The notes beneath the pieces were generated by a model. The model saw only the letters and a program-made list of their open reading frames with translations, did no database searches and was not told where the DNA came from. The position numbers and the translations under genes were made by a program. A stretch of 45,432 nt of DNA, taken from the IMG/VR virus record IMGVR_UViG_3300042261_000976, positions 68,627 to 114,058 of that record, one strand, 5' to 3'. Shown piece by piece: positions 1 to 45,432 of this stretch (positions are counted from its first letter, which is position 1; each line of letters starts with the position of its first letter). The stretch is from a virus.

Positions 1-103
1 GAAATTTTTATATCAAAGAACTTTTAATAAGAGATGGAGTTGACGATGAATCTATTCAAAATGACATAAAAAATTATTTGTCAATAAAATATAATATAAC
101 TAC

Positions 104-3100
104 ATGAAAGTATTTAATATAAATGATAATTATTTCAAATATCAAAAATGTTTGTCTGGAATTACATATCAATATGTTAATGAATTAGATGACATATACG
201 CCAAAAATCTTATGGTTGGCACTAATTATTGTTTATATTGTATGTATAACGAGTTTGACATCATAAATAACTTTATGGTGAACTTATATCAAGTGGACGT
301 TTGTAGCACTTTAAATTTGGATTTAACTAAAAGATATTTTGATATAGACGGTGTTTCTCTAAGAACAGGACACAGAGTAATTCTTGTTGGTCAAACAGAT
401 AAAACACAGAACGATATTTATAATGTTGATTCTAGAGGATACCTTATATTATCAGACGAATTGGCTGACACTGGAAAAACTTGGAGATATAAAGCCTATG
501 TTAAATTAGGAGGAAATAAAAGTAAACAATTTCACTTAAAAAATTCAGGTAATAGATTTCCATTGAAGGGCGAAAAAAAGGAATTTTTAGAGGGTCATGG
601 TTATATTATAAAGAGCATATTTAATTACAATTTATTTTACGATGGACCTGTAAATCCAAAATTGATTTTTACTGATTATGAACTGGCTAGAATATCAGTT
701 AATAAAAACTACGAATTATACGATGGTTTCTATTTACCACTATTTATCACTGGTGATACTATTGATATTAAATATCATAACAGTGATTATATAATAAAAG
801 TAGATAATAATAATTCTAAATACATTTATACTGGGGTTACTTTAAGAAATACTGTTCTAAACACTGGAAGTACGGATATGTGGGGAAATTACGGTTATGA
901 AACATTCATAAAAACTAATTCCACTATATGTTCAAACGCTAATGTTTACGATTATGTAAAATTCGAGATATCTGGCAATACAAGCTTATATCTAAAAACT
1001 TTTATAAAAAGAATAGATGATCCTTATATAATCATATCAGATTATATATCTGATAATATCTTAAATGATTATTATTCGCCTAATATATCTGGTGCTAGTT
1101 ATTATAACACAACAATCGATGATTTAACTTATCCAACTTCAGGATTATGGCTAACACAAACATATGATACTTTCTTACCATATCAAGGAGGGGAATGGGT
1201 ACTACTTGAGTCTGGCGCAACTTGGTATTTGACAGGACAGGTTATTTCATATACTGGTAATACTGGTGATATTCTTATAAATATAACATATTCCAGTGTT
1301 CCTATCGGAACTAATTTTCATTGGGTTGTATCTTTAATAAGTGAACCTACTTATTATAGTTTTACTAATTTGATGTATTCTGATATTATGGATGTTGAAA
1401 ATACAATTTTAGAATCATATTATTCTAAATATTTCGATATTGATGGGGCTGGAAAATTATACCCAGCAGAAAATCTTGATAATTTATATTTTGATTATGA
1501 TGGATTAACATTCTATTTTAATACTACAGGACAATCTTTTACTACAACAAATGATTATATAAAATACAATTTATATAATCATCTCAATAAAATAAATCCA
1601 TATTTATTTGATACCGGATATACTTTTTTGATTGATAAACAATTAAATGCGATTACTTTTACTTATGAATATTTCGATGAAAGACCAAACCCTTATATTT
1701 ATCCTAATACTATAGGTGATAGCAAAGGAACGCTTATAAAGATAATACCTTATATTTCAAGTTATGTGAATTATTTTAAAAATCACACATATGTTGCTTT
1801 GAGTGATAATACAGGAGAATATAAATCTCTTATAGTAGATCTTGTTCCAAATGAATATTTTGTCGTAGAAACATATAAATCCAATACAGGATTAACTCTT
1901 AATTATATAAAAACAATATACAATTTAAAAGAAATATCAGATATTCTTTATGATGTTTATATAAACGAAGAAAACTCATATTACAGAGTGAGAGATGACG
2001 ATATGAGAAGAAATATATGTAATGGTTACGCTTCATTTATAAGCGAGGATTTAGGAATAATAGATAATACGACCGCTTTTTTAATGCAAGATCCACAACA
2101 TAAATTCGTTCTTAAAATATACGATCCCGAGAACTCCTATAATGGTGGTGTCGTAAGATCTCCTTATGTTATAACTAGACTTGATATAACTATTCCTACA
2201 GGTGGTACTTCAGCCATATTAAAGGGTGAAGTTATGAATGATGGGGGATCAAATATAACAGAGAGAGGAATTTGTTATTCTCCAGACTCTATTAACTTTA
2301 CATGTGTTTCAGCAACGACTTTAGGATTAGGACCTTATACATGCAATATTTATCCTCTAACTCCATTATATACCTATTACTATAAAGCTTATGCTAAAAA
2401 TATTCAAGGAATTGGGTATGGCGAATTATATACTTTTACTACTTCCGATCCAAATTATACAGCTCCAACAATAACTACAGACTATGTAGTTCCATATTCT
2501 CATAAATTAACACCATATGCTGATATTGTAGATATTGGATGGCTTCCTATACTAGAGAGAGGATTTATATATCAAACAGGAATAACTACACCCACTTTGA
2601 TAGATGATTTAGTTATTGTATATCTTCCAGAAAATGGTCAAACTGGTAGTTTTTATACTGATTTGACTGGGCTTACACATTCTACAATGTATTCTATAAA
2701 TAGTTACGCTATAAATATTTGCGGCACAACTTATGGGGATACTTATCATTTAGAAACATTATATCCTTCTCCTCCTGTTATAAATACAGTAGGATATACT
2801 AATGTTACATACAATAGCATGGATGTTATATGCAATTTAATAAGTAATGACGGAGAACTAACAGATCCAATTCACGGAGTAAACCAGATGGGGGTTGTTT
2901 ATTCGAATGATCCTGTTAATTTACCAACAACAGGAAATACTGTAAGACCTTATACTCCTATATCATTCGGACAATTTATAGTAAATTTAACTGGTTTAAC
3001 TTATAGTCAAAATTATTATATTAGAGCATACGCTATGAATACTTTATATTCCGGAAACACAACCGTTTATGGTACTATGATTTTTCCACCTCCTGCAACA

Positions 3101-5023
3101 TTACCTTTGCCAGTGGCTCCTACTTTAACCAATAGTCTTTATAACTATTCAACTTATTATGCTAATGTATCAAATATATTATCATCAAATGGTGGTTCTC
3201 CCATAGTTTCTTTAGGATTATACTACGCGACCGGGGACACTGTAACGACTTCAGATACATTTTTATCAGCTAGTGGAACTACTAGTTGGATGAGTAATTT
3301 AACAGGGCTAACTGATTCTACTAAATATAGTTATATGGCTGAAGCTGTCAATTTATATGGATTGAGTGGTTATACTACAGTTACAGGATTTACTACATTA
3401 CCAATTCAAACAGCCCCAACAGGAGTAACATTAAATTGGATAACAGCTACACCTACTGGGGCAACTTTAACAGGTAATGCTATATTTGATGGGTATTCTC
3501 CAATAATAAATAAAGGAATTTTATATTCCACCTCTCCATCTCCAACTACTCCAGTTTGGAGCGGTGGATCTGGAACAGGTATGTGGACATCAAGTATAAC
3601 TGGATTAACAGTAAGTACGACTTATTATGCTAGGGCTTATGCTACTAATTCTATAGGAACAACTTATAGTAGTCCTGATGTTACATTTACAACACCATCT
3701 GGAAATTTACCACCATCTTTCAGTATAACTAGTCATACTGTAGGTGGAATATCTACTACAACAGCTACTGTAACAGCAAACATTTTAAGCGATGGCGGAG
3801 CGACAGTAACGGATAGAGGTATATGTTTCGGTTTAGTGACGCCATCAACTTGTTGGAATGGTGGGACAGGTGCTGGTATATATTCAGTTATATTGTCAGG
3901 ATTAACTTTAGGAACTACATATTATGTCAAAGCATATGCTACAAATTCAGAAGGAACTACATATACATCAACTATTAGTTTTAATACTTCATCTATGGTT
4001 GTACCAACTGTTACATTAGATAGTGTAAGTGATATAACTTTGACTGGAGTCACATTGAATAGTAATGTAGTTAGTGATGGATATTCTCCAGTTATTGCTA
4101 GAGGATGTTTAGTAGATGATGGAGTAACTCCAGTTTACTGGCCGAACGGAACAGGAACAGGAGTATTTGTTACTGCAATAACAGGATTAACTCAAAACAC
4201 ATCTTATACTGGGATTTCATATGCTGAAAATTCTATAGGCACTGCTTGGAGTGATTATAAATATTTTAACACTTTAGTAGAAAATGACGTGTCTGTATCT
4301 GTAGATATATTGAGCGCATCTTCGGCTAGTCCTTATTTATATCAGGTAGGAGATTCTAAAAATGATTTAATTGTAAAAGTAGAAATAACAACAATAAATG
4401 AACCTCCATCAAATCTATTTGATGGTGATGCTACTTTTACGTCTGGTATTACTGTTATGACATGGGGAAGTGGAGTTAAAACAATAAATAATTCAGCTAG
4501 TCCTTTTACTTATGCTCCTCTAACAACTGAAACTAAATATTTCATAGCTAATGAAAATTGTGGAGTACCAACAGAATCTAGAACAGGTTCAGTAAGAATA
4601 GATGCTGTATATCCATATCTAACTTGCAATCGTTCTGTTAGCAATCCTATGCCGCCATCTAATTCTACTATGGCAACTTGGTGTAGTAGTGGAAGTTTCT
4701 ATACTGGAATGTTCCCATTAGGAAACGAACCGATGTTAAAGAAAATAGAACTGCCTTCTTCAAGTAAAACATATAATTATTATATTTCTAATAATAAGAA
4801 TGTGATATATTTCGCTTGTAAAGCTGATCAAACTGTCACTTCTTTATCTATTGTAAATTCTTTAGGACAAGAAATTAAGAAGCCTTGGAATGAAGTAGTG
4901 CAATGGTTAAGTTATTCTATGTCATCTTCTGGTTTAGCAAATAATTGGAATGTGCCTTATAATATTTATGGATTTATGGTCACTAATAATTTAGGTTCAA
5001 TATATGTAACATATAATTTTTAA
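104..5023 (+). CDS. Giant (1639 aa) structural protein carrying many tandem FN3/Ig-like beta-sandwich repeats; likely virion surface, fibre or decoration protein
   Basis: Repeated ~90-aa units with the signature ...DGG..I(T/L)(D/E)RG(I/F)C(Y/F/W)S...G.G.(Y/F)...(I/L)(T/S)GL...T.YY.(R/K)AYA.N..G..Y(G/S), which matches the FN3 F-strand pattern Y.F.V.A.N..G.S. S/T/G/Y/N-rich composition typical of phage fibre or adhesin proteins. The ATG at 104 begins a 4.9 kb uninterrupted frame. Confidence 0.5.
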   Translation: MKVFNINDNYFKYQKCLSGITYQYVNELDDIYAKNLMVGTNYCLYCMYNEFDIINNFMVNLYQVDVCSTLNLDLTKRYFDIDGVSLRTGHRVILVGQTDKTQNDIYNVDSRGYLILSDELADTGKTWRYKAYVKLGGNKSKQFHLKNSGNRFPLKGEKKEFLEGHGYIIKSIFNYNLFYDGPVNPKLIFTDYELARISVNKNYELYDGFYLPLFITGDTIDIKYHNSDYIIKVDNNNSKYIYTGVTLRNTVLNTGSTDMWGNYGYETFIKTNSTICSNANVYDYVKFEISGNTSLYLKTFIKRIDDPYIIISDYISDNILNDYYSPNISGASYYNTTIDDLTYPTSGLWLTQTYDTFLPYQGGEWVLLESGATWYLTGQVISYTGNTGDILINITYSSVPIGTNFHWVVSLISEPTYYSFTNLMYSDIMDVENTILESYYSKYFDIDGAGKLYPAENLDNLYFDYDGLTFYFNTTGQSFTTTNDYIKYNLYNHLNKINPYLFDTGYTFLIDKQLNAITFTYEYFDERPNPYIYPNTIGDSKGTLIKIIPYISSYVNYFKNHTYVALSDNTGEYKSLIVDLVPNEYFVVETYKSNTGLTLNYIKTIYNLKEISDILYDVYINEENSYYRVRDDDMRRNICNGYASFISEDLGIIDNTTAFLMQDPQHKFVLKIYDPENSYNGGVVRSPYVITRLDITIPTGGTSAILKGEVMNDGGSNITERGICYSPDSINFTCVSATTLGLGPYTCNIYPLTPLYTYYYKAYAKNIQGIGYGELYTFTTSDPNYTAPTITTDYVVPYSHKLTPYADIVDIGWLPILERGFIYQTGITTPTLIDDLVIVYLPENGQTGSFYTDLTGLTHSTMYSINSYAINICGTTYGDTYHLETLYPSPPVINTVGYTNVTYNSMDVICNLISNDGELTDPIHGVNQMGVVYSNDPVNLPTTGNTVRPYTPISFGQFIVNLTGLTYSQNYYIRAYAMNTLYSGNTTVYGTMIFPPPATLPLPVAPTLTNSLYNYSTYYANVSNILSSNGGSPIVSLGLYYATGDTVTTSDTFLSASGTTSWMSNLTGLTDSTKYSYMAEAVNLYGLSGYTTVTGFTTLPIQTAPTGVTLNWITATPTGATLTGNAIFDGYSPIINKGILYSTSPSPTTPVWSGGSGTGMWTSSITGLTVSTTYYARAYATNSIGTTYSSPDVTFTTPSGNLPPSFSITSHTVGGISTTTATVTANILSDGGATVTDRGICFGLVTPSTCWNGGTGAGIYSVILSGLTLGTTYYVKAYATNSEGTTYTSTISFNTSSMVVPTVTLDSVSDITLTGVTLNSNVVSDGYSPVIARGCLVDDGVTPVYWPNGTGTGVFVTAITGLTQNTSYTGISYAENSIGTAWSDYKYFNTLVENDVSVSVDILSASSASPYLYQVGDSKNDLIVKVEITTINEPPSNLFDGDATFTSGITVMTWGSGVKTINNSASPFTYAPLTTETKYFIANENCGVPTESRTGSVRIDAVYPYLTCNRSVSNPMPPSNSTMATWCSSGSFYTGMFPLGNEPMLKKIELPSSSKTYNYYISNNKNVIYFACKADQTVTSLSIVNSLGQEIKKPWNEVVQWLSYSMSSSGLANNWNVPYNIYGFMVTNNLGSIYVTYNF

Positions 5024-5038
5024 AATAAATGAAGATAA

Positions 5039-5698
5039 ATGGATTCAAAATTAAAATTTAAGCCAATAGAACTTTTAGATATAGGAATAGATAAATTAAC
5101 AAAAATTCCAATTCCTATATTGAACGATAATATTATATCTACTTTCGATATGGAAAATGGTGTGCCCACGGATTCTTTTATTCTTACTTATGATGCTTCA
5201 TCTGGATACACATTCCAGATGACTTTAACTTCCAGTGATACGATATTATTATCTTTAGATTATGGAGATGGAAGTACTGGAAGTTTTTTAATATCAACAG
5301 GAGGAACTCCAGTAACACACACATATCTAAGCGCTATAACATATACAATAACAGCGTCAGGGTGGTTAGAAAAAATTACAAATTTTATTTGCTTAAATGG
5401 TATTACACACGTAGAAATAAATAACATTAAAAAATTAAATTATTTAGATTTATCTAATAACCATTTAACTAAATTAAATTTAGACGGAATGATATACTTA
5501 AATTTTATAAATTTGGAAGACAATTATTTATCAAATGATGAAGTGGACGATATATATATAGTAGCAGATACATTTTTAACTTTTGCTGGGTATATAAATA
5601 CGGTTGGCACGAATAATGGAAAACCTTCTGTATATTCAGAAGCGTCTAGGGAAGATCTTGATTTGAATAAGAATTGGACGTTATCTTATAACTCCTAA
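5039..5698 (+). CDS. Leucine-rich-repeat (LRR) protein, possibly structural or host-interaction
   Basis: C-terminal half reads ITNFICLNGITHVEINNIKKLNYLDLSNNHLTKLNLDGMIYLNFINLEDNYLSN, i.e. tandem LxxLxLxxNxL units. It sits tightly between two FN3-repeat structural genes and has a TAAATG start context. Confidence 0.45.
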   Translation: MDSKLKFKPIELLDIGIDKLTKIPIPILNDNIISTFDMENGVPTDSFILTYDASSGYTFQMTLTSSDTILLSLDYGDGSTGSFLISTGGTPVTHTYLSAITYTITASGWLEKITNFICLNGITHVEINNIKKLNYLDLSNNHLTKLNLDGMIYLNFINLEDNYLSNDEVDDIYIVADTFLTFAGYINTVGTNNGKPSVYSEASREDLDLNKNWTLSYNS

Positions 5699-5713
5699 AA
5701 AATATATAAATAA

Positions 5714-7819
5714 ATGGCTTTTAAAGTTCAAATAGTAAATACTGAAGAAAACGCTAACAATATGATATTAGTTAGTGGATTGACTATTGAGATTGTAAAA
5801 TTAAAATATAATTGGTTATTAAATGCTACTGTTAAAAATTGTATAGTTGGCGAAGATGATTATGGACTTGTTTGGTATTCAGGTGAATGGGTATGTGGTG
5901 AATGGGTTGATGGTACATGGTATTCTGGAATATGGGATGACGGCACTTGGAAAAATGGCAAATGGTATTCTTATCTTATTGATAAGGCAAAAATTGTTGC
6001 TGGAATATTTGTCATTTTAGATAAATATTATACATATTCTCAATTCTTGAGTGGGTACTGGAAAGGCGGAGATTTTTACGATGGTATTTTTGGAGCAGAC
6101 AGAGATATTTCATCTGGAATAACATATTCTGATTTGATAAATAAAGATTTCACTTGTTCATATTGGGAAAATGGTAAATTTCATAATGGAATATTTAAAA
6201 ATTCTGTATGGGTAAATGGTATATTCTATAATGGCAATATGTCAGGATCTTATTGGATGAATGGCACATTTTACAATGGAACTTTCAATCATCATCAATG
6301 GTTTAATGGACTTTGGTATGGTGGAGATTTTCAAGAAGGAGATTGGTTCAATGGCACTTTTGATCAAATAGATGTGAATATAAAAAGTAGGTTTGGCACA
6401 GCCAATTTATATAATTCAAAAACTTCTTGGTACGGTGGCACATTTTATAATGGTGAATTTCATTCTGGTCTTAATTTAGATTCTAGTGGCAACACTATGC
6501 CAAGTATAAATAGTAGTTTAACTCATTGGTATAATGGTAATTTTAGAGGAGGTAAATGGTATGGTGGTCATTTTCACAATGGAAATTTCTATATAGGAAA
6601 TTGGTATGGTGGAGTATTTAATGACTCTTTCGGATTAATTCCTTCTTCTAAATGTATATGGCATGATGGAAATTGGTATAACGGACTATGGATGAACGGA
6701 ACTTTTTTAGATGGTCATTTTTATGATGGTATGTGGCTAGACGGAATATTCTCAGGAGGATATATTTCAACAAATATAATAGAAGGAGTGTTATTAACAC
6801 AGTCACTCGCATCAAATCCAAATTTACCTACAGTAGTAACATCTGGCGCTACTAATATAACTTCAAATAATGCAACCTTAAATGGTAGAGTTACAAATAA
6901 CGGCGGAGCAACAATATTAGATAGAGGTATTTGTTGGTCTATAAATTCTGACCCAGTAACAGGAAATACAATTAACAACTCATATTTAAATGATGGAGGA
7001 TCTATGGGTAATATTAGTATGTCAATAGGTGGTCTAACAAGTGGAACTTTATATTACTTTAGAGCTTATGCTAGAAATATAACTGGAATAACTTATGGGA
7101 ATCAAATGACATTCAATACGATTGTTGTTCCAAATTCACCTCCTTCTGTTCACACTTTAGGTGCTCTAAATATTTCTTCAGGAATAATAGACGGAACAGG
7201 AACTGCTGATGGTAAGGGAAATATCACTGATAGCACATCTAGTCCTGTTACTAGTTGTGGTATATACTACGACACTACTCCAGATCCTTATCCGTTAGGA
7301 AGTATAGCTACTGGAGTTGTTCCCGGTGGACCAAATGGTATTGGCGAATTTACAGCACAATTAACAAATCTATATCAATTAACTACATATAATATAAGAG
7401 CATTTGCTATAAATGCTGATGGTATAGGAATAGGAGAAATATATCCATTTACTACTCCGGTCGTGAGCCCAGTTACAGCTTGTGTTGTAACTACTTATGA
7501 TCCTATTCAATCTATAGCCGATACAAGTGCGGTAACTTATGCTGAAGTTTTAGATAATGGAAATGGAACAATATCTACAGTTGGAGCTTGTTGGTCAACA
7601 ACGATAAATCCAACAACATCAGATCCTCACACAATAGATCCTGGTGTAACAGGACCTTTCTATACGACAATGACAGGATTATCACCAAGCACTACATATC
7701 ACGTAAGAGCATACGCTATTAATAGCTTTGGAACATCATATGGTGAAGATAGAGTATTTACAACAACACAATTGCGTACTGTTCCTACAGTAATAATGAT
7801 AAAAAGTACACCTATATAA
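5714..7819 (+). CDS. Structural protein: N-terminal period-5 Gly/aromatic repeat domain plus C-terminal FN3-like repeats
   Basis: aa ~60-340 show a strict 5-residue periodicity ([NG]-G-x-[FW]-x, e.g. GEWVC/GEWVD/GTWYS/GIWDD/GTWKN and NGKFH/NGIFK/NGIFY/NGTFY/NGTFN/NGLWY). The C-terminal 300 aa contain three FN3-like units (RGICWS...LYYFRAYARN, TYNIRAFAINADG, TYHVRAYAINSFG) of the same type as in 104..5023. Confidence 0.45.
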   Translation: MAFKVQIVNTEENANNMILVSGLTIEIVKLKYNWLLNATVKNCIVGEDDYGLVWYSGEWVCGEWVDGTWYSGIWDDGTWKNGKWYSYLIDKAKIVAGIFVILDKYYTYSQFLSGYWKGGDFYDGIFGADRDISSGITYSDLINKDFTCSYWENGKFHNGIFKNSVWVNGIFYNGNMSGSYWMNGTFYNGTFNHHQWFNGLWYGGDFQEGDWFNGTFDQIDVNIKSRFGTANLYNSKTSWYGGTFYNGEFHSGLNLDSSGNTMPSINSSLTHWYNGNFRGGKWYGGHFHNGNFYIGNWYGGVFNDSFGLIPSSKCIWHDGNWYNGLWMNGTFLDGHFYDGMWLDGIFSGGYISTNIIEGVLLTQSLASNPNLPTVVTSGATNITSNNATLNGRVTNNGGATILDRGICWSINSDPVTGNTINNSYLNDGGSMGNISMSIGGLTSGTLYYFRAYARNITGITYGNQMTFNTIVVPNSPPSVHTLGALNISSGIIDGTGTADGKGNITDSTSSPVTSCGIYYDTTPDPYPLGSIATGVVPGGPNGIGEFTAQLTNLYQLTTYNIRAFAINADGIGIGEIYPFTTPVVSPVTACVVTTYDPIQSIADTSAVTYAEVLDNGNGTISTVGACWSTTINPTTSDPHTIDPGVTGPFYTTMTGLSPSTTYHVRAYAINSFGTSYGEDRVFTTTQLRTVPTVIMIKSTPI

Positions 7820-7820
7820 T

Positions 7821-8897
7821 ATGGCAAATTTAAAAAGTATAAGTAATGTAGCACAAATAACAAACACAGGAGCTCTTGGTATAATAGATAAAGGGTTTTG
7901 TTACTCTACTACCGACACAAGTCCATCAATAGGGGCCCCAAATTGTACTCAATGGAGCTCTTCTGTATCTATAGATCCAAATGGTGTTTTCACGGATACT
8001 ATAACAGGTTTGACGCAATCAACAAAATATTGGATAAATTCTTATGCTATAAATTCGCTTGGTACTTCATATTCTATTGGATCAACACAATCTGTAACAA
8101 CAACTGGAATTAGTACTTATCCAACTATAACTGTTTATATTAAAAAATTAGTAGGATTAGATAATCAAAGATCTTTTGAAATTGGTACTAGTACTAATTT
8201 AACTGTATCTGGAGAAACTGTTAAAAATGATGAAAATATATTTATAAGTGGTCATGAGGATCAAATACTACCTACTTTTGTTGATAATGTATCACAGTGG
8301 ACTGGTTATCAAGCAACATATACAAATACAAAACCCGTAAATTTTTATCCAAAGTCTTTTTCCAATACTTATATAGAACCAACTGCTTGGACGATGAAAC
8401 ACACAGCTTATCAAACATGCGGAGATCCACAATATATTATAACAGCCACGACAACAGTAGATGGAGTATTTCCTTTTTTGTGGGTAATAAAAAATCAGTT
8501 TTATCCTCTACCTTCTACTGTTCCTAATTATTTTGATCCTGGAAATAACACACCAAATAATTATTTTTATAAAGATGCTTCCACTCCTAGTCTTACCAGT
8601 GGTAAATTAGTGGAATCTAAAGGCACTAAATCTTTTGTAATGCAGCCAAGTGGAGCCAATGTTTGTTTGAGTTTAGGTTTTCCATATTATTACTATAATG
8701 GAGCTGGTAGCGTTGAATGTAGTTTGGATGGAACAAATTGGTTTCAGCCGTCGAATATGATCGTACGTAATGTTAATACTGGATGGTATAGTTATAATCT
8801 TGGGATTTACAGTTCTTGGAATTTCTCATATAATATAATACAGTACACTTTTGCTGAAACGGGAAAAGCTTTAACATTTATGATTAAATTTATTTAA
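7821..8897 (+). CDS. Structural protein with N-terminal FN3-like unit and C-terminal beta-rich domain
   Basis: N-terminus reads IDKGFCYST...TGLTQSTKYWINSYAINSLGTSYS, the same repeat unit as the two upstream genes. The start is 2 nt after the stop of the previous gene, so they are translationally coupled. Confidence 0.4.
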   Translation: MANLKSISNVAQITNTGALGIIDKGFCYSTTDTSPSIGAPNCTQWSSSVSIDPNGVFTDTITGLTQSTKYWINSYAINSLGTSYSIGSTQSVTTTGISTYPTITVYIKKLVGLDNQRSFEIGTSTNLTVSGETVKNDENIFISGHEDQILPTFVDNVSQWTGYQATYTNTKPVNFYPKSFSNTYIEPTAWTMKHTAYQTCGDPQYIITATTTVDGVFPFLWVIKNQFYPLPSTVPNYFDPGNNTPNNYFYKDASTPSLTSGKLVESKGTKSFVMQPSGANVCLSLGFPYYYYNGAGSVECSLDGTNWFQPSNMIVRNVNTGWYSYNLGIYSSWNFSYNIIQYTFAETGKALTFMIKFI

Positions 8898-8945
8898 AAT
8901 TAAAAAAAAAAATTAATATATAACGAAAAATTTAATTTTGCAAAA

Positions 8946-9983
8946 ATGGATAATTATATACTAAAGTATGGAAACTACAAGATAAATGAAGGCAAGGAAT
9001 CTATTGAATTTCCTTTGTTTATATCTAATAAGCTAAGAAAGATATTACAAAAGATAATAACAGAACCCATAGCTAAAAAACTTCTAGAAACTAAAAATTC
9101 TATAGATATATCTTGGATAGATGCAGATCCAGATAGTAAAAGTGTATCTTATTTTCCATTAGACAGAATAAATAGAATAACATCAGATGCTCCAATTGAA
9201 ACAACATTAGAATTGTTAGCAAAATATTGGCCAACAAATCCTCCAGATGATTCAGATTTATGGAAAAGTAAATATAGACAAAGCATGTCTTGGGGAAAAT
9301 TAATTAATAAATTATTCCCTAATGAATTTTCAAACATGGACATCGATCGTTTCTATAATAGATATCGCCCGGAAATTGATGCAAGCAAAGGAGATGAAAG
9401 ATTTGAAGTAGTTCACGGCGACGATATTCGTTACTGGTATCATGAAGATAGATATAACGGAGGTTTGGGTTCTTGTATGAGACATAGCTCTTGTCAGAAC
9501 TATTTTGGTATATACACAAATAACCCTGACAAATGTGGGCTTTTAATATATCATGATGATGTTAAAAGTAAACTAATATTAGGTAGGGGTCTTGTGTGGC
9601 AAGGTTTATTAAAACCAAGCGGTGATACTCAAGAAAATAAAGAACAATATACATTATTAGATAGAGTGTATGTAGTTAGTGGAAGACCTGATCTAGAAAA
9701 TATATTTCATAAATATGCTATAGATCACGATTGGATATATAAAAAGAATAATGAATCATTTTTAATGAATGGAGTTAGAAAAACAACTTCAGTATCAATA
9801 CGTTTAAAACCAGTAGAGTATAAACAATATCCTTATATGGATACAATGATTTATTATACTCCAGCTACTGGAAGGGCGGCTTCATCTCCTGGAAATCCAG
9901 GAAGAGATCCTAATAATCCTTCTAAAATGTTTCAAAGATATACATTAAGGAGTCAGCATGGAGGAGCAGACGCTGTAAGATAA
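8946..9983 (+). CDS. Tandem paralog family member 1 (unknown function; CTS-like N-terminus)
   Basis: Shares conserved blocks with the next three ORFs: GRQ.MS.GKLINKLF, G(E/D)DIRYWY, GSCM(R/K), NP(E/D)KCGLLI, GRALVW, MDR(I/V)Y, LKP.EYKQYPYMDT, TGR(L/A)AS. N-terminus MDNYILKYGNYKINE resembles T4 CTS MKTYQEFIAE. Confidence 0.55.
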   Translation: MDNYILKYGNYKINEGKESIEFPLFISNKLRKILQKIITEPIAKKLLETKNSIDISWIDADPDSKSVSYFPLDRINRITSDAPIETTLELLAKYWPTNPPDDSDLWKSKYRQSMSWGKLINKLFPNEFSNMDIDRFYNRYRPEIDASKGDERFEVVHGDDIRYWYHEDRYNGGLGSCMRHSSCQNYFGIYTNNPDKCGLLIYHDDVKSKLILGRGLVWQGLLKPSGDTQENKEQYTLLDRVYVVSGRPDLENIFHKYAIDHDWIYKKNNESFLMNGVRKTTSVSIRLKPVEYKQYPYMDTMIYYTPATGRAASSPGNPGRDPNNPSKMFQRYTLRSQHGGADAVR

Positions 9984-10000
9984 AAAAAAAAATAAAAACA

Positions 10001-11059
10001 ATGACTAACGTTGCACCTTACTTGAATTTTATAAACGAAGACATAGATCCTATGACCGGTGAAGAGAAGAAACCAACTTTTGTAAAAGGAGAAAAGAAAC
10101 TTTTAAAATTATTCATATCTCCAAAATTAAGAGAAATTCTTGGTAAAATGTTAAAGGTTGGGGATTTCCAAGTTAAAGCAGTAGCCAATAGAATAATGGG
10201 ACTTTCAGAAACAGATGAGCTTTTTGATATATCTTATCTAGATGTAGAAAAAGGAAAAGATGACAGCATAACTTATATGCCAGCTAACAGAGTATGGTAT
10301 AAGAAAAATTTTGCAAGTCAAGAAGAAGCCAATAGAGTACCAAGCCCTGATGATGAATCATGGACTGGATCTGGCAGACAAAGTTTATCTATTGGTAAAT
10401 TAATCAATAGATTATTTGATAATTTCACAGACTTGTCTGTTCAAAAGTTTGTTAACGCTTATAAGGCTGAAATAGCAGCAACATTAATTTATAATAGATT
10501 TCAAGTGGTTAGAGGTGAGGATATTAGATATTGGTATAGTGAAAAACGTTTAGCTTCAACAGACGGTAATCTTGGTGGTTCTTGTATGAAATATGACAAT
10601 TCACAAAGAAATTGTCAGCCTTATTTTGAAATTTATGTTCAAAATCCAGAAAAGTGTGGTTTAGTTATATTAACAAATACAGATAATAAATTAATAGGAA
10701 GAGCTTTATTGTGGTCAGATTTAAGAAAACCAACAGGTAAAATTTTTATGGATAGAATTTATACTATAAAACAGTCTGACGAAGAATTGTTTAAAAAGTA
10801 CGCAGTGGAAAACGGATGGCTACATAAAGCAAGACAAGAAGCTCATAACGCCGCTTATGTTGAAGATGGTCAAGTAGTAAACAAATCAATAGCTTTACAG
10901 TTGAAACCAAAACAATATAAACAATATCCTTATATGGACACATTAAAATTCTATAATCCTGGTACAGGAAGATTAGCATCAGATCCTGGTAATCCAGTAC
11001 CTGGAATGCATAGATATAGATTAGAAAACGCAGACGGACAATCTCAAAGAATTGATTAA
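10001..11059 (+). CDS. Tandem paralog family member 2
   Basis: Same conserved blocks: MPANRV, GRQSLSIGKLINRLF, VVRGEDIRYWY, GGSCMKY, NPEKCGLVIL, GRALLW, MDRIYT, LKPKQYKQYPYMDT, TGRLAS. N-terminus MTNVAPYLNFINED (Y..FI.E, CTS-like). Confidence 0.55.
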   Translation: MTNVAPYLNFINEDIDPMTGEEKKPTFVKGEKKLLKLFISPKLREILGKMLKVGDFQVKAVANRIMGLSETDELFDISYLDVEKGKDDSITYMPANRVWYKKNFASQEEANRVPSPDDESWTGSGRQSLSIGKLINRLFDNFTDLSVQKFVNAYKAEIAATLIYNRFQVVRGEDIRYWYSEKRLASTDGNLGGSCMKYDNSQRNCQPYFEIYVQNPEKCGLVILTNTDNKLIGRALLWSDLRKPTGKIFMDRIYTIKQSDEELFKKYAVENGWLHKARQEAHNAAYVEDGQVVNKSIALQLKPKQYKQYPYMDTLKFYNPGTGRLASDPGNPVPGMHRYRLENADGQSQRID

Positions 11060-11074
11060 AAAAATATATAAAAA

Positions 11075-12166
11075 GTGGGAATTAAAAATTATACAGGTTA
11101 CATACTAAATGAGCAAGAGATTAACTTAAAAGATTCTCTTATGTTCTTTTCTCCGAAGTTTATATCTTTAATAAAAAAGATAAATTCTCCAATAACTAAG
11201 GATCTTATGGATTTATTGGACAATAGAGAATCAAGATTTCCTTTTTCTTATATAAATTTAAATGATGATATAGATTTTATAAGTGTAATGCCAGCAAATA
11301 GAATTGGTAGAATAGAAGGAATTACCCAGAAAGATTTAGAAAATCCGGATCCTAATAGTCCTGTATGGAACGAAAAGGGAAGACAAGTAATGAGGATAGG
11401 TGCTTTTGTAACTAGACTATTTCCAAAATATGCTGGCACAAAAGATCTAGAGAATTTTGTACAACAAATAAAAGGTATTCGTGATGCTGAAAATTATACT
11501 ATTAGATTAGTAAGAGGCGAAGAATTAAGAGCTTGGTATCACGTTAAAACATATTATAATCCTCATCCAGGAATGGAAGATCCTCCTGAAGATGAAGGTG
11601 TGATGGATATAAGAACGCCATTGATGAAATCATGTTTGAAACAACCAGAGAAACAACATTTCTTTGATATGTATGTTGAAAATCCAGATAAAGTTGGACT
11701 ATTAATAATGACAAATACAGATAATAAATTAGTTTGTAGAGCTCTTGTTTGGTTTGATGTATATATGGTAGATAATCCACAAAATCCCACAAAGGGCACT
11801 ATAATGGATAGAATATATTATACTCAAGAATCAGATGTGCATATATTTATAAATTACGCTAAAGAACATGGATGGTGGTATAAAACAAATCAAGCTAAGG
11901 GATGTGAAACTTATGTTGTTAATGGTCAAGTAATGGACAAACCATTAAGAACACAATTACCACATCATAGAATGTTTGCAAAATTCCCTTATATGGATAC
12001 ATTTTGTTATTATTCGCCAGATACAGGAAGATTAGCATCAACTAGAGGAAAACCAGCCAAGAATATGACTGGAAAGACTATAGGAGAATGCCCAGCAGGA
12101 AACTTTTTTGATAGATACTTATTACAGAAGGCCAATGGTGGTTTCAAAAAATTGCTTCCTAAATAA
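11075..12166 (+). CDS. Tandem paralog family member 3 (most diverged)
   Basis: MPANRI, GRQVMRIGAFVTRLF, LVRGEELRAWY, KSCLK, NPDKVGLLIM, CRALVW, MDRIYYT, FAKFPYMDT, TGRLAS. N-terminus MGIKNYTGYILNEQE. Confidence 0.55.
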   Translation: MGIKNYTGYILNEQEINLKDSLMFFSPKFISLIKKINSPITKDLMDLLDNRESRFPFSYINLNDDIDFISVMPANRIGRIEGITQKDLENPDPNSPVWNEKGRQVMRIGAFVTRLFPKYAGTKDLENFVQQIKGIRDAENYTIRLVRGEELRAWYHVKTYYNPHPGMEDPPEDEGVMDIRTPLMKSCLKQPEKQHFFDMYVENPDKVGLLIMTNTDNKLVCRALVWFDVYMVDNPQNPTKGTIMDRIYYTQESDVHIFINYAKEHGWWYKTNQAKGCETYVVNGQVMDKPLRTQLPHHRMFAKFPYMDTFCYYSPDTGRLASTRGKPAKNMTGKTIGECPAGNFFDRYLLQKANGGFKKLLPK

Positions 12167-12180
12167 TAAACTAAAGATAA

Positions 12181-13122
12181 ATGATTATCTATAATTATAA
12201 CAGTTTTCTAAATGAAGCAAAAGAAGTAGTTTTAGATATTTCTGATAAATTACAGAAAGTTCTAAAATCCATGAAGGATCCTATAGCAGAGGCTATATTA
12301 AAAGTATCAGTACACGGTGATACACCAGGAGTTTATGATATAGCCTATTTAGATTATTTCGACGAGAAAGATAAAAATGATAAAATTTCTTTCCTTCCAG
12401 CCAATAAAATAAGTCCTGATCTAGTTGGGGATCCTTTTAAGGCAAAGGGCAGACAAGAGATGTCAGTTGGTAGAATTGTAAATAAATTATTTCCAGAAAA
12501 ATTCACTCAACCACAAATAGAAGCTTTTGTTAATGACTTTAAGGCATCCTTGAAAAAATTCTTTATAAATTTACAATTGGTTCAGGGTGAAGAAATAAGG
12601 TATTGGTATTTAGAAACACGTTATGCTTCAAGAGCAGGTGATATTAATAGTTCGTGTATGAGAGGTCAAAAAGCTCAAACATTTTTTGATATTTATTGTA
12701 ATAATCCAGAAAAATGTAAATTGCTAATATTAAAAAATGATGACAATTTATTAATGGGTAGAGCTTTAGTTTGGTTTGAAATGCGTAAACCAACCGGGAG
12801 AGTTTATATGGATAGAATTTACACAATAAACGACGCAGATAAAAAATTATACATAGACCACGCTATAGCAAATAATTGGTTATATAAGAATAAACAAGTA
12901 ATGCATGATGCTTCTTATATAGATAATGGAAAACTAGTTTATAGTTCAGTAGCTATTCAATTAAAACCAGTGGAATATAAACAATATCCGTCTCTGGATA
13001 CTTTGAGTTATTATACTCCAAGCACAGGCAGATTGGGAAGTAACGCTGGAAATTATGTTCCAGGACATCCACGTTATCAATTAAATAGCACCACTGGAGG
13101 AGCAGCAAAAATAGATAGATAA
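12181..13122 (+). CDS. Tandem paralog family member 4
   Basis: LPANKI, GRQEMSVGRIVNKLF, LVQGEEIRYWY, SSCMRG, NPEKCKLLIL, GRALVWF, MDRIYT, LKPVEYKQYPSLDT, TGRLGS. N-terminus MIIYNYNSFLNEAKE (Y..FLNE). Confidence 0.55.
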   Translation: MIIYNYNSFLNEAKEVVLDISDKLQKVLKSMKDPIAEAILKVSVHGDTPGVYDIAYLDYFDEKDKNDKISFLPANKISPDLVGDPFKAKGRQEMSVGRIVNKLFPEKFTQPQIEAFVNDFKASLKKFFINLQLVQGEEIRYWYLETRYASRAGDINSSCMRGQKAQTFFDIYCNNPEKCKLLILKNDDNLLMGRALVWFEMRKPTGRVYMDRIYTINDADKKLYIDHAIANNWLYKNKQVMHDASYIDNGKLVYSSVAIQLKPVEYKQYPSLDTLSYYTPSTGRLGSNAGNYVPGHPRYQLNSTTGGAAKIDR

Positions 13123-13166
13123 TTGAAAATTTATTAACATTTATTAAAAAAATAAATTCATATTAA

Positions 13167-13424
13167 ATGGATTGTGAAATCAATTTGTCCAAATTTAAGG
13201 ACATTGTGGATAACATAATCAGAACAGAAGATGATTACCATAACAGTAATCTTACACTCTATTATAGAGTTATTCCTGATAAAAAAGATGTAATGCGTAT
13301 AATAAGGTACTTAAATTGTACCAGTTGGAATAATTTTAAATTTAATCAATATAGTGTAAAACAAAGAGAATCTGATTATATTATTACACTAGGCTACGTC
13401 AGGCCAACGTTTTTTGCCAAATAA
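13167..13424 (+). CDS. Hypothetical small protein (85 aa)
   Basis: ATG in a TAAATG context, fills the gap between annotated genes, no recognisable motif. Confidence 0.3.
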   Translation: MDCEINLSKFKDIVDNIIRTEDDYHNSNLTLYYRVIPDKKDVMRIIRYLNCTSWNNFKFNQYSVKQRESDYIITLGYVRPTFFAK

Positions 13425-13466
13425 GACAATATATTTATAATATATATTTGGCAAAAAGCTTTTCAT

Positions 13467-13706
13467 ATGACTGCCACAGATAACGTTTTTTATATTTTTA
13501 TCGAAGAACAAGGCGAAAAATGCGTTATTAAAATCGTTCAAAACTTCGAATGGTTCGTTATGATCATTAGCGGGAATGAACCAACTGATTTAGAATATTC
13601 CTATTCTAATAAATTCATTATTGACGATATCATAGACGATCTCAGAAACAAATACGATTATGTCGAAGAAATTTCTTTCAACGATATCGACGATTACATG
13701 TCCTAA
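13467..13706 (+). CDS. Hypothetical small acidic protein (79 aa)
   Basis: ATG start and acidic C-terminus (DDIIDDLRNKYDYVEEISFNDIDDYMS). A fully overlapping antisense ORF (13590..13895) was judged spurious. Confidence 0.3.
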   Translation: MTATDNVFYIFIEEQGEKCVIKIVQNFEWFVMIISGNEPTDLEYSYSNKFIIDDIIDDLRNKYDYVEEISFNDIDDYMS

Positions 13707-13781
13707 TTCTGGAAAAATTCCATCTTTTTTTGTTAATATATATTTTTGTATTGTACCAAAAAAATACAAAATGTAAAAGAT

Positions 13782-14171
13782 ATGAGAACAAATGAATGTA
13801 ATGATCCAGTTTTCAAAGAAAAAGGCATTAATACCAAATTGAACAATCTTCTTGGTTTCGATGATTTTAAAAAGACATTTAAACCAAAAGAACAAAAATC
13901 AACAAAGAGGACTGATGTTGGTTTAGATATAATAAATGAACAACACGAAAATGAAGAAATAGGAGTAGGTGACACAGTATTATTCACAAAACCCAATTTA
14001 AGAATAATGAATGCTCCAGCATATGGTACAATAGAAAAAAGAAATGGAAAAACAACAACCGGGAAAAAGAAATGGACCGTTCGTTTTGATGACCCTCAAG
14101 TATTGAAAGGATTCAAAATAAAAGGAGGATTAAGATTAACTATTTCAGAAACTCAATTAAAAAAACAATAA
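13782..14171 (+). CDS. Hypothetical basic protein (~129 aa from the ATG; the track ORF begins at a TTG at 13746)
   Basis: The track start at 13746 is TTG. The first in-frame ATG is at 13782 (MRTNECND...). Lys-rich; no recognised domain. Confidence 0.3.
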   Translation: MRTNECNDPVFKEKGINTKLNNLLGFDDFKKTFKPKEQKSTKRTDVGLDIINEQHENEEIGVGDTVLFTKPNLRIMNAPAYGTIEKRNGKTTTGKKKWTVRFDDPQVLKGFKIKGGLRLTISETQLKKQ

Positions 14172-14190
14172 AAAAATAATATAGATAAAT

Positions 14191-15480
14191 ATGAAAAACT
14201 TCAAATTAGAATTATTTAACTTTAAGAATAGGTTGACATTTGATCAATCTGATATTTCGAGTTTAGTAGAAGGATTTATTATCAATTGCGATAACTTTTC
14301 TGAAAAAGAATTAGTTAAATCCTTAAACGAGAAACTTATTAAATACACATATGATTATGATGTAAAATTATTCCTAGAAGGATTAGATAGTGAAATAAAA
14401 TCTTATCCTTTGGTTTATGAATTAAAAGATCTTTATAAAAGAGTTGAAAGAGAAAATCAAGGTATGTTATACCGTCAACCTCTCAATACAATTCTTGAGA
14501 TTATAAACAAATCAGACGATGATGCTAGAATGGAATCTATTCTTAATGAGCTTCGTATGTATGATTGGGTTCCTCAAATTAAGAGCTTTGTATTCAATTT
14601 AACAAGATCCCCATTAGAAAGACAAAATATGTCAAATAGTGGTAAGGGAGAAAAAGTTTATACCATTGTAGAAAAGGTTGATAATGGATATATGGCATTT
14701 GTAAGCGATAGATGGTTTTTAATCGATGATAAAGAAGTAAAACAAGTTTTAGCAGAAGATTACATCAATGATGATGACAAAATTCAAGAAATTAGAATTC
14801 TCGAACAATGTATGAAACTATCAACAATCGAAAATGATAAGGTATCTTTTAAAATTGACGAAAATGTAATGTTAAGCCTTTCTACAAAAAATGATAAATC
14901 AATGTTTATTAACGAAGATAAATTGGATTCAGAAACAACACTCGAAAACGTTTTCAATTCGCCTATCATTCCTTATTTAAAGAAAGATTATTTCTTATTA
15001 ATCAATACATTGAAGGAAAATTTAAATAACCTCGTTGAATTAGATATTGCTGTAAAAATAACAAACATTCTTAATCCTTATTTAGAGGCATATGCTTTCA
15101 ATTATAAAGATAAAATGTATTTATACAACAAGGACATTCGTACAGGCAGTTCATTTTATCAATATGAATCAGTTAACGAACTTATCACAGACGTAAAGAA
15201 AGATCTCGACTTTGACTTAACTCATTTCTTTGAAAACAAACTTTCAAGAGAATTAAAGCAATTGAAGACTTTAGAAGATAAAGAAAAATCTATAGAACTT
15301 AAGATAAAGGATATTAATGAGGCAATAGACGAACTAAAGAATGAACAATCATTATTAGAATCTGATAAATCTCTTAAATTAACTTTTGACAATTTATTAA
15401 TTCATAGACATAATTTATACAAAGAATTAAATGCTACAAAAGACGAAAAAATTCAATTTAAGAAGACCCTAGTTAGGTAA
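14191..15480 (+). CDS. Hypothetical 429-aa protein with C-terminal coiled-coil; possibly head- or assembly-associated
   Basis: Clean ATG start. C-terminal 90 aa are heptad-like and K/E-rich (LKTLEDKEKSIELKIKDINEAIDELKNEQSLLESDKSLK). N-terminus MKNFKLELFNF loosely resembles the T4 Alt CTS MELITELFDE. Followed by a strong terminator. Confidence 0.35.
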   Translation: MKNFKLELFNFKNRLTFDQSDISSLVEGFIINCDNFSEKELVKSLNEKLIKYTYDYDVKLFLEGLDSEIKSYPLVYELKDLYKRVERENQGMLYRQPLNTILEIINKSDDDARMESILNELRMYDWVPQIKSFVFNLTRSPLERQNMSNSGKGEKVYTIVEKVDNGYMAFVSDRWFLIDDKEVKQVLAEDYINDDDKIQEIRILEQCMKLSTIENDKVSFKIDENVMLSLSTKNDKSMFINEDKLDSETTLENVFNSPIIPYLKKDYFLLINTLKENLNNLVELDIAVKITNILNPYLEAYAFNYKDKMYLYNKDIRTGSSFYQYESVNELITDVKKDLDFDLTHFFENKLSRELKQLKTLEDKEKSIELKIKDINEAIDELKNEQSLLESDKSLKLTFDNLLIHRHNLYKELNATKDEKIQFKKTLVR

Positions 15481-15500
15481 TTATTAAGCACTTAAATGAA

Positions 15501-15539
15501 AATGCCCATATTTATTAATAAAATATGGGCATTTTTTTC
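15501..15539 (+). terminator. Rho-independent terminator
   Basis: AATGCCCATAT-loop(TTATTAATAAA)-ATATGGGCATT followed by TTTTTTT, 20 nt after the stop of 14191..15480. Confidence 0.7.
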
Positions 15540-15708
15540 AAACTTTTTAATTCACTGCGAGTATAAGGTTCAATTTGATTATTAAAGCGTTACGAGCATT
15601 CTAGCAATATTAAGCATTTCCTAATAAATTCAAGCCTTTCAGCCATCCTAGCTTGTTAATTTTTTAACATTTTATTTTTTAAGAATTCCAAAAAAATAAT
15701 AATAATGC

Positions 15709-16083
15709 ATGGCAAATTATCTTGAAGATAGTGAACTCTTCTATGAGATTGTTTTATCTAAGGGCAAAGGAGTATTAACAAAAAAAGCTGAACATATGTT
15801 CATATTAATTGGGGAAAATATGATTCGTAAAAAGAATAATATGTATAAAACCCAAGATGATAAAAATGATTGTTTACAAACAGGATTATTATTCATGTTT
15901 GAGAAGTGGATGAATTTCAACGAAAAAAAGTATAAATTGGCACTTCCTTATTTTTCAGAAATTTTTAAAAGAGGTATGGCTCAGGGATACAACGATCTCA
16001 CAAATAAAAAGACTAATCAAGAAAGAATAACAATGATTAGTCTTGATTCTTGTAATGACGGGGAAGGATTTCACAATTTTTAA
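15709..16083 (+). CDS. Candidate late-transcription sigma factor (T4 gp55-like)
   Basis: By-eye alignment to T4 gp55: ELFYEIV vs ELLQAII; FNEKKYKLALPYFSEIFKRGMAQ vs [23 protein letters not shown]. Sits immediately upstream of the head gene module, as late regulators do in T4-like phages. It is shorter than T4 gp55 (124 vs 185 aa). Confidence 0.4.
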   Translation: MANYLEDSELFYEIVLSKGKGVLTKKAEHMFILIGENMIRKKNNMYKTQDDKNDCLQTGLLFMFEKWMNFNEKKYKLALPYFSEIFKRGMAQGYNDLTNKKTNQERITMISLDSCNDGEGFHNF

Positions 16084-16098
16084 AAAAAATATTATATT

Positions 16099-16620
16099 AT
16101 GGGATATAGAGCTAAACCAAATTCACCAAAAAGAGCAGACGGTAAAGATAAATACAATCAAGGTCCATATCATTTAATAAATCCAGGCAAATATCTCGGA
16201 GATCCTGAATGTATATGGTATAGAAGTGGTTGGGAATATAAAATGTATTTTTTCCTAGATAATGAACCAAGAGTTGTTCATTGGAACGTAGAAGGAATGA
16301 CTATTCCATACGAAATACAAGTAAATGAAAAATGGGAAACTAGGAGATATCATCCAGATTTTTACGCAGAAATTCAACAGCTAGATGGTTCTTTAAAAAA
16401 AGTAGCAGTTGAAATTAAACCGCATAAAGAAACAGTACCTCCAGAAATGCCTAAAAAAATAACAGCTAAATCATTAGAAAACCACGAATATAGAATGAAA
16501 TTATTTCTTATAAATTTCAATAAATGGAAAGCAGCCAAGGCATTTTGTAACAAAAGAGGAATAGAATTTCATGTGATGGATGAAACATTTTTTAATGATC
16601 ATTCTGTGAAAATATTTTAA
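16099..16620 (+). CDS. PD-(D/E)xK nuclease-fold protein (TnsA-like endonuclease domain)
   Basis: Motif ...E.K.YF.L......V..W.......YHPDFYAEI......KKVAVEIKP...: an Asp in YHPDF and an E-x-K in VEIKP with TnsA/restriction-endonuclease-like spacing. Confidence 0.3.
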   Translation: MGYRAKPNSPKRADGKDKYNQGPYHLINPGKYLGDPECIWYRSGWEYKMYFFLDNEPRVVHWNVEGMTIPYEIQVNEKWETRRYHPDFYAEIQQLDGSLKKVAVEIKPHKETVPPEMPKKITAKSLENHEYRMKLFLINFNKWKAAKAFCNKRGIEFHVMDETFFNDHSVKIF

Positions 16621-16623
16621 TCT

Positions 16624-17382
16624 ATGACAGAAACATTCGCGACATATTGTTACGCATTAATGGGTCAATACAATAATAACATGAAAAAATTGGCCGATGA
16701 TTCTACTGAAATGATATTTAATTTAGTTTTAAAAAATCCAAATTTACAAATCAGAAGACCTAAAAATTATATCATAACTATAGGCAAATTTTATATCATT
16801 CAATATGATTATAATGGTAATAAAATATGGTGTCCTATTCTTGTTATAGATGATAGATATAATACAGAATTACAAAAAAGAATTTTATACGCTGTAAATT
16901 TCGATTACCTACCTTATAGATATAAAATACTTTTTATTGATAAACTATTTTCGATGTTTAAAACAGAAATACAAAAACATAAAGAAAATAATGATAAAGG
17001 AAATCTTGTTGATGAAGAAAATCCATTAAAAATTAATTTTGAATCAGTATATAAAACACTAAAAACTAATGGCGGATTTAATTATTGTATAACAGCTTTC
17101 GATTATACTAAGATAGTTGGTATAAAACTTGGAGATCCTAAAATATATGCTGTTTCTACTACTATAGTAAATAGATTAATTTTCATAGATACAAAAATAA
17201 TCAATAAGAGAGTTATGATGGATGCTCTAAAAGAAACAGACATAGAAATAGAAAAAGAAAAGTTATCTAAAATTTTAGAGGCTTATGAGAAAACGGCTTT
17301 TGATTATGAAAATGATGTTAAGGAATATTATGAACAACTTCGACAATTAGAAAACCATTATAAAATATATGAAAATCAATAA
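16624..17382 (+). CDS. Hypothetical protein (252 aa)
   Basis: Start 4 nt after the previous stop. No recognisable motif. By position (just upstream of the portal) it could be neck or head-associated, but this is unsupported by sequence. Confidence 0.3.
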   Translation: MTETFATYCYALMGQYNNNMKKLADDSTEMIFNLVLKNPNLQIRRPKNYIITIGKFYIIQYDYNGNKIWCPILVIDDRYNTELQKRILYAVNFDYLPYRYKILFIDKLFSMFKTEIQKHKENNDKGNLVDEENPLKINFESVYKTLKTNGGFNYCITAFDYTKIVGIKLGDPKIYAVSTTIVNRLIFIDTKIINKRVMMDALKETDIEIEKEKLSKILEAYEKTAFDYENDVKEYYEQLRQLENHYKIYENQ

Positions 17383-17419
17383 AAACATTTTTGACATAAA
17401 AGATTTTATATATAGATAC

Positions 17420-17686
17420 ATGAAAACTTTTGAACAATTTGAAATTGATCCTTATGGTGAAGAAAATTGGAACGAAAAACAACCAAGATATGAAATTGGA
17501 GATGGAATAAGAATTAATGGATTGTTTCTAAGAATTTCTAGTTATAGAATGAGAGATGATGGTTATTACTGGTATGATTTAGAAGATGAAAGAAACTATA
17601 TAAGTAGAAGAGAGGATGTATTGAATCATATTAAACATCCTGAATGGTCGATTCAGAAATGTCTTAACCCATCAATAGAGGATTAA
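17420..17686 (+). CDS. Small protein with CTS-like N-terminus immediately followed by the DPYGEENW motif; candidate internal head protein
   Basis: The track ORF starts at 17369 and overlaps the upstream gene. The internal ATG at 17420 gives MKTFEQFEIDPYGEENW..., closely matching the T4 capsid-targeting sequence MKTYQEFIAE, and removes the overlap. Confidence 0.4.
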   Translation: MKTFEQFEIDPYGEENWNEKQPRYEIGDGIRINGLFLRISSYRMRDDGYYWYDLEDERNYISRREDVLNHIKHPEWSIQKCLNPSIED

Positions 17687-17704
17687 AAAAAATTAAAATT
17701 ATAA

Positions 17705-19531
17705 ATGGCAAGTTACGATCGATATAGAGGAAATCAAAATCAAGCTGGTACAAATACCACTAATTTTGGTTTGTTCAATAGAATATTAAGAGGACTTTCT
17801 ACCATGTTTGGTGGATTGGAATATAATGATATGCGTATTAGAAATTCATATGCTATTGGAGTACATGAAGAAACAACAGATGTTCTTTATCAACCAAATA
17901 GTTCTAATATGTATGATTTATTTACTAAGAAAACTATAGCAAGATTCTTAGACAAAAAATCAATCGCTTATCTAGATAGAACATATTTAGATAAAAGAAA
18001 AATCCTAAGACAATATTCTATAAAAGATGAAATTAAAGATTTCATAACTCAAATTGCCGATGAATGTATAATTTATGATGATAACAATAGATTTTGTTTT
18101 GTTAAAGATCTTCCAGACACATACGAACAAACTATAAGACAAAAATATCAAGAAACTTTTACTAAACTTATAAATACTTTTAATTTTAATGAGGGTCAAA
18201 CAGCGTGGAATTATCTTAAAAATCTTTTAATTGATGGTTATATTTCTTATGAAGTCGTCTATGATGATAAACAAAAAAATATTATAGATCTTGCCCCGAT
18301 TGATCCAATTACTTTAATTGTTGCTACTGATCCAAACACAAATACGATGATTTGGATTCAACATCCAGATAATCCGGCATTAAGAAGAATTTTATTGGAT
18401 TCACAAATTATTTATATTTCATATTCAAACAATAATGAATATGGAGAAACTTCTTATGTTGAAAATCTTATTCGTCCTTTCAATCAATTGAAAATGATTG
18501 AACAGGCTAGATTACTTTACAATATTAATCAAGCCTCTATTTATAAGAAATTTACAATACCTGTTGGAGGATTGACTCGTCAACAAGCAGAACAACAAAT
18601 AACAGAACTCATAGCTGAGTATCATGATGATGTTCAGTGGGATGAAAGAATGGGTACTGTAGCAATTAATGGGAGTACAAATATTCCTTTTAGTAAAGAT
18701 ATTTGGTTTCCTGAAGGCAATGCAGGTACTCCAAACGTAGAAATTTTACAACCAACACAAGTTAATTTAAATGAAGATATAGTTCTTCAATGGTTCTTTA
18801 AGATATTAAAAAGAGCTAGTAAATTACCATTTGAAAGATTTAATGAAGAAAATGGTGGTGGAGCCTATGCTTACGATTCAAACGCTCAAGTTACTAGGGA
18901 TGAAGTTAAATTTAAAAATTTCATCAATAGAATAAGAACTATATTTAAGGAAATTCTTCTTAAACCTTTGAAGATTCAAATGATTTTAGAATTTCCAGAA
19001 TTAAAAGACGATGTAGATTTTAATAACTCTATTAAACTTGATTTTATTTCTGATACATTATTTGAAGAATGGCGTCACCTAAAGAACTTAAATGAAAGAG
19101 CATCTATAGCCCAAACATTGAGTTCATCACTCCAAGATGCTGCTGGTAAACCTTATCTTAGCATAGAATGGATAGTTCGTCATATTATGAAGTTCACTGA
19201 TGCTGATATTGAAGAAAATAATAAATATAAAGCAATAGAACGTAAGATGATGGGTGGTATGGAAGGAGCCGAAGGCGGCGGTGAATTCGGAGGCGGCGGA
19301 GGCGGCTTCGGTGGTGGCGGTATGTCATTCGGAGGTGGCGGTGGAGCCCAATTCGGTGGCGGTGGAGCCCAATTCGGTGGCGGTGGAGCCCAATTCGGTG
19401 GCGGTGAATTCGGTGGAGCACAAGGCGGTGGAGCCCAATTTGGTGGGGCACAAGGAGCACAAGGCGGTGGAGCCCAATTTGGTGGAGCACAAGGCGGTGG
19501 TGGCGGACAATCACAAGCACCAACATTCTAA
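17705..19531 (+). CDS. Portal protein (T4 gp20-like) with unusual C-terminal Gly-rich repeat tail
   Basis: By-eye alignment to T4 gp20: VTRDEVKFKNFINRIRTIFKEILLKPLKIQMIL vs [33 protein letters not shown], plus a block matching around YRITRAPDRR.../TGNMEDIRWF. Gene order portal, protease, MCP. The last ~90 aa are GG(E/A)QFGGGG repeats. Confidence 0.8.
   Translation: MASYDRYRGNQNQAGTNTTNFGLFNRILRGLSTMFGGLEYNDMRIRNSYAIGVHEETTDVLYQPNSSNMYDLFTKKTIARFLDKKSIAYLDRTYLDKRKILRQYSIKDEIKDFITQIADECIIYDDNNRFCFVKDLPDTYEQTIRQKYQETFTKLINTFNFNEGQTAWNYLKNLLIDGYISYEVVYDDKQKNIIDLAPIDPITLIVATDPNTNTMIWIQHPDNPALRRILLDSQIIYISYSNNNEYGETSYVENLIRPFNQLKMIEQARLLYNINQASIYKKFTIPVGGLTRQQAEQQITELIAEYHDDVQWDERMGTVAINGSTNIPFSKDIWFPEGNAGTPNVEILQPTQVNLNEDIVLQWFFKILKRASKLPFERFNEENGGGAYAYDSNAQVTRDEVKFKNFINRIRTIFKEILLKPLKIQMILEFPELKDDVDFNNSIKLDFISDTLFEEWRHLKNLNERASIAQTLSSSLQDAAGKPYLSIEWIVRHIMKFTDADIEENNKYKAIERKMMGGMEGAEGGGEFGGGGGGFGGGGMSFGGGGGAQFGGGGAQFGGGGAQFGGGEFGGAQGGGAQFGGAQGAQGGGAQFGGAQGGGGGQSQAPTF
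19254..19500 (+). repeat. Tandem imperfect ~24-bp repeats (GGTGGAGCCCAATTCGGTGGCGGT) encoding a Gly/Ala/Gln/Phe-rich portal tail
   Basis: Directly visible repeat of GGAGCCCAATTCGGTGGCGGT units. Locally GC-rich. Generates three spurious overlapping ORFs in other frames. Confidence 0.7.
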
Positions 19532-19542
19532 ATATAAAAAAA

Positions 19543-19568
19543 CCTCTGATTTATCAGAGGTTTTTTTA
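19543..19568 (+). terminator. Rho-independent terminator after the portal gene
   Basis: CCTCTGAT-TT-ATCAGAGG hairpin followed by TTTTTTT, 12 nt after the portal stop. Confidence 0.75.
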
Positions 19569-19638
19569 TTCAGTTCCAAAATGGAAAAAAAAGAGTTTTT
19601 TAGGTTAATATATATCAATAAAATAAAAGAGCCTAAAC

Positions 19639-22113
19639 ATGTATTATAAAAATGTTTTAATCATTGAAAATTCAACAAATGGCTTAAAAAAACTAAACGA
19701 ATCCATAGCTCCTTCCGGTAAAAAGCAATATATACTGGGCGGTATTTTCACGGAATTTAACGTTAAAAATAGGAATGATAGGATTTATCAAGCGGATAGA
19801 TTTTTGCCACATTTGGATGAATTGTTAGAAAGAAAAAAGACTCTGGGTGTTATATATGGTGAATTTGATCACCCGGATGTTTTTGACACTAGTTTGTCTA
19901 GGGTATCTCATACGGTTGAAAAGTGTTTCTTTGTCAGAGAAAAAAATAGAGTAGATGGTGAAATTAGATTACTAAATACTCATTGGGGTAGAGAAGCACA
20001 AGCATTAATCGATGATGGATGCCCAATTTTTGTTTCTTCACGTGCCGCCGGTGTAACTGAGTCGAATGGTGAAGTAACTATTAAAAAACTATTTACATAC
20101 GACGCAGTTGCTGACCCTGGGTTTAGTTCTGCGAAAATGGAACTTCGCACCTTAAATGAATCGCTAGGATTTAACGAGAGTGCCAACTTTAGGATATATG
20201 ATATATCCGACGAGTCAAAAATAAACGAGTTGTTCAATATGGATAAAAATGAATTTGTAACCAAAGAACAGATGGAAAAGTACTCAAATTATTTGACCGA
20301 GCAAATCACAAAAACAAAAAGTGAAATTAATGAAGCCATCCAAAAGGGAGACTTCGATCCAGCAAAGTTATCTGATTTATATGACAAGTATGATTCCTTC
20401 CAGGAAGGCTTCAAGAAAATAGCTTCCTATCTTGACTACTTAGCAGAAACAATGCAAGTCTTAGTCCAAGAAAACAAAAAAATCAAGAAAACAAACGAAA
20501 AATTAGAAGGCAAATTAGATAGAACAAAAGCTAAAACAGAAAAAATTATTGAACATAATGACTATTTAGCTGGAGAACTTGAAAAAGCCATCGGGTACAC
20601 AGAAAAAGCCATCGGGTACACAGAATATGTAGCTGAAGCAGTTGACAAATCTATTGATTATTCAAATTACATAGCTGAGACATTAGATAAATCTATTGAT
20701 TTCTCTGAATATATCGCAGAAAACGTTGATAATACAATTAAATATTCTGAATATATCGCTGAAAATCTTGATAAATCTATTGACTATTCTGAGTATGTTG
20801 CAGAAAATCTAGAAAAGAATATCGCATATGCTGAATATATTGCAGAGCATGTTGATAATAACATCAAATATGCTGAATATATCGCTGAACATGTCGACAA
20901 TAATATTAAATATGCTGAATATATAGCAGAACACGTCGATAACAGTATCAAATATACAGAATATGTTGGAGAACAATTAGATAACAGTATTAAGTATTCA
21001 GAATACATTGCTGAAAATCTAACTGATTCTATTGCCTATGGTAATTACTTAGCAGAAGCAATTGACAAGAATGTTGAGTACGGTAAGTATCTCGCAGAAA
21101 AATTAAATAGTGGTTCATTTGGAAGATTAAACGAACAAGTACAACCACCAGCACAAAAAATGGGTAACTTCAAGACCGATTCAGTAGCCAAATACTATGA
21201 TGAAAATGAGAACGATATGACTCAAGCACAACCAGTACAGGGAGCTCAAGCACAAGGTGCACAACCAAGAATGGCTCAACCAGTACAAGGTCAAGCTCAA
21301 CCAAGAGCCCAAGCCCAAGCTCAACAAGTACAGGGTATGGATTTAGAAGGTGAAGAAAGTGAGGATATGGATGTTCAAGGAGTAAATGCTGAAGAAATTC
21401 AAGACATTGATGATAAGGCAGAACTCACTCCAGGTCAAGTTGTCAAGATTGATGACGACAAAACAGGTGAAATTTTAGCAGTTAATGCTGATAATGGAAT
21501 AGCTGTTGTTAAATTATCTGACACAGGTGAAGTCCAAGAGATTCAAGAATCCAGATTATCTATCATAGGTGATAAGATTTATGAATCAGAAAACACATTA
21601 AAGAAACTAATATTAAAGCAAATAAATGAGTCCAAAAAACGTGAGGCATCGAAAGATAACGAACCTCATTTCTTACTTTTCTTAACTGAAAAGAAAAAGG
21701 CTGCTTATTACAACCTTTCACAACAGGATAAAGAAAAAGTAATCGTTGCAATGAACGAAAGCAAAGGTTATACAACAGAAAGTGAAGTTCTCGCTATCAT
21801 GGCTAAAGCATTAACTACAGCCACAAGAAGTTTTAATGAGACGTTGATCGACAATATCCCAGGCGATCTAAGACCAATATGGGAAAGTTTACGTCCCGAG
21901 GTTCAAGGTAGTATTATAAATAGTGCGCAATTCTATACTAATTTGACAGAGGATAAAATGGAAAGTTTCTGGAATTCTAGAGACCTTCATAAATATGCAA
22001 AGAAAAACATGGGTAAAGTGACCTTGTTAACAGAAAGTAATAACAAATTTGATAACACTAAACTCTCTGATGATCTTGTAGATGCATATTTAAAAAGAAT
22101 TAATCAAAGATAA
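19639..22113 (+). CDS. Prohead protease (T4 gp21-like, N-terminal ~200 aa) fused to a long scaffold/core-like C-terminal extension
   Basis: GGIFTEFNVKNRNDRIYQ vs T4 gp21 EGIFLQAEVVNRNKRLYP; GEFDHP vs GELNHP (catalytic His); FVSSRAAGV vs GVSSRGLG (catalytic Ser). The C-terminal 600 aa hold coiled-coil tandem repeats (EYIAENVDNSIKYSEY, ~10 copies), a Q/A-rich tract and an acidic region, i.e. a gp22/scaffold-like character. Confidence 0.75.
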   Translation: MYYKNVLIIENSTNGLKKLNESIAPSGKKQYILGGIFTEFNVKNRNDRIYQADRFLPHLDELLERKKTLGVIYGEFDHPDVFDTSLSRVSHTVEKCFFVREKNRVDGEIRLLNTHWGREAQALIDDGCPIFVSSRAAGVTESNGEVTIKKLFTYDAVADPGFSSAKMELRTLNESLGFNESANFRIYDISDESKINELFNMDKNEFVTKEQMEKYSNYLTEQITKTKSEINEAIQKGDFDPAKLSDLYDKYDSFQEGFKKIASYLDYLAETMQVLVQENKKIKKTNEKLEGKLDRTKAKTEKIIEHNDYLAGELEKAIGYTEKAIGYTEYVAEAVDKSIDYSNYIAETLDKSIDFSEYIAENVDNTIKYSEYIAENLDKSIDYSEYVAENLEKNIAYAEYIAEHVDNNIKYAEYIAEHVDNNIKYAEYIAEHVDNSIKYTEYVGEQLDNSIKYSEYIAENLTDSIAYGNYLAEAIDKNVEYGKYLAEKLNSGSFGRLNEQVQPPAQKMGNFKTDSVAKYYDENENDMTQAQPVQGAQAQGAQPRMAQPVQGQAQPRAQAQAQQVQGMDLEGEESEDMDVQGVNAEEIQDIDDKAELTPGQVVKIDDDKTGEILAVNADNGIAVVKLSDTGEVQEIQESRLSIIGDKIYESENTLKKLILKQINESKKREASKDNEPHFLLFLTEKKKAAYYNLSQQDKEKVIVAMNESKGYTTESEVLAIMAKALTTATRSFNETLIDNIPGDLRPIWESLRPEVQGSIINSAQFYTNLTEDKMESFWNSRDLHKYAKKNMGKVTLLTESNNKFDNTKLSDDLVDAYLKRINQR
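20560..21070 (+). repeat. In-frame tandem repeats inside the protease-scaffold gene (2 x 21 bp, then ~10 x 48 bp)
   Basis: GAAAAAGCCATCGGGTACACA x2, followed by repeated units of the form GAATATATCGCAGAAAACGTTGATAATACAATTAAATATTCT encoding (S/A)EYIAE(N/H)(V/L)D(N/K)(S/N)I(K/D)Y. Confidence 0.75.
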
Positions 22114-22190
22114 ATTATCTATTCGACAAGCATTTTGGAAAAAAATGACTTTTTAAACCGAATATATAATTAAAAAAAAATTAGAAAAAA

Positions 22191-23975
22191 ATGAATTTTA
22201 TAGTTGACAGTGCGAAAGCAATAAAGAAATGGCAACCTATTCTCGACGCTCTTAGGGTAACTGATGATGACAAGAGAGCTTGGATGTCAGAGTATGCTGA
22301 AATGCATCAAATGAATGAAAATGTTGGCTATGCCACATTAAATCAAAAAGGTATGGGTCAAGTATTTGCTCCAGTAGTAGGTACAGTTCCAGGTGCAACA
22401 TGGCAAGATGGTCATGGCGCAATTGGTAGCGGTGACGTTGCTCAAAACCTCCTTCCAGTAGCTATGAAGATCGCTGCTCAAACAATCGGTTTGGATTTAG
22501 TAGCTGTTAAACCAACAGCATCACCAAGAATCGAGTTGTTATTCGTTGACTTCAAATATGACAACGCTTATGCAAACGATCCTAATCGTGAAGATATCGA
22601 TCCAAGACAAAGACCACTTGTTTTCAAATTAGCCACAAGCACAAGTGCTGGTGATTTAGCTTTAAAACAAGCTCTTCAATTACAACTCAGTCTTTTGAGT
22701 ATTCAAGAAAGAGTTGGTGGATTATCAAAAAGAACATGGGTTCACTTAGGAGCTGGTTGTACAGTTGCTCAATTAACTAATTTACCAGACAATTTACCAG
22801 CCGCTGGTTACTACAATTTTATGGAATTCTTAGGATTTTCAAGAATTGATGGACACCCAATGTATAGAATTTACAGACAAGCCGGTTTCTCAGTTGGTTC
22901 AATGACACCACAAGACGGTTCTGCATGGGATTCTACATTAAACACTTTCCCACAAACAGGAGCTATCACAGACGTTCTTATCGCAAGTGGTATTACCACA
23001 GTATCAGGAACATCAACATCTCAAGTCACAGGAAACACAGCAGCTGCTGGTGCAACTGTTGAATTAGTATCCTTACTCGAAGATCATATTCCAGGATTCT
23101 CCGCAGGTTGGACATCCAATATGGAAAATGGTTGGGAAGGCCCAATGACAAGATACCAAGATGAAAAAACCTATCCAGGTGTTATCGGTCCTGACGTATT
23201 TACAAAATCCGTCCAAGTTGGTGACATCGAAATCTCCTCAACATTGAAGAGAACCCAAATTGAAGACATCAAGGCTTCAACTGGTATGGATATTGTTCAG
23301 AAATTGGAAGGTGTTCTTATTAATGAATTAACTCAGGTTATTTCTAAGGAAATCGTAGGTAAAATCAGAAAATTAGCTCTTGCTAATAGAGATTCCTACA
23401 CAGCACCAAAAGCAACTGACGGTGTTACATGTAAATTCGACTTAAACGTTGACTCTTACATCGCATCACTTTCAAGTGGTACTTATGGTGGAGCAATGGG
23501 TGAAACAACTCACTCAATCCAAAGAAAGCTTATTGCTAAGATCAATAACGCTTCTAACTTCATCGCAACTGATGGTAGAATTGGACCAGCTCAATATTTG
23601 GTTACAAACGGTAACTTAGCTTCCGTTATCCAAGATATCGCTGGTTATACGATCAATCCAGTTAACGCTGGTAAATTAAACACCAACGGTCAACTTTATC
23701 CAATGGGTAATGTTGGACAGATTGCAATCTATGTAGATCCTTACATGAGATGGGATGATAACTTCATCTATATGGGTAGAAAGAATAGCGTTGACCAACC
23801 AGGTCTTCTCTTTATTCCTTACTTAATGGCTCAATCAATTAGCTTAATCAGTGAAGCTACCTGGGCACCCAGGATGTTAATTAGATCAAGATATGCAGTA
23901 GCTGATATCGGATTCTTCCCGGAAAAGCAATTCATGGCAATTAAAGTTACTGATAGTAACGGTGTTCTTATCTAA
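22191..23975 (+). CDS. Major capsid protein (T4 gp23-like, HK97-fold lineage)
   Basis: AKAIKKWQPILDAL vs T4 gp23 AELLNKWKPLLEG; AMKIAAQTIGLDLVAVKPTASPRIELLFV vs VRRAIPNLIAFDICGVQPMNSPTGQVFAL. Likely maturation cleavage at QMNE|NVGY, analogous to T4 FLTE|AEIGG. Followed by the strongest terminator in the window. Confidence 0.85.
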   Translation: MNFIVDSAKAIKKWQPILDALRVTDDDKRAWMSEYAEMHQMNENVGYATLNQKGMGQVFAPVVGTVPGATWQDGHGAIGSGDVAQNLLPVAMKIAAQTIGLDLVAVKPTASPRIELLFVDFKYDNAYANDPNREDIDPRQRPLVFKLATSTSAGDLALKQALQLQLSLLSIQERVGGLSKRTWVHLGAGCTVAQLTNLPDNLPAAGYYNFMEFLGFSRIDGHPMYRIYRQAGFSVGSMTPQDGSAWDSTLNTFPQTGAITDVLIASGITTVSGTSTSQVTGNTAAAGATVELVSLLEDHIPGFSAGWTSNMENGWEGPMTRYQDEKTYPGVIGPDVFTKSVQVGDIEISSTLKRTQIEDIKASTGMDIVQKLEGVLINELTQVISKEIVGKIRKLALANRDSYTAPKATDGVTCKFDLNVDSYIASLSSGTYGGAMGETTHSIQRKLIAKINNASNFIATDGRIGPAQYLVTNGNLASVIQDIAGYTINPVNAGKLNTNGQLYPMGNVGQIAIYVDPYMRWDDNFIYMGRKNSVDQPGLLFIPYLMAQSISLISEATWAPRMLIRSRYAVADIGFFPEKQFMAIKVTDSNGVLI

Positions 23976-24003
23976 TAGTTTGACTATTGGAATACAAAAA
24001 AAA

Positions 24004-24030
24004 GACCTCCATTGGAGGTCTTTTTTTTTT
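24004..24030 (+). terminator. Rho-independent terminator after the MCP gene
   Basis: GACCTCC-ATT-GGAGGTC followed by TTTTTTTTTT. Preceded by an A-run, so it could act in both directions. Confidence 0.8.
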
Positions 24031-24082
24031 ATGATTAAACTATAAATCAAATTATTAATATATAATAAAAAGAATTTATCAT

Positions 24083-24412
24083 ATGAATAACTTGAAGAGA
24101 TATAGAGAAATAAATGAGGATGTTGAAGAAAATAAATTCGTAAAATTTAATGGTAGGGATTCGTTTTCTAGAACTATCGAAGTAAAATCAGAAGATGCCA
24201 AAAACCAAAAGTTCCAAGACGAACTCAGTTACGCTATAGGTCTTATTAAAGAACATATAGAAGATGGTTTAGGTTATCAAATGAAAAAGAAATACAAAAT
24301 TAAAAATATGACTTTCAACGTAGACGATAAAGGAAAAGAATATTGTAAGATAGAATTCTTAGATACGAATACAAACGATATTGATCCTTACGGTGAAGAA
24401 GATTGGAGATAA
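24083..24412 (+). CDS. Small protein ending in the DPYGEEDW motif
   Basis: C-terminus is ...NDIDPYGEEDWR*. N-terminus MNNLKRYREINE parallels MNNLKTYEEF of ORF 38640..38975. A TATAAATC late-promoter-like motif lies ~40 nt upstream (24041..24048). Confidence 0.35.
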   Translation: MNNLKRYREINEDVEENKFVKFNGRDSFSRTIEVKSEDAKNQKFQDELSYAIGLIKEHIEDGLGYQMKKKYKIKNMTFNVDDKGKEYCKIEFLDTNTNDIDPYGEEDWR

Positions 24413-24421
24413 ATGACAATT

Positions 24422-24850
24422 TTAAATCATTCTGAATGTTCTATTTTCATTGACAGGCCATAAATATTTATAATCATTGAACCCATCATCATTTGGAAAT
24501 TTTGGTAGATAAAAAATTCTATCTTTTTCTATGAGTCTACTACGCATAGCTCTATGAAAATTTTCATTACCTAACCACCACGGATAATCATAATTGTCAT
24601 CGTATATAATATAGTGCATGTTATTCACATAACCACGTTTAATCCATTCTACTATCATAGCATTATGGTACTCCGCTAAAGCGCCCATATATCCTGCCCA
24701 CATTTTTACCGCGGGATGATTTTTCCAACGTGTAGGGTTTATTAGACAATTATATATTTGATAAGCCTCGACTCTCTGCTTGCCCAATCTCCTATAGTCT
24801 AATACTTCGGCTGATAATTTGAAATCAGCGTATGGAAGAAAAGTCTGCAT
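24422..24850 (-). CDS. Pyrimidine-dimer DNA glycosylase (T4 denV / endonuclease V family)-like
   Basis: N-terminus MQTFLPYADFKLSAEVLDYRRLGKQRVE fits the Pyr_excise pattern (T4 denV: [25 protein letters not shown]). MIVEWIKRGY matches LIAECLKRGF. Confidence 0.45.
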   Translation of the reverse strand: MQTFLPYADFKLSAEVLDYRRLGKQRVEAYQIYNCLINPTRWKNHPAVKMWAGYMGALAEYHNAMIVEWIKRGYVNNMHYIIYDDNYDYPWWLGNENFHRAMRSRLIEKDRIFYLPKFPNDDGFNDYKYLWPVNENRTFRMI

Positions 24851-25227
24851 TAAGATTTCATTAATTTTAATTTACAATTATTTTCCCAATTAATATCAAA
24901 TAATATTCCTTTTGTTTTAGTATTTTCATTTATACCCATAATCTCCATATCATCATCGTCAAGATGAAATAAGAAATCTGGATTATCTTTAAAGAAATAA
25001 AATTTTGGTTTATATTCTGTAAAATGAATATTCTTTTTTTTAATTCTTAAATTATTACATATTAAATATAAATCTGAATTATCCCAAAAACGATGGTATC
25101 TTTCTGGGAACTCAGGGCGTGATGTTACTACATGCACATCATATTTTGCTCTGATAAGTTTTTGAGCTAATTTTTGAACATGTTTATTTGATAATGTTCC
25201 GTCGAAATCAAATGATACTTTTTTCAT
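24850..25227 (-). CDS. HAD-superfamily phosphatase/hydrolase
   Basis: Motif I is VSFDFDGTLS (DxDGT). The track ORF starts at a TTG at 25242. The ATG at 25225..25227 (MKKVSFDFDG) is the more likely start. Overlaps the stop of the upstream denV-like gene by 1 nt. Confidence 0.5.
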   Translation of the reverse strand: MKKVSFDFDGTLSNKHVQKLAQKLIRAKYDVHVVTSRPEFPERYHRFWDNSDLYLICNNLRIKKKNIHFTEYKPKFYFFKDNPDFLFHLDDDDMEIMGINENTKTKGILFDINWENNCKLKLMKS

Positions 25228-25310
25228 CTTGCAAAAATACAAAATTATTTTATATTAGAAAAATTTTCGTTAATTTTGTATTCCAATTTTAGAAATTAAT
25301 ATATAGAAAT

Positions 25311-25907
25311 ATGAAAGTAATGTTCCTAACTGGTTCCTGTTGGATGCGTGACAAAATGGGAAATCTTTTGCCTTTTATTAGAAGTCCGCACTTTATTAAG
25401 ACTTTTACGTCCTTTGGGGACGATCTTGTCTATCCTGAACTTTATTGGTATGAAGGAAATTATATGTTTCCTTATCTTGAAAAAATTATAGAGAAAGAAC
25501 ACCCAGACCTTATTATTGGATATTCTGCAGGTGGACATATAGGATTCCATCTTTGTAATAAATATAAAATCAAAGGAATTCATTTTAATCCTGCTATTGC
25601 ATCAACTAGTGAAGCACCAACTCTTCAAATAGCAACAGACGAGTATAAGAATTTGCCTATTTTCGATGATCAAGTAATGGTAATTGGTGATAGAGATAGG
25701 AAATCTATGGGAGGAGTAGACGGTCATCTCGTATTAGATTTTCTGGAGAAAAGTAATTTCAATGGTGAAGTTTTAGTAATACCCGAACTAGAACATGATG
25801 TCCCTATAAATTTATTCAAAATGGTTTTTGAATATTATAGAAATGAGTGGTGGGGTAATTCTAATGTAGTAGATCAGCCAACAGAGGAAAGTCTAGTTAA
25901 CGCATAA
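25311..25907 (+). CDS. Alpha/beta-hydrolase-fold esterase-like protein
   Basis: Nucleophile elbow IIGYSAGGHIG (GxSxG), with a D...H pattern downstream (GDRDRK...ELEHD). Confidence 0.4.
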   Translation: MKVMFLTGSCWMRDKMGNLLPFIRSPHFIKTFTSFGDDLVYPELYWYEGNYMFPYLEKIIEKEHPDLIIGYSAGGHIGFHLCNKYKIKGIHFNPAIASTSEAPTLQIATDEYKNLPIFDDQVMVIGDRDRKSMGGVDGHLVLDFLEKSNFNGEVLVIPELEHDVPINLFKMVFEYYRNEWWGNSNVVDQPTEESLVNA

Positions 25908-26706
25908 ACTTTTTATAGTTTATTATGTGACTTTCTTTTATCTTATTATTTTCGTGTAATTTTTTTATAAATCTTAGAAGTTCTTTTACTCCTAATATGG
26001 AACCGTTTTCTATATTTCTCCATATTATGTTCTCATAATCTTTTAGATTTATATTATTTATGTATTCCACATATTTATGTATTGGAATAACATCTGTTTC
26101 GTTATTTTCTTTATAACAATATAAGGAAAAGACTTCACTTGGATCCTCTGGTTTGTGTGTGTAAAAAACAAAAGATCTTTCTATCCAAGAATGAAATTGT
26201 CTTAAAAAATCATTTATTCTATCTCTAGTACCACCTGAGTAATAACTATCATCAATAAAAATAAATGGTTTGTATGTTATATTTGATTTTCTTTGTTTTA
26301 TAATTTCAACTTGATTATTCTCATCTTCTTTAACTTTCCTTATTCTTCCACTAGTTATAACAACATTACCATCGAAATCTATTTCACCATCTTCGATTAA
26401 TTTGTAAAGGTGAAGTCCAAAACTTCCTGAAGAAATTATATCAAAATCATTTCCTATTTTTGATTCCATTATAGAGAACATTTCTCTGATAATATCAATA
26501 TTTTGTGGTTCTATTATAAATTCATCTAATCTTTCCAAAAATGGAAACATAAAAATGGCGATATCTTCTCCTTCATATATGGATTTAATAAAATTAACAA
26601 AAATTTCAGCGTTCTCTTTATTGATACCTTCTTCTACTTCCAGAAAATCATCGACTTTTCTAGATAAAAGTTCATCTACAAAATTAGATATTTTAATATT
26701 TTTCAT
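25897..26706 (-). CDS. Phosphoribosyltransferase (PRTase)-type-fold protein
   Basis: PRPP-binding-loop-like motif PFIFIDDSYYSGGTRD (hydrophobic x4-DD-x3-SGGT). Confidence 0.35.
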   Translation of the reverse strand: MKNIKISNFVDELLSRKVDDFLEVEEGINKENAEIFVNFIKSIYEGEDIAIFMFPFLERLDEFIIEPQNIDIIREMFSIMESKIGNDFDIISSGSFGLHLYKLIEDGEIDFDGNVVITSGRIRKVKEDENNQVEIIKQRKSNITYKPFIFIDDSYYSGGTRDRINDFLRQFHSWIERSFVFYTHKPEDPSEVFSLYCYKENNETDVIPIHKYVEYINNINLKDYENIIWRNIENGSILGVKELLRFIKKLHENNKIKESHIINYKKFMR

Positions 26707-29084
26707 TCAGCTAATTTAAAATTTGTTATTTGAAGCCAAGGCCACACCTCTTTAACTCTAATTATAGTGCCACTATAGCCTTGAACATCATTACAATGGC
26801 TTATATCAACAATTGTCCACGAATCGCTCGTTTGATGAGGAATCCATTCACCGGAATTATAGACGCTAGTTTTATCAGTATCTTGTGTAGTTTTATCTCT
26901 CCAATAAAAAACTCTATCTCTATTTGAACGAACAATATCTCCAATACTATATTCGTATTCCTTAAATTCAGAAGGTTGTTCGTTGCCGAATTCACCTTTT
27001 TTATACCATTTGATTCCTTCTTCTAAAGTTCCTCTGATATTTTTATTGTAATATTCTCTCCATTTTGTATTTAAATTTTGCCAAAAAGAGCCACCTTCAG
27101 GGGTACTACTAAAAGAAAGAGATTTATCTATTAAATCTAATCCCTTCTTTTGGTTATGCCAATATTTTGGAAAATCGTTCATGACTTTAGAATTAATATA
27201 GTTTATGTATGTATCATAAGCCTTATTTTTTATTAAGAAATTTCTAAATTCGTCACTTATTATAAAATCATTATATTCATTGACATCAACTTCTTCATCA
27301 TCACTTAAATCACCAGCTCCATACCACTTCACTTTACCTTCTTTTAATTCGCCACGATGATTTGGATCAATACCCGCTTCTGGTGTAGTATAAAACCTCA
27401 TATAGTTTATCCATATTGCGTCTTCTTTTCTACACCATTCTTTATCATATTCACACCATTGAGCGTCAGAAACTTTAATTCTATCTCCAAGATAATCTAT
27501 TACATATTCTTGACCCGGTTCAATAGACGGATCAGCAAGTTTTTCTATATAATTTAAGTCCATTTCTTTCTTTTTCTTATCTTCTACTTTTTCCATATTC
27601 GTTGTTTGAAACCAAGGCCAAGATCCTTCCAATTGTACAATTGTTCCCGTGTAACCTTTTACATTATCCGCATAATCTACTGCCATAACAACTCTTTTAT
27701 CAAATTTATAACTACCGTCCCATTTACCTGGATTAGAAATACTTGTATCTTTTATATTCATTTTACTATTTTTAGAGTCGTCCCAATAATTAATTAATCC
27801 TTTTCTCTCTACTATATCACCTATCTTAAAATCTAATGCAGTATCATCTTTTCCTTCTTCTTCACTAAATTTTCCATCATTGTACCATTTAACTCCCTCT
27901 CGAATATTAGGATCCCTTATAATTATAGGATGATCGTTATTTACTTCAAGCACACCGTATCTTTTAGTATCAAATAATATAATTATTTGATTGCGTTTTT
28001 TAGATAAAGCTGGCAATAATCCACAAATTCTACCTTTATATAAGCCTACATTCTTTGTATTGGTATGAAATTCTATTTCTTTTCCTTTTAATTGATTTCT
28101 AATAGCTTCTCTTTTTTCATTCAGATATTTATACCAAAATTTCACAACTGTATATGTATTATCACTATTTAAATTTTCATCTAACCAATCTTCTTCACCG
28201 TAAGGGTCTCTATCTAAATTCATCAATCTTATTTCCTCTTTCTTTTTCCACATTTCTATTCTTCTCTGTTCTATAAATTCAGCATTATTTATAAAATCTT
28301 TTAATTTTATACATTTATTATATAGTTTTTGACTTCCATTGTCAGCCCTTTCTTGTGCTGTGCCTAAAATATATTTATTTACTATATTTATTCTTAAGCA
28401 ATCATTTGAACTGACGTTTGGAATATTTTCGGTTGGTTTAATACCACTTTTCCATATATATCCTAATTTTTCTAAATAATTTAGAAAGTCATTTATATCT
28501 TCCTGAGTTTCAAATTTAAAATATATCCAACCATTATATTCTTTAATATTTTCGTTAATTGTTTTTTCCTGCACATTCCAACCCCAATCTTCTTCGCCAT
28601 AAGGATCTAATTTTGGATCACCTGGTTTTTTCTTATATTTAAGACTTCCCGATTTCATAAAATCATCGAAAGACATTCTTTCTAGTCCCAATGATTCTAT
28701 TTTTTCTTCATCTTCACTTCTAACAAAACATTGATCACCATTATGAAAATAGAAAAATTTCATCAATTTTTTACTTCTCCCATATTGTTCTTTCGATTTA
28801 TATGTCTTTTCACCAATCTCATAGAGTTTCATAATGACTTTCATCATTTGATCGTAATCGTCATACATTATTGCCTTATTTCTTAAACTTTCATTAAGTA
28901 AAGCCTCATTTAAAAATCTTTTATATGATTTGAAAATGTTTTCATTCTTTGTTAGAGTTCCTATTTCTTTTAGTAAATCTTTGATATTTGTAATATATCC
29001 GTTATTAATTTTACCTTCTAACGCATCCATAGGTAAATCCATATCCATATCATGTAATACTTTCAAAAGTTTATCTTTTTCCAT
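26703..29084 (-). CDS. Large (793 aa) protein with internally duplicated domains and two DPYGEEDW motifs
   Basis: Two copies of ...D..GY(T/S)GTI(V/I)(Q/R)..(G/E).WPW(F/L)Q(T/I)TN, and three copies of G(I/V)KWY..G.F........IGDIV. DPYGEEDW occurs at aa ~162 and ~294. Confidence 0.4.
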   Translation of the reverse strand: MEKDKLLKVLHDMDMDLPMDALEGKINNGYITNIKDLLKEIGTLTKNENIFKSYKRFLNEALLNESLRNKAIMYDDYDQMMKVIMKLYEIGEKTYKSKEQYGRSKKLMKFFYFHNGDQCFVRSEDEEKIESLGLERMSFDDFMKSGSLKYKKKPGDPKLDPYGEEDWGWNVQEKTINENIKEYNGWIYFKFETQEDINDFLNYLEKLGYIWKSGIKPTENIPNVSSNDCLRINIVNKYILGTAQERADNGSQKLYNKCIKLKDFINNAEFIEQRRIEMWKKKEEIRLMNLDRDPYGEEDWLDENLNSDNTYTVVKFWYKYLNEKREAIRNQLKGKEIEFHTNTKNVGLYKGRICGLLPALSKKRNQIIILFDTKRYGVLEVNNDHPIIIRDPNIREGVKWYNDGKFSEEEGKDDTALDFKIGDIVERKGLINYWDDSKNSKMNIKDTSISNPGKWDGSYKFDKRVVMAVDYADNVKGYTGTIVQLEGSWPWFQTTNMEKVEDKKKKEMDLNYIEKLADPSIEPGQEYVIDYLGDRIKVSDAQWCEYDKEWCRKEDAIWINYMRFYTTPEAGIDPNHRGELKEGKVKWYGAGDLSDDEEVDVNEYNDFIISDEFRNFLIKNKAYDTYINYINSKVMNDFPKYWHNQKKGLDLIDKSLSFSSTPEGGSFWQNLNTKWREYYNKNIRGTLEEGIKWYKKGEFGNEQPSEFKEYEYSIGDIVRSNRDRVFYWRDKTTQDTDKTSVYNSGEWIPHQTSDSWTIVDISHCNDVQGYSGTIIRVKEVWPWLQITNFKLAE

Positions 29085-29189
29085 AACTCTATATATTAAA
29101 ATAGAATTTCTTAAAATTTTTGTTTAATTCAAAAAAAAGTTATAATTTTGTACTGATAAAAAATTATAAACTTAAAAAGAAAAAAAACT

Positions 29190-29792
29190 ATGAATTGGTA
29201 TTCTGTATTTTATTGGCTCACTGTAGCCAGTGGTGTGAAAGATTTTTTCGATGTAGCGTCGAACATTTTCACATGGTTTGCTGTACTTTCCTTCATCGCA
29301 CTTGTCATTATTACAATTGGCAAGTCTATTACTGTTAGTGAAAATCGTTTGAAGAATTCCGAAGACGATGTTAAAGATTCTGATTTCAGGGCTTGGGATA
29401 TGATTAAGAAATATATCCAGCCTTTTTTCTACACCATGTTAGGTCTTTCTATGATTACTTGGACTGCATGGACACTTGTCCCTTCAAAGAAAGATTGTGC
29501 TATTATCATCGCTGGTGGAACTGTTGGTAACTTCCTACAATCAGACACAAGTGCTAGGAAAACTATTCCGAAGGCATTTAATCTGTTAAATGCTTATCTT
29601 GATAAGGAGTATAATGAGGTACTTACTTCAAGCGAAAGGAAAGAACTAAATGTTCAAACAAAGGAAGATATTAAAGAAGCGAAGAAAGAAGAATTCCTTG
29701 ATAAAATCACTAAAGCCGGAACAAAACTTGGTAAAGATGAACTAAAGAAACAGTTAGATGAATTTTTAGGAGATACAGTACCAACAAAGTAA
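29190..29792 (+). CDS. Small membrane protein (3 predicted TM helices, charged C-terminal tail)
   Basis: Hydrophobic segments FYWLTVASGV, WFAVLSFIALVIITIG and MLGLSMITWTAWTLV, then a K/E-rich tail. The only plus-strand gene in this region, bracketed by terminators. Holin or immunity-type function is possible but not demonstrable. Confidence 0.35.
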   Translation: MNWYSVFYWLTVASGVKDFFDVASNIFTWFAVLSFIALVIITIGKSITVSENRLKNSEDDVKDSDFRAWDMIKKYIQPFFYTMLGLSMITWTAWTLVPSKKDCAIIIAGGTVGNFLQSDTSARKTIPKAFNLLNAYLDKEYNEVLTSSERKELNVQTKEDIKEAKKEEFLDKITKAGTKLGKDELKKQLDEFLGDTVPTK

Positions 29793-29825
29793 AAAAAAGG
29801 GAACCAAATTGGTTCCCTTTTTTTA
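29791..29825. terminator. Bidirectional rho-independent terminator
   Basis: AAAAAAAA-GGGAACC-AAATT-GGTTCCC-TTTTTTTT, sitting exactly between convergent genes 29190..29792 (+) and 29826..31406 (-). Confidence 0.8.
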
Positions 29826-31406
29826 TTATTTTCTTCTATGTTTTATTATATAATCAGTTATTATTTCTGGTATATTTATTTCTGATATAACAGAAAATGT
29901 TGGGAAGTGTGGTGAAGAATTGGCTTCCATTACATAATATTTTCCAGTAACTTTATCCTGAATAATATCAAAACCAACTATATCACATATTAAATGTTTT
30001 GATATATCCTCACACATAGCAATTATATCTGGTGGTAATGATCCTTTTACAGCCTTTCCACCTCTTGCAACGTTAGCTCTAAATTCCTTTGAACCTTTTA
30101 TTCTTTCTTTCTTTATTACTAGTTCAACTTTATTCTTTATAGAAATAACTCTATAATCTCCGTCATTAGGAATAAATTTTTGAATCAACATCAACTTATT
30201 ATTATATCCAAAATGATCTACTAATTGTGACATTTTATCAATCTTGAAAACTCCTTCTCCTCTATTTAGATTAACATCTTTAACGATGACTGGAAATCCA
30301 AATTCTTTAACATGTTGAATAACTCTTTTCGTTAATTTTGTTGCCATTATTGAAGGTATATAAGGATAACCCAAAGATTCTAATAAATGAAATTCATAAG
30401 CCTTATTATCTAAATCTTTATATGTGCCATATTTGAGATATGGAATATTGTGTTTATCTAAATAATGGATTAACATTTTAACAACGGTAGAGAAATTAGA
30501 CATAAAACCAAAGAAAACAAAATCATATTCTTTAAGTCTCATATTATCAATATAATAATCATTATTGACTCTATAAATATCATCGTAATTACAAAAATCT
30601 ACTAATGAATCTTTTAATTTATCCTTGAATAAGAGTGGGAATAACTCTGACATTTGACGTTTTCCCTTAAAGTAATTGTGTTTATCTTTTTCACCGTGAG
30701 TATCTATGGCTAAATCAAATTGTAAGAATAAAAATTTATGTTTGAATGCGACGTCTCTTTCTACAGCCTTGAATCTAAACATTTTATATGGGATTCTATA
30801 ACCTATTTCTATATGAGGTTCTCCACTTTTATAATATCTTCCTTTACTATCGCATACAGTTCTTACTTTATGAAATGGTTTTGATTTCAGAAATTCAATT
30901 TGACTATCGTTCAGATCATTAAAATCTTCACAAATAACATAATCCCCAACTTGAATAGGCAAACTATCAATATCAAATGCTACATCATCTTCATCAAGTT
31001 CTTCGCCTTCTTTACCCATTAATGTGTCCATAACATCTTTTGGTAAGAACTTAAAATATGGATGTTCTTCAAGATCTTTTTTACTGATCTTTTTCTTTTC
31101 TTTCTTTTCTTTCTTTTTTAAGAAATCAAGATATGGATTTCTACTAGTTTCTTCTCCTCCTTCTTCTTTATCCTTTTCATCGCTGATAGGATTTTCATCC
31201 GGAAACAATGGTAGTTCTATTTGATCGTCTTTTTCCACAACACGTTTGCCTGGTTTCCCATATCCAAACATATTACTAAATGGTTTATCCCAATCAAAAT
31301 TAAATCCAAATGGTTTCTTTGAAGGGTCTGGTGGAGGTGCTTTCTTTTTAACATCTTTTTCTTTTTTCGCCTCGAAATAAGATGAATATTTTTGAATTTC
31401 TGTCAT
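29826..31406 (-). CDS. ATP-grasp ligase of the RimK family, with N-terminal K/E-rich low-complexity region
   Basis: C-terminal 300 aa: FPVIVKDVNLNRGEGVFKI, LIQKFIPNDGDYRVISI, EFRANVARGGKA, DIVGFDIIQDKVTGKYYVMEANSSP, the order and spacing of RimK/glutathione-synthetase-type ATP-grasp motifs. N-terminal 130 aa are KKEKKEKKK / EE-rich and disordered-looking. Confidence 0.65.
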   Translation of the reverse strand: MTEIQKYSSYFEAKKEKDVKKKAPPPDPSKKPFGFNFDWDKPFSNMFGYGKPGKRVVEKDDQIELPLFPDENPISDEKDKEEGGEETSRNPYLDFLKKKEKKEKKKISKKDLEEHPYFKFLPKDVMDTLMGKEGEELDEDDVAFDIDSLPIQVGDYVICEDFNDLNDSQIEFLKSKPFHKVRTVCDSKGRYYKSGEPHIEIGYRIPYKMFRFKAVERDVAFKHKFLFLQFDLAIDTHGEKDKHNYFKGKRQMSELFPLLFKDKLKDSLVDFCNYDDIYRVNNDYYIDNMRLKEYDFVFFGFMSNFSTVVKMLIHYLDKHNIPYLKYGTYKDLDNKAYEFHLLESLGYPYIPSIMATKLTKRVIQHVKEFGFPVIVKDVNLNRGEGVFKIDKMSQLVDHFGYNNKLMLIQKFIPNDGDYRVISIKNKVELVIKKERIKGSKEFRANVARGGKAVKGSLPPDIIAMCEDISKHLICDIVGFDIIQDKVTGKYYVMEANSSPHFPTFSVISEINIPEIITDYIIKHRRK

Positions 31407-31487
31407 TAGGGAGACTTCTTTTTTAAATATAGAAAATATTATTTGATTTGTTTTCCTATTTTCCTTATATATAAAAAATTAAAAATC

Positions 31488-31518
31488 AAAAAAAAGGGGA
31501 CTTTTAATCCCCTTTTTA
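31488..31518. terminator. Bidirectional terminator-like hairpin
   Basis: AAAAAAAA-GGGGA-CTTTTAA-TCCCC-TTTTTATT, immediately downstream of the stop of 31519..31986 (-). Confidence 0.6.
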
Positions 31519-31986
31519 TTAGTACTTAAAATCATTTAAATTGTCGTGCCAAGTAAATCCATTATCAAACCCTTCCTTTTTGCCAAATCCTGGTAAAGGT
31601 GTTGATACGTGCCACCCATTTGGTTCTTCCACGTATGGTTTAACATAACCAAAGTGACTATTTCCTGTAGAACCTATTGGTGTGATTTCTTTTTTGTTCA
31701 AATAACTATCATAATTAGTATAATTATAATTCCATGAATTTGTATCTATTGGAGTATAAGTTGGAGTTTCATATTTCATAGTATAATCTGGAACACTATT
31801 ATAATCATAATTATTATAATTGAAGTAATTATTCACCTGATTATTATAATAGTCGTTATTTAGATTATTATTATTGTAATCATAACCATAGGAATAATTG
31901 TTGTTGTTCTGATCGTAATAACCATAACCATTGTTATAGTTATATTGATCCATTGGGTTCATTTGATAATTGTTGTCGAAGAACAT
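31519..31986 (-). CDS. N/Y-rich (prion-like composition) protein with ordinary C-terminal domain
   Basis: First ~90 aa are almost only N, Y, D, Q, G (NNYQMNPMDQYNYNNGYGYYDQNNNNYSYGYDYNNNN...). C-terminal 60 aa are of normal composition. Best Shine-Dalgarno in the window (AAAGGAGCTTATATG). Confidence 0.4.
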   Translation of the reverse strand: MFFDNNYQMNPMDQYNYNNGYGYYDQNNNNYSYGYDYNNNNLNNDYYNNQVNNYFNYNNYDYNSVPDYTMKYETPTYTPIDTNSWNYNYTNYDSYLNKKEITPIGSTGNSHFGYVKPYVEEPNGWHVSTPLPGFGKKEGFDNGFTWHDNLNDFKY

Positions 31987-32179
31987 ATAAGCTCCTTTCT
32001 TTTTGTTTTTTGTGTGAGGAGCCTATATTTTATGGAAAGACTCAACTCACAAATTTGATTTCTGTTTTCAAATTTGAATAATTCTTTTTTTTTTTATATA
32101 TAAAATAATAATGCTAGTTTAACACTTTTAGTAGTTAAATAAAGTTAAACGTTGTTAAATAAAGTTAAAGGGATTGATA

Positions 32180-33058
32180 TTAAACCAATCCCTTTATTTT
32201 TAATGCTCTTAATAGTCTTGTTAATCCTATTCCTCCACCATATCTTTTGAACATCTGTAGAGATAAATAATCTTCCAATTCTTCTTCAACTCTTTCTTGT
32301 GAAAATTCATTAAAAAGAAGTTTAGCATACATGCCATCACTGATTGTATGGAAGCTACTACGCATTTGTTCAACATCAGATTCTCTCTCAGCACTACCAA
32401 ATGTTTCTATACCACAAATTATAAAATCACATTTATTAAATAATTTTTCACCAGTCATTTTATTGTTTCCTTCCTGTTTCATATTCCAAAAAGGACTTGT
32501 TCTTTCCGGGAAATTAGTTATAGCAACTACATCGCCGTATTCTTCCCACATTTTAGTTTCATGTTCTGCTTCAAGAATTTCAACACCATATCTCTTGCAC
32601 AATTCGTCATATTCTATAAAAGGTATATCATCTACCGATTTCACAAACCCCATATGAACTGACAATTCACTTAAAGTTTTTAACAAATCTTTATATTCTC
32701 CTTTATGTTCAAATTCAAACATAGGGAATATTTTATCATGTCTTCCTTCGATTGGATTTGGTTCATCTCTATAACTTGTTGTTAAACAATATATGCCTTC
32801 AGATTCTTCTGGGTATGTCATTAATAACATTTCAAGATTCATCTGATTAGTTTGACTCAACGGCCAATTTTTACCATCAAATGTAAATGATCTGAGAGTT
32901 TTTGGATCTTCACAAGCAGCCATTATTGATCTAATCGGTTGTGGATAAACCTCTTTGTAATTTTTTTGCATAAAAAAATCCCTTAGTTTAACAATCATAG
33001 AATTAAACTCTTCGGGACTAATAACTTGTTGATTAAAAATTTTCTTTTTCATAAGCAT
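32180..33058 (-). CDS. Class II aminoacyl-tRNA synthetase catalytic-core paralog lacking an anticodon-binding domain (EpmA/GenX- or AsnA-like amino-acid ligase)
   Basis: Motif 1-like FFMQKNYKEVYPQPI; motif 2 TTSYRDEPNPIEGRHDKIFPMFEFE (fRnE...rH..EF.m.E.E); motif 3 GGGIGLTRLLRAL (GxGxGxxRL). 292 aa, only the catalytic core. Confidence 0.6.
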   Translation of the reverse strand: MLMKKKIFNQQVISPEEFNSMIVKLRDFFMQKNYKEVYPQPIRSIMAACEDPKTLRSFTFDGKNWPLSQTNQMNLEMLLMTYPEESEGIYCLTTSYRDEPNPIEGRHDKIFPMFEFEHKGEYKDLLKTLSELSVHMGFVKSVDDIPFIEYDELCKRYGVEILEAEHETKMWEEYGDVVAITNFPERTSPFWNMKQEGNNKMTGEKLFNKCDFIICGIETFGSAERESDVEQMRSSFHTISDGMYAKLLFNEFSQERVEEELEDYLSLQMFKRYGGGIGLTRLLRALKIKGLV

Positions 33059-33114
33059 TTTTTTTTAAGGGACAAAATGTTCCTCAAATTGGCATAAAAA
33101 AATAGTCAAAATGA

Positions 33115-33891
33115 CTATTTTTTATTTATTTTAGTTTTTTCTATTATTATAAAATTCTTCGATTTGTTATATCTTAAAATACTAGAAAAACTAAAGTTTT
33201 TTTCTTTTGAAAATTCTTTTAATTCATCTCTGCTTTTTATTTCAAATATATTATCATTGTTTTTTATTTTATAACAAACTGAATTTCCGTTATTTAATCC
33301 AAATCTTTCTATTTTCCATTTTTCTTTTAATTGTTCGGAATGAGTTTTATCATAAAAAGGATTTTTTTCTCCAATTTTAGCTTTTCTTATTTTTTCTTTT
33401 GATTCTTCTGTATGTTCAAAAATATGTCCTTCGTGTCCAATTAAAGATTTACTAATATTTTTTCTTCTCTCTTCTTTTTTCCTTTCTGACATATTTCCAA
33501 AAGCTATTATTACAGATTTTGATATTTTATCTTTTGTTGAATTATTATGCTTAAATCCACTTTGTCCTTCCCCACCATCGCTAAAATTAACAAGTGGTCC
33601 ATTTTCCATTCTTCCTATTTTTAATATTAATTCTTTTTCTTTCATAAAAGCTTTGTTTTCCGATAAATTATCATATACCTTTTTAACAATAGGAGTAAGA
33701 CCTAATTCTTTAATTTTACTAATTTTATTTAATTTATAAGAATTATTAATTGAATGATTCAAATGATAGAACATTCTATTGCCAATTCCTTTGCCTACAT
33801 AAAAAGGTTCAAAATCAAACTCTAAATTTTCATAAATGAATTTTCCTGGTTTTCTAGGATCTAAATAGATATAAACATAATATTCTTCCAT
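33115..33891 (-). mobile_element. GIY-YIG homing endonuclease (Seg / I-TevI-like, free-standing)
   Basis: N-terminal YVYIYLD...EPFYVGKGIGNRMFYHL (GIY...YIG...R...H). C-terminal NUMOD3-like helices (SKSLIGHEGHIFEHTEESKEKIRKAKIGEKNPFYDKTHSEQ). Located directly after the truncated DNA polymerase gene. Confidence 0.65.
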
Positions 33892-33905
33892 ATATACCGT
33901 AAAAA

Positions 33906-34000
33906 TTGGCGAACCCTAACTGCGGTGCGTCCACTGACTTTTTCAAGTTCTACACTAGCCCAAACGGTCGGAGCGCTCTTTTAGGTTTTACTCGCCAAAG
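33906..34000 (-). other. GC-rich ~95-nt structured element between the polymerase fragment and the homing-endonuclease gene
   Basis: Local GC ~55% against ~30% background. Bounded by a 7-bp inverted repeat TTGGCGA...TCGCCAA. Contains the palindromes GAGCGCTC and AGCGCT. No coding frame. Confidence 0.35.
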
Positions 34001-34032
34001 TTTATATATTTAATTCAAAAAATCAATTTTTT

Positions 34033-35547
34033 CTAATCCGAATATTCTAGTTCCATTATTAAATCTTCTTCTGCTGCCTTCAATTCTCTCTTATGTTCTT
34101 CCAATTTATCATGATCTTTCATCATGAAATCTTTATATTTCTTTCTATCTCCATATACATCAGTCATTACTTGATTAACTATACCAGTTTCATTCTTGAA
34201 CACAGTATCGTTTAACAATTTAATATCTGTAGGTTCTAGTTCAACTCTATGTCCATTAAATACTGCAAATTCTTTATTAGGTGATAAAACTCCTTTATAA
34301 GAATCTGCTGATATATTGAACATTCTCATACAAGTAGGGTACAAACTTGCGAAGTCATAACAAGCTGTCCACATCGCCATTCCCTTGATTGTATCTTTTA
34401 CCCAACCACCTTTAACTGCTTTTTCTAAAGATTCTATTACTGTATCTGGTAAACTTTTTTCTAATTTACAAAGAATAACATTTTTTTCTTCTTTAAGTTT
34501 TCTTCTTAAGATGCCTTCAGTAACAGGTAAAGTAGAATAAGCATCTAATATCTTTATTCTAGATAATGTAGCGATGCCATAAAGAATATCAACCCATTTA
34601 GTAGTATCATGTATTTTTTGAACTAGAATAGAGTCAACAGCATTATAAAAAATGAATTTCTTATAATCTGTAGATGCTAATGTTTTAAGTGTTCCTTCGT
34701 AATTGATTTTCTTTACACCAAGAATACCATCAGAAACAAAGTCTAAACTGCTTGCCTCTTTTACTTTAATGATACTATTCCATTTTTCATATAATTCCTG
34801 ATAGTCAACTATAATTCTATGTCCTGGTAATTCGCAGAAAGATTCTCTTTTTTTACCACTTTTATTATCTCTTTTAAATGGAGGTCTAAGAACTCTCGTT
34901 GGTGATGCTGCGGTAGGATCAACTCCTATTTTTCTAGCTCTATTAACAAGAAATACCCAGTCGTATTCTGTAAAGTTCCAACCTGTTATGATTGGCATTT
35001 TTGGTACAAATTTCTCAAAGAAATTTAGTAACATTTCATATTCACTCTTATATCTTACGAATTTGAAATCATAGTCAGCGTTGAATTTAACAAAATAATT
35101 ATTAATGTCTTCTCTAATGGATTTTTCTTGCTCAGCACTCAAAGCGTCAAGCCCCATTACCATTACTTTATTCTTATTGACTATAGATATTGATTGTATT
35201 GCGCTTTCAGCTAATTGAGGTTGCGGCTTTTTATCCAGAATTTCGTTTTCAATATCAACAAAGAAAATTTCTGGCTCTACATATTTCATTACAATTTCTT
35301 GTTCTTCTTTCGGAAGACTATCAATAAAATCGTATACAGAATATCTATCTGGAAATCTTGTATAGACTTTCTTTACTGCTTTACCATCCCATGTAACATA
35401 TTGACCGTCTTTATCTCTATCATCGTCAGAGCAAACAACGTATTTGGTTGGATTTGGCCATGTATAGTACTTATGTTTTATCCATCCACCTTCACCGATG
35501 TAAGACAACATGAGTTTTTGATTCTTATATTCGTAATCTACAACCAA
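34033..35547 (-). CDS. Family-B DNA polymerase, N-terminal fragment only (T4 gp43 '43A'-like: 3'-5' exonuclease domain through polymerase motif A)
   Basis: Exo I IFFVDIENE (T4 CDIEVTG); Exo II MPIITGWNFTEYDWVFLVNRA (T4 PAIFTGWNIEGFDVPYIMNRV); Exo III FIFYNAVDSILVQKI (T4 YISYNIIDVESVQAI); motif A YDFASLYPTCMRMFNIS (T4 FDLTSLYPSIIRQVNIS). Ends ~70 aa after motif A. Motifs B and C are absent. The annotated start is a TTG at 35547; the first ATG is at 35511. Confidence 0.75.
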   Translation of the reverse strand: MVVDYEYKNQKLMLSYIGEGGWIKHKYYTWPNPTKYVVCSDDDRDKDGQYVTWDGKAVKKVYTRFPDRYSVYDFIDSLPKEEQEIVMKYVEPEIFFVDIENEILDKKPQPQLAESAIQSISIVNKNKVMVMGLDALSAEQEKSIREDINNYFVKFNADYDFKFVRYKSEYEMLLNFFEKFVPKMPIITGWNFTEYDWVFLVNRARKIGVDPTAASPTRVLRPPFKRDNKSGKKRESFCELPGHRIIVDYQELYEKWNSIIKVKEASSLDFVSDGILGVKKINYEGTLKTLASTDYKKFIFYNAVDSILVQKIHDTTKWVDILYGIATLSRIKILDAYSTLPVTEGILRRKLKEEKNVILCKLEKSLPDTVIESLEKAVKGGWVKDTIKGMAMWTACYDFASLYPTCMRMFNISADSYKGVLSPNKEFAVFNGHRVELEPTDIKLLNDTVFKNETGIVNQVMTDVYGDRKKYKDFMMKDHDKLEEHKRELKAAEEDLIMELEYSD

Positions 35548-35782
35548 TTAAAATTCTTTTTGTTTTTTATACGATAATTCTATAAAAAAGTTTTGAAATA
35601 AAAAACCCAGAATAGTAGCGAACTTTCCTGGGTCTAAGATAGCCGTTGGCTATAACGATCCTAATAATCGTATTTTATTGAAAAATTGAAGTTTTTATCT
35701 GTTCAATTTTAACTTCGTCGTCCACTTTAGTTATTTTTAATAATCATTAAATCTTATAATATTATTTATTTTATTTTCTTTT

Positions 35783-36211
35783 TTATACTTCTATTTCATG
35801 CCACAAATCATTTAATAATTTTGAGATTTGACCTATTCTATACATTGAAGAATTATTAGTTCTTTTTAATACTTCATATTCACTTATATCTTCCATCTCA
35901 TTAAGAGTTTCAAGAATATCATCTAAATAATCGTGAAGAGTTTGATTCATAATACCTCCATTTTTATTGGAATATTGGAAACATGAATCCATTTTTCTCC
36001 ACATTTTATCAATAGAATTCTTAAATTTTTCTAAATTTTTAATGACTTCAACAGAGCCATCTCCCATTCCATCTTCTAAAATTTTAAAATCTGACTTGAA
36101 CTTATTAATGGCATCTAGCAATTCAAGTTCCATTTTTTCTCTATCCTTTTCCCAGAACTTCCACTTTATCTCCTCAGTTATAAAGTCTTCTTGTCTCCTT
36201 AGATATATCAT
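35783..36211 (-). CDS. Hypothetical acidic helical protein (142 aa)
   Basis: ATG start, acidic/helical composition, no motif. Confidence 0.3.
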   Translation of the reverse strand: MIYLRRQEDFITEEIKWKFWEKDREKMELELLDAINKFKSDFKILEDGMGDGSVEVIKNLEKFKNSIDKMWRKMDSCFQYSNKNGGIMNQTLHDYLDDILETLNEMEDISEYEVLKRTNNSSMYRIGQISKLLNDLWHEIEV

Positions 36212-36366
36212 TTATATAAAGTATTTTTTTAACATAGCTTTTGCTTTATAATCATTAACGCTAGATTTGCAGTTATGTTTATTATAAAGATGACCTATTT
36301 TATAATTAATAGAATCACAAACTTCTTCACCACATTCTAAACATTTAGTTTTAGGACATTTTTATA

Positions 36367-37143
36367 TTATTCATAGCTTTCTATTATGGCTCTTTTTTTA
36401 TCTGGAAGTGGGTTATCCTCTGTCCCCCTAATAATTGGAGCTTCCTCTTCTTCGTCAAGTTCTTCTTCCAAATCTTCTGTTACCAGTTTGATTTGTTTTT
36501 GATTAAAACTCTTCCAATATTTTATCCAACTTTCATTTGGCATTTCTCTTTTGGTCCCATCATTTGTTCCTTCTGGATTATCTTCTGTGCCAAAATCTGT
36601 AGTCCCTTCATCGGTGTTTATAGTATCATCATCGTCATCGTCTTCTTCGTCGTCCCCTAGTTCTATGTCTATATAATCAGGATCTTTATCTTCATCATCG
36701 TCAGGTGAAAAAGCATCTATAGGATCTTCTTCTTTACTTCCATAAACATCACCACCTATTGTAGTCTCATCAAATTCGTCAGATTCATATATTTTCTGTT
36801 TAGTTGCCCAAACTGGAGTTCCTTCAAACCCTTGTACTGTTGTAATAGGTTTTTCTTCTTTTACCTTTGTTAATTCTCTCATAACTTCTCTAAGAGAATA
36901 TTTCTTTATTTCTCCAGTCATTCTATCGGCTATAAATATGCTTTCATTTTGAATACTATCAATAAAACCATCTATTTTCTTGGTTTGTATATGTTTACCT
37001 ATTCTAAGAAAATCCATAGTTGGAATAGATCTATTTATAACCTGCTTTTTTGGTGCGCTTGGAAACAAATCAGTATCACCCCCTATTCCTTTACCTTTAT
37101 TTTCTTTACTTTCATTAACGAAAGCGTCGAATTTTTTAATCAT
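36367..37143 (-). CDS. Highly acidic protein with CTS-like N-terminus (candidate internal head protein)
   Basis: N-terminus MIKKFDAFVNE|SKEN fits the K-x-[YF]-x-x-F-[IV]-x-E pattern of T4 CTS MKTYQEFIAE. Poly-D/E tracts (DDDEDKDPDYIDIELGDDEEDDDDDD). Confidence 0.4.
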   Translation of the reverse strand: MIKKFDAFVNESKENKGKGIGGDTDLFPSAPKKQVINRSIPTMDFLRIGKHIQTKKIDGFIDSIQNESIFIADRMTGEIKKYSLREVMRELTKVKEEKPITTVQGFEGTPVWATKQKIYESDEFDETTIGGDVYGSKEEDPIDAFSPDDDEDKDPDYIDIELGDDEEDDDDDDTINTDEGTTDFGTEDNPEGTNDGTKREMPNESWIKYWKSFNQKQIKLVTEDLEEELDEEEEAPIIRGTEDNPLPDKKRAIIESYE

Positions 37144-37170
37144 GTCGTGATGTTTATTTTTTACTATATA

Positions 37171-37638
37171 TTAATTTATATTTTCAATACTTGGTATATT
37201 TTCCATTTTTGCTAATTTTCTCTTTAAATCATTTAGTTCTTTATCGAACTCTGCCTGTGAATATTTGCTAAAACCTAAAAATCCTCCAGTGCATATAACA
37301 CTAATATTTTTTTTCTTTATAGCCCAAATAGATCTAGCTTCTTCTTTATTTCTTGCTTTAACCCATCCAATTCTAAAACCCCTATCATTAGGGCCGCCAT
37401 CAGTATATTCTCTTATTTCGTATATTTTTTCTTCCTTTTTATCTCCTTCTGATAATTTTTGTAATGTTCTTTCATATTCCGGTCTTTCGTGGGCATATTT
37501 AAAATTGTGATTATCTGCCAATTCTTTTAACTTCGATTTAATAATTTTAGTTTTTTCATCGTCAAACTCCCAAGACTCTTCGCCATATGGATCCACCGGA
37601 TTAATGTCTTCTTTCAAATATTCACAAAAACTTATCAT
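37171..37638 (-). CDS. Small protein with N-terminal DPYGEESW motif
   Basis: MISFCEYLKEDINPVDPYGEESWEFDD... Start overlaps the upstream stop (ATGA). Confidence 0.35.
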   Translation of the reverse strand: MISFCEYLKEDINPVDPYGEESWEFDDEKTKIIKSKLKELADNHNFKYAHERPEYERTLQKLSEGDKKEEKIYEIREYTDGGPNDRGFRIGWVKARNKEEARSIWAIKKKNISVICTGGFLGFSKYSQAEFDKELNDLKRKLAKMENIPSIENIN

Positions 37639-38624
37639 TTATTCCTTAGAGTTTCTTTTTCTGCTGCAGATAATCCATTATAACCAACTCTATTTACTTT
37701 ATCGAGAATGGCATCAATTTCTTCTTGTTTTGTCCTATATGCTTTTCTTGGTATTTCTTTTCTTGGATTCGGTTTAGGTTTTGCTCTTCTCCAATCATCG
37801 CCCGGATAACCTTCTTGACCTCTAAAATTAGGATCGAATTTTCTTATCACCTTATCAGCCCATCCTTTTTGAATAGCGTAATAAATAAAGAAACATACAG
37901 CAACAGATACTAATATGCTAGTTAAAGAAATTTCTTCTCTTATACCAAAAACTTCATCATAAGCTCTCGTTACTCTTTCTTCATTGGCATTACAAATATC
38001 TTTGATTTGTCTATAATATCCTGGGTTTCTAACAACAGCTATGCTAAGTCTTGGCGAATCAAAAACTTCTCTAACTTCACTCTCTGGTAATTTTATACCT
38101 TCGAATAAGTCTTTAATTTTACCTATAAATTCCATGGCTTTATTGATAAATCCCTTACCAAATCCTTCATTTAGAAGATCGTCATATTTTATTACGTGTT
38201 TCATATTTTCTAAAATATTTTTACCTGTTATACTATTCGATGATAAACTACGTTTCTCTTTAGGCACTTCGCTTATAGGCATATCTGGTATATCTGTACC
38301 TCTTTCTGATCTTTCTTTGGAATCTCTAGTATAACCTAAACTTTTTTTATTATCATCTCTTACAAATGTTTCATAAGAGTCTATATGTCTATCTAATGGA
38401 TTGTCCCACCAGAATAAATTATTCATTTCTTGTTTTCCTTTATGTTTAACTAAATCATCGATAACTCTATCACCTACATCCCCACTCATATGAGTATGCT
38501 CGGGACCTACTTGAATATCTTGAGATCTATTTATTTCATCTCTAATTCTTTTAAGTTGATCCACAGTAGTTTGTCGTGGTAAACTCTCATTTAATTTATT
38601 ATATTTGTTATATCTTTTTGACAT
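37635..38624 (-). CDS. Hypothetical protein with one C-proximal transmembrane segment
   Basis: Hydrophobic stretch LTSILVSVAVCFFIYYAI near aa 245. No recognisable domain. Confidence 0.3.
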   Translation of the reverse strand: MSKRYNKYNKLNESLPRQTTVDQLKRIRDEINRSQDIQVGPEHTHMSGDVGDRVIDDLVKHKGKQEMNNLFWWDNPLDRHIDSYETFVRDDNKKSLGYTRDSKERSERGTDIPDMPISEVPKEKRSLSSNSITGKNILENMKHVIKYDDLLNEGFGKGFINKAMEFIGKIKDLFEGIKLPESEVREVFDSPRLSIAVVRNPGYYRQIKDICNANEERVTRAYDEVFGIREEISLTSILVSVAVCFFIYYAIQKGWADKVIRKFDPNFRGQEGYPGDDWRRAKPKPNPRKEIPRKAYRTKQEEIDAILDKVNRVGYNGLSAAEKETLRNK

Positions 38625-38639
38625 TTTTTTTATAAATTT

Positions 38640-38975
38640 TTAACTTCTATATCTATGGCGTTGTCTTGGTCTATAAGTACTACTACTTCTAGGTCCAGAA
38701 CTATAACTAGATGCTTTACCATCATATCCGCCTGTTCTTTCATAATAATCTGCCTGCGCTTTCATTTGTTTTGCTACAACTTCTTCAGCGTCTGGATCTA
38801 ATTCTTCCCCATAAGGATCATTTGGATCATATTCTCTTGGTTTATTGGCAGTCTTAGCAACTTTAGCCCATTCTTTTTCCAGGTCTTTTTTTTGTTTTTG
38901 ATATTCTTCATCTGGAGTGAGTTCCTTTTTGCTCCAAGGCCATTTGAATTCTTCGTATGTTTTTAAGTTGTTCAT
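38640..38975 (-). CDS. Small protein with CTS-like N-terminus and DPYGEE motif (candidate internal head protein)
   Basis: MNNLKTYEEFKW... matches KTYEEF against T4 KTYQEF. Internal ...DPNDPYGEELDPD. Confidence 0.4.
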   Translation of the reverse strand: MNNLKTYEEFKWPWSKKELTPDEEYQKQKKDLEKEWAKVAKTANKPREYDPNDPYGEELDPDAEEVVAKQMKAQADYYERTGGYDGKASSYSSGPRSSSTYRPRQRHRYRS

Positions 38976-38976
38976 C

Positions 38977-39333
38977 TTATTTCTTACTTTTTAGATATTC
39001 TTCTATCGTATTAAAATCATTAAAGACATTTTCTGCTATATCTTTTATGTTTGGCATTCCGTCTATCATATTTTCTCTGATCTCTGTTATTGCTTCAAAT
39101 ACCTCATCATCATAATGTTCAAGAGCAGTCATAAATTGATCCATTTCTGGAATAGATTTTTCCAGGTCTTTACATATGAATTCTATAGTATCTCTGAGCA
39201 TAGATATATGTTGTTTTCTTTTTAATATATCTTTCAAAACTTCATCTATCTTTTCCTCGTAATTAATATCTACTCCAGATGATTGCCATTCTTCATTTTC
39301 GAATGTCTTATATGTTTTTAATTTCTTACTCAT
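38977..39333 (-). CDS. Small acidic protein with CTS-like N-terminus; paralog of the N-terminal domain of 39326..40210
   Basis: MSKKLKTYKTFENEE... Helical domain aligns with the upstream gene (LKDILKRKQHISMLRDT.../VEGLVRIKIYMQMLEDT...; DQFMTALEHYDDE/DAFMNALYSKDE). Confidence 0.4.
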   Translation of the reverse strand: MSKKLKTYKTFENEEWQSSGVDINYEEKIDEVLKDILKRKQHISMLRDTIEFICKDLEKSIPEMDQFMTALEHYDDEVFEAITEIRENMIDGMPNIKDIAENVFNDFNTIEEYLKSKK

Positions 39334-40210
39334 TTTTTATTTTGGCTATTCTTGGTTTTTTAGTTTTTGGTGGTTCCTTAGATAAATATTCTGAAGGAAC
39401 TCCTTCCATGTTTACACCATCTTTTGATGCTTTTATTGTAGCATCATATAAATCATAACAATCTTCTTTTTCTTTATTCTTTCTTATCACTGTACATTTT
39501 CTTCCATTATAAACTGACGCATGTCCTTTTATTCCAGAAATATAAACCACATCTCCACTCTTAAATTTATCAGAACTTTCTTCCCTTTTCTTAGTATATT
39601 GACTCATCTTTTTTTGTAGATCAGCTAGTGTTGGTTTTCTTTGTTCGTTTACTTTTCTTTTTCTTTTTAATTGATCTTCCGGTTCGCCTTTTACTTTCAT
39701 TATGTCAATATATTCATTACCATCGTCCTCATCTTCATCTTCTTCTGGTATATCTTCTTCTGAACCTTCGTCATCATCTTCTTCGTCATCGTCTTCTTCA
39801 TCTTCTTCTGTAGCGTTTTTACCTGATAATATTACACTCCAATTACCATCTATGTATTCTTTAATATTACTTAAAGTAGCATTCATTTCTTTGATATTAT
39901 CTACAGCTTCTGACATTTCAAAAGTAGTTGATAAATCTTCGACCAATCCAGCTAAAAATTCATCTTTACTATAAAGAGCATTCATAAAAGCGTCTATATT
40001 AGGTGGAAATTGTTTATCTAACATGTCATAAACTTTTTCAGTAGTATCTTCTAACATTTGCATATAAATCTTAATCCTAACAAGTCCTTCAACAATTTCT
40101 TTTATTCTGAAATTTATTTCTTCATCTGATGGATCTGGTCTATTTACGTTTTGACCGGTTTTCTCGTATGATTCAAAAGTTTTTATTTTTCTTGATATTT
40201 TCATGTACAT
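39326..40210 (-). CDS. Acidic protein with CTS-like N-terminus, poly-D/E tract and basic C-terminal domain
   Basis: MYMKISRKIKTFESYE... Tract EEDEEDDDEEDDDEGSEEDIPEEDEDEDDG. C-terminal KFKSGDVVYISGIKGHASVYNGRKCTVIRK (KOW/SH3-like appearance). Overlaps the downstream gene by 8 nt. Confidence 0.4.
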   Translation of the reverse strand: MYMKISRKIKTFESYEKTGQNVNRPDPSDEEINFRIKEIVEGLVRIKIYMQMLEDTTEKVYDMLDKQFPPNIDAFMNALYSKDEFLAGLVEDLSTTFEMSEAVDNIKEMNATLSNIKEYIDGNWSVILSGKNATEEDEEDDDEEDDDEGSEEDIPEEDEDEDDGNEYIDIMKVKGEPEDQLKRKRKVNEQRKPTLADLQKKMSQYTKKREESSDKFKSGDVVYISGIKGHASVYNGRKCTVIRKNKEKEDCYDLYDATIKASKDGVNMEGVPSEYLSKEPPKTKKPRIAKIKNE

Positions 40211-40228
40211 ATATATTAATTTATAAAA

Positions 40229-43114
40229 CTATATTTGCCACCATAATAAATTTCTAAACATTTCTGTTCCGGAATGTCTCATAATATATAAATATTTTAG
40301 TCCATCTTCTGTTTGAACAATTTCCATTCTGTTTCCAATAATCGCTGTTCCTTGTCCGTATGGAATAGTTCCAGCGTTTGATATTTTATTATTTCTAATA
40401 TCATATGAATAGACACGACCAGTTGCGTCTTTTGTGAAATATATAATATCATCACCGTCGTAAGTGTACATTGATCCAGTTGATAATGTTTCCGATTGTG
40501 GGGAGAAAAAAGAGCCATATTCCCATACTTCAGTTGGAATGTCCAATCTATCAGCGGTTGTTGATGCTCCTCCTCTTGGAAAAAATATATATCTACCTCT
40601 AATAGACGTATCACTCGTACCATATAAATGCATCAATTGAATGCCAGCTCCTCTAGCAGGAATGCCTATTATAGTATAAGTGGAGTCTGTTGTAGGTGAA
40701 CCCATTCCAGATGCCGCTGTTAATTGAGTGGATGTATTTGATGTAATCAATGCTTCATTGGAAACCCCAGTCCCTGATGTAATTCTCACTCTTTTTCCTG
40801 CCCATTGATTTACTTTCCAGTTTTTAGTTGTATCATTAAGAACCGTACCTGAACCAAGTGAAGTGCATAAACCAAAAGAATCTAAAATTATATATTTTGT
40901 TGTCGTGTCTGGTGTATATCCAATAGAACTAGTAAATGTTAAAGATGTTGTGGTGTTACCAGTGATAGTAATTTCATTAAAATTATATCCTGTTCCAGAT
41001 ATAACTCTCAATTTATATCCTCTCCATTGATTAATATTCCACGATTTAGAAGAATCTATCAAATTTATAGTTCCCCCTGATGTAGCCCACCCGGTATTTC
41101 CTTTTTGACTTTTATTAAATTTATATTGTTCGTCTCTACCAATCATGCTCGGATCATGAATAATATATCTGGATGTAGCTGTAACTGGTAAAGAACTAAC
41201 GGCACTTTGTAAAGTTAATGTTGTTTGTGTATTTGCTGTTATTCTTCTTATTTGTGAAGTTGGAGTCGGACCCGACGTTGTAATTTCAACAATCTTACCT
41301 ATGTGTTCACTTGAATCCCAATTTGCTGCTGAATCTACCATTAAACTTGTTGTTGTCGTGTTGGCAATCACAGCTGTCGCTGCCGCTGTTATTTCAACAT
41401 CCAATGTAGTTAAGGAATCCACTCCCAATACAGTATATGTAGTATTCCACGAAGAGTCGTTTGCCCCAGTAAATGTTATAGAATCTCCGATTTTTATATT
41501 ATGATTGATACTCGCTGTTATTCTACCCACTGTTGTTCTTGATGTTATAGATATTTGTAATCCAGTTCCAGAACCGGTTGTCGCTGATTGTGAAGCAGTA
41601 GCCACACTATATCCAGAACCACAAGCGATTAAAGAAACTAATGTCGCTGAACCATTCCCATCAACGGATTCAATATACACTTTACCATTAGTTCCAGTTC
41701 CAAGTGTTACAATATCACCAACAGCATGATTAGATCCACCGGCAACAGGAGTTGTATTTATAGTCAAAATTCCATTTGTATTTCTGACAGCAGATGTTAT
41801 TCCAATATCTTCCCATCCATTTAATCTAATTGCCATATTTCTAACTAAACCATAATCAGAAACACTCCCCTGAGTCATTAGGTCAGCTTCAATATGATAA
41901 TTATATAATGTAGAAGATGCCATGCCACCAATATACATCATAAAAACATCATCCCATATTTCATATGTTGATGTATTATCAGGTACAATATCCCATTTTC
42001 TATTAACCCAAATAGTGTTTAAATTATGTCCAACAATTCTTCTTCTTTGACCTAATCCTGTACCGGACATTATTCTAATTTGATAATTAACAAATCTATC
42101 AATAACCAATGATGATGTTACTCCACTTAAATTTGTATCTACTAAAGTTCTTGTTGTACCTGATGTCGCTATGGAAGATACGTAAGTCCCACCCTTATTT
42201 GATATTCTTTCAATAGCCACATCAGTACCGGGAGCGGCGGCAATTAAACCAGCTACTGTTGATTTTGTGAACCATGTATCTGAAGCTATATCATAATATT
42301 GTAAAGAATAAAATGCACCAGATGCTATTTGAGAAAATAACCATATCCCTCCACTTTGAGTTGTAAATCGAGAATAGGTGTCTGGCGATACAGTCCACCC
42401 AGAATCAACAGTACACCATCCAGCTTCAATAAGATATGTTGTTTGTGAACCAGCGGTTGAACCTGGAACAGCATAAGGAGCGATAGCACTAAAAGGAGTA
42501 TTATTCCAACTATCTATTTGTTGATAATTCACATCGTAAAAATATAGAGTTTGTTGATCGTTATATATGACTTTTCTTACTTGTGTTGCACCCAATCCAT
42601 ATATTAATCTAACTTGATATCCTGTCCATTGATTAAATTTCCATTTTTTCGTAGTATCTTGTATTTGATTAGCGTTTGTGGTGGCTGTTGCTAAACCTTG
42701 TTCAAATTCAATAGGGTCTTGAACATCTATAATCGTTCTTGATTGATTCGCGCCAGCCCCAGAATATATTCTGATAGTTTCACCTGACAACACATCACCC
42801 ATAAGAGATGGTAATAACATTTGTGTAGAACCAGATACACCCAAAATTCTTCCTCTAAATCCACCGAAAGAAGAATATTTCATTGATGTAAATGCTAATG
42901 GTGTTGTATTTGGCGATGCTAATTGCATCCAAGTATCTGTCCATGTATCATATCTATAAAAAGCTGACGACACGATATAATACATATATCTACTATCTTT
43001 TGGTAAATCCCCACATGTTGTACATGAAATAGATGTTGTTGTAGCTGGGGCAAATCTTGTCCATTCCCATACTGGTGTATCTACCTGTTTTTTTAAATTC
43101 ATTGTTACTGACAT
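40229..43114 (-). CDS. Large (961 aa) tail-fibre or baseplate-like structural protein with four internal K.W..NQW.G..(V/L)R(I/L)(I/T)SGTG repeats
   Basis: S/T/G/N-rich. Repeated motifs KKWKFNQWTGYQVRLIYGLG, NYQIRIMSGTGLG, KSWNINQWRGYKLRVISGTGYN, KNWKVNQWAGKRVRITSGTGVS. Confidence 0.4.
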   Translation of the reverse strand: MSVTMNLKKQVDTPVWEWTRFAPATTTSISCTTCGDLPKDSRYMYYIVSSAFYRYDTWTDTWMQLASPNTTPLAFTSMKYSSFGGFRGRILGVSGSTQMLLPSLMGDVLSGETIRIYSGAGANQSRTIIDVQDPIEFEQGLATATTNANQIQDTTKKWKFNQWTGYQVRLIYGLGATQVRKVIYNDQQTLYFYDVNYQQIDSWNNTPFSAIAPYAVPGSTAGSQTTYLIEAGWCTVDSGWTVSPDTYSRFTTQSGGIWLFSQIASGAFYSLQYYDIASDTWFTKSTVAGLIAAAPGTDVAIERISNKGGTYVSSIATSGTTRTLVDTNLSGVTSSLVIDRFVNYQIRIMSGTGLGQRRRIVGHNLNTIWVNRKWDIVPDNTSTYEIWDDVFMMYIGGMASSTLYNYHIEADLMTQGSVSDYGLVRNMAIRLNGWEDIGITSAVRNTNGILTINTTPVAGGSNHAVGDIVTLGTGTNGKVYIESVDGNGSATLVSLIACGSGYSVATASQSATTGSGTGLQISITSRTTVGRITASINHNIKIGDSITFTGANDSSWNTTYTVLGVDSLTTLDVEITAAATAVIANTTTTSLMVDSAANWDSSEHIGKIVEITTSGPTPTSQIRRITANTQTTLTLQSAVSSLPVTATSRYIIHDPSMIGRDEQYKFNKSQKGNTGWATSGGTINLIDSSKSWNINQWRGYKLRVISGTGYNFNEITITGNTTTSLTFTSSIGYTPDTTTKYIILDSFGLCTSLGSGTVLNDTTKNWKVNQWAGKRVRITSGTGVSNEALITSNTSTQLTAASGMGSPTTDSTYTIIGIPARGAGIQLMHLYGTSDTSIRGRYIFFPRGGASTTADRLDIPTEVWEYGSFFSPQSETLSTGSMYTYDGDDIIYFTKDATGRVYSYDIRNNKISNAGTIPYGQGTAIIGNRMEIVQTEDGLKYLYIMRHSGTEMFRNLLWWQI

Positions 43115-43129
43115 ATTTATATTTTTTTT

Positions 43130-43996
43130 TTAAAATGTTATTCCTTTTCTTATCATATCTGTATATAACCATCTATTGACATCGTTCTGTAAAAAATTTA
43201 TATTACCATAACCTGTATCAACTTCAAGTATAGAAATTACAATACCTTTTCCATTTGTAATATTTCCAAATAAATTAACAGGGTCCCCTAATTGATACAT
43301 ATTTCCAGCGGCATAACCACTTCCGGTATTATATAAATAAATTGATTTTACCGGACCAATATTTTCTATTGTTGATGTTATATCAACTATCAATCCAGAA
43401 CCTGACATTGATGTTGATGATTGAATTCCTTCTCCCACATAATAATCATAACCCGGAGAAAGCAATGTCAATTCAACAACAGAACCATTATTATCAACAG
43501 AATAAGCTATTACACTACCATTTATTCCATTACCATTTCTATTAACAAGTGTTATTATTTCACCTGCTGTATATCCAGACCCACCGTTAATTGGTGAGCT
43601 ATTAATTGTTTTTATTGATTTATCGTATAAATCTATTACCATAACAGATCCATTTGATCCCCCTGATAAAGTGATAATATCTCCTATCATATAATCCCAT
43701 CCACCGTTAATTGGTGAGCTATTAATTGTTTTTATTTGTGATTGTGATATAACAATCCCATTACTTCCCAATTGATTACAATTGTTAATAGCATAAAGAA
43801 CTCCACTAACATTCGTAACACTGGAAATTCCATCCATCAAAGAAGAAGTTGTGGCATCAACTCTTGTACCGAATGAAGTTGTAATAGAAATTGATTGTAT
43901 CATTTCTATCAATTTTTTCAATAAATCAATAGTTTCTTCTGTTAAACCATTAATTTCTTCAACTGTATTATTAAATATTTTATTTTCAGCCTTCAT
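43130..43996 (-). CDS. Tail-fibre-like protein with internal duplication
   Basis: Repeat KTINSSPINGG(W/S)(D/G)Y..G(D/E)IITL x2. N-terminal 80 aa homologous to the N-terminus of 44009..44335. Confidence 0.4.
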   Translation of the reverse strand: MKAENKIFNNTVEEINGLTEETIDLLKKLIEMIQSISITTSFGTRVDATTSSLMDGISSVTNVSGVLYAINNCNQLGSNGIVISQSQIKTINSSPINGGWDYMIGDIITLSGGSNGSVMVIDLYDKSIKTINSSPINGGSGYTAGEIITLVNRNGNGINGSVIAYSVDNNGSVVELTLLSPGYDYYVGEGIQSSTSMSGSGLIVDITSTIENIGPVKSIYLYNTGSGYAAGNMYQLGDPVNLFGNITNGKGIVISILEVDTGYGNINFLQNDVNRWLYTDMIRKGITF

Positions 43997-44008
43997 TTTT
44001 TATAATTG

Positions 44009-44335
44009 TTATGTAAATGATAATCTGCTTCTTATGTGTTGATTATATAACAATCTAGCAGTGTCCATTTGTATATATTTAGCATCAACTCCCGATAATT
44101 GATTCACGCTTGTCACGGTAGGTAAAGTAGCAGTTCCACCAAAATTGGATAATGTTGATACTGTAGTTATAGTTCCAGCATCAATATTAACTCTTAATCT
44201 TTGATTTGTATCTTGTGTGGCCAAAGGTTGTAAAAGTTCAATTAATTTTCTAAGATACATTACAGTATCTTCGGTTGCTGGGTTAACTTGTGTCCCGGAA
44301 GTGTTCATTAAATTTATATTTTCTGAATAAGACAT
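44009..44335 (-). CDS. Small fibre-module protein sharing the N-terminal domain of 43130..43996
   Basis: TEDTVMYLRKLIELLQP...RLRVNIDAGTITTVSTLSNFGG vs TEETIDLLKKLIEMIQS...TRVDATTSSLMDGISSVTNVSG. Confidence 0.4.
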   Translation of the reverse strand: MSYSENINLMNTSGTQVNPATEDTVMYLRKLIELLQPLATQDTNQRLRVNIDAGTITTVSTLSNFGGTATLPTVTSVNQLSGVDAKYIQMDTARLLYNQHIRSRLSFT

Positions 44336-44341
44336 AATTTT

Positions 44342-45432
44342 TATTTATTTTATTATCCACCCGACACCACTCAAAGGAATAATATTAATTGATGTATTAT
44401 GATATTGAATGTCGAATGTCGAATATCCATTGATAAATTCTTGGTTGTATATATTAAAATTTACAATACTATATCCGATATTATTTATAGTATATCCATT
44501 TTGATTACTCGATGATATAGGCGACATATTTAAAATAATATTTGAATTTGACGTCCCTGAAGTTAATATGATGTCGTCGGTCGAAGTTAGATTAGTCGTT
44601 CCACTATATACAATTCTAAATGATGGAGGACCAGATGTCCCGGAACCATCTTTACCGGAAGAACCAGATGTTCCTGAATTTCCAGTAATTCCACTAGTAC
44701 CACTAGATCCAAAAAAACTACCATCTGCCCCGCTGGAACCACTAGACCCACTAATTCCATGAGTCCCAGCAATACCAGATGTACCACTGGATCCATCAGA
44801 CCCTGATGTTCCACTAGTGCCCGATGTTCCACTTAAACCACTAGTTCCACTAGTCCCTGATATTCCACTGGTTCCACTAGTTCCGCTAGTTCCTGATGTT
44901 CCTGATATTCCGCTGGTTCCACTAGAACCACTAAACCCCGATGTTCCACTCGTTCCTGATGATCCGCTAGTTCCTGATGATCCGCTAGTTCCTGATGATC
45001 CGCTAGTTCCTGATGATCCGCTAGTTCCTGATGATCCGCTAGTTCCTGATGATCCGCTAGTTCCTGATGTTCCACTAACTCCATGTGTCCCCGATATTCC
45101 ACTAGTCCCACTAGTTCCTGATGTTCCACTAGTCCCACTAGTTCCTGATGTTCCACTAGTCCCACTAGTTCCTGATGTTCCACTAGTGCCACTAGTTCCT
45201 GATGTTCCACTAGTGCCACTAGATCCACTAGTTCCTGATGTTCCACTAGTGCCACTAGATCCACTAGACCCAGATGTCCCACTAATACCATGTGTCCCCG
45301 ATATTCCACTAGTTCCTGATGTTCCACTAGTGCCACTAGTTCCTGATGTTCCACTAGTGCCACTAGATCCACTAGTTCCTGATGTTCCACTAGTGCCACT
45401 AGATCCACTAGACCCAGATGTCCCACTAATAC
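44342..45432 (-). CDS. Collagen-like (Gly-X-Y) repeat tail-fibre protein, 3' portion; the gene continues past the window end
   Basis: Minus-strand frame reads ...GSSGTSGITGNSGTSGSSGKDGSGTSGPPSF... with Gly at every third residue for more than 250 aa and no stop codons. It runs into the non-collagen C-terminal domain that the track lists as a separate 60-aa ORF (44345..44527). The track ORFs 44568..44762, 44587..44832 and 44833..45426 are the other frames of the same repeat. Confidence 0.6.

Follow-up and report, generated by a model that had tools for sequence, protein, structure and literature searches.

A 93-base GC-rich stretch in the genome of a huge phage is a real, strongly conserved folded RNA element, without a match to a described family. 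It lies at 33906..33998 on the minus strand of the window, as we call the whole 45,432-nucleotide stretch of DNA that was analysed, and has a covariance-model score of 92 bits. Seven distinct variants of 66-93 nt (93 nt in the window copy, 66-88 nt in the relatives) occur in related Mahaphage-type huge-phage contigs. The element is more than a chance fold because the relatives conserve it and carry compensatory pair changes, and it is a candidate new family for Rfam. Tentatively, we read it first as a 5'-leader RNA module or an attenuator; our second choice, nearly as likely although doubtful on its own merits, is a stand-alone small RNA.

Huge phages of the Mahaphage group have genomes of up to 735 kb, predicted Bacteroidetes hosts, and many genes for translation and metabolism (PMC7162821). 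The element is an experimentally tractable entry into gene control in this group: a compact and strongly constrained RNA with a defined fold and a fixed position behind a recurrent promoter-like motif. It also comes with a natural set of variants, which includes a minimal 66-nt form, an expanded 93-nt form, a decayed copy and clean absences. To our knowledge, almost nothing is known about the control of translation and metabolism genes in huge phages. The distribution of the element is narrow, with only seven variants, and the functions discussed below are predictions from sequence.

Location, composition and neighbouring genes

The G+C content of positions 33906-34000 is 50.5%, against a background of 31.0% for the whole window, and the element is at the 99.1st percentile among all 95-nt windows of the stretch. 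The initial annotation had described a sharp GC island of about 55% G+C; the island is present, at the lower value. It is also, as had been claimed, the sole strongly GC-rich non-coding segment in the window, since all other 95-nt windows with at least 50.5% G+C are coding sequence: a Gly-rich tail (19254-19531), two segments internal to ORFs (21216-21341 and 22349-22489), and an ORF of collagen-like Gly-X-Y repeats (44345-45432, minus strand). The inverted repeat reported earlier, TTGGCGA at 33906-33912 and TCGCCAA at 33992-33998 on the plus strand, is present, and the internal palindrome GAGCGCTC is found near 33971-33978. The placement of the element just 5' of an endonuclease start, on the strand of the flanking genes, likewise holds: 14 nt separate its end from the ATG (33891).

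Upstream, the element is placed 34 nt after the stop codon (34033-34035) of an N-terminal fragment of a family-B DNA polymerase (34033..35547, minus strand; 504 aa; Pfam PF03104 and PF00136), which covers the exonuclease domain and, with profile positions 25-146 of 453, the beginning of the polymerase domain. Among the relatives listed, the fragment is of similar length (480-509 aa). Its stop codon falls at one common point, give or take a few residues, in relatives that have the element and in those that lack it. Downstream is a 258-aa GIY-YIG and NUMOD3 homing-endonuclease ORF (33115..33891, minus strand; Pfam PF22945, 6e-11, and PF07460, 9e-10), which also matches TIGR01453, of the 'group I intron endonuclease' type, at 2e-7, below the cut-off. 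The endonuclease cassette is about 800 bp long, including its own hairpin and U-run at approximately 33096-33118.

The endonuclease is followed by a leader made of a U-rich run, a GC hairpin and an A-run (33059..33090, minus strand), which ends at the AUG of a gene for a protein of 292 aa (32180..33058, minus strand; Pfam PF00152, 2.9e-15). The same leader architecture, with differing stem sequences, is present in 13 loci with or without the element. The protein has only the catalytic core of the AsnRS/AspRS family and no anticodon-binding domain (hereafter AsnRS-core protein). The best solved relatives of its family profile are AsnRS catalytic domains (1.4e-7). AsnRS-like asparagine synthetases are known in archaea, and we take such tRNA-independent asparagine synthetases to be the closest functional analogues; by this analogy the protein is probably asparagine-synthetase-like. 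The genome is AT-rich, and Asn codons are therefore abundant.

Ancestrally, the gene downstream of the element was that for the AsnRS-core protein. This gene comes next in five of the seven variants and is the next conserved gene downstream in six. The endonuclease is found in the window only and is absent from the six other element-bearing phages; comparison of the loci indicates that it is a later insertion between the element and the AsnRS-core gene, with an insertion point about 9 nt past the closing stem (boundaries placed by eye from L061 and L076). L082, a locus without the element, has a homologue of the endonuclease (56% identity) beside its AsnRS-core gene, and the endonuclease family therefore tracks the AsnRS-core gene, not the element.

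Fold, conservation and distribution

On the gene strand, the fold begins with a closing stem of 9 bp (P1), followed by an AAAA bulge, a stem of 5 bp (P2), an internal loop and a stem of 3 bp (P3); P3 leads into a three-way junction from which two hairpin arms branch. P1 is formed by UUGGCGAGU (33990..33998, minus strand) and GUUCGCCAA (33906..33914, minus strand). Here the pairing of the inverted repeat extends to 9 bp with a G.U and a U.G pair (G8.U and U9.G), and four pairs of the stem are G-C or C-G. The sequence of P1 is almost invariant among the variants; L076 swaps G.U to U.G, and in L078 a 3-nt deletion shortens the stem, which still directly abuts the U-tract described below. The bulge (33986..33989, minus strand), unpaired in the consensus, is unchanged in six of seven variants and reads AAAU in L076. 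P2 joins CCUAA (33981..33985, minus strand) to UUAGG (33915..33919, minus strand), its innermost pair being A-U, G.U or A.C depending on the variant. In P3, GCG (33974..33976, minus strand) pairs with CGC (33922-33924); a G-C pair is changed to A-U in L073, which is compensatory, and to A.C in L076.

In the P3a-P4 arm (33953..33973, minus strand), helices of 3 and 4 bp are separated by a C.A mismatch, and a variable loop closes the hairpin. Compensatory changes convert C-G to U-A in P3a; in P4 they turn A-U into G-C (L078) and C-G into A-U. Two mismatches, U.U and A.C, are found in this arm of the window copy, which may use a shifted register there. The other arm, P5, is a GUG-GACG-CAC hairpin (33925..33934, minus strand), in which, by manual alignment, GUG/CAC of the window, L061 and L078 is replaced by GUA/UAC in L001, L059 and L073, a compensatory change of G-C to A-U. 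The alignments place an extra hairpin with a GNRA tetraloop, ACUU-GAAA-AAGU (33937..33948, minus strand), in the window copy alone, where it belongs to a 15-nt insertion relative to L061. Checks by eye found no K-turn in the internal loop, no Asn codon or anticodon in the loop of P4, and no leader peptide that is conserved among the variants.

The element is under purifying selection. Between phages, 27-31 of the basal 32 nt are identical (84-97%); the adjacent polymerase genes have 81-90% protein identity and only 36-56% identity at four-fold sites, ranges that leave out the near-identical L001/L059 pair (98% protein, 67% four-fold sites). P1, the bulge and P2 are conserved in sequence and not in pairing alone; the loops vary freely. 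An unguided MAFFT alignment is enough for RNAalifold to recover P1, P2 and P3. Covariation statistics are weak, with seven variants, about three lineages and partly structure-guided alignments: in the model-fitted alignment 96.1% of cells pair versus 89.6% in shuffles, and eight pairs change on both sides versus 2.4 in shuffles (reached by 0 of 500), and in a manual alignment of six variants compensatory double changes are seen at 6 of 27 pairs, with 11 compensatory cells versus 4.2 +/- 1.6 in shuffles (reached by 0 of 1000). The comparison of this junction among relatives, which the initial annotation had proposed, thus reveals an element conserved with compensatory changes, also where the endonuclease is absent.

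The strand of the element can be judged from its pairing. On the gene strand 96% of cells pair, versus 85% on the opposite strand, because of the invariant G.U pairs, and in six of six variants the gene-strand version of the model has the greater stability. The better pairing favours an RNA read in the gene direction. Single-sequence fold energies do not discriminate: on the gene strand, z is +0.30 for the window copy, which is not significant, and -2.05 for L001; on the opposite strand, the values are -1.08 and -2.58, respectively.

Searches for known RNA classes, among them the covariance-model search suggested at the outset, gave no match. Rfam 15 has no match in the whole window at gathering thresholds, none in 33850-34060 at E<=10 with T-box, riboswitch, intron and ribozyme models included, and none at the element in five relatives at E<=5. 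Described riboswitch classes were set aside, as no aptamer family matched in these searches. ARAGORN found no tRNA in the window, nor in four variants when run at reduced thresholds with introns permitted and with mitochondrial models. A tRNA is not supported, as no cloverleaf was detected by ARAGORN; at the 3' end, the 7-9-bp terminal stem is followed by UUUUU and not by CCA (although CCA is possibly added post-processing). A T-box leader is rejected: there is no Rfam match at E<=10, the length is 66-93 nt, and the alignment has no conserved unpaired UGGN.

The element is limited to a small group of huge phages that form one small clade. No copy was found in 185,579 bacterial and archaeal genomes, and a blastn search of 50,697 phage records matched only LR756501/LR756503. 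Exact and gapped DNA patterns recovered only two contigs among viral contigs. One metagenome scan gave the same two, plus the unrelated L056-L058 and L060, which the covariance model rejected. The covariance model found no element beside 82 other AsnRS-core loci, and no further copy was found elsewhere in the window or in the loci examined. L061 has an intact element though its AsnRS-core gene is deleted, and L041, L064, L082 and L084 have the AsnRS-core gene and its leader hairpin without the element. L062 carries a decayed copy that has lost P2 (25% G+C), and also lacks the AsnRS-core gene.

The promoter-like motif, the U-tract and the transcript

A promoter-like motif, AATATATA (34003..34010, minus strand; extended context ttaAATATATAaac), is located 4 nt upstream of the first P1 base. 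The spacing is exactly 4 nt in all seven variants. This 8-mer occurs 25 times in the window, 16 times in the intergenic 8%, and eleven of the intergenic copies are 3-24 nt ahead of a start codon on the same strand. The 8-mer is nearly palindromic, and its orientation is therefore taken from context. It is predicted to act as a promoter.

Directly after P1 comes a U-tract, UUUUU (33901..33905, minus strand). In the variants the tract lies no more than 3 nt from the 3' end of P1. Four to five consecutive U are found at, or 1 nt past, the stem end in six of seven variants; in L059 the tract is interrupted (UUAUUU) and has only three consecutive U. The U-tract may serve as a terminator. As in intrinsic terminators, a GC-rich stem (the 9-bp P1) precedes a U-tract in six of seven variants; unlike in these, the loop is not short (3-8 nt), as P1 encloses 75 nt in the window copy. 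A terminator consensus scan of the gene strand does not call the element because of this 75-nt 'loop'; in AT-rich DNA such scans, for sigma-70 promoters as for terminators, are uninformative.

No second promoter-like motif is present between the element and the AsnRS-core AUG in L001, L059, L073, L076 and L078, and the gene must therefore be read through the element in these phages. None is present between the element and the endonuclease start in the window either. The element is thus positioned in a predicted 5' UTR, between the motif and a gene, in these five phages and in the window. The initial annotation had suggested a leader RNA controlling the endonuclease. The element is indeed within the 5' leader of the transcript that would carry the endonuclease, but is not specific to it: the same element, in six endonuclease-free relatives, is normally ahead of the AsnRS-core gene. 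An endonuclease-specific leader is therefore not supported. A search for an alternative, anti-terminator pairing of the element with the leader hairpin downstream gave none that is conserved; the stem sequence of this hairpin differs between phages, whereas that of the element does not. As an expression platform, P1 together with the U-tract would be the sole candidate. An anti-sequestor pairing of the P1 3' strand with the downstream hairpin, seen in L001, was discarded, as it is not conserved in L076 or L078.

Possible functions of the element

How might a conserved RNA at this position work? In the reading that we tentatively favour, the element would be a functional folded RNA domain and make up the first ~93 nt of a transcript started from the motif 4 nt upstream. 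The folded module and the U-tract would together form a leaky or conditional transcription stop, that is, an attenuator. Transcripts that end there would leave a stable RNA of ~100 nt, and read-through would allow expression of the downstream genes, ancestrally the AsnRS-core gene. The endonuclease cassette, about 9 nt behind P1, would now be expressed by the same read-through. The start and end of the transcript, the read-through, the termination or attenuation, and a ligand or protein that modulates it are all predicted features of this scheme. We count in its favour the purifying selection, the compensatory pair changes, the strand bias, the fixed spacing to the motif, the U-tract and the leader position described above, and also that the decay of the L062 copy coincides with loss of the AsnRS-core gene. 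Several observations count against an attenuator: a 9-bp stem around 75 nt is a non-canonical intrinsic terminator; a conserved anti-terminator pairing with the leader hairpin was not found; the conservation of P1 and P2 at the sequence level is more readily explained by recognition by a protein than by a stop that depends on simple structure; L061 has the element without the gene, and four loci have the gene without the element; and the window copy has two P3a/P4 mismatches and a fold z-score of +0.30.

The main competitor is a stand-alone, trans-acting small RNA of ~95-100 nt that binds a protein, as a decoy, scaffold or cofactor, and borrows the AsnRS-core promoter; this is possible, somewhat short of the leader or attenuator. 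Its 3' end would be at the U-tract, or it would be released by cutting at the long downstream hairpin, where the U-run/hairpin/A-run helix of ~11-17 bp is a possible processing site. The element is a self-contained module in which P1 joins the 5' and 3' ends, it is intact in L061 without a downstream AsnRS-core gene, and in the window it tolerates a separation of ~800 bp from that gene. Invariant P1, bulge and P2 together with variable loops are the pattern of a protein-binding helix, not of an antisense seed. However, the downstream gene has no second promoter, so many transcripts must run past the element; the partner protein is still only hypothetical; and the window and the loci examined hold no further copy. 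An RNA partner of a more specific kind would be an operator or substrate of the AsnRS-core protein itself, for instance a mimic of a tRNA acceptor used in autoregulation. Control of aminoacyl-tRNA synthetase genes by tRNA-like leaders is well known, as in E. coli thrS and the T-boxes, AsnRS-core is the next conserved downstream gene in six of seven variants, and the terminal stem of 7-9 bp is acceptor-stem-like. Nevertheless we consider such a role improbable: ARAGORN finds no tRNA-like fold even with relaxed thresholds and mitochondrial models, the stem is followed by a U-tract without a CCA end or discriminator context, and the protein lacks an anticodon-binding domain, its nearest analogues being tRNA-independent asparagine synthetases. 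The element is also found at none of the 82 other loci of the gene family, and its linkage to the gene is weak evidence because the phages are close relatives with conserved gene order.

A site acting as DNA, be it the recognition or homing site of the endonuclease, an operator or a hairpin-forming sequence, would account for the sequence invariance of P1 and P2. Free-standing phage endonucleases target conserved sequence by their insertion site, which for SegB is a tRNA gene region (PMC2988022, PMC2330249). With the cassette ~9 nt from the element 3' end, the sequence that the endonuclease recognises probably overlaps TCGCCAATTTTTACG and may reach into the 3' edge of the element. A homing site is less likely as the reason for the existence of the element, and a DNA site of any kind is improbable. 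RNA is indicated by the apical compensatory changes and by the G.U pairs, which would be C.A on the opposite strand; the distance between the repeat arms varies from 52 to 79 bp, which does not suit a dimeric DNA binder. In addition, the element is intact in the genome that carries the endonuclease, the homologous endonuclease sits beside an AsnRS-core gene without it, and it is conserved with RNA-type covariation in endonuclease-free phages. The adjoining endonuclease of 'group I intron endonuclease' type and the split polymerase gene would fit the remnant of a self-splicing intron or known ribozyme tied to the endonuclease, as the initial annotation had also considered. This idea is effectively refuted and hardly credible: no Rfam family matches at E<=10 (element) or E<=5 (five relatives), there are no flanking exons, the end of the polymerase fragment shifts by a few residues at most between phages with and without the element, the downstream genes are the endonuclease and AsnRS-core and not polymerase, and the element is older than the endonuclease insertion. 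Equally far-fetched is a short protein gene read from the opposite strand, which in the window would start at TTG and have 35 codons. Its frame is open in six of seven variants, and the lengths of 93, 78, 75 and 66 nt in one variant group differ by multiples of three, but GC-rich DNA lacks stop codons by composition and the frame has no ATG to start from. L078 has lost the start, L059 has gained a stop, and the C-terminal half is frame-shifted in L001 and L073. With these breaks and a peptide middle that is not conserved the ORF was rejected, and coding would leave the compensatory pair changes unexplained.

Returning to the leader or attenuator, the element resembles riboswitch and attenuator leaders in several respects. 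It follows a promoter-like motif ahead of a biosynthetic gene; P1 joins its ends below a three-way junction with variable peripheral hairpins, one with a GNRA insert, and a U-tract follows; and it is strongly conserved against a saturated neutral background. Unlike in such leaders, P1 and P2 are conserved in sequence, no terminator/anti-terminator pair was identified, there is no Rfam 15 match, the element suggests no ligand, and it is restricted to one small clade of huge phages. A narrower and rather unlikely version is that the element is the aptamer of a new class of huge-phage regulatory RNA, which senses an asparagine-supply signal and gates transcription of the asparagine-synthetase-like gene. 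The signal would be asparagine or aspartate, tRNA(Asn) in its charged or uncharged form, or the AsnRS-core protein. If true, this would be the first RNA sensor for the asparagine pathway, and a phage-autonomous one. Like the T-box and thrS leaders of synthetase genes, the element is upstream of an AsnRS/AspRS family member, and an RNA sensor that controls an amino-acid supply gene would make sense in a genome that is AT-rich and Asn-hungry. In contrast to those leaders, it is far too short (66-93 nt), has neither a specifier loop nor a T-box sequence, and is missing from most homologues of the AsnRS-core gene.

Further systems invite comparison. Stabilising stem-loops at the 5' terminus, of the ompA and T4 gene 32 type, protect mRNAs from 5'-end-dependent decay. 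The 5' end of the element transcript would similarly be paired within a few nt of the start; however, a simple hairpin suffices for stabilisation and does not need the invariant sequence, the junction or the U-tract of the element. In T4, expression of the endonucleases mobE, segB, segF and I-TevI is limited by RNA structures or terminators (PMC2988022). The window endonuclease is arranged alike: it has no promoter-like motif of its own, is 14 nt behind a stable RNA structure with a U-tract, and would be expressed by read-through only. Unlike in T4, the element was not built for the endonuclease, being conserved in six phages without one, and the start codon is not sequestered. T4 segB sits in a tRNA gene cluster (PMC2330249), so that in both cases a GIY-YIG endonuclease is inserted beside a structured-RNA gene that offers an invariant landing sequence; here, however, the RNA is not a tRNA, and the L082 endonuclease is at an AsnRS-core gene without the RNA. 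In the window, the homing endonuclease would thus have landed directly behind a conserved RNA structure and inherited its read-through expression.

Genomic setting and base composition

The genes that flank the GC-rich element are all on the minus strand. In gene direction, the N-terminal fragment of a family-B DNA polymerase (35547-34033; Pfam exonuclease domain and first third of the polymerase domain) comes first and the element (33998-33906) next. A homing endonuclease of the GIY-YIG/NUMOD3 type (33891-33115) follows, then a 292-aa protein (33058-32180; Pfam PF00152) that has a class-II aaRS catalytic core and lacks the anticodon-binding domain, an Asn/Tyr-rich ORF and a RimK-like ATP-grasp ligase. 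The PDB entries nearest to the family profile of the catalytic-core protein are AsnRS catalytic domains, and we call its gene AsnRS-core. The Asn/Tyr-rich ORF (31519-31986, minus strand; 155 aa, with runs such as NNNNYSYGYDYNNNNLNNDYYNNQVNNYFNYNNYDYN) lies directly 3' of AsnRS-core and has no Pfam match. The polymerase is split: its C-terminal half is found nowhere within the window. The 120 best matches of the fragment are alike in length (about 480-509 aa), two fragments excepted, and in the closest relatives the stop codon lies at, or a few residues from, the same point. The intergenic space 3' of the fragment is a hot spot, where small ORFs differ between phages.

The inverted repeat and palindromes described in the initial annotation are present in the element. 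The GC island is confirmed with a small correction: G+C is 50.5% rather than about 55%; the window as a whole has 31%, and the element stands at the 99.1st percentile among 95-nt windows. It is also the sole strongly GC-rich non-coding segment, as every other 95-nt window equally rich is coding. The most GC-rich stretch (19254-19531, plus strand), which reaches 69.5% G+C, codes for the Gly-rich C-terminal tail of a 608-aa protein, with repeats of the GGGGAQF type, and is followed by a canonical terminator (~19535-19567). A long collagen-like Gly-X-Y ORF (GTSGTSGSSG...; 44345-45432, minus strand), which continues past the window end, explains why the DNA there is GC-rich and repetitive; at this place the ORF list has out-of-frame artefacts alone (LVEHQE repeats).

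Rfam 15 gave no match anywhere in the window at gathering thresholds, none at the element in five relatives, and none on the element itself at E<=10, a search that also bears on the earlier suggestion of a self-splicing remnant. ARAGORN, including relaxed, intron and mitochondrial settings, found neither tRNA nor tmRNA, and the window copy, taken by itself, has an unremarkable fold energy (z = +0.30). The case for the element thus rests on comparison with relatives. It is a structured RNA outside the described families; as a phage leader or small RNA it would belong to a familiar general kind, in a virus group that is poorly explored.

Structure and conservation among related phages

The polymerase fragment has 78% DNA identity to LR756501/LR756503, a 735-kb genome; the largest genome of the Mahaphage clade, whose hosts are predicted to be Bacteroidetes, is 735 kb (PMC7162821). 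Comparison of this locus and many contigs with close polymerase or AsnRS-core homologues (L-numbers) yielded seven distinct element variants: the window (93 nt), L061 = L037 = L038 (78 nt), L078 (75 nt), L001 (85 nt), L059 = L053 = L066 (86 nt), L073 (88 nt) and L076 (66 nt). RNAalifold on an unguided alignment returned three helices: P1, the 9-bp closing stem (UUGGCGAGU/GUUCGCCAA), with G.U and U.G at its inner end and a U.G swap in L076; P2 (5 bp, CCUAA/UUAGG), after a four-base AAAA bulge; and, after an internal loop, P3 (3 bp, RCG/CGY), with G-C replaced by A-U in L073. When the six full-length variants were aligned by hand, two arms were added, P3a-P4 (helices of 3 bp and 4 bp separated by a C.A mismatch) and P5 (3 bp), both with compensatory double changes: C-G to U-A in P3a, C-G to A-U and, in L078, A-U to G-C in P4 (the A.C of the window being the intermediate), and G-C to A-U in P5. 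In the window copy the P3a/P4 arm is interrupted by U.U and A.C mismatches, and there is an extra hairpin (ACUU-GAAA-AAGU); in L076 the entire apex is reduced to a single hairpin.

Both alignments are biased towards structure and represent only about three lineages; with that limit, in the model-fitted alignment 96.1% of cells pair, compared with 89.6% after shuffling, and 8 pairs have changed on both sides where shuffles give 2.4 (0/500 reach 8; two at most when partners are slid). In the manual alignment 96.3% of cells pair, and 11 cells are double-changed where shuffles give 4.2 +/- 1.6 (0/1000 shuffles reach 11). The invariant G.U pairs point to the gene strand as the RNA strand; pairing there is 96% versus 85% on the opposite strand, and the structure model is more stable on it in 6/6 variants.

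In the adjacent polymerase gene, element-bearing phages are 36-56% identical at four-fold degenerate sites, near saturation, except for the near-identical pair L001/L059 (67%). The basal 32 nt of the element (P1, bulge and P2) are identical at 27-31 positions; the apical part, with the same pair excepted, is 54-85% identical. The non-coding element is thus under strong purifying selection. Conservation and covariation in relatives, whose absence the initial annotation would have counted against it, were both found among the seven variants.

Pattern scans of viral, metagenome and 185,579-genome collections revealed neither an additional lineage nor a copy in cellular genomes. With the seven variants as its input, a covariance model matched nothing next to 82 other AsnRS-core genes of phages and giant-virus bins, and gave one extra weak match, in L062 (2631-2711, plus strand; 30.7 bits). 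This may be a decaying copy, since the 9-bp closing stem is kept with a changed sequence (AUGGUAAGU/AUUUACCAU), P2 is lost and the segment is AT-rich (25% G+C); it precedes a RimK-like gene in a phage without AsnRS-core. The element family is real and confined to one small clade. Element type is discordant with the polymerase tree: the L078 polymerase is nearest to those of L001 and L059 (89-90% amino-acid identity), yet by element type L078 groups with the window and L061, which suggests recombination within the intergenic region holding the element.

An optional module in the putative AsnRS-core leader

The 8-mer AATATATA has 16 of its 25 occurrences within the intergenic 8% of the window, typically 3-24 nt 5' of a same-strand start codon, and is likely a phage promoter-like motif. 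Copies of (T)TAATATATA are found, for example, at 5701, 8915, 11063, 13735, 19607, 22161, 24057 and 25298 on the plus strand and at 29097, 37172, 40217 and 34010 on the minus strand, as well as 5' of genes in related contigs; some are so near start codons that the mRNAs would be almost leaderless. The motif lies exactly 4 nt 5' of P1 in 7/7 variants, and the RNA would therefore start at or within the first P1 bases. At the other end, 4-5 consecutive U occur at the end of P1 or 1 nt beyond in 6/7 variants; the tract is interrupted in L059 (UUAUUU), and L078 has lost three P1 bases with the stem still flush with its U-run.

Beyond the element, five variants (L001, L059, L073, L076 and L078) continue with a U-run, then a GC hairpin, then an A-run up to the AsnRS-core AUG, with no second promoter-like motif in between. 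The hairpin, at 33059-33090 (minus strand) in the window, also lies just 5' of the AsnRS-core start in L001, L041, L064, L066, L073, L076, L078, L082 and L084-L087. Its shape is conserved in these 13 loci with or without the element, on quite different stem sequences (for example GGUGGGG/CUCCGCC, GAGACAC/GUGUCUC and GGGAC/GUCC). U-run and A-run are able to pair with each other and so lengthen the GC stem to a helix of roughly 11-17 bp, which would bury the A-rich region 5' of the start codon. The hairpin is a canonical terminator on neither strand; possible roles are those of a translational sequestor and of a processing site. Promoter, hairpin and gene occur without the element in L041, L064, L082 and L084, and L061 has kept the element, lost AsnRS-core and retains half of the hairpin. 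The element is thus an optional module between the putative AsnRS-core promoter and the leader hairpin.

Our preferred reading, held tentatively, is that the element acts as a 5'-leader RNA module, in which P1 and the U-tract would form a leaky or conditional stop. Part of transcription would end there, giving a stable RNA of ~100 nt, and the element would govern how much transcription reads on into the gene or genes that follow. Nearly as good an explanation is a small RNA that stands alone and binds a protein; in its favor are the invariant sequence of P1, bulge and P2, the loops that vary freely, and the element of L061, which has stayed intact. That the element serves the AsnRS-core protein as an operator or substrate is possible but unlikely, and a phage-autonomous sensor RNA for asparagine supply seems improbable. 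The same low standing is given to an intron remnant, as the junction comparison found the polymerase fragment to stop at about the same point in the closest relatives, and to a small ORF: on the opposite strand a TTG-initiated frame is open in most variants, as expected of GC-rich DNA, but its frame, start and integrity are unconserved.

The homing endonuclease and the AsnRS-core family

Among element-bearing loci, an endonuclease lies behind the element in the window only. Similarity between the window and L061 runs through TCGCCAATTTTTACG, breaks off for the endonuclease ORF, which has a small hairpin and U-run of its own, and resumes at ATGCCAATTTGAGG; there the window lines up with the spacer and hairpin in L061 and L076 (boundaries read by eye). 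In L082 (831-1625, plus strand) and L083 (815-1609, plus strand), a GIY-YIG/NUMOD3 endonuclease 56% identical to that of the window lies immediately 5' of an 87%-identical AsnRS-core gene in a different neighbourhood, with neither element nor polymerase. This pairing suggests, as the simplest reading, that the neighbourhood of AsnRS-core is where this endonuclease family homes, and that the window endonuclease landed just behind the element RNA and now relies on its read-through. Its place next to the element is a secondary arrival, and a DNA-level homing site in the element is possible but unlikely. The proposal of an endonuclease leader survives in so far as the endonuclease would now depend on read-through, but the element is also present in endonuclease-free relatives. 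Free-standing endonucleases of T4 lie between conserved genes, cleave conserved sequence nearby, and are expressed via read-through past terminators and RNA structures (PMC2988022); segB has the same arrangement in the tRNA cluster (PMC2330249).

The AsnRS-core protein (about 290 aa, without the anticodon-binding domain) is probably an asparagine synthetase. It has no close solved relative (top PDB profile match AsnRS, 1.4e-7) and belongs to a large viral family, with >550 loci in IMG/VR (L085-L164 among them), including giant-virus bins (GVMAG); 5,829 proteins match at E<=1e-5. Elsewhere in the window, five ORFs that are otherwise unrelated contain six copies of the short peptide motif DPYGEE(D/N/S)W (17450 and 24386, plus strand; 28205, 28604, 37590 and 38816, minus strand). 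The motif recurs in several L001 ORFs and may serve as a common signal for docking, cleavage or targeting.

Follow-up and report, generated by a model that had tools for sequence, protein, structure and literature searches.

Six consecutive minus-strand genes (36367-40204) each begin with a short leader built around a pair of aromatic residues, which raises the question of whether these leaders carry their proteins into the phage head in the manner of the bacteriophage T4 capsid-targeting sequence (CTS). The window (the whole stretch of DNA analysed, 45,432 nucleotides) is, judged from its sequence, that of a Mahaphage-clade megaphage, an uncultured giant phage. It encodes a T4-type portal (Portal_T4, E=3e-71), an S80/S77 prohead protease and a Gp23 capsid protein, the last of these 82% identical to its counterpart in the 735-kb phage LR756501. 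It is proposed here, with confidence that is evenly balanced, that the first 10-15 residues of the six gene products are a capsid-targeting leader like that of T4, one that can be detached.

Leaders of the six-gene cluster

The genes and other features are collected in Table 1. The reading frames and N-termini quoted in the original prediction are correct, MKTFEQFEI at 17420 is real, and the remaining two cluster genes (37171 and 37635) also bear leaders. For the gene earlier given as 39326-40210 the ORF stands but the start does not: the ATG at 40210 overlaps the promoter-like element TTAATATATA, and that at 40204 is preferred, lying 5 nt past the element, a spacing matched in two other genes; the public JGI gene call has an identical 292-aa product, agreeing with the 40204 start. 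MKTFEQFEI is probably the true start of its gene since it lies 5 nt after TTTATATATA.

Table 1. Features of the window; a slash marks the candidate cut
Feature	Position	Strand	Leader or candidate site	Other features
Four tandem basic paralogues, 313-363 aa, pI 8.6-8.9	8946..13122	+	...YKINE/G, ...NFINE/D, ...YILNE/Q, ...SFLNE/A	
88-aa protein gene	17420..17686	+	MKTFEQFEIDPYGEENW...	DPYGEE.W directly after leader
Prohead protease (S77/S80) fused to scaffold-like coiled-coil region	19639..22113	+	KLNE/S (residues 18-21), TLNE/S (171-174)	
12 tandem 14-residue repeats	20617..21120	+		Y-[SAT]-E-Y-[IV]-A-E-[NH]-[LV]-D-x-x-I-x; DNA period 42
gp23-like major capsid protein	22191..23975	+	propeptide, ...EYAEMHQMNE/N (residues 35-44)	
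109-aa protein gene	24083..24412	+	MNNLKRYREINE/D	C-terminal DPYGEEDWR; TTAATATATA in front
258-aa acidic protein gene, pI 4.3	36367..37143	-	MIKKFDAFVNE/S (full)	poly-D/E tract; two GTEDNP motifs
Promoter-like TTAATATATA	37165..37174	-		upstream of gene 36367-37143
155-aa protein gene, pI 5.9	37171..37638	-	MISFCEYLKE/D	DPYGEESW directly after leader
329-aa basic protein gene, pI 9.0	37635..38624	-	MSKRYNKYNKLNE/S	motif one residue offset; C-terminal DUF6576
111-aa protein gene, pI 7.8	38640..38975	-	MNNLKTYEEF (aromatic pair only)	internal DPYGEE motif
118-aa protein gene, pI 4.6	38977..39333	-	MSKKLKTYKTFENE	paralogue of 39326 N-terminal domain (BLASTP E=3e-7)
292-aa protein gene, pI 4.7	39326..40204	-	MKISRKIKTFESYE	helical domain (~27-127) after a variable linker; then a poly-D/E tract; C-terminus SH3-like
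Promoter-like TTAATATATA	40210..40219	-		5 nt upstream of ATG at 40204

The full pattern [FY]xx[FY][ILV]xE is present in two of the six genes (36367 and 37171). Neither the leader nor its surroundings contain an [ILV]-x-E site in 38640, 38977 and 39326. Only two or three of the six have the part of the motif that concerns cleavage. In the 37171 leader, F4, Y7, L8 and E10 fall on the T4 CTS positions. Orthologues extend the pattern: that of 38640 in LR756501 has a full leader (...SFDEFVNE/G), and those of 37635 have the leaders MITKFNKYDKVFES and MNNYNKYEKIFES. In the family of the 36367 protein the N-terminal ~100 residues are highly conserved and the strict motif lies at residue 5 in 39 of 42 homologues. 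The leader of the 39326 protein is conserved in 7 homologues in the alignment and is followed by an indel-rich linker; in the AF2 model residues 1-19 have pLDDT below 50, the helical domain 77-92 and the rest below 50. From alignments and AF2 models, the leader lies outside the folded domain.

The cluster proteins had been described as small and strongly acidic. This is partly true, 'strongly acidic' being apt for three to four of the six; two are neutral or basic, and the whole set spans pI 4.3-9.0 and 111 to 329 aa. The poly-D/E tracts of 36367 and 39326 are present as claimed, and the paralogy of 38977 and 39326 was borne out. The locus is variable, as had been suggested: gene content differs between relatives, with a different gene in place of 37171 in LR756501. 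Synteny of the cluster is maintained among relatives.

Extent of the leader in the lineage

The window was scanned for [FYW]xx[FYWL][ILVM]xE within the first 18 residues of each ORF; the motif was present in 5 of 42 ORFs, against a mean of 0.2 after residue shuffling (none of 400 shuffles reached 5), and a 22-residue scan returned the same five. In 250 kb of LR756501 it was present in 25 of 305 ORFs where 1.7 were expected. Across the lineage about 8-12% of ORFs carry the leader, roughly tenfold more than in shuffled controls, with the consensus M-I-K-K-[FY]-x-x-F-[LI]-N-E-[ANSG]. The tag is not a hallmark of the cluster; its carriers include many LRR proteins, PPK2, methyltransferases, NAD synthase and a glutamyl-tRNA synthetase (GluRS) with a conserved 25-residue leader. 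In the family of the gene at 10001 the leader is kept in 77 of 120 homologues. The four paralogues at 8946..13122 are additional candidates for packaged proteins. These paralogues have a weak GNAT-like fold; separately, one ORF of the 735-kb relative has an Hsp70-like-looking N-terminus.

After an N-terminal [FYW]xx[FYWL][ILVM]x, E occupies the next position in 50% of cases and D in 3%, compared with 11% and 9% for internal matches, and in 66% the leader E has N, A, S or G behind it. Asn before this Glu is a lineage-specific feature, present in 29% of leaders versus 9% of internal matches. About 1% of internal 22-residue windows match the leader pattern. No enrichment of the strict pattern was seen in sampled regions of LR756500, Lak-B1 and PTm1, which are AT-rich relatives with Bacteroidetes hosts (known or predicted) and without a strong repeat array.

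The leader pattern in the head proteins

Each 14-residue repeat of the protease-scaffold fusion contains the leader pattern, comparable to T4 Y-Q-E-F-I-A-E; the pattern occurs 14 times in the ORF, 12 times in the 14-residue register. We estimate the chance of such a repeat matching the pattern at ~0.7%, a low value but not one to be neglected. The repeats are present in 56 of 57 related protease-scaffold genes, the pattern being conserved in relatives with as little as 46% protease identity, and, when relatives were compared for co-variation, they were nearly identical wherever leaders occur. An hhalign comparison of the scaffold region with T4 gp22 found no homology. The [IL]-N-E ending of the leaders is common to the protease/scaffold junction, where [LVIM]-N-E-S is present in all 57 relatives, and to the capsid-protein propeptide, where [IML]-N-E-N is present in 25 of 26.

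All nine exact copies of TTAATATATA in the window are sense-oriented and lie just upstream of ORFs, among them the protease gene, and in 250 kb of LR756501 41 of 44 copies are intergenic. The element is not specific to leader genes; only 9 of 36 first downstream genes bear a leader.

Discussion

The original observation is partly confirmed, and its interpretation as capsid targeting is partly supported. The explanation favoured here, whose chances we rate at about even, is that the leaders imitate the scaffold repeat and serve as capsid-targeting propeptides that can be cleaved off. The six genes and the prohead protease gene would be transcribed from the same TTAATATATA-type promoter. The leader, an i, i+3 aromatic pair followed in its full version by [ILV]-N/K-E, would copy one unit of the Y-x-E-Y-I-A-E repeat and, by virtue of this copying, is proposed to co-assemble with the scaffold core within the procapsid. 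A Glu-specific prohead protease would cut it after [ILVM]-x-E, the same cut being expected at the protease's own scaffold junction and in the capsid-protein propeptide, and so free the mature protein inside the head. The freed proteins may then exit with the DNA at infection, or the poly-acidic ones may serve as core filler like T4 gp67.

The likeness to the T4 CTS is specific. It involves the four residues whose importance in T4 has been established by experiment: targeting depends on positions 4 and 7, processing on 8 and 10 (PMC9026906); gp21 cuts after L/I-X-E (PMC9026906). Run on T4 as a positive control, our pattern picks out IPII and IPIII, both at residue 4, and recovers the known gp23 site FGSFLTE/A (residues 59-65). 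In both phages an extreme N-terminal tag with an i, i+3 aromatic pair, and in the full version [ILV]-x-E then a small residue, sits on otherwise unrelated proteins, homologues of gp20, gp21 and gp23 are encoded, and gene content at the locus varies between close relatives. T4 internal proteins bear the CTS MKTYQEFIAE/A, or MKTFKEF...ITE/A in IPI, which like three of the six cluster genes has only the aromatic pair at its start. The megaphage tag differs in often having 1-6 extra residues in front (MNNLK..., MIKK...), in preferring Asn before Glu, and in copying a tandem scaffold repeat, which is not described for T4. Whereas T4 internal proteins are small and basic, most of the candidate packaged proteins here are acidic or enzyme-like.

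Alternatively, the leader could be an N-terminal tag peculiar to this lineage that has nothing to do with the capsid, which we consider possible though doubtful. Its reader might be a phage chaperone, a protease adaptor or another intracellular assembly or compartment, or the tag might be a short oligomerisation helix, and likeness to the scaffold repeat would merely reflect a common amphipathic-helix pattern; with its i, i+3, i+4 hydrophobic spacing the leader pattern is a generic motif of this kind. The tag lies on metabolic-type enzymes, leader genes are grouped among small unknown genes distant from the head module, and the promoter element has no special association with them. Only a handful of proteins are tagged in T4, compared with about 10% of ORFs here, which favours a more general role. 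A capsid-unrelated tag leaves unexplained, however, the strict preference for Glu over Asp with a small residue following, the Asn-Glu ending common to the invariant protease/scaffold junction and the capsid propeptide, and the match at all four functional CTS positions. It is unlikely that the poly-acidic proteins 36367 and 39326 are instead prohead core or scaffold accessory proteins like gp67 and gp68, directed to the core and degraded to acidic peptides rather than injected as effectors. The C-terminus of T4 gp67, a protein that enters the prohead core and is cut by the protease, is a run of D and E (...EGEEPEDEDEDEDDEDSDDKDDKKDEDSDEDEDDE), the acidic tracts of the cluster proteins are predicted to be disordered, and conservation of the 36367 family in 42 relatives, like the maintained synteny, would suit a structural role; yet ~14 kb separates the genes from the head module, and they are encoded on the other strand beside the DNA polymerase. 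The search for 39326 homologues gave only 6, a small number if it were a core assembly protein, Pfam and PHROGs revealed no similarity to gp67 or gp68, and the strict leader pattern is absent from gp67.

The suggestion that the acidic proteins are Ocr-like DNA mimics blocking host restriction or defence found no support and seems very improbable. Composition (pI 4.3-4.7 and D/E runs) speaks for it, net negative charge being the sole likeness to Ocr. Ocr folds into a rigid B-DNA mimic, whereas here the charge lies in low-complexity runs predicted to be disordered (pLDDT <50), with no rigid DNA-shaped surface, whose length and sequence vary freely among homologues; Pfam, PHROG and structural comparisons gave no match, and the gp67 tail is the closer T4 parallel. 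Least credible is that the pattern arose as a side effect of AT-rich codon bias, or of mRNA selection around the start codon in a host without Shine-Dalgarno pairing. K, N, F, Y, I and E do have AT-rich codons, and several genes lie 5 nt from the promoter-like element, a spacing that suggests very short leader mRNAs. Controls by shuffling and by codon usage contradict this explanation: the pattern disappears when residues 2-22 of each protein are shuffled (27 observed versus 2.3 +/- 1.5), and synonymous codon usage at the motif positions is that of the genome as a whole, with I, L and V interchanging, which points to selection on the protein. The sampled regions of the three relatives, moreover, are AT-rich and yet not enriched.

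Among these relatives, Tenacibaculum phage PTm1 shares the order of portal, protease-scaffold and capsid protein and also has the fusion, under the annotation 'prohead core scaffolding protein and protease', with a protease domain 32% identical to the megaphage's, but lacks YxEY[IL]AE repeats, and no ORF of its sampled 45-kb region bears a strict-pattern leader. The giant phages phiKZ, 201phi2-1 and SPN3US can also be likened to the megaphage, having propeptide-bearing ejection and inner-body proteins, dozens of head proteins, a protease of diverged gp21 type with cleavage after Glu, C-terminal protease autoprocessing, and paralogue families with conserved N-termini, as in SPN3US gp53 and gp54 (PMC5694885). 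Their propeptides, unlike the leaders, are mostly over 100 residues without a common short tag, the cleavage motif is A/S/G-X-E rather than [ILVM]-N-E, and the protease has no repeat-scaffold fusion.

Tagging of ~10% of ORFs implies more than 100 proteins per genome, and cargo on this scale would be unprecedented. For the 240-kb phage SPN3US, PMC7411985 puts the number of head proteins at about 50 and the mass of ejection proteins at >40 MDa, a load that makes the capacity for many packaged proteins plausible. Since roughly every tenth gene carries the tag, and the tag copies the scaffold repeat, phages of this lineage may package unusually many proteins.

The leader motif in the cluster and in the lineage

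Six tightly packed minus-strand genes, named here by their start coordinates, occupy 36367-40210. All six carry a tag of about 10-20 residues at the extreme N-terminus of otherwise unrelated proteins, with aromatic residues at both of the positions that serve targeting in the T4 capsid-targeting sequence (CTS). L/I-X-E follows directly on the aromatic pair in 36367 and 37171, is shifted in 37635 and is absent from 38640, 38977 and 39326. The start of 39326 is most likely the ATG at 40204, since the ATG at 40210 falls on the last base of the promoter-like element TTAATATATA and the next ATG follows after 5 nt; genes 25311 and 26703 also have a gap of 5 nt from element to ATG, and a public gene call gives an identical 292-aa product.

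Leaders and short sequence elements in the window
Feature	Location	Strand	Remarks
Leader MIKKFDAFVNE	gene 36367	-	aromatic pair F5/F8; candidate processing site VNE
Leader MISFCEYLKE	gene 37171	-	aromatic pair F4/Y7; candidate processing site LKE
Leader MSKRYNKYNKLNE	gene 37635	-	aromatic pair Y5/Y8; LNE offset by one residue
Leader MNNLKTYEEF	gene 38640	-	aromatic pair Y7/F10; no processing site
Leader MSKKLKTYKTFENE	gene 38977	-	aromatic pair Y8/F11; no processing site
Leader M(YM)KISRKIKTFESYE	gene 39326	-	aromatic pair F10/Y13; no processing site
TTAATATATA, exact copies	8913-8922, 13733-13742, 19605-19614, 24055-24064, 25296-25305	+	promoter-like
TTAATATATA, exact copies	29090-29099, 37165-37174, 40210-40219, 44448-44457	-	promoter-like
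DPYGEE.W copies	17447-17470, 24383-24406		
DPYGEE.W copies	28182-28205, 28581-28604, 37567-37590, 38799-38816	-	

The pattern [FYW]xx[FYWL][ILVM]xE was sought in the first 22 or the first 18 residues of each ORF. In the window 5 of 42 ORFs match within 18 residues, where shuffled N-termini give a mean of 0.2 and none of 400 shuffles reaches 5. In the first 250 kb of the relative LR756501, 27 of 307 ORFs match within 22 residues, compared to 2.3 +/- 1.5 after shuffling and 3.2 predicted from internal windows; across about 1 Mb of related contigs the figure is 141/1435 (first 22 residues). The consensus is M-I-K-K-[FY]-[ND]-[NE]-F-[LI]-N-E-[ANSG]. Codon use in the motif equals that of the whole genome, so it is the protein that is under selection. 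LR756500, Lak-B1 and PTm1 are AT-rich phages with known or predicted Bacteroidetes hosts, and strict-pattern leaders (aromatic pair plus [ILVM]xE) are absent from their sampled 45-50-kb regions; in the Lak-B1 region the looser K-x-[FY]-x-x-[FY] is in modest excess. From the enrichment over shuffles, the codon control and the absence of the strict pattern in other AT-rich phages, it is clear that the motif is real. The T4-CTS-like N-termini of the original prediction are thus confirmed beyond chance, but they are not specific to the cluster: the leader is found on about a tenth of the lineage's genes, often in runs of small genes. Several proteins of the Lak-B1 region 30001-80000 (L123) share another near-N-terminal motif, ...K-L-x-E-S-L-F-D-D-x-D-D.

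The leader is a separate element that lies outside the folded domains, as judged from alignments and predicted models. Members of the 39326 family, at 38-48% identity, have kept the leader [KL]-K-T-[FY]-E-x-Y, behind which come an indel-rich Gly/Pro/Lys linker and then a helical domain; in the AlphaFold model residues 1-19 have pLDDT below 50 and the helical domain 77-92. Gene 10001 lies in the block of four tandem paralogues with a weak GNAT-like fold (8946-13122). In its family (196 homologues) the pattern is kept at residue ~6 in 77 of the 120 listed, even at 30% identity, and residues 1-30 are of low confidence in a model of pLDDT 89.8. In the 36367 family the pattern stands at residue 5 in 39/42 homologues. 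Several orthologues of 39326 (P0004, P0005, P0006 and the one at L001 42248-43318, minus strand) have 1-3 DnaJ-type CxxCxGxG zinc-finger units inserted in the acidic linker; the window's copy has none.

Two residues past an N-terminal [FYW]xx[FYWL][ILVM] there is a Glu in 50% of cases and an Asp in 3%, compared to 11% and 9% for internal matches; the residue before it is Asn in 29% at N-termini vs 9% internally, and in 66% the leader Glu is followed by N, A, S or G.

Composition and surroundings of the cluster

The pI values from 36367 to 39326 are 4.3, 5.9, 9.0, 7.8, 4.6 and 4.7, so that three or four of the six fit the description as strongly acidic and the rest do not, while the proposed paralogy of 38977 and 39326 was borne out (E=3e-7). 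Neither are they small basic proteins like the T4 internal proteins, with four of the six at pI 4.3-5.9 and lengths up to 329 aa; the 8946-13122 paralogues are basic (pI 8.6-8.9), yet 313-363 aa long. Searches of the six against Pfam and PHROGs gave no usable match except DUF6576 at the C-terminus of 37635.

It had also been suggested that the acidic proteins are anti-restriction DNA mimics like Ocr, in which carboxylates on the surface of a folded protein mimic the backbone of DNA. This found no support: the acidic tracts are of low complexity, differ between homologues and are predicted to be disordered (AF2 pLDDT <50), and a Foldseek search of the PDB with the 39326 model returned nothing below E=2. 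Furthermore, T4 gp67 also ends in a poly-D/E run, so that acidic composition is not foreign to T4 head cores and gives no ground for such mimicry. By Pfam and PHROGs the cluster proteins have no homology to gp67 or gp68; it is poly-D/E composition alone that is shared with gp67.

Across four relatives the block is flanked by variable genes upstream and by the DNA polymerase on the other side, always starts with a 39326-like and 38977-like pair and includes a 36367-like gene; block size ranges from 5 to 7 genes, the others varying in number and identity, a moderate plasticity that recalls the T-even internal-protein loci. Nearby on the minus strand, 29826-31406 encodes a RimK-type ATP-grasp enzyme with an N-terminal extension of ~350 residues, and 33115-35547 holds two neighbouring ORFs. 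One, of 258 aa, resembles a GIY-YIG homing endonuclease at its N-terminus, YVYIYLDPRKPGK; the other, a 504-aa family-B DNA polymerase ORF, has a TTG start and seems to encode a partial polymerase. A polymerase split by the GIY-YIG gene and resuming in ORF 32180 was rejected, as in a relative the equivalent ORF encodes a class II tRNA-synthetase domain instead.

All nine exact window copies of TTAATATATA are sense-oriented and lie just upstream of ORFs, among them the protease gene, 8946, 24083, 36367 and 39326. The start codon is exactly 5 nt past the element in three cases and at a one-mismatch copy (17405-17414), a hint that these mRNAs are leaderless or almost so. Of the 44 copies in LR756501, 41 lie between genes, and many precede very large ORFs (656-2372 aa). 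Since the element stands upstream of both the protease gene and cluster genes, the cluster shares its promoter type with head genes, the timing of its expression being inferred. The element is not specific to leader genes: of the first genes behind it, 9/36 have a leader.

The head module and the scaffold repeats

The window has a G+C content of ~30%. Its capsid protein (594 aa) is 82% identical to that of LR756501, at 735 kb reportedly the largest phage genome, 48-51% to those of 634-642-kb genomes and about 28% to those of Lak megaphages. All of these belong to the Mahaphage clade, with Bacteroidetes as predicted hosts (PMC7162821). Window and LR756501 are syntenic, with head proteins 83-91% identical, whereas the cluster genes show only 45-63% identity or are replaced.

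A T4-type head module lies on the plus strand: head-closure protein, portal (Portal_T4, E=3e-71), protease ORF (824 aa, with an S77/S80 prohead protease at the N-terminus) and gp23-like capsid protein. The gp21-family protease, scaffold core, gp20 portal and gp23 capsid protein that T4-type targeting requires are all present in the genome. The portal ends (residues ~515-608; 19240-19531, plus strand) in a Gly-rich tail of ~90 residues with repeated GGGAQFGG units; tblastn of LR756501 detected no homologous sequence past residue 516. Leader gene 24083 has as its neighbour, at 24422-24850, a gene for a denV-like glycosylase of pyrimidine dimers (Pfam Pyr_excise, E=3e-23); T4 denV neighbours ipII and ipIII, a likeness that may be coincidence. 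At 44340-45432 (minus strand) a collagen-like gene with Gly-Thr-Ser/Gly-Ser-Ser triplets over >280 residues continues past the window end; the mechanical ORF list has it in the wrong frame, as ORFs 44587 and 44833.

Behind the protease domain of the protease-scaffold ORF follows a coiled-coil region with 12 tandem 14-residue units, Y-[SAT]-E-Y-[IV]-A-E-[NH]-[LV]-D-x-x-I-x. Every unit fits the leader pattern, with 14 matches in the whole ORF, and YSEYIAE of the scaffold is close to YQEFIAE of T4. Orthologues in LR756501, LR756502 and LR745206 have 10-13 units, distant LR756500 two degenerate ones; 57 complete protease-scaffold ORFs were found among 80 related loci, all but one with 4-16 units. 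[LVIM]-N-E-S stands right behind the protease domain in 57/57 ORFs, and [IML]-N-E-N occurs in the capsid-protein propeptide in 25/26. The end of the protease domain and the capsid-protein propeptide are the kind of site that T4-type proteases cut in themselves and in the capsid protein. Candidate [ILVM]-N-E sites are conserved in protease, scaffold and capsid protein, and the lineage-specific Asn-Glu ending is common to leaders, protease/scaffold junction and propeptide. Glu specificity of the window's prohead protease is predicted on these grounds; a single protease specificity would yield both the bias towards Glu rather than Asp and the shared Asn, for which helix propensity by itself can hardly account.

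Against T4 gp22 the scaffold-repeat region gave an hhalign probability of 0.2, and no homology is claimed. The repeats are nearly identical wherever leaders occur, leaving little co-variation with the leader consensus to score; in the 80 head-proximal loci the neighbouring ORFs hold 0-4 strict matches per locus, mostly 0 or 1. The cultured relative PTm1 is without repeats, and without leaders in its sampled region, so that its virion data are uninformative here.

The DPYGEE.W motif

D-P-Y-G-E-E-x-W occurs six times in five window proteins, in 35 copies in 27 of 307 LR756501 ORFs (about 9%), and at L001 and >100 IMG/VR loci (L002-L114). A subset of viral contigs has it in abundance, the sampled regions of LR756502, LR745206, LR756500 and Lak-B1 hold none, and its 72 single hits in 596 Gbp of cellular genomes are what chance would give; a literature search on DPYGEE gave unrelated eukaryotic papers only. 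The motif is position-independent, standing right behind the leader, at the extreme C-terminus or between repeated domains, as in a 673-aa protein (L022) whose six repeats each end ...RLKHMDIDPYGEEDW. In 80/218 cases it lies <=15 residues from the C-terminus; a phiKZ-type G-x-E cleavage site was set aside, as these would lose only 0-5 residues. Its probable role is that of a short motif by which proteins dock to a common partner.

Discussion

In T4 the 10-residue CTS of IPIII suffices for packaging; residues 4 and 7 serve targeting and 8 and 10 processing, gp21 cuts after L/I-X-E, and Asp at position 10 blocks cleavage (PMC9026906). T-even internal proteins are diverse, with the CTS alone in common (PMC3012670). 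The megaphage pattern covers positions 4, 7, 8 and 10, and gene 37171 (F4, Y7, L8, E10) is in register with the T4 CTS. When run on T4, the pattern picks out IPII and IPIII, both at residue 4, and also the known gp23 maturation site FGSFLTE/A. That three of six cluster genes are without the cleavage half of the motif counts against simple membership of the T4 class; T4 IPI (MKTFKEF...) likewise has the aromatic pair only and no processing site there. The leaders are not propeptides of phiKZ/SPN3US type, which are long (>100 aa) and cut at A/S/G-X-E (PMC5694885), whereas the megaphage leaders have 10-15 residues and end in [ILV]-N/K-E.

A serious rival is that the leader is a tag with a role outside the capsid. 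Among 102 leader-bearing proteins a Pfam scan found 10 LRR proteins, 3 PPK2, 2 glutamyl-tRNA synthetases, methyltransferases, radical-SAM enzymes, an NAD synthase and an aldolase. In the glutamyl-tRNA synthetases a conserved extension of 25 residues precedes the catalytic domain, ...NLTEFEQFRLLMKE/S and ...NITEFDKFISLMKE/S. Packaging all carriers would give far more virion protein species than any known phage has, the main reason for keeping this rival, but a high cargo number is possible when scaled from SPN3US, which has about 50 head proteins (PMC7411985). Literature searches found no virion proteomics of the clade, nor reporter-into-capsid data. Capsid targeting is the best-supported mechanism because of the scaffold-repeat and cleavage-site identities, and for the cluster leaders we give T4-type targeting an even chance. 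On this view a T4-type CTS is used across the proteome, and a plausible docking partner, the scaffold repeat, is visible in the sequence.

The whole reading, which we regard as somewhat unlikely to hold in full, is that about a tenth of the proteome in this Mahaphage branch is labelled by a leader imitating one scaffold-repeat unit, well over 100 proteins per genome, including LRR, GNAT-like, PPK2 and even glutamyl-tRNA synthetase. The leader would load them into the procapsid, the prohead protease would trim them at [ILVM]-N-E, and the virion would deliver a ready-made protein toolkit far larger than in any known phage; DPYGEE.W, restricted to these phages, may be a further sorting or docking signal of the same system.

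To our knowledge, megaphages are known from metagenomes only, and no function has been assigned to the majority of their genes. Tag and protease could be tested in E. coli without phage culture, and scaffold-repeat mimicry, which would give a mechanistic reason for CTS function, could be tested back in T4. If the reading is true, a readable capsid-address tag would put a tenth of the genes into one class, virion cargo or core, would predict protease specificity and would hint at how a very large capsid is filled and the host taken over; the capsid-targeting principle of T4 would then be ancient and scalable.
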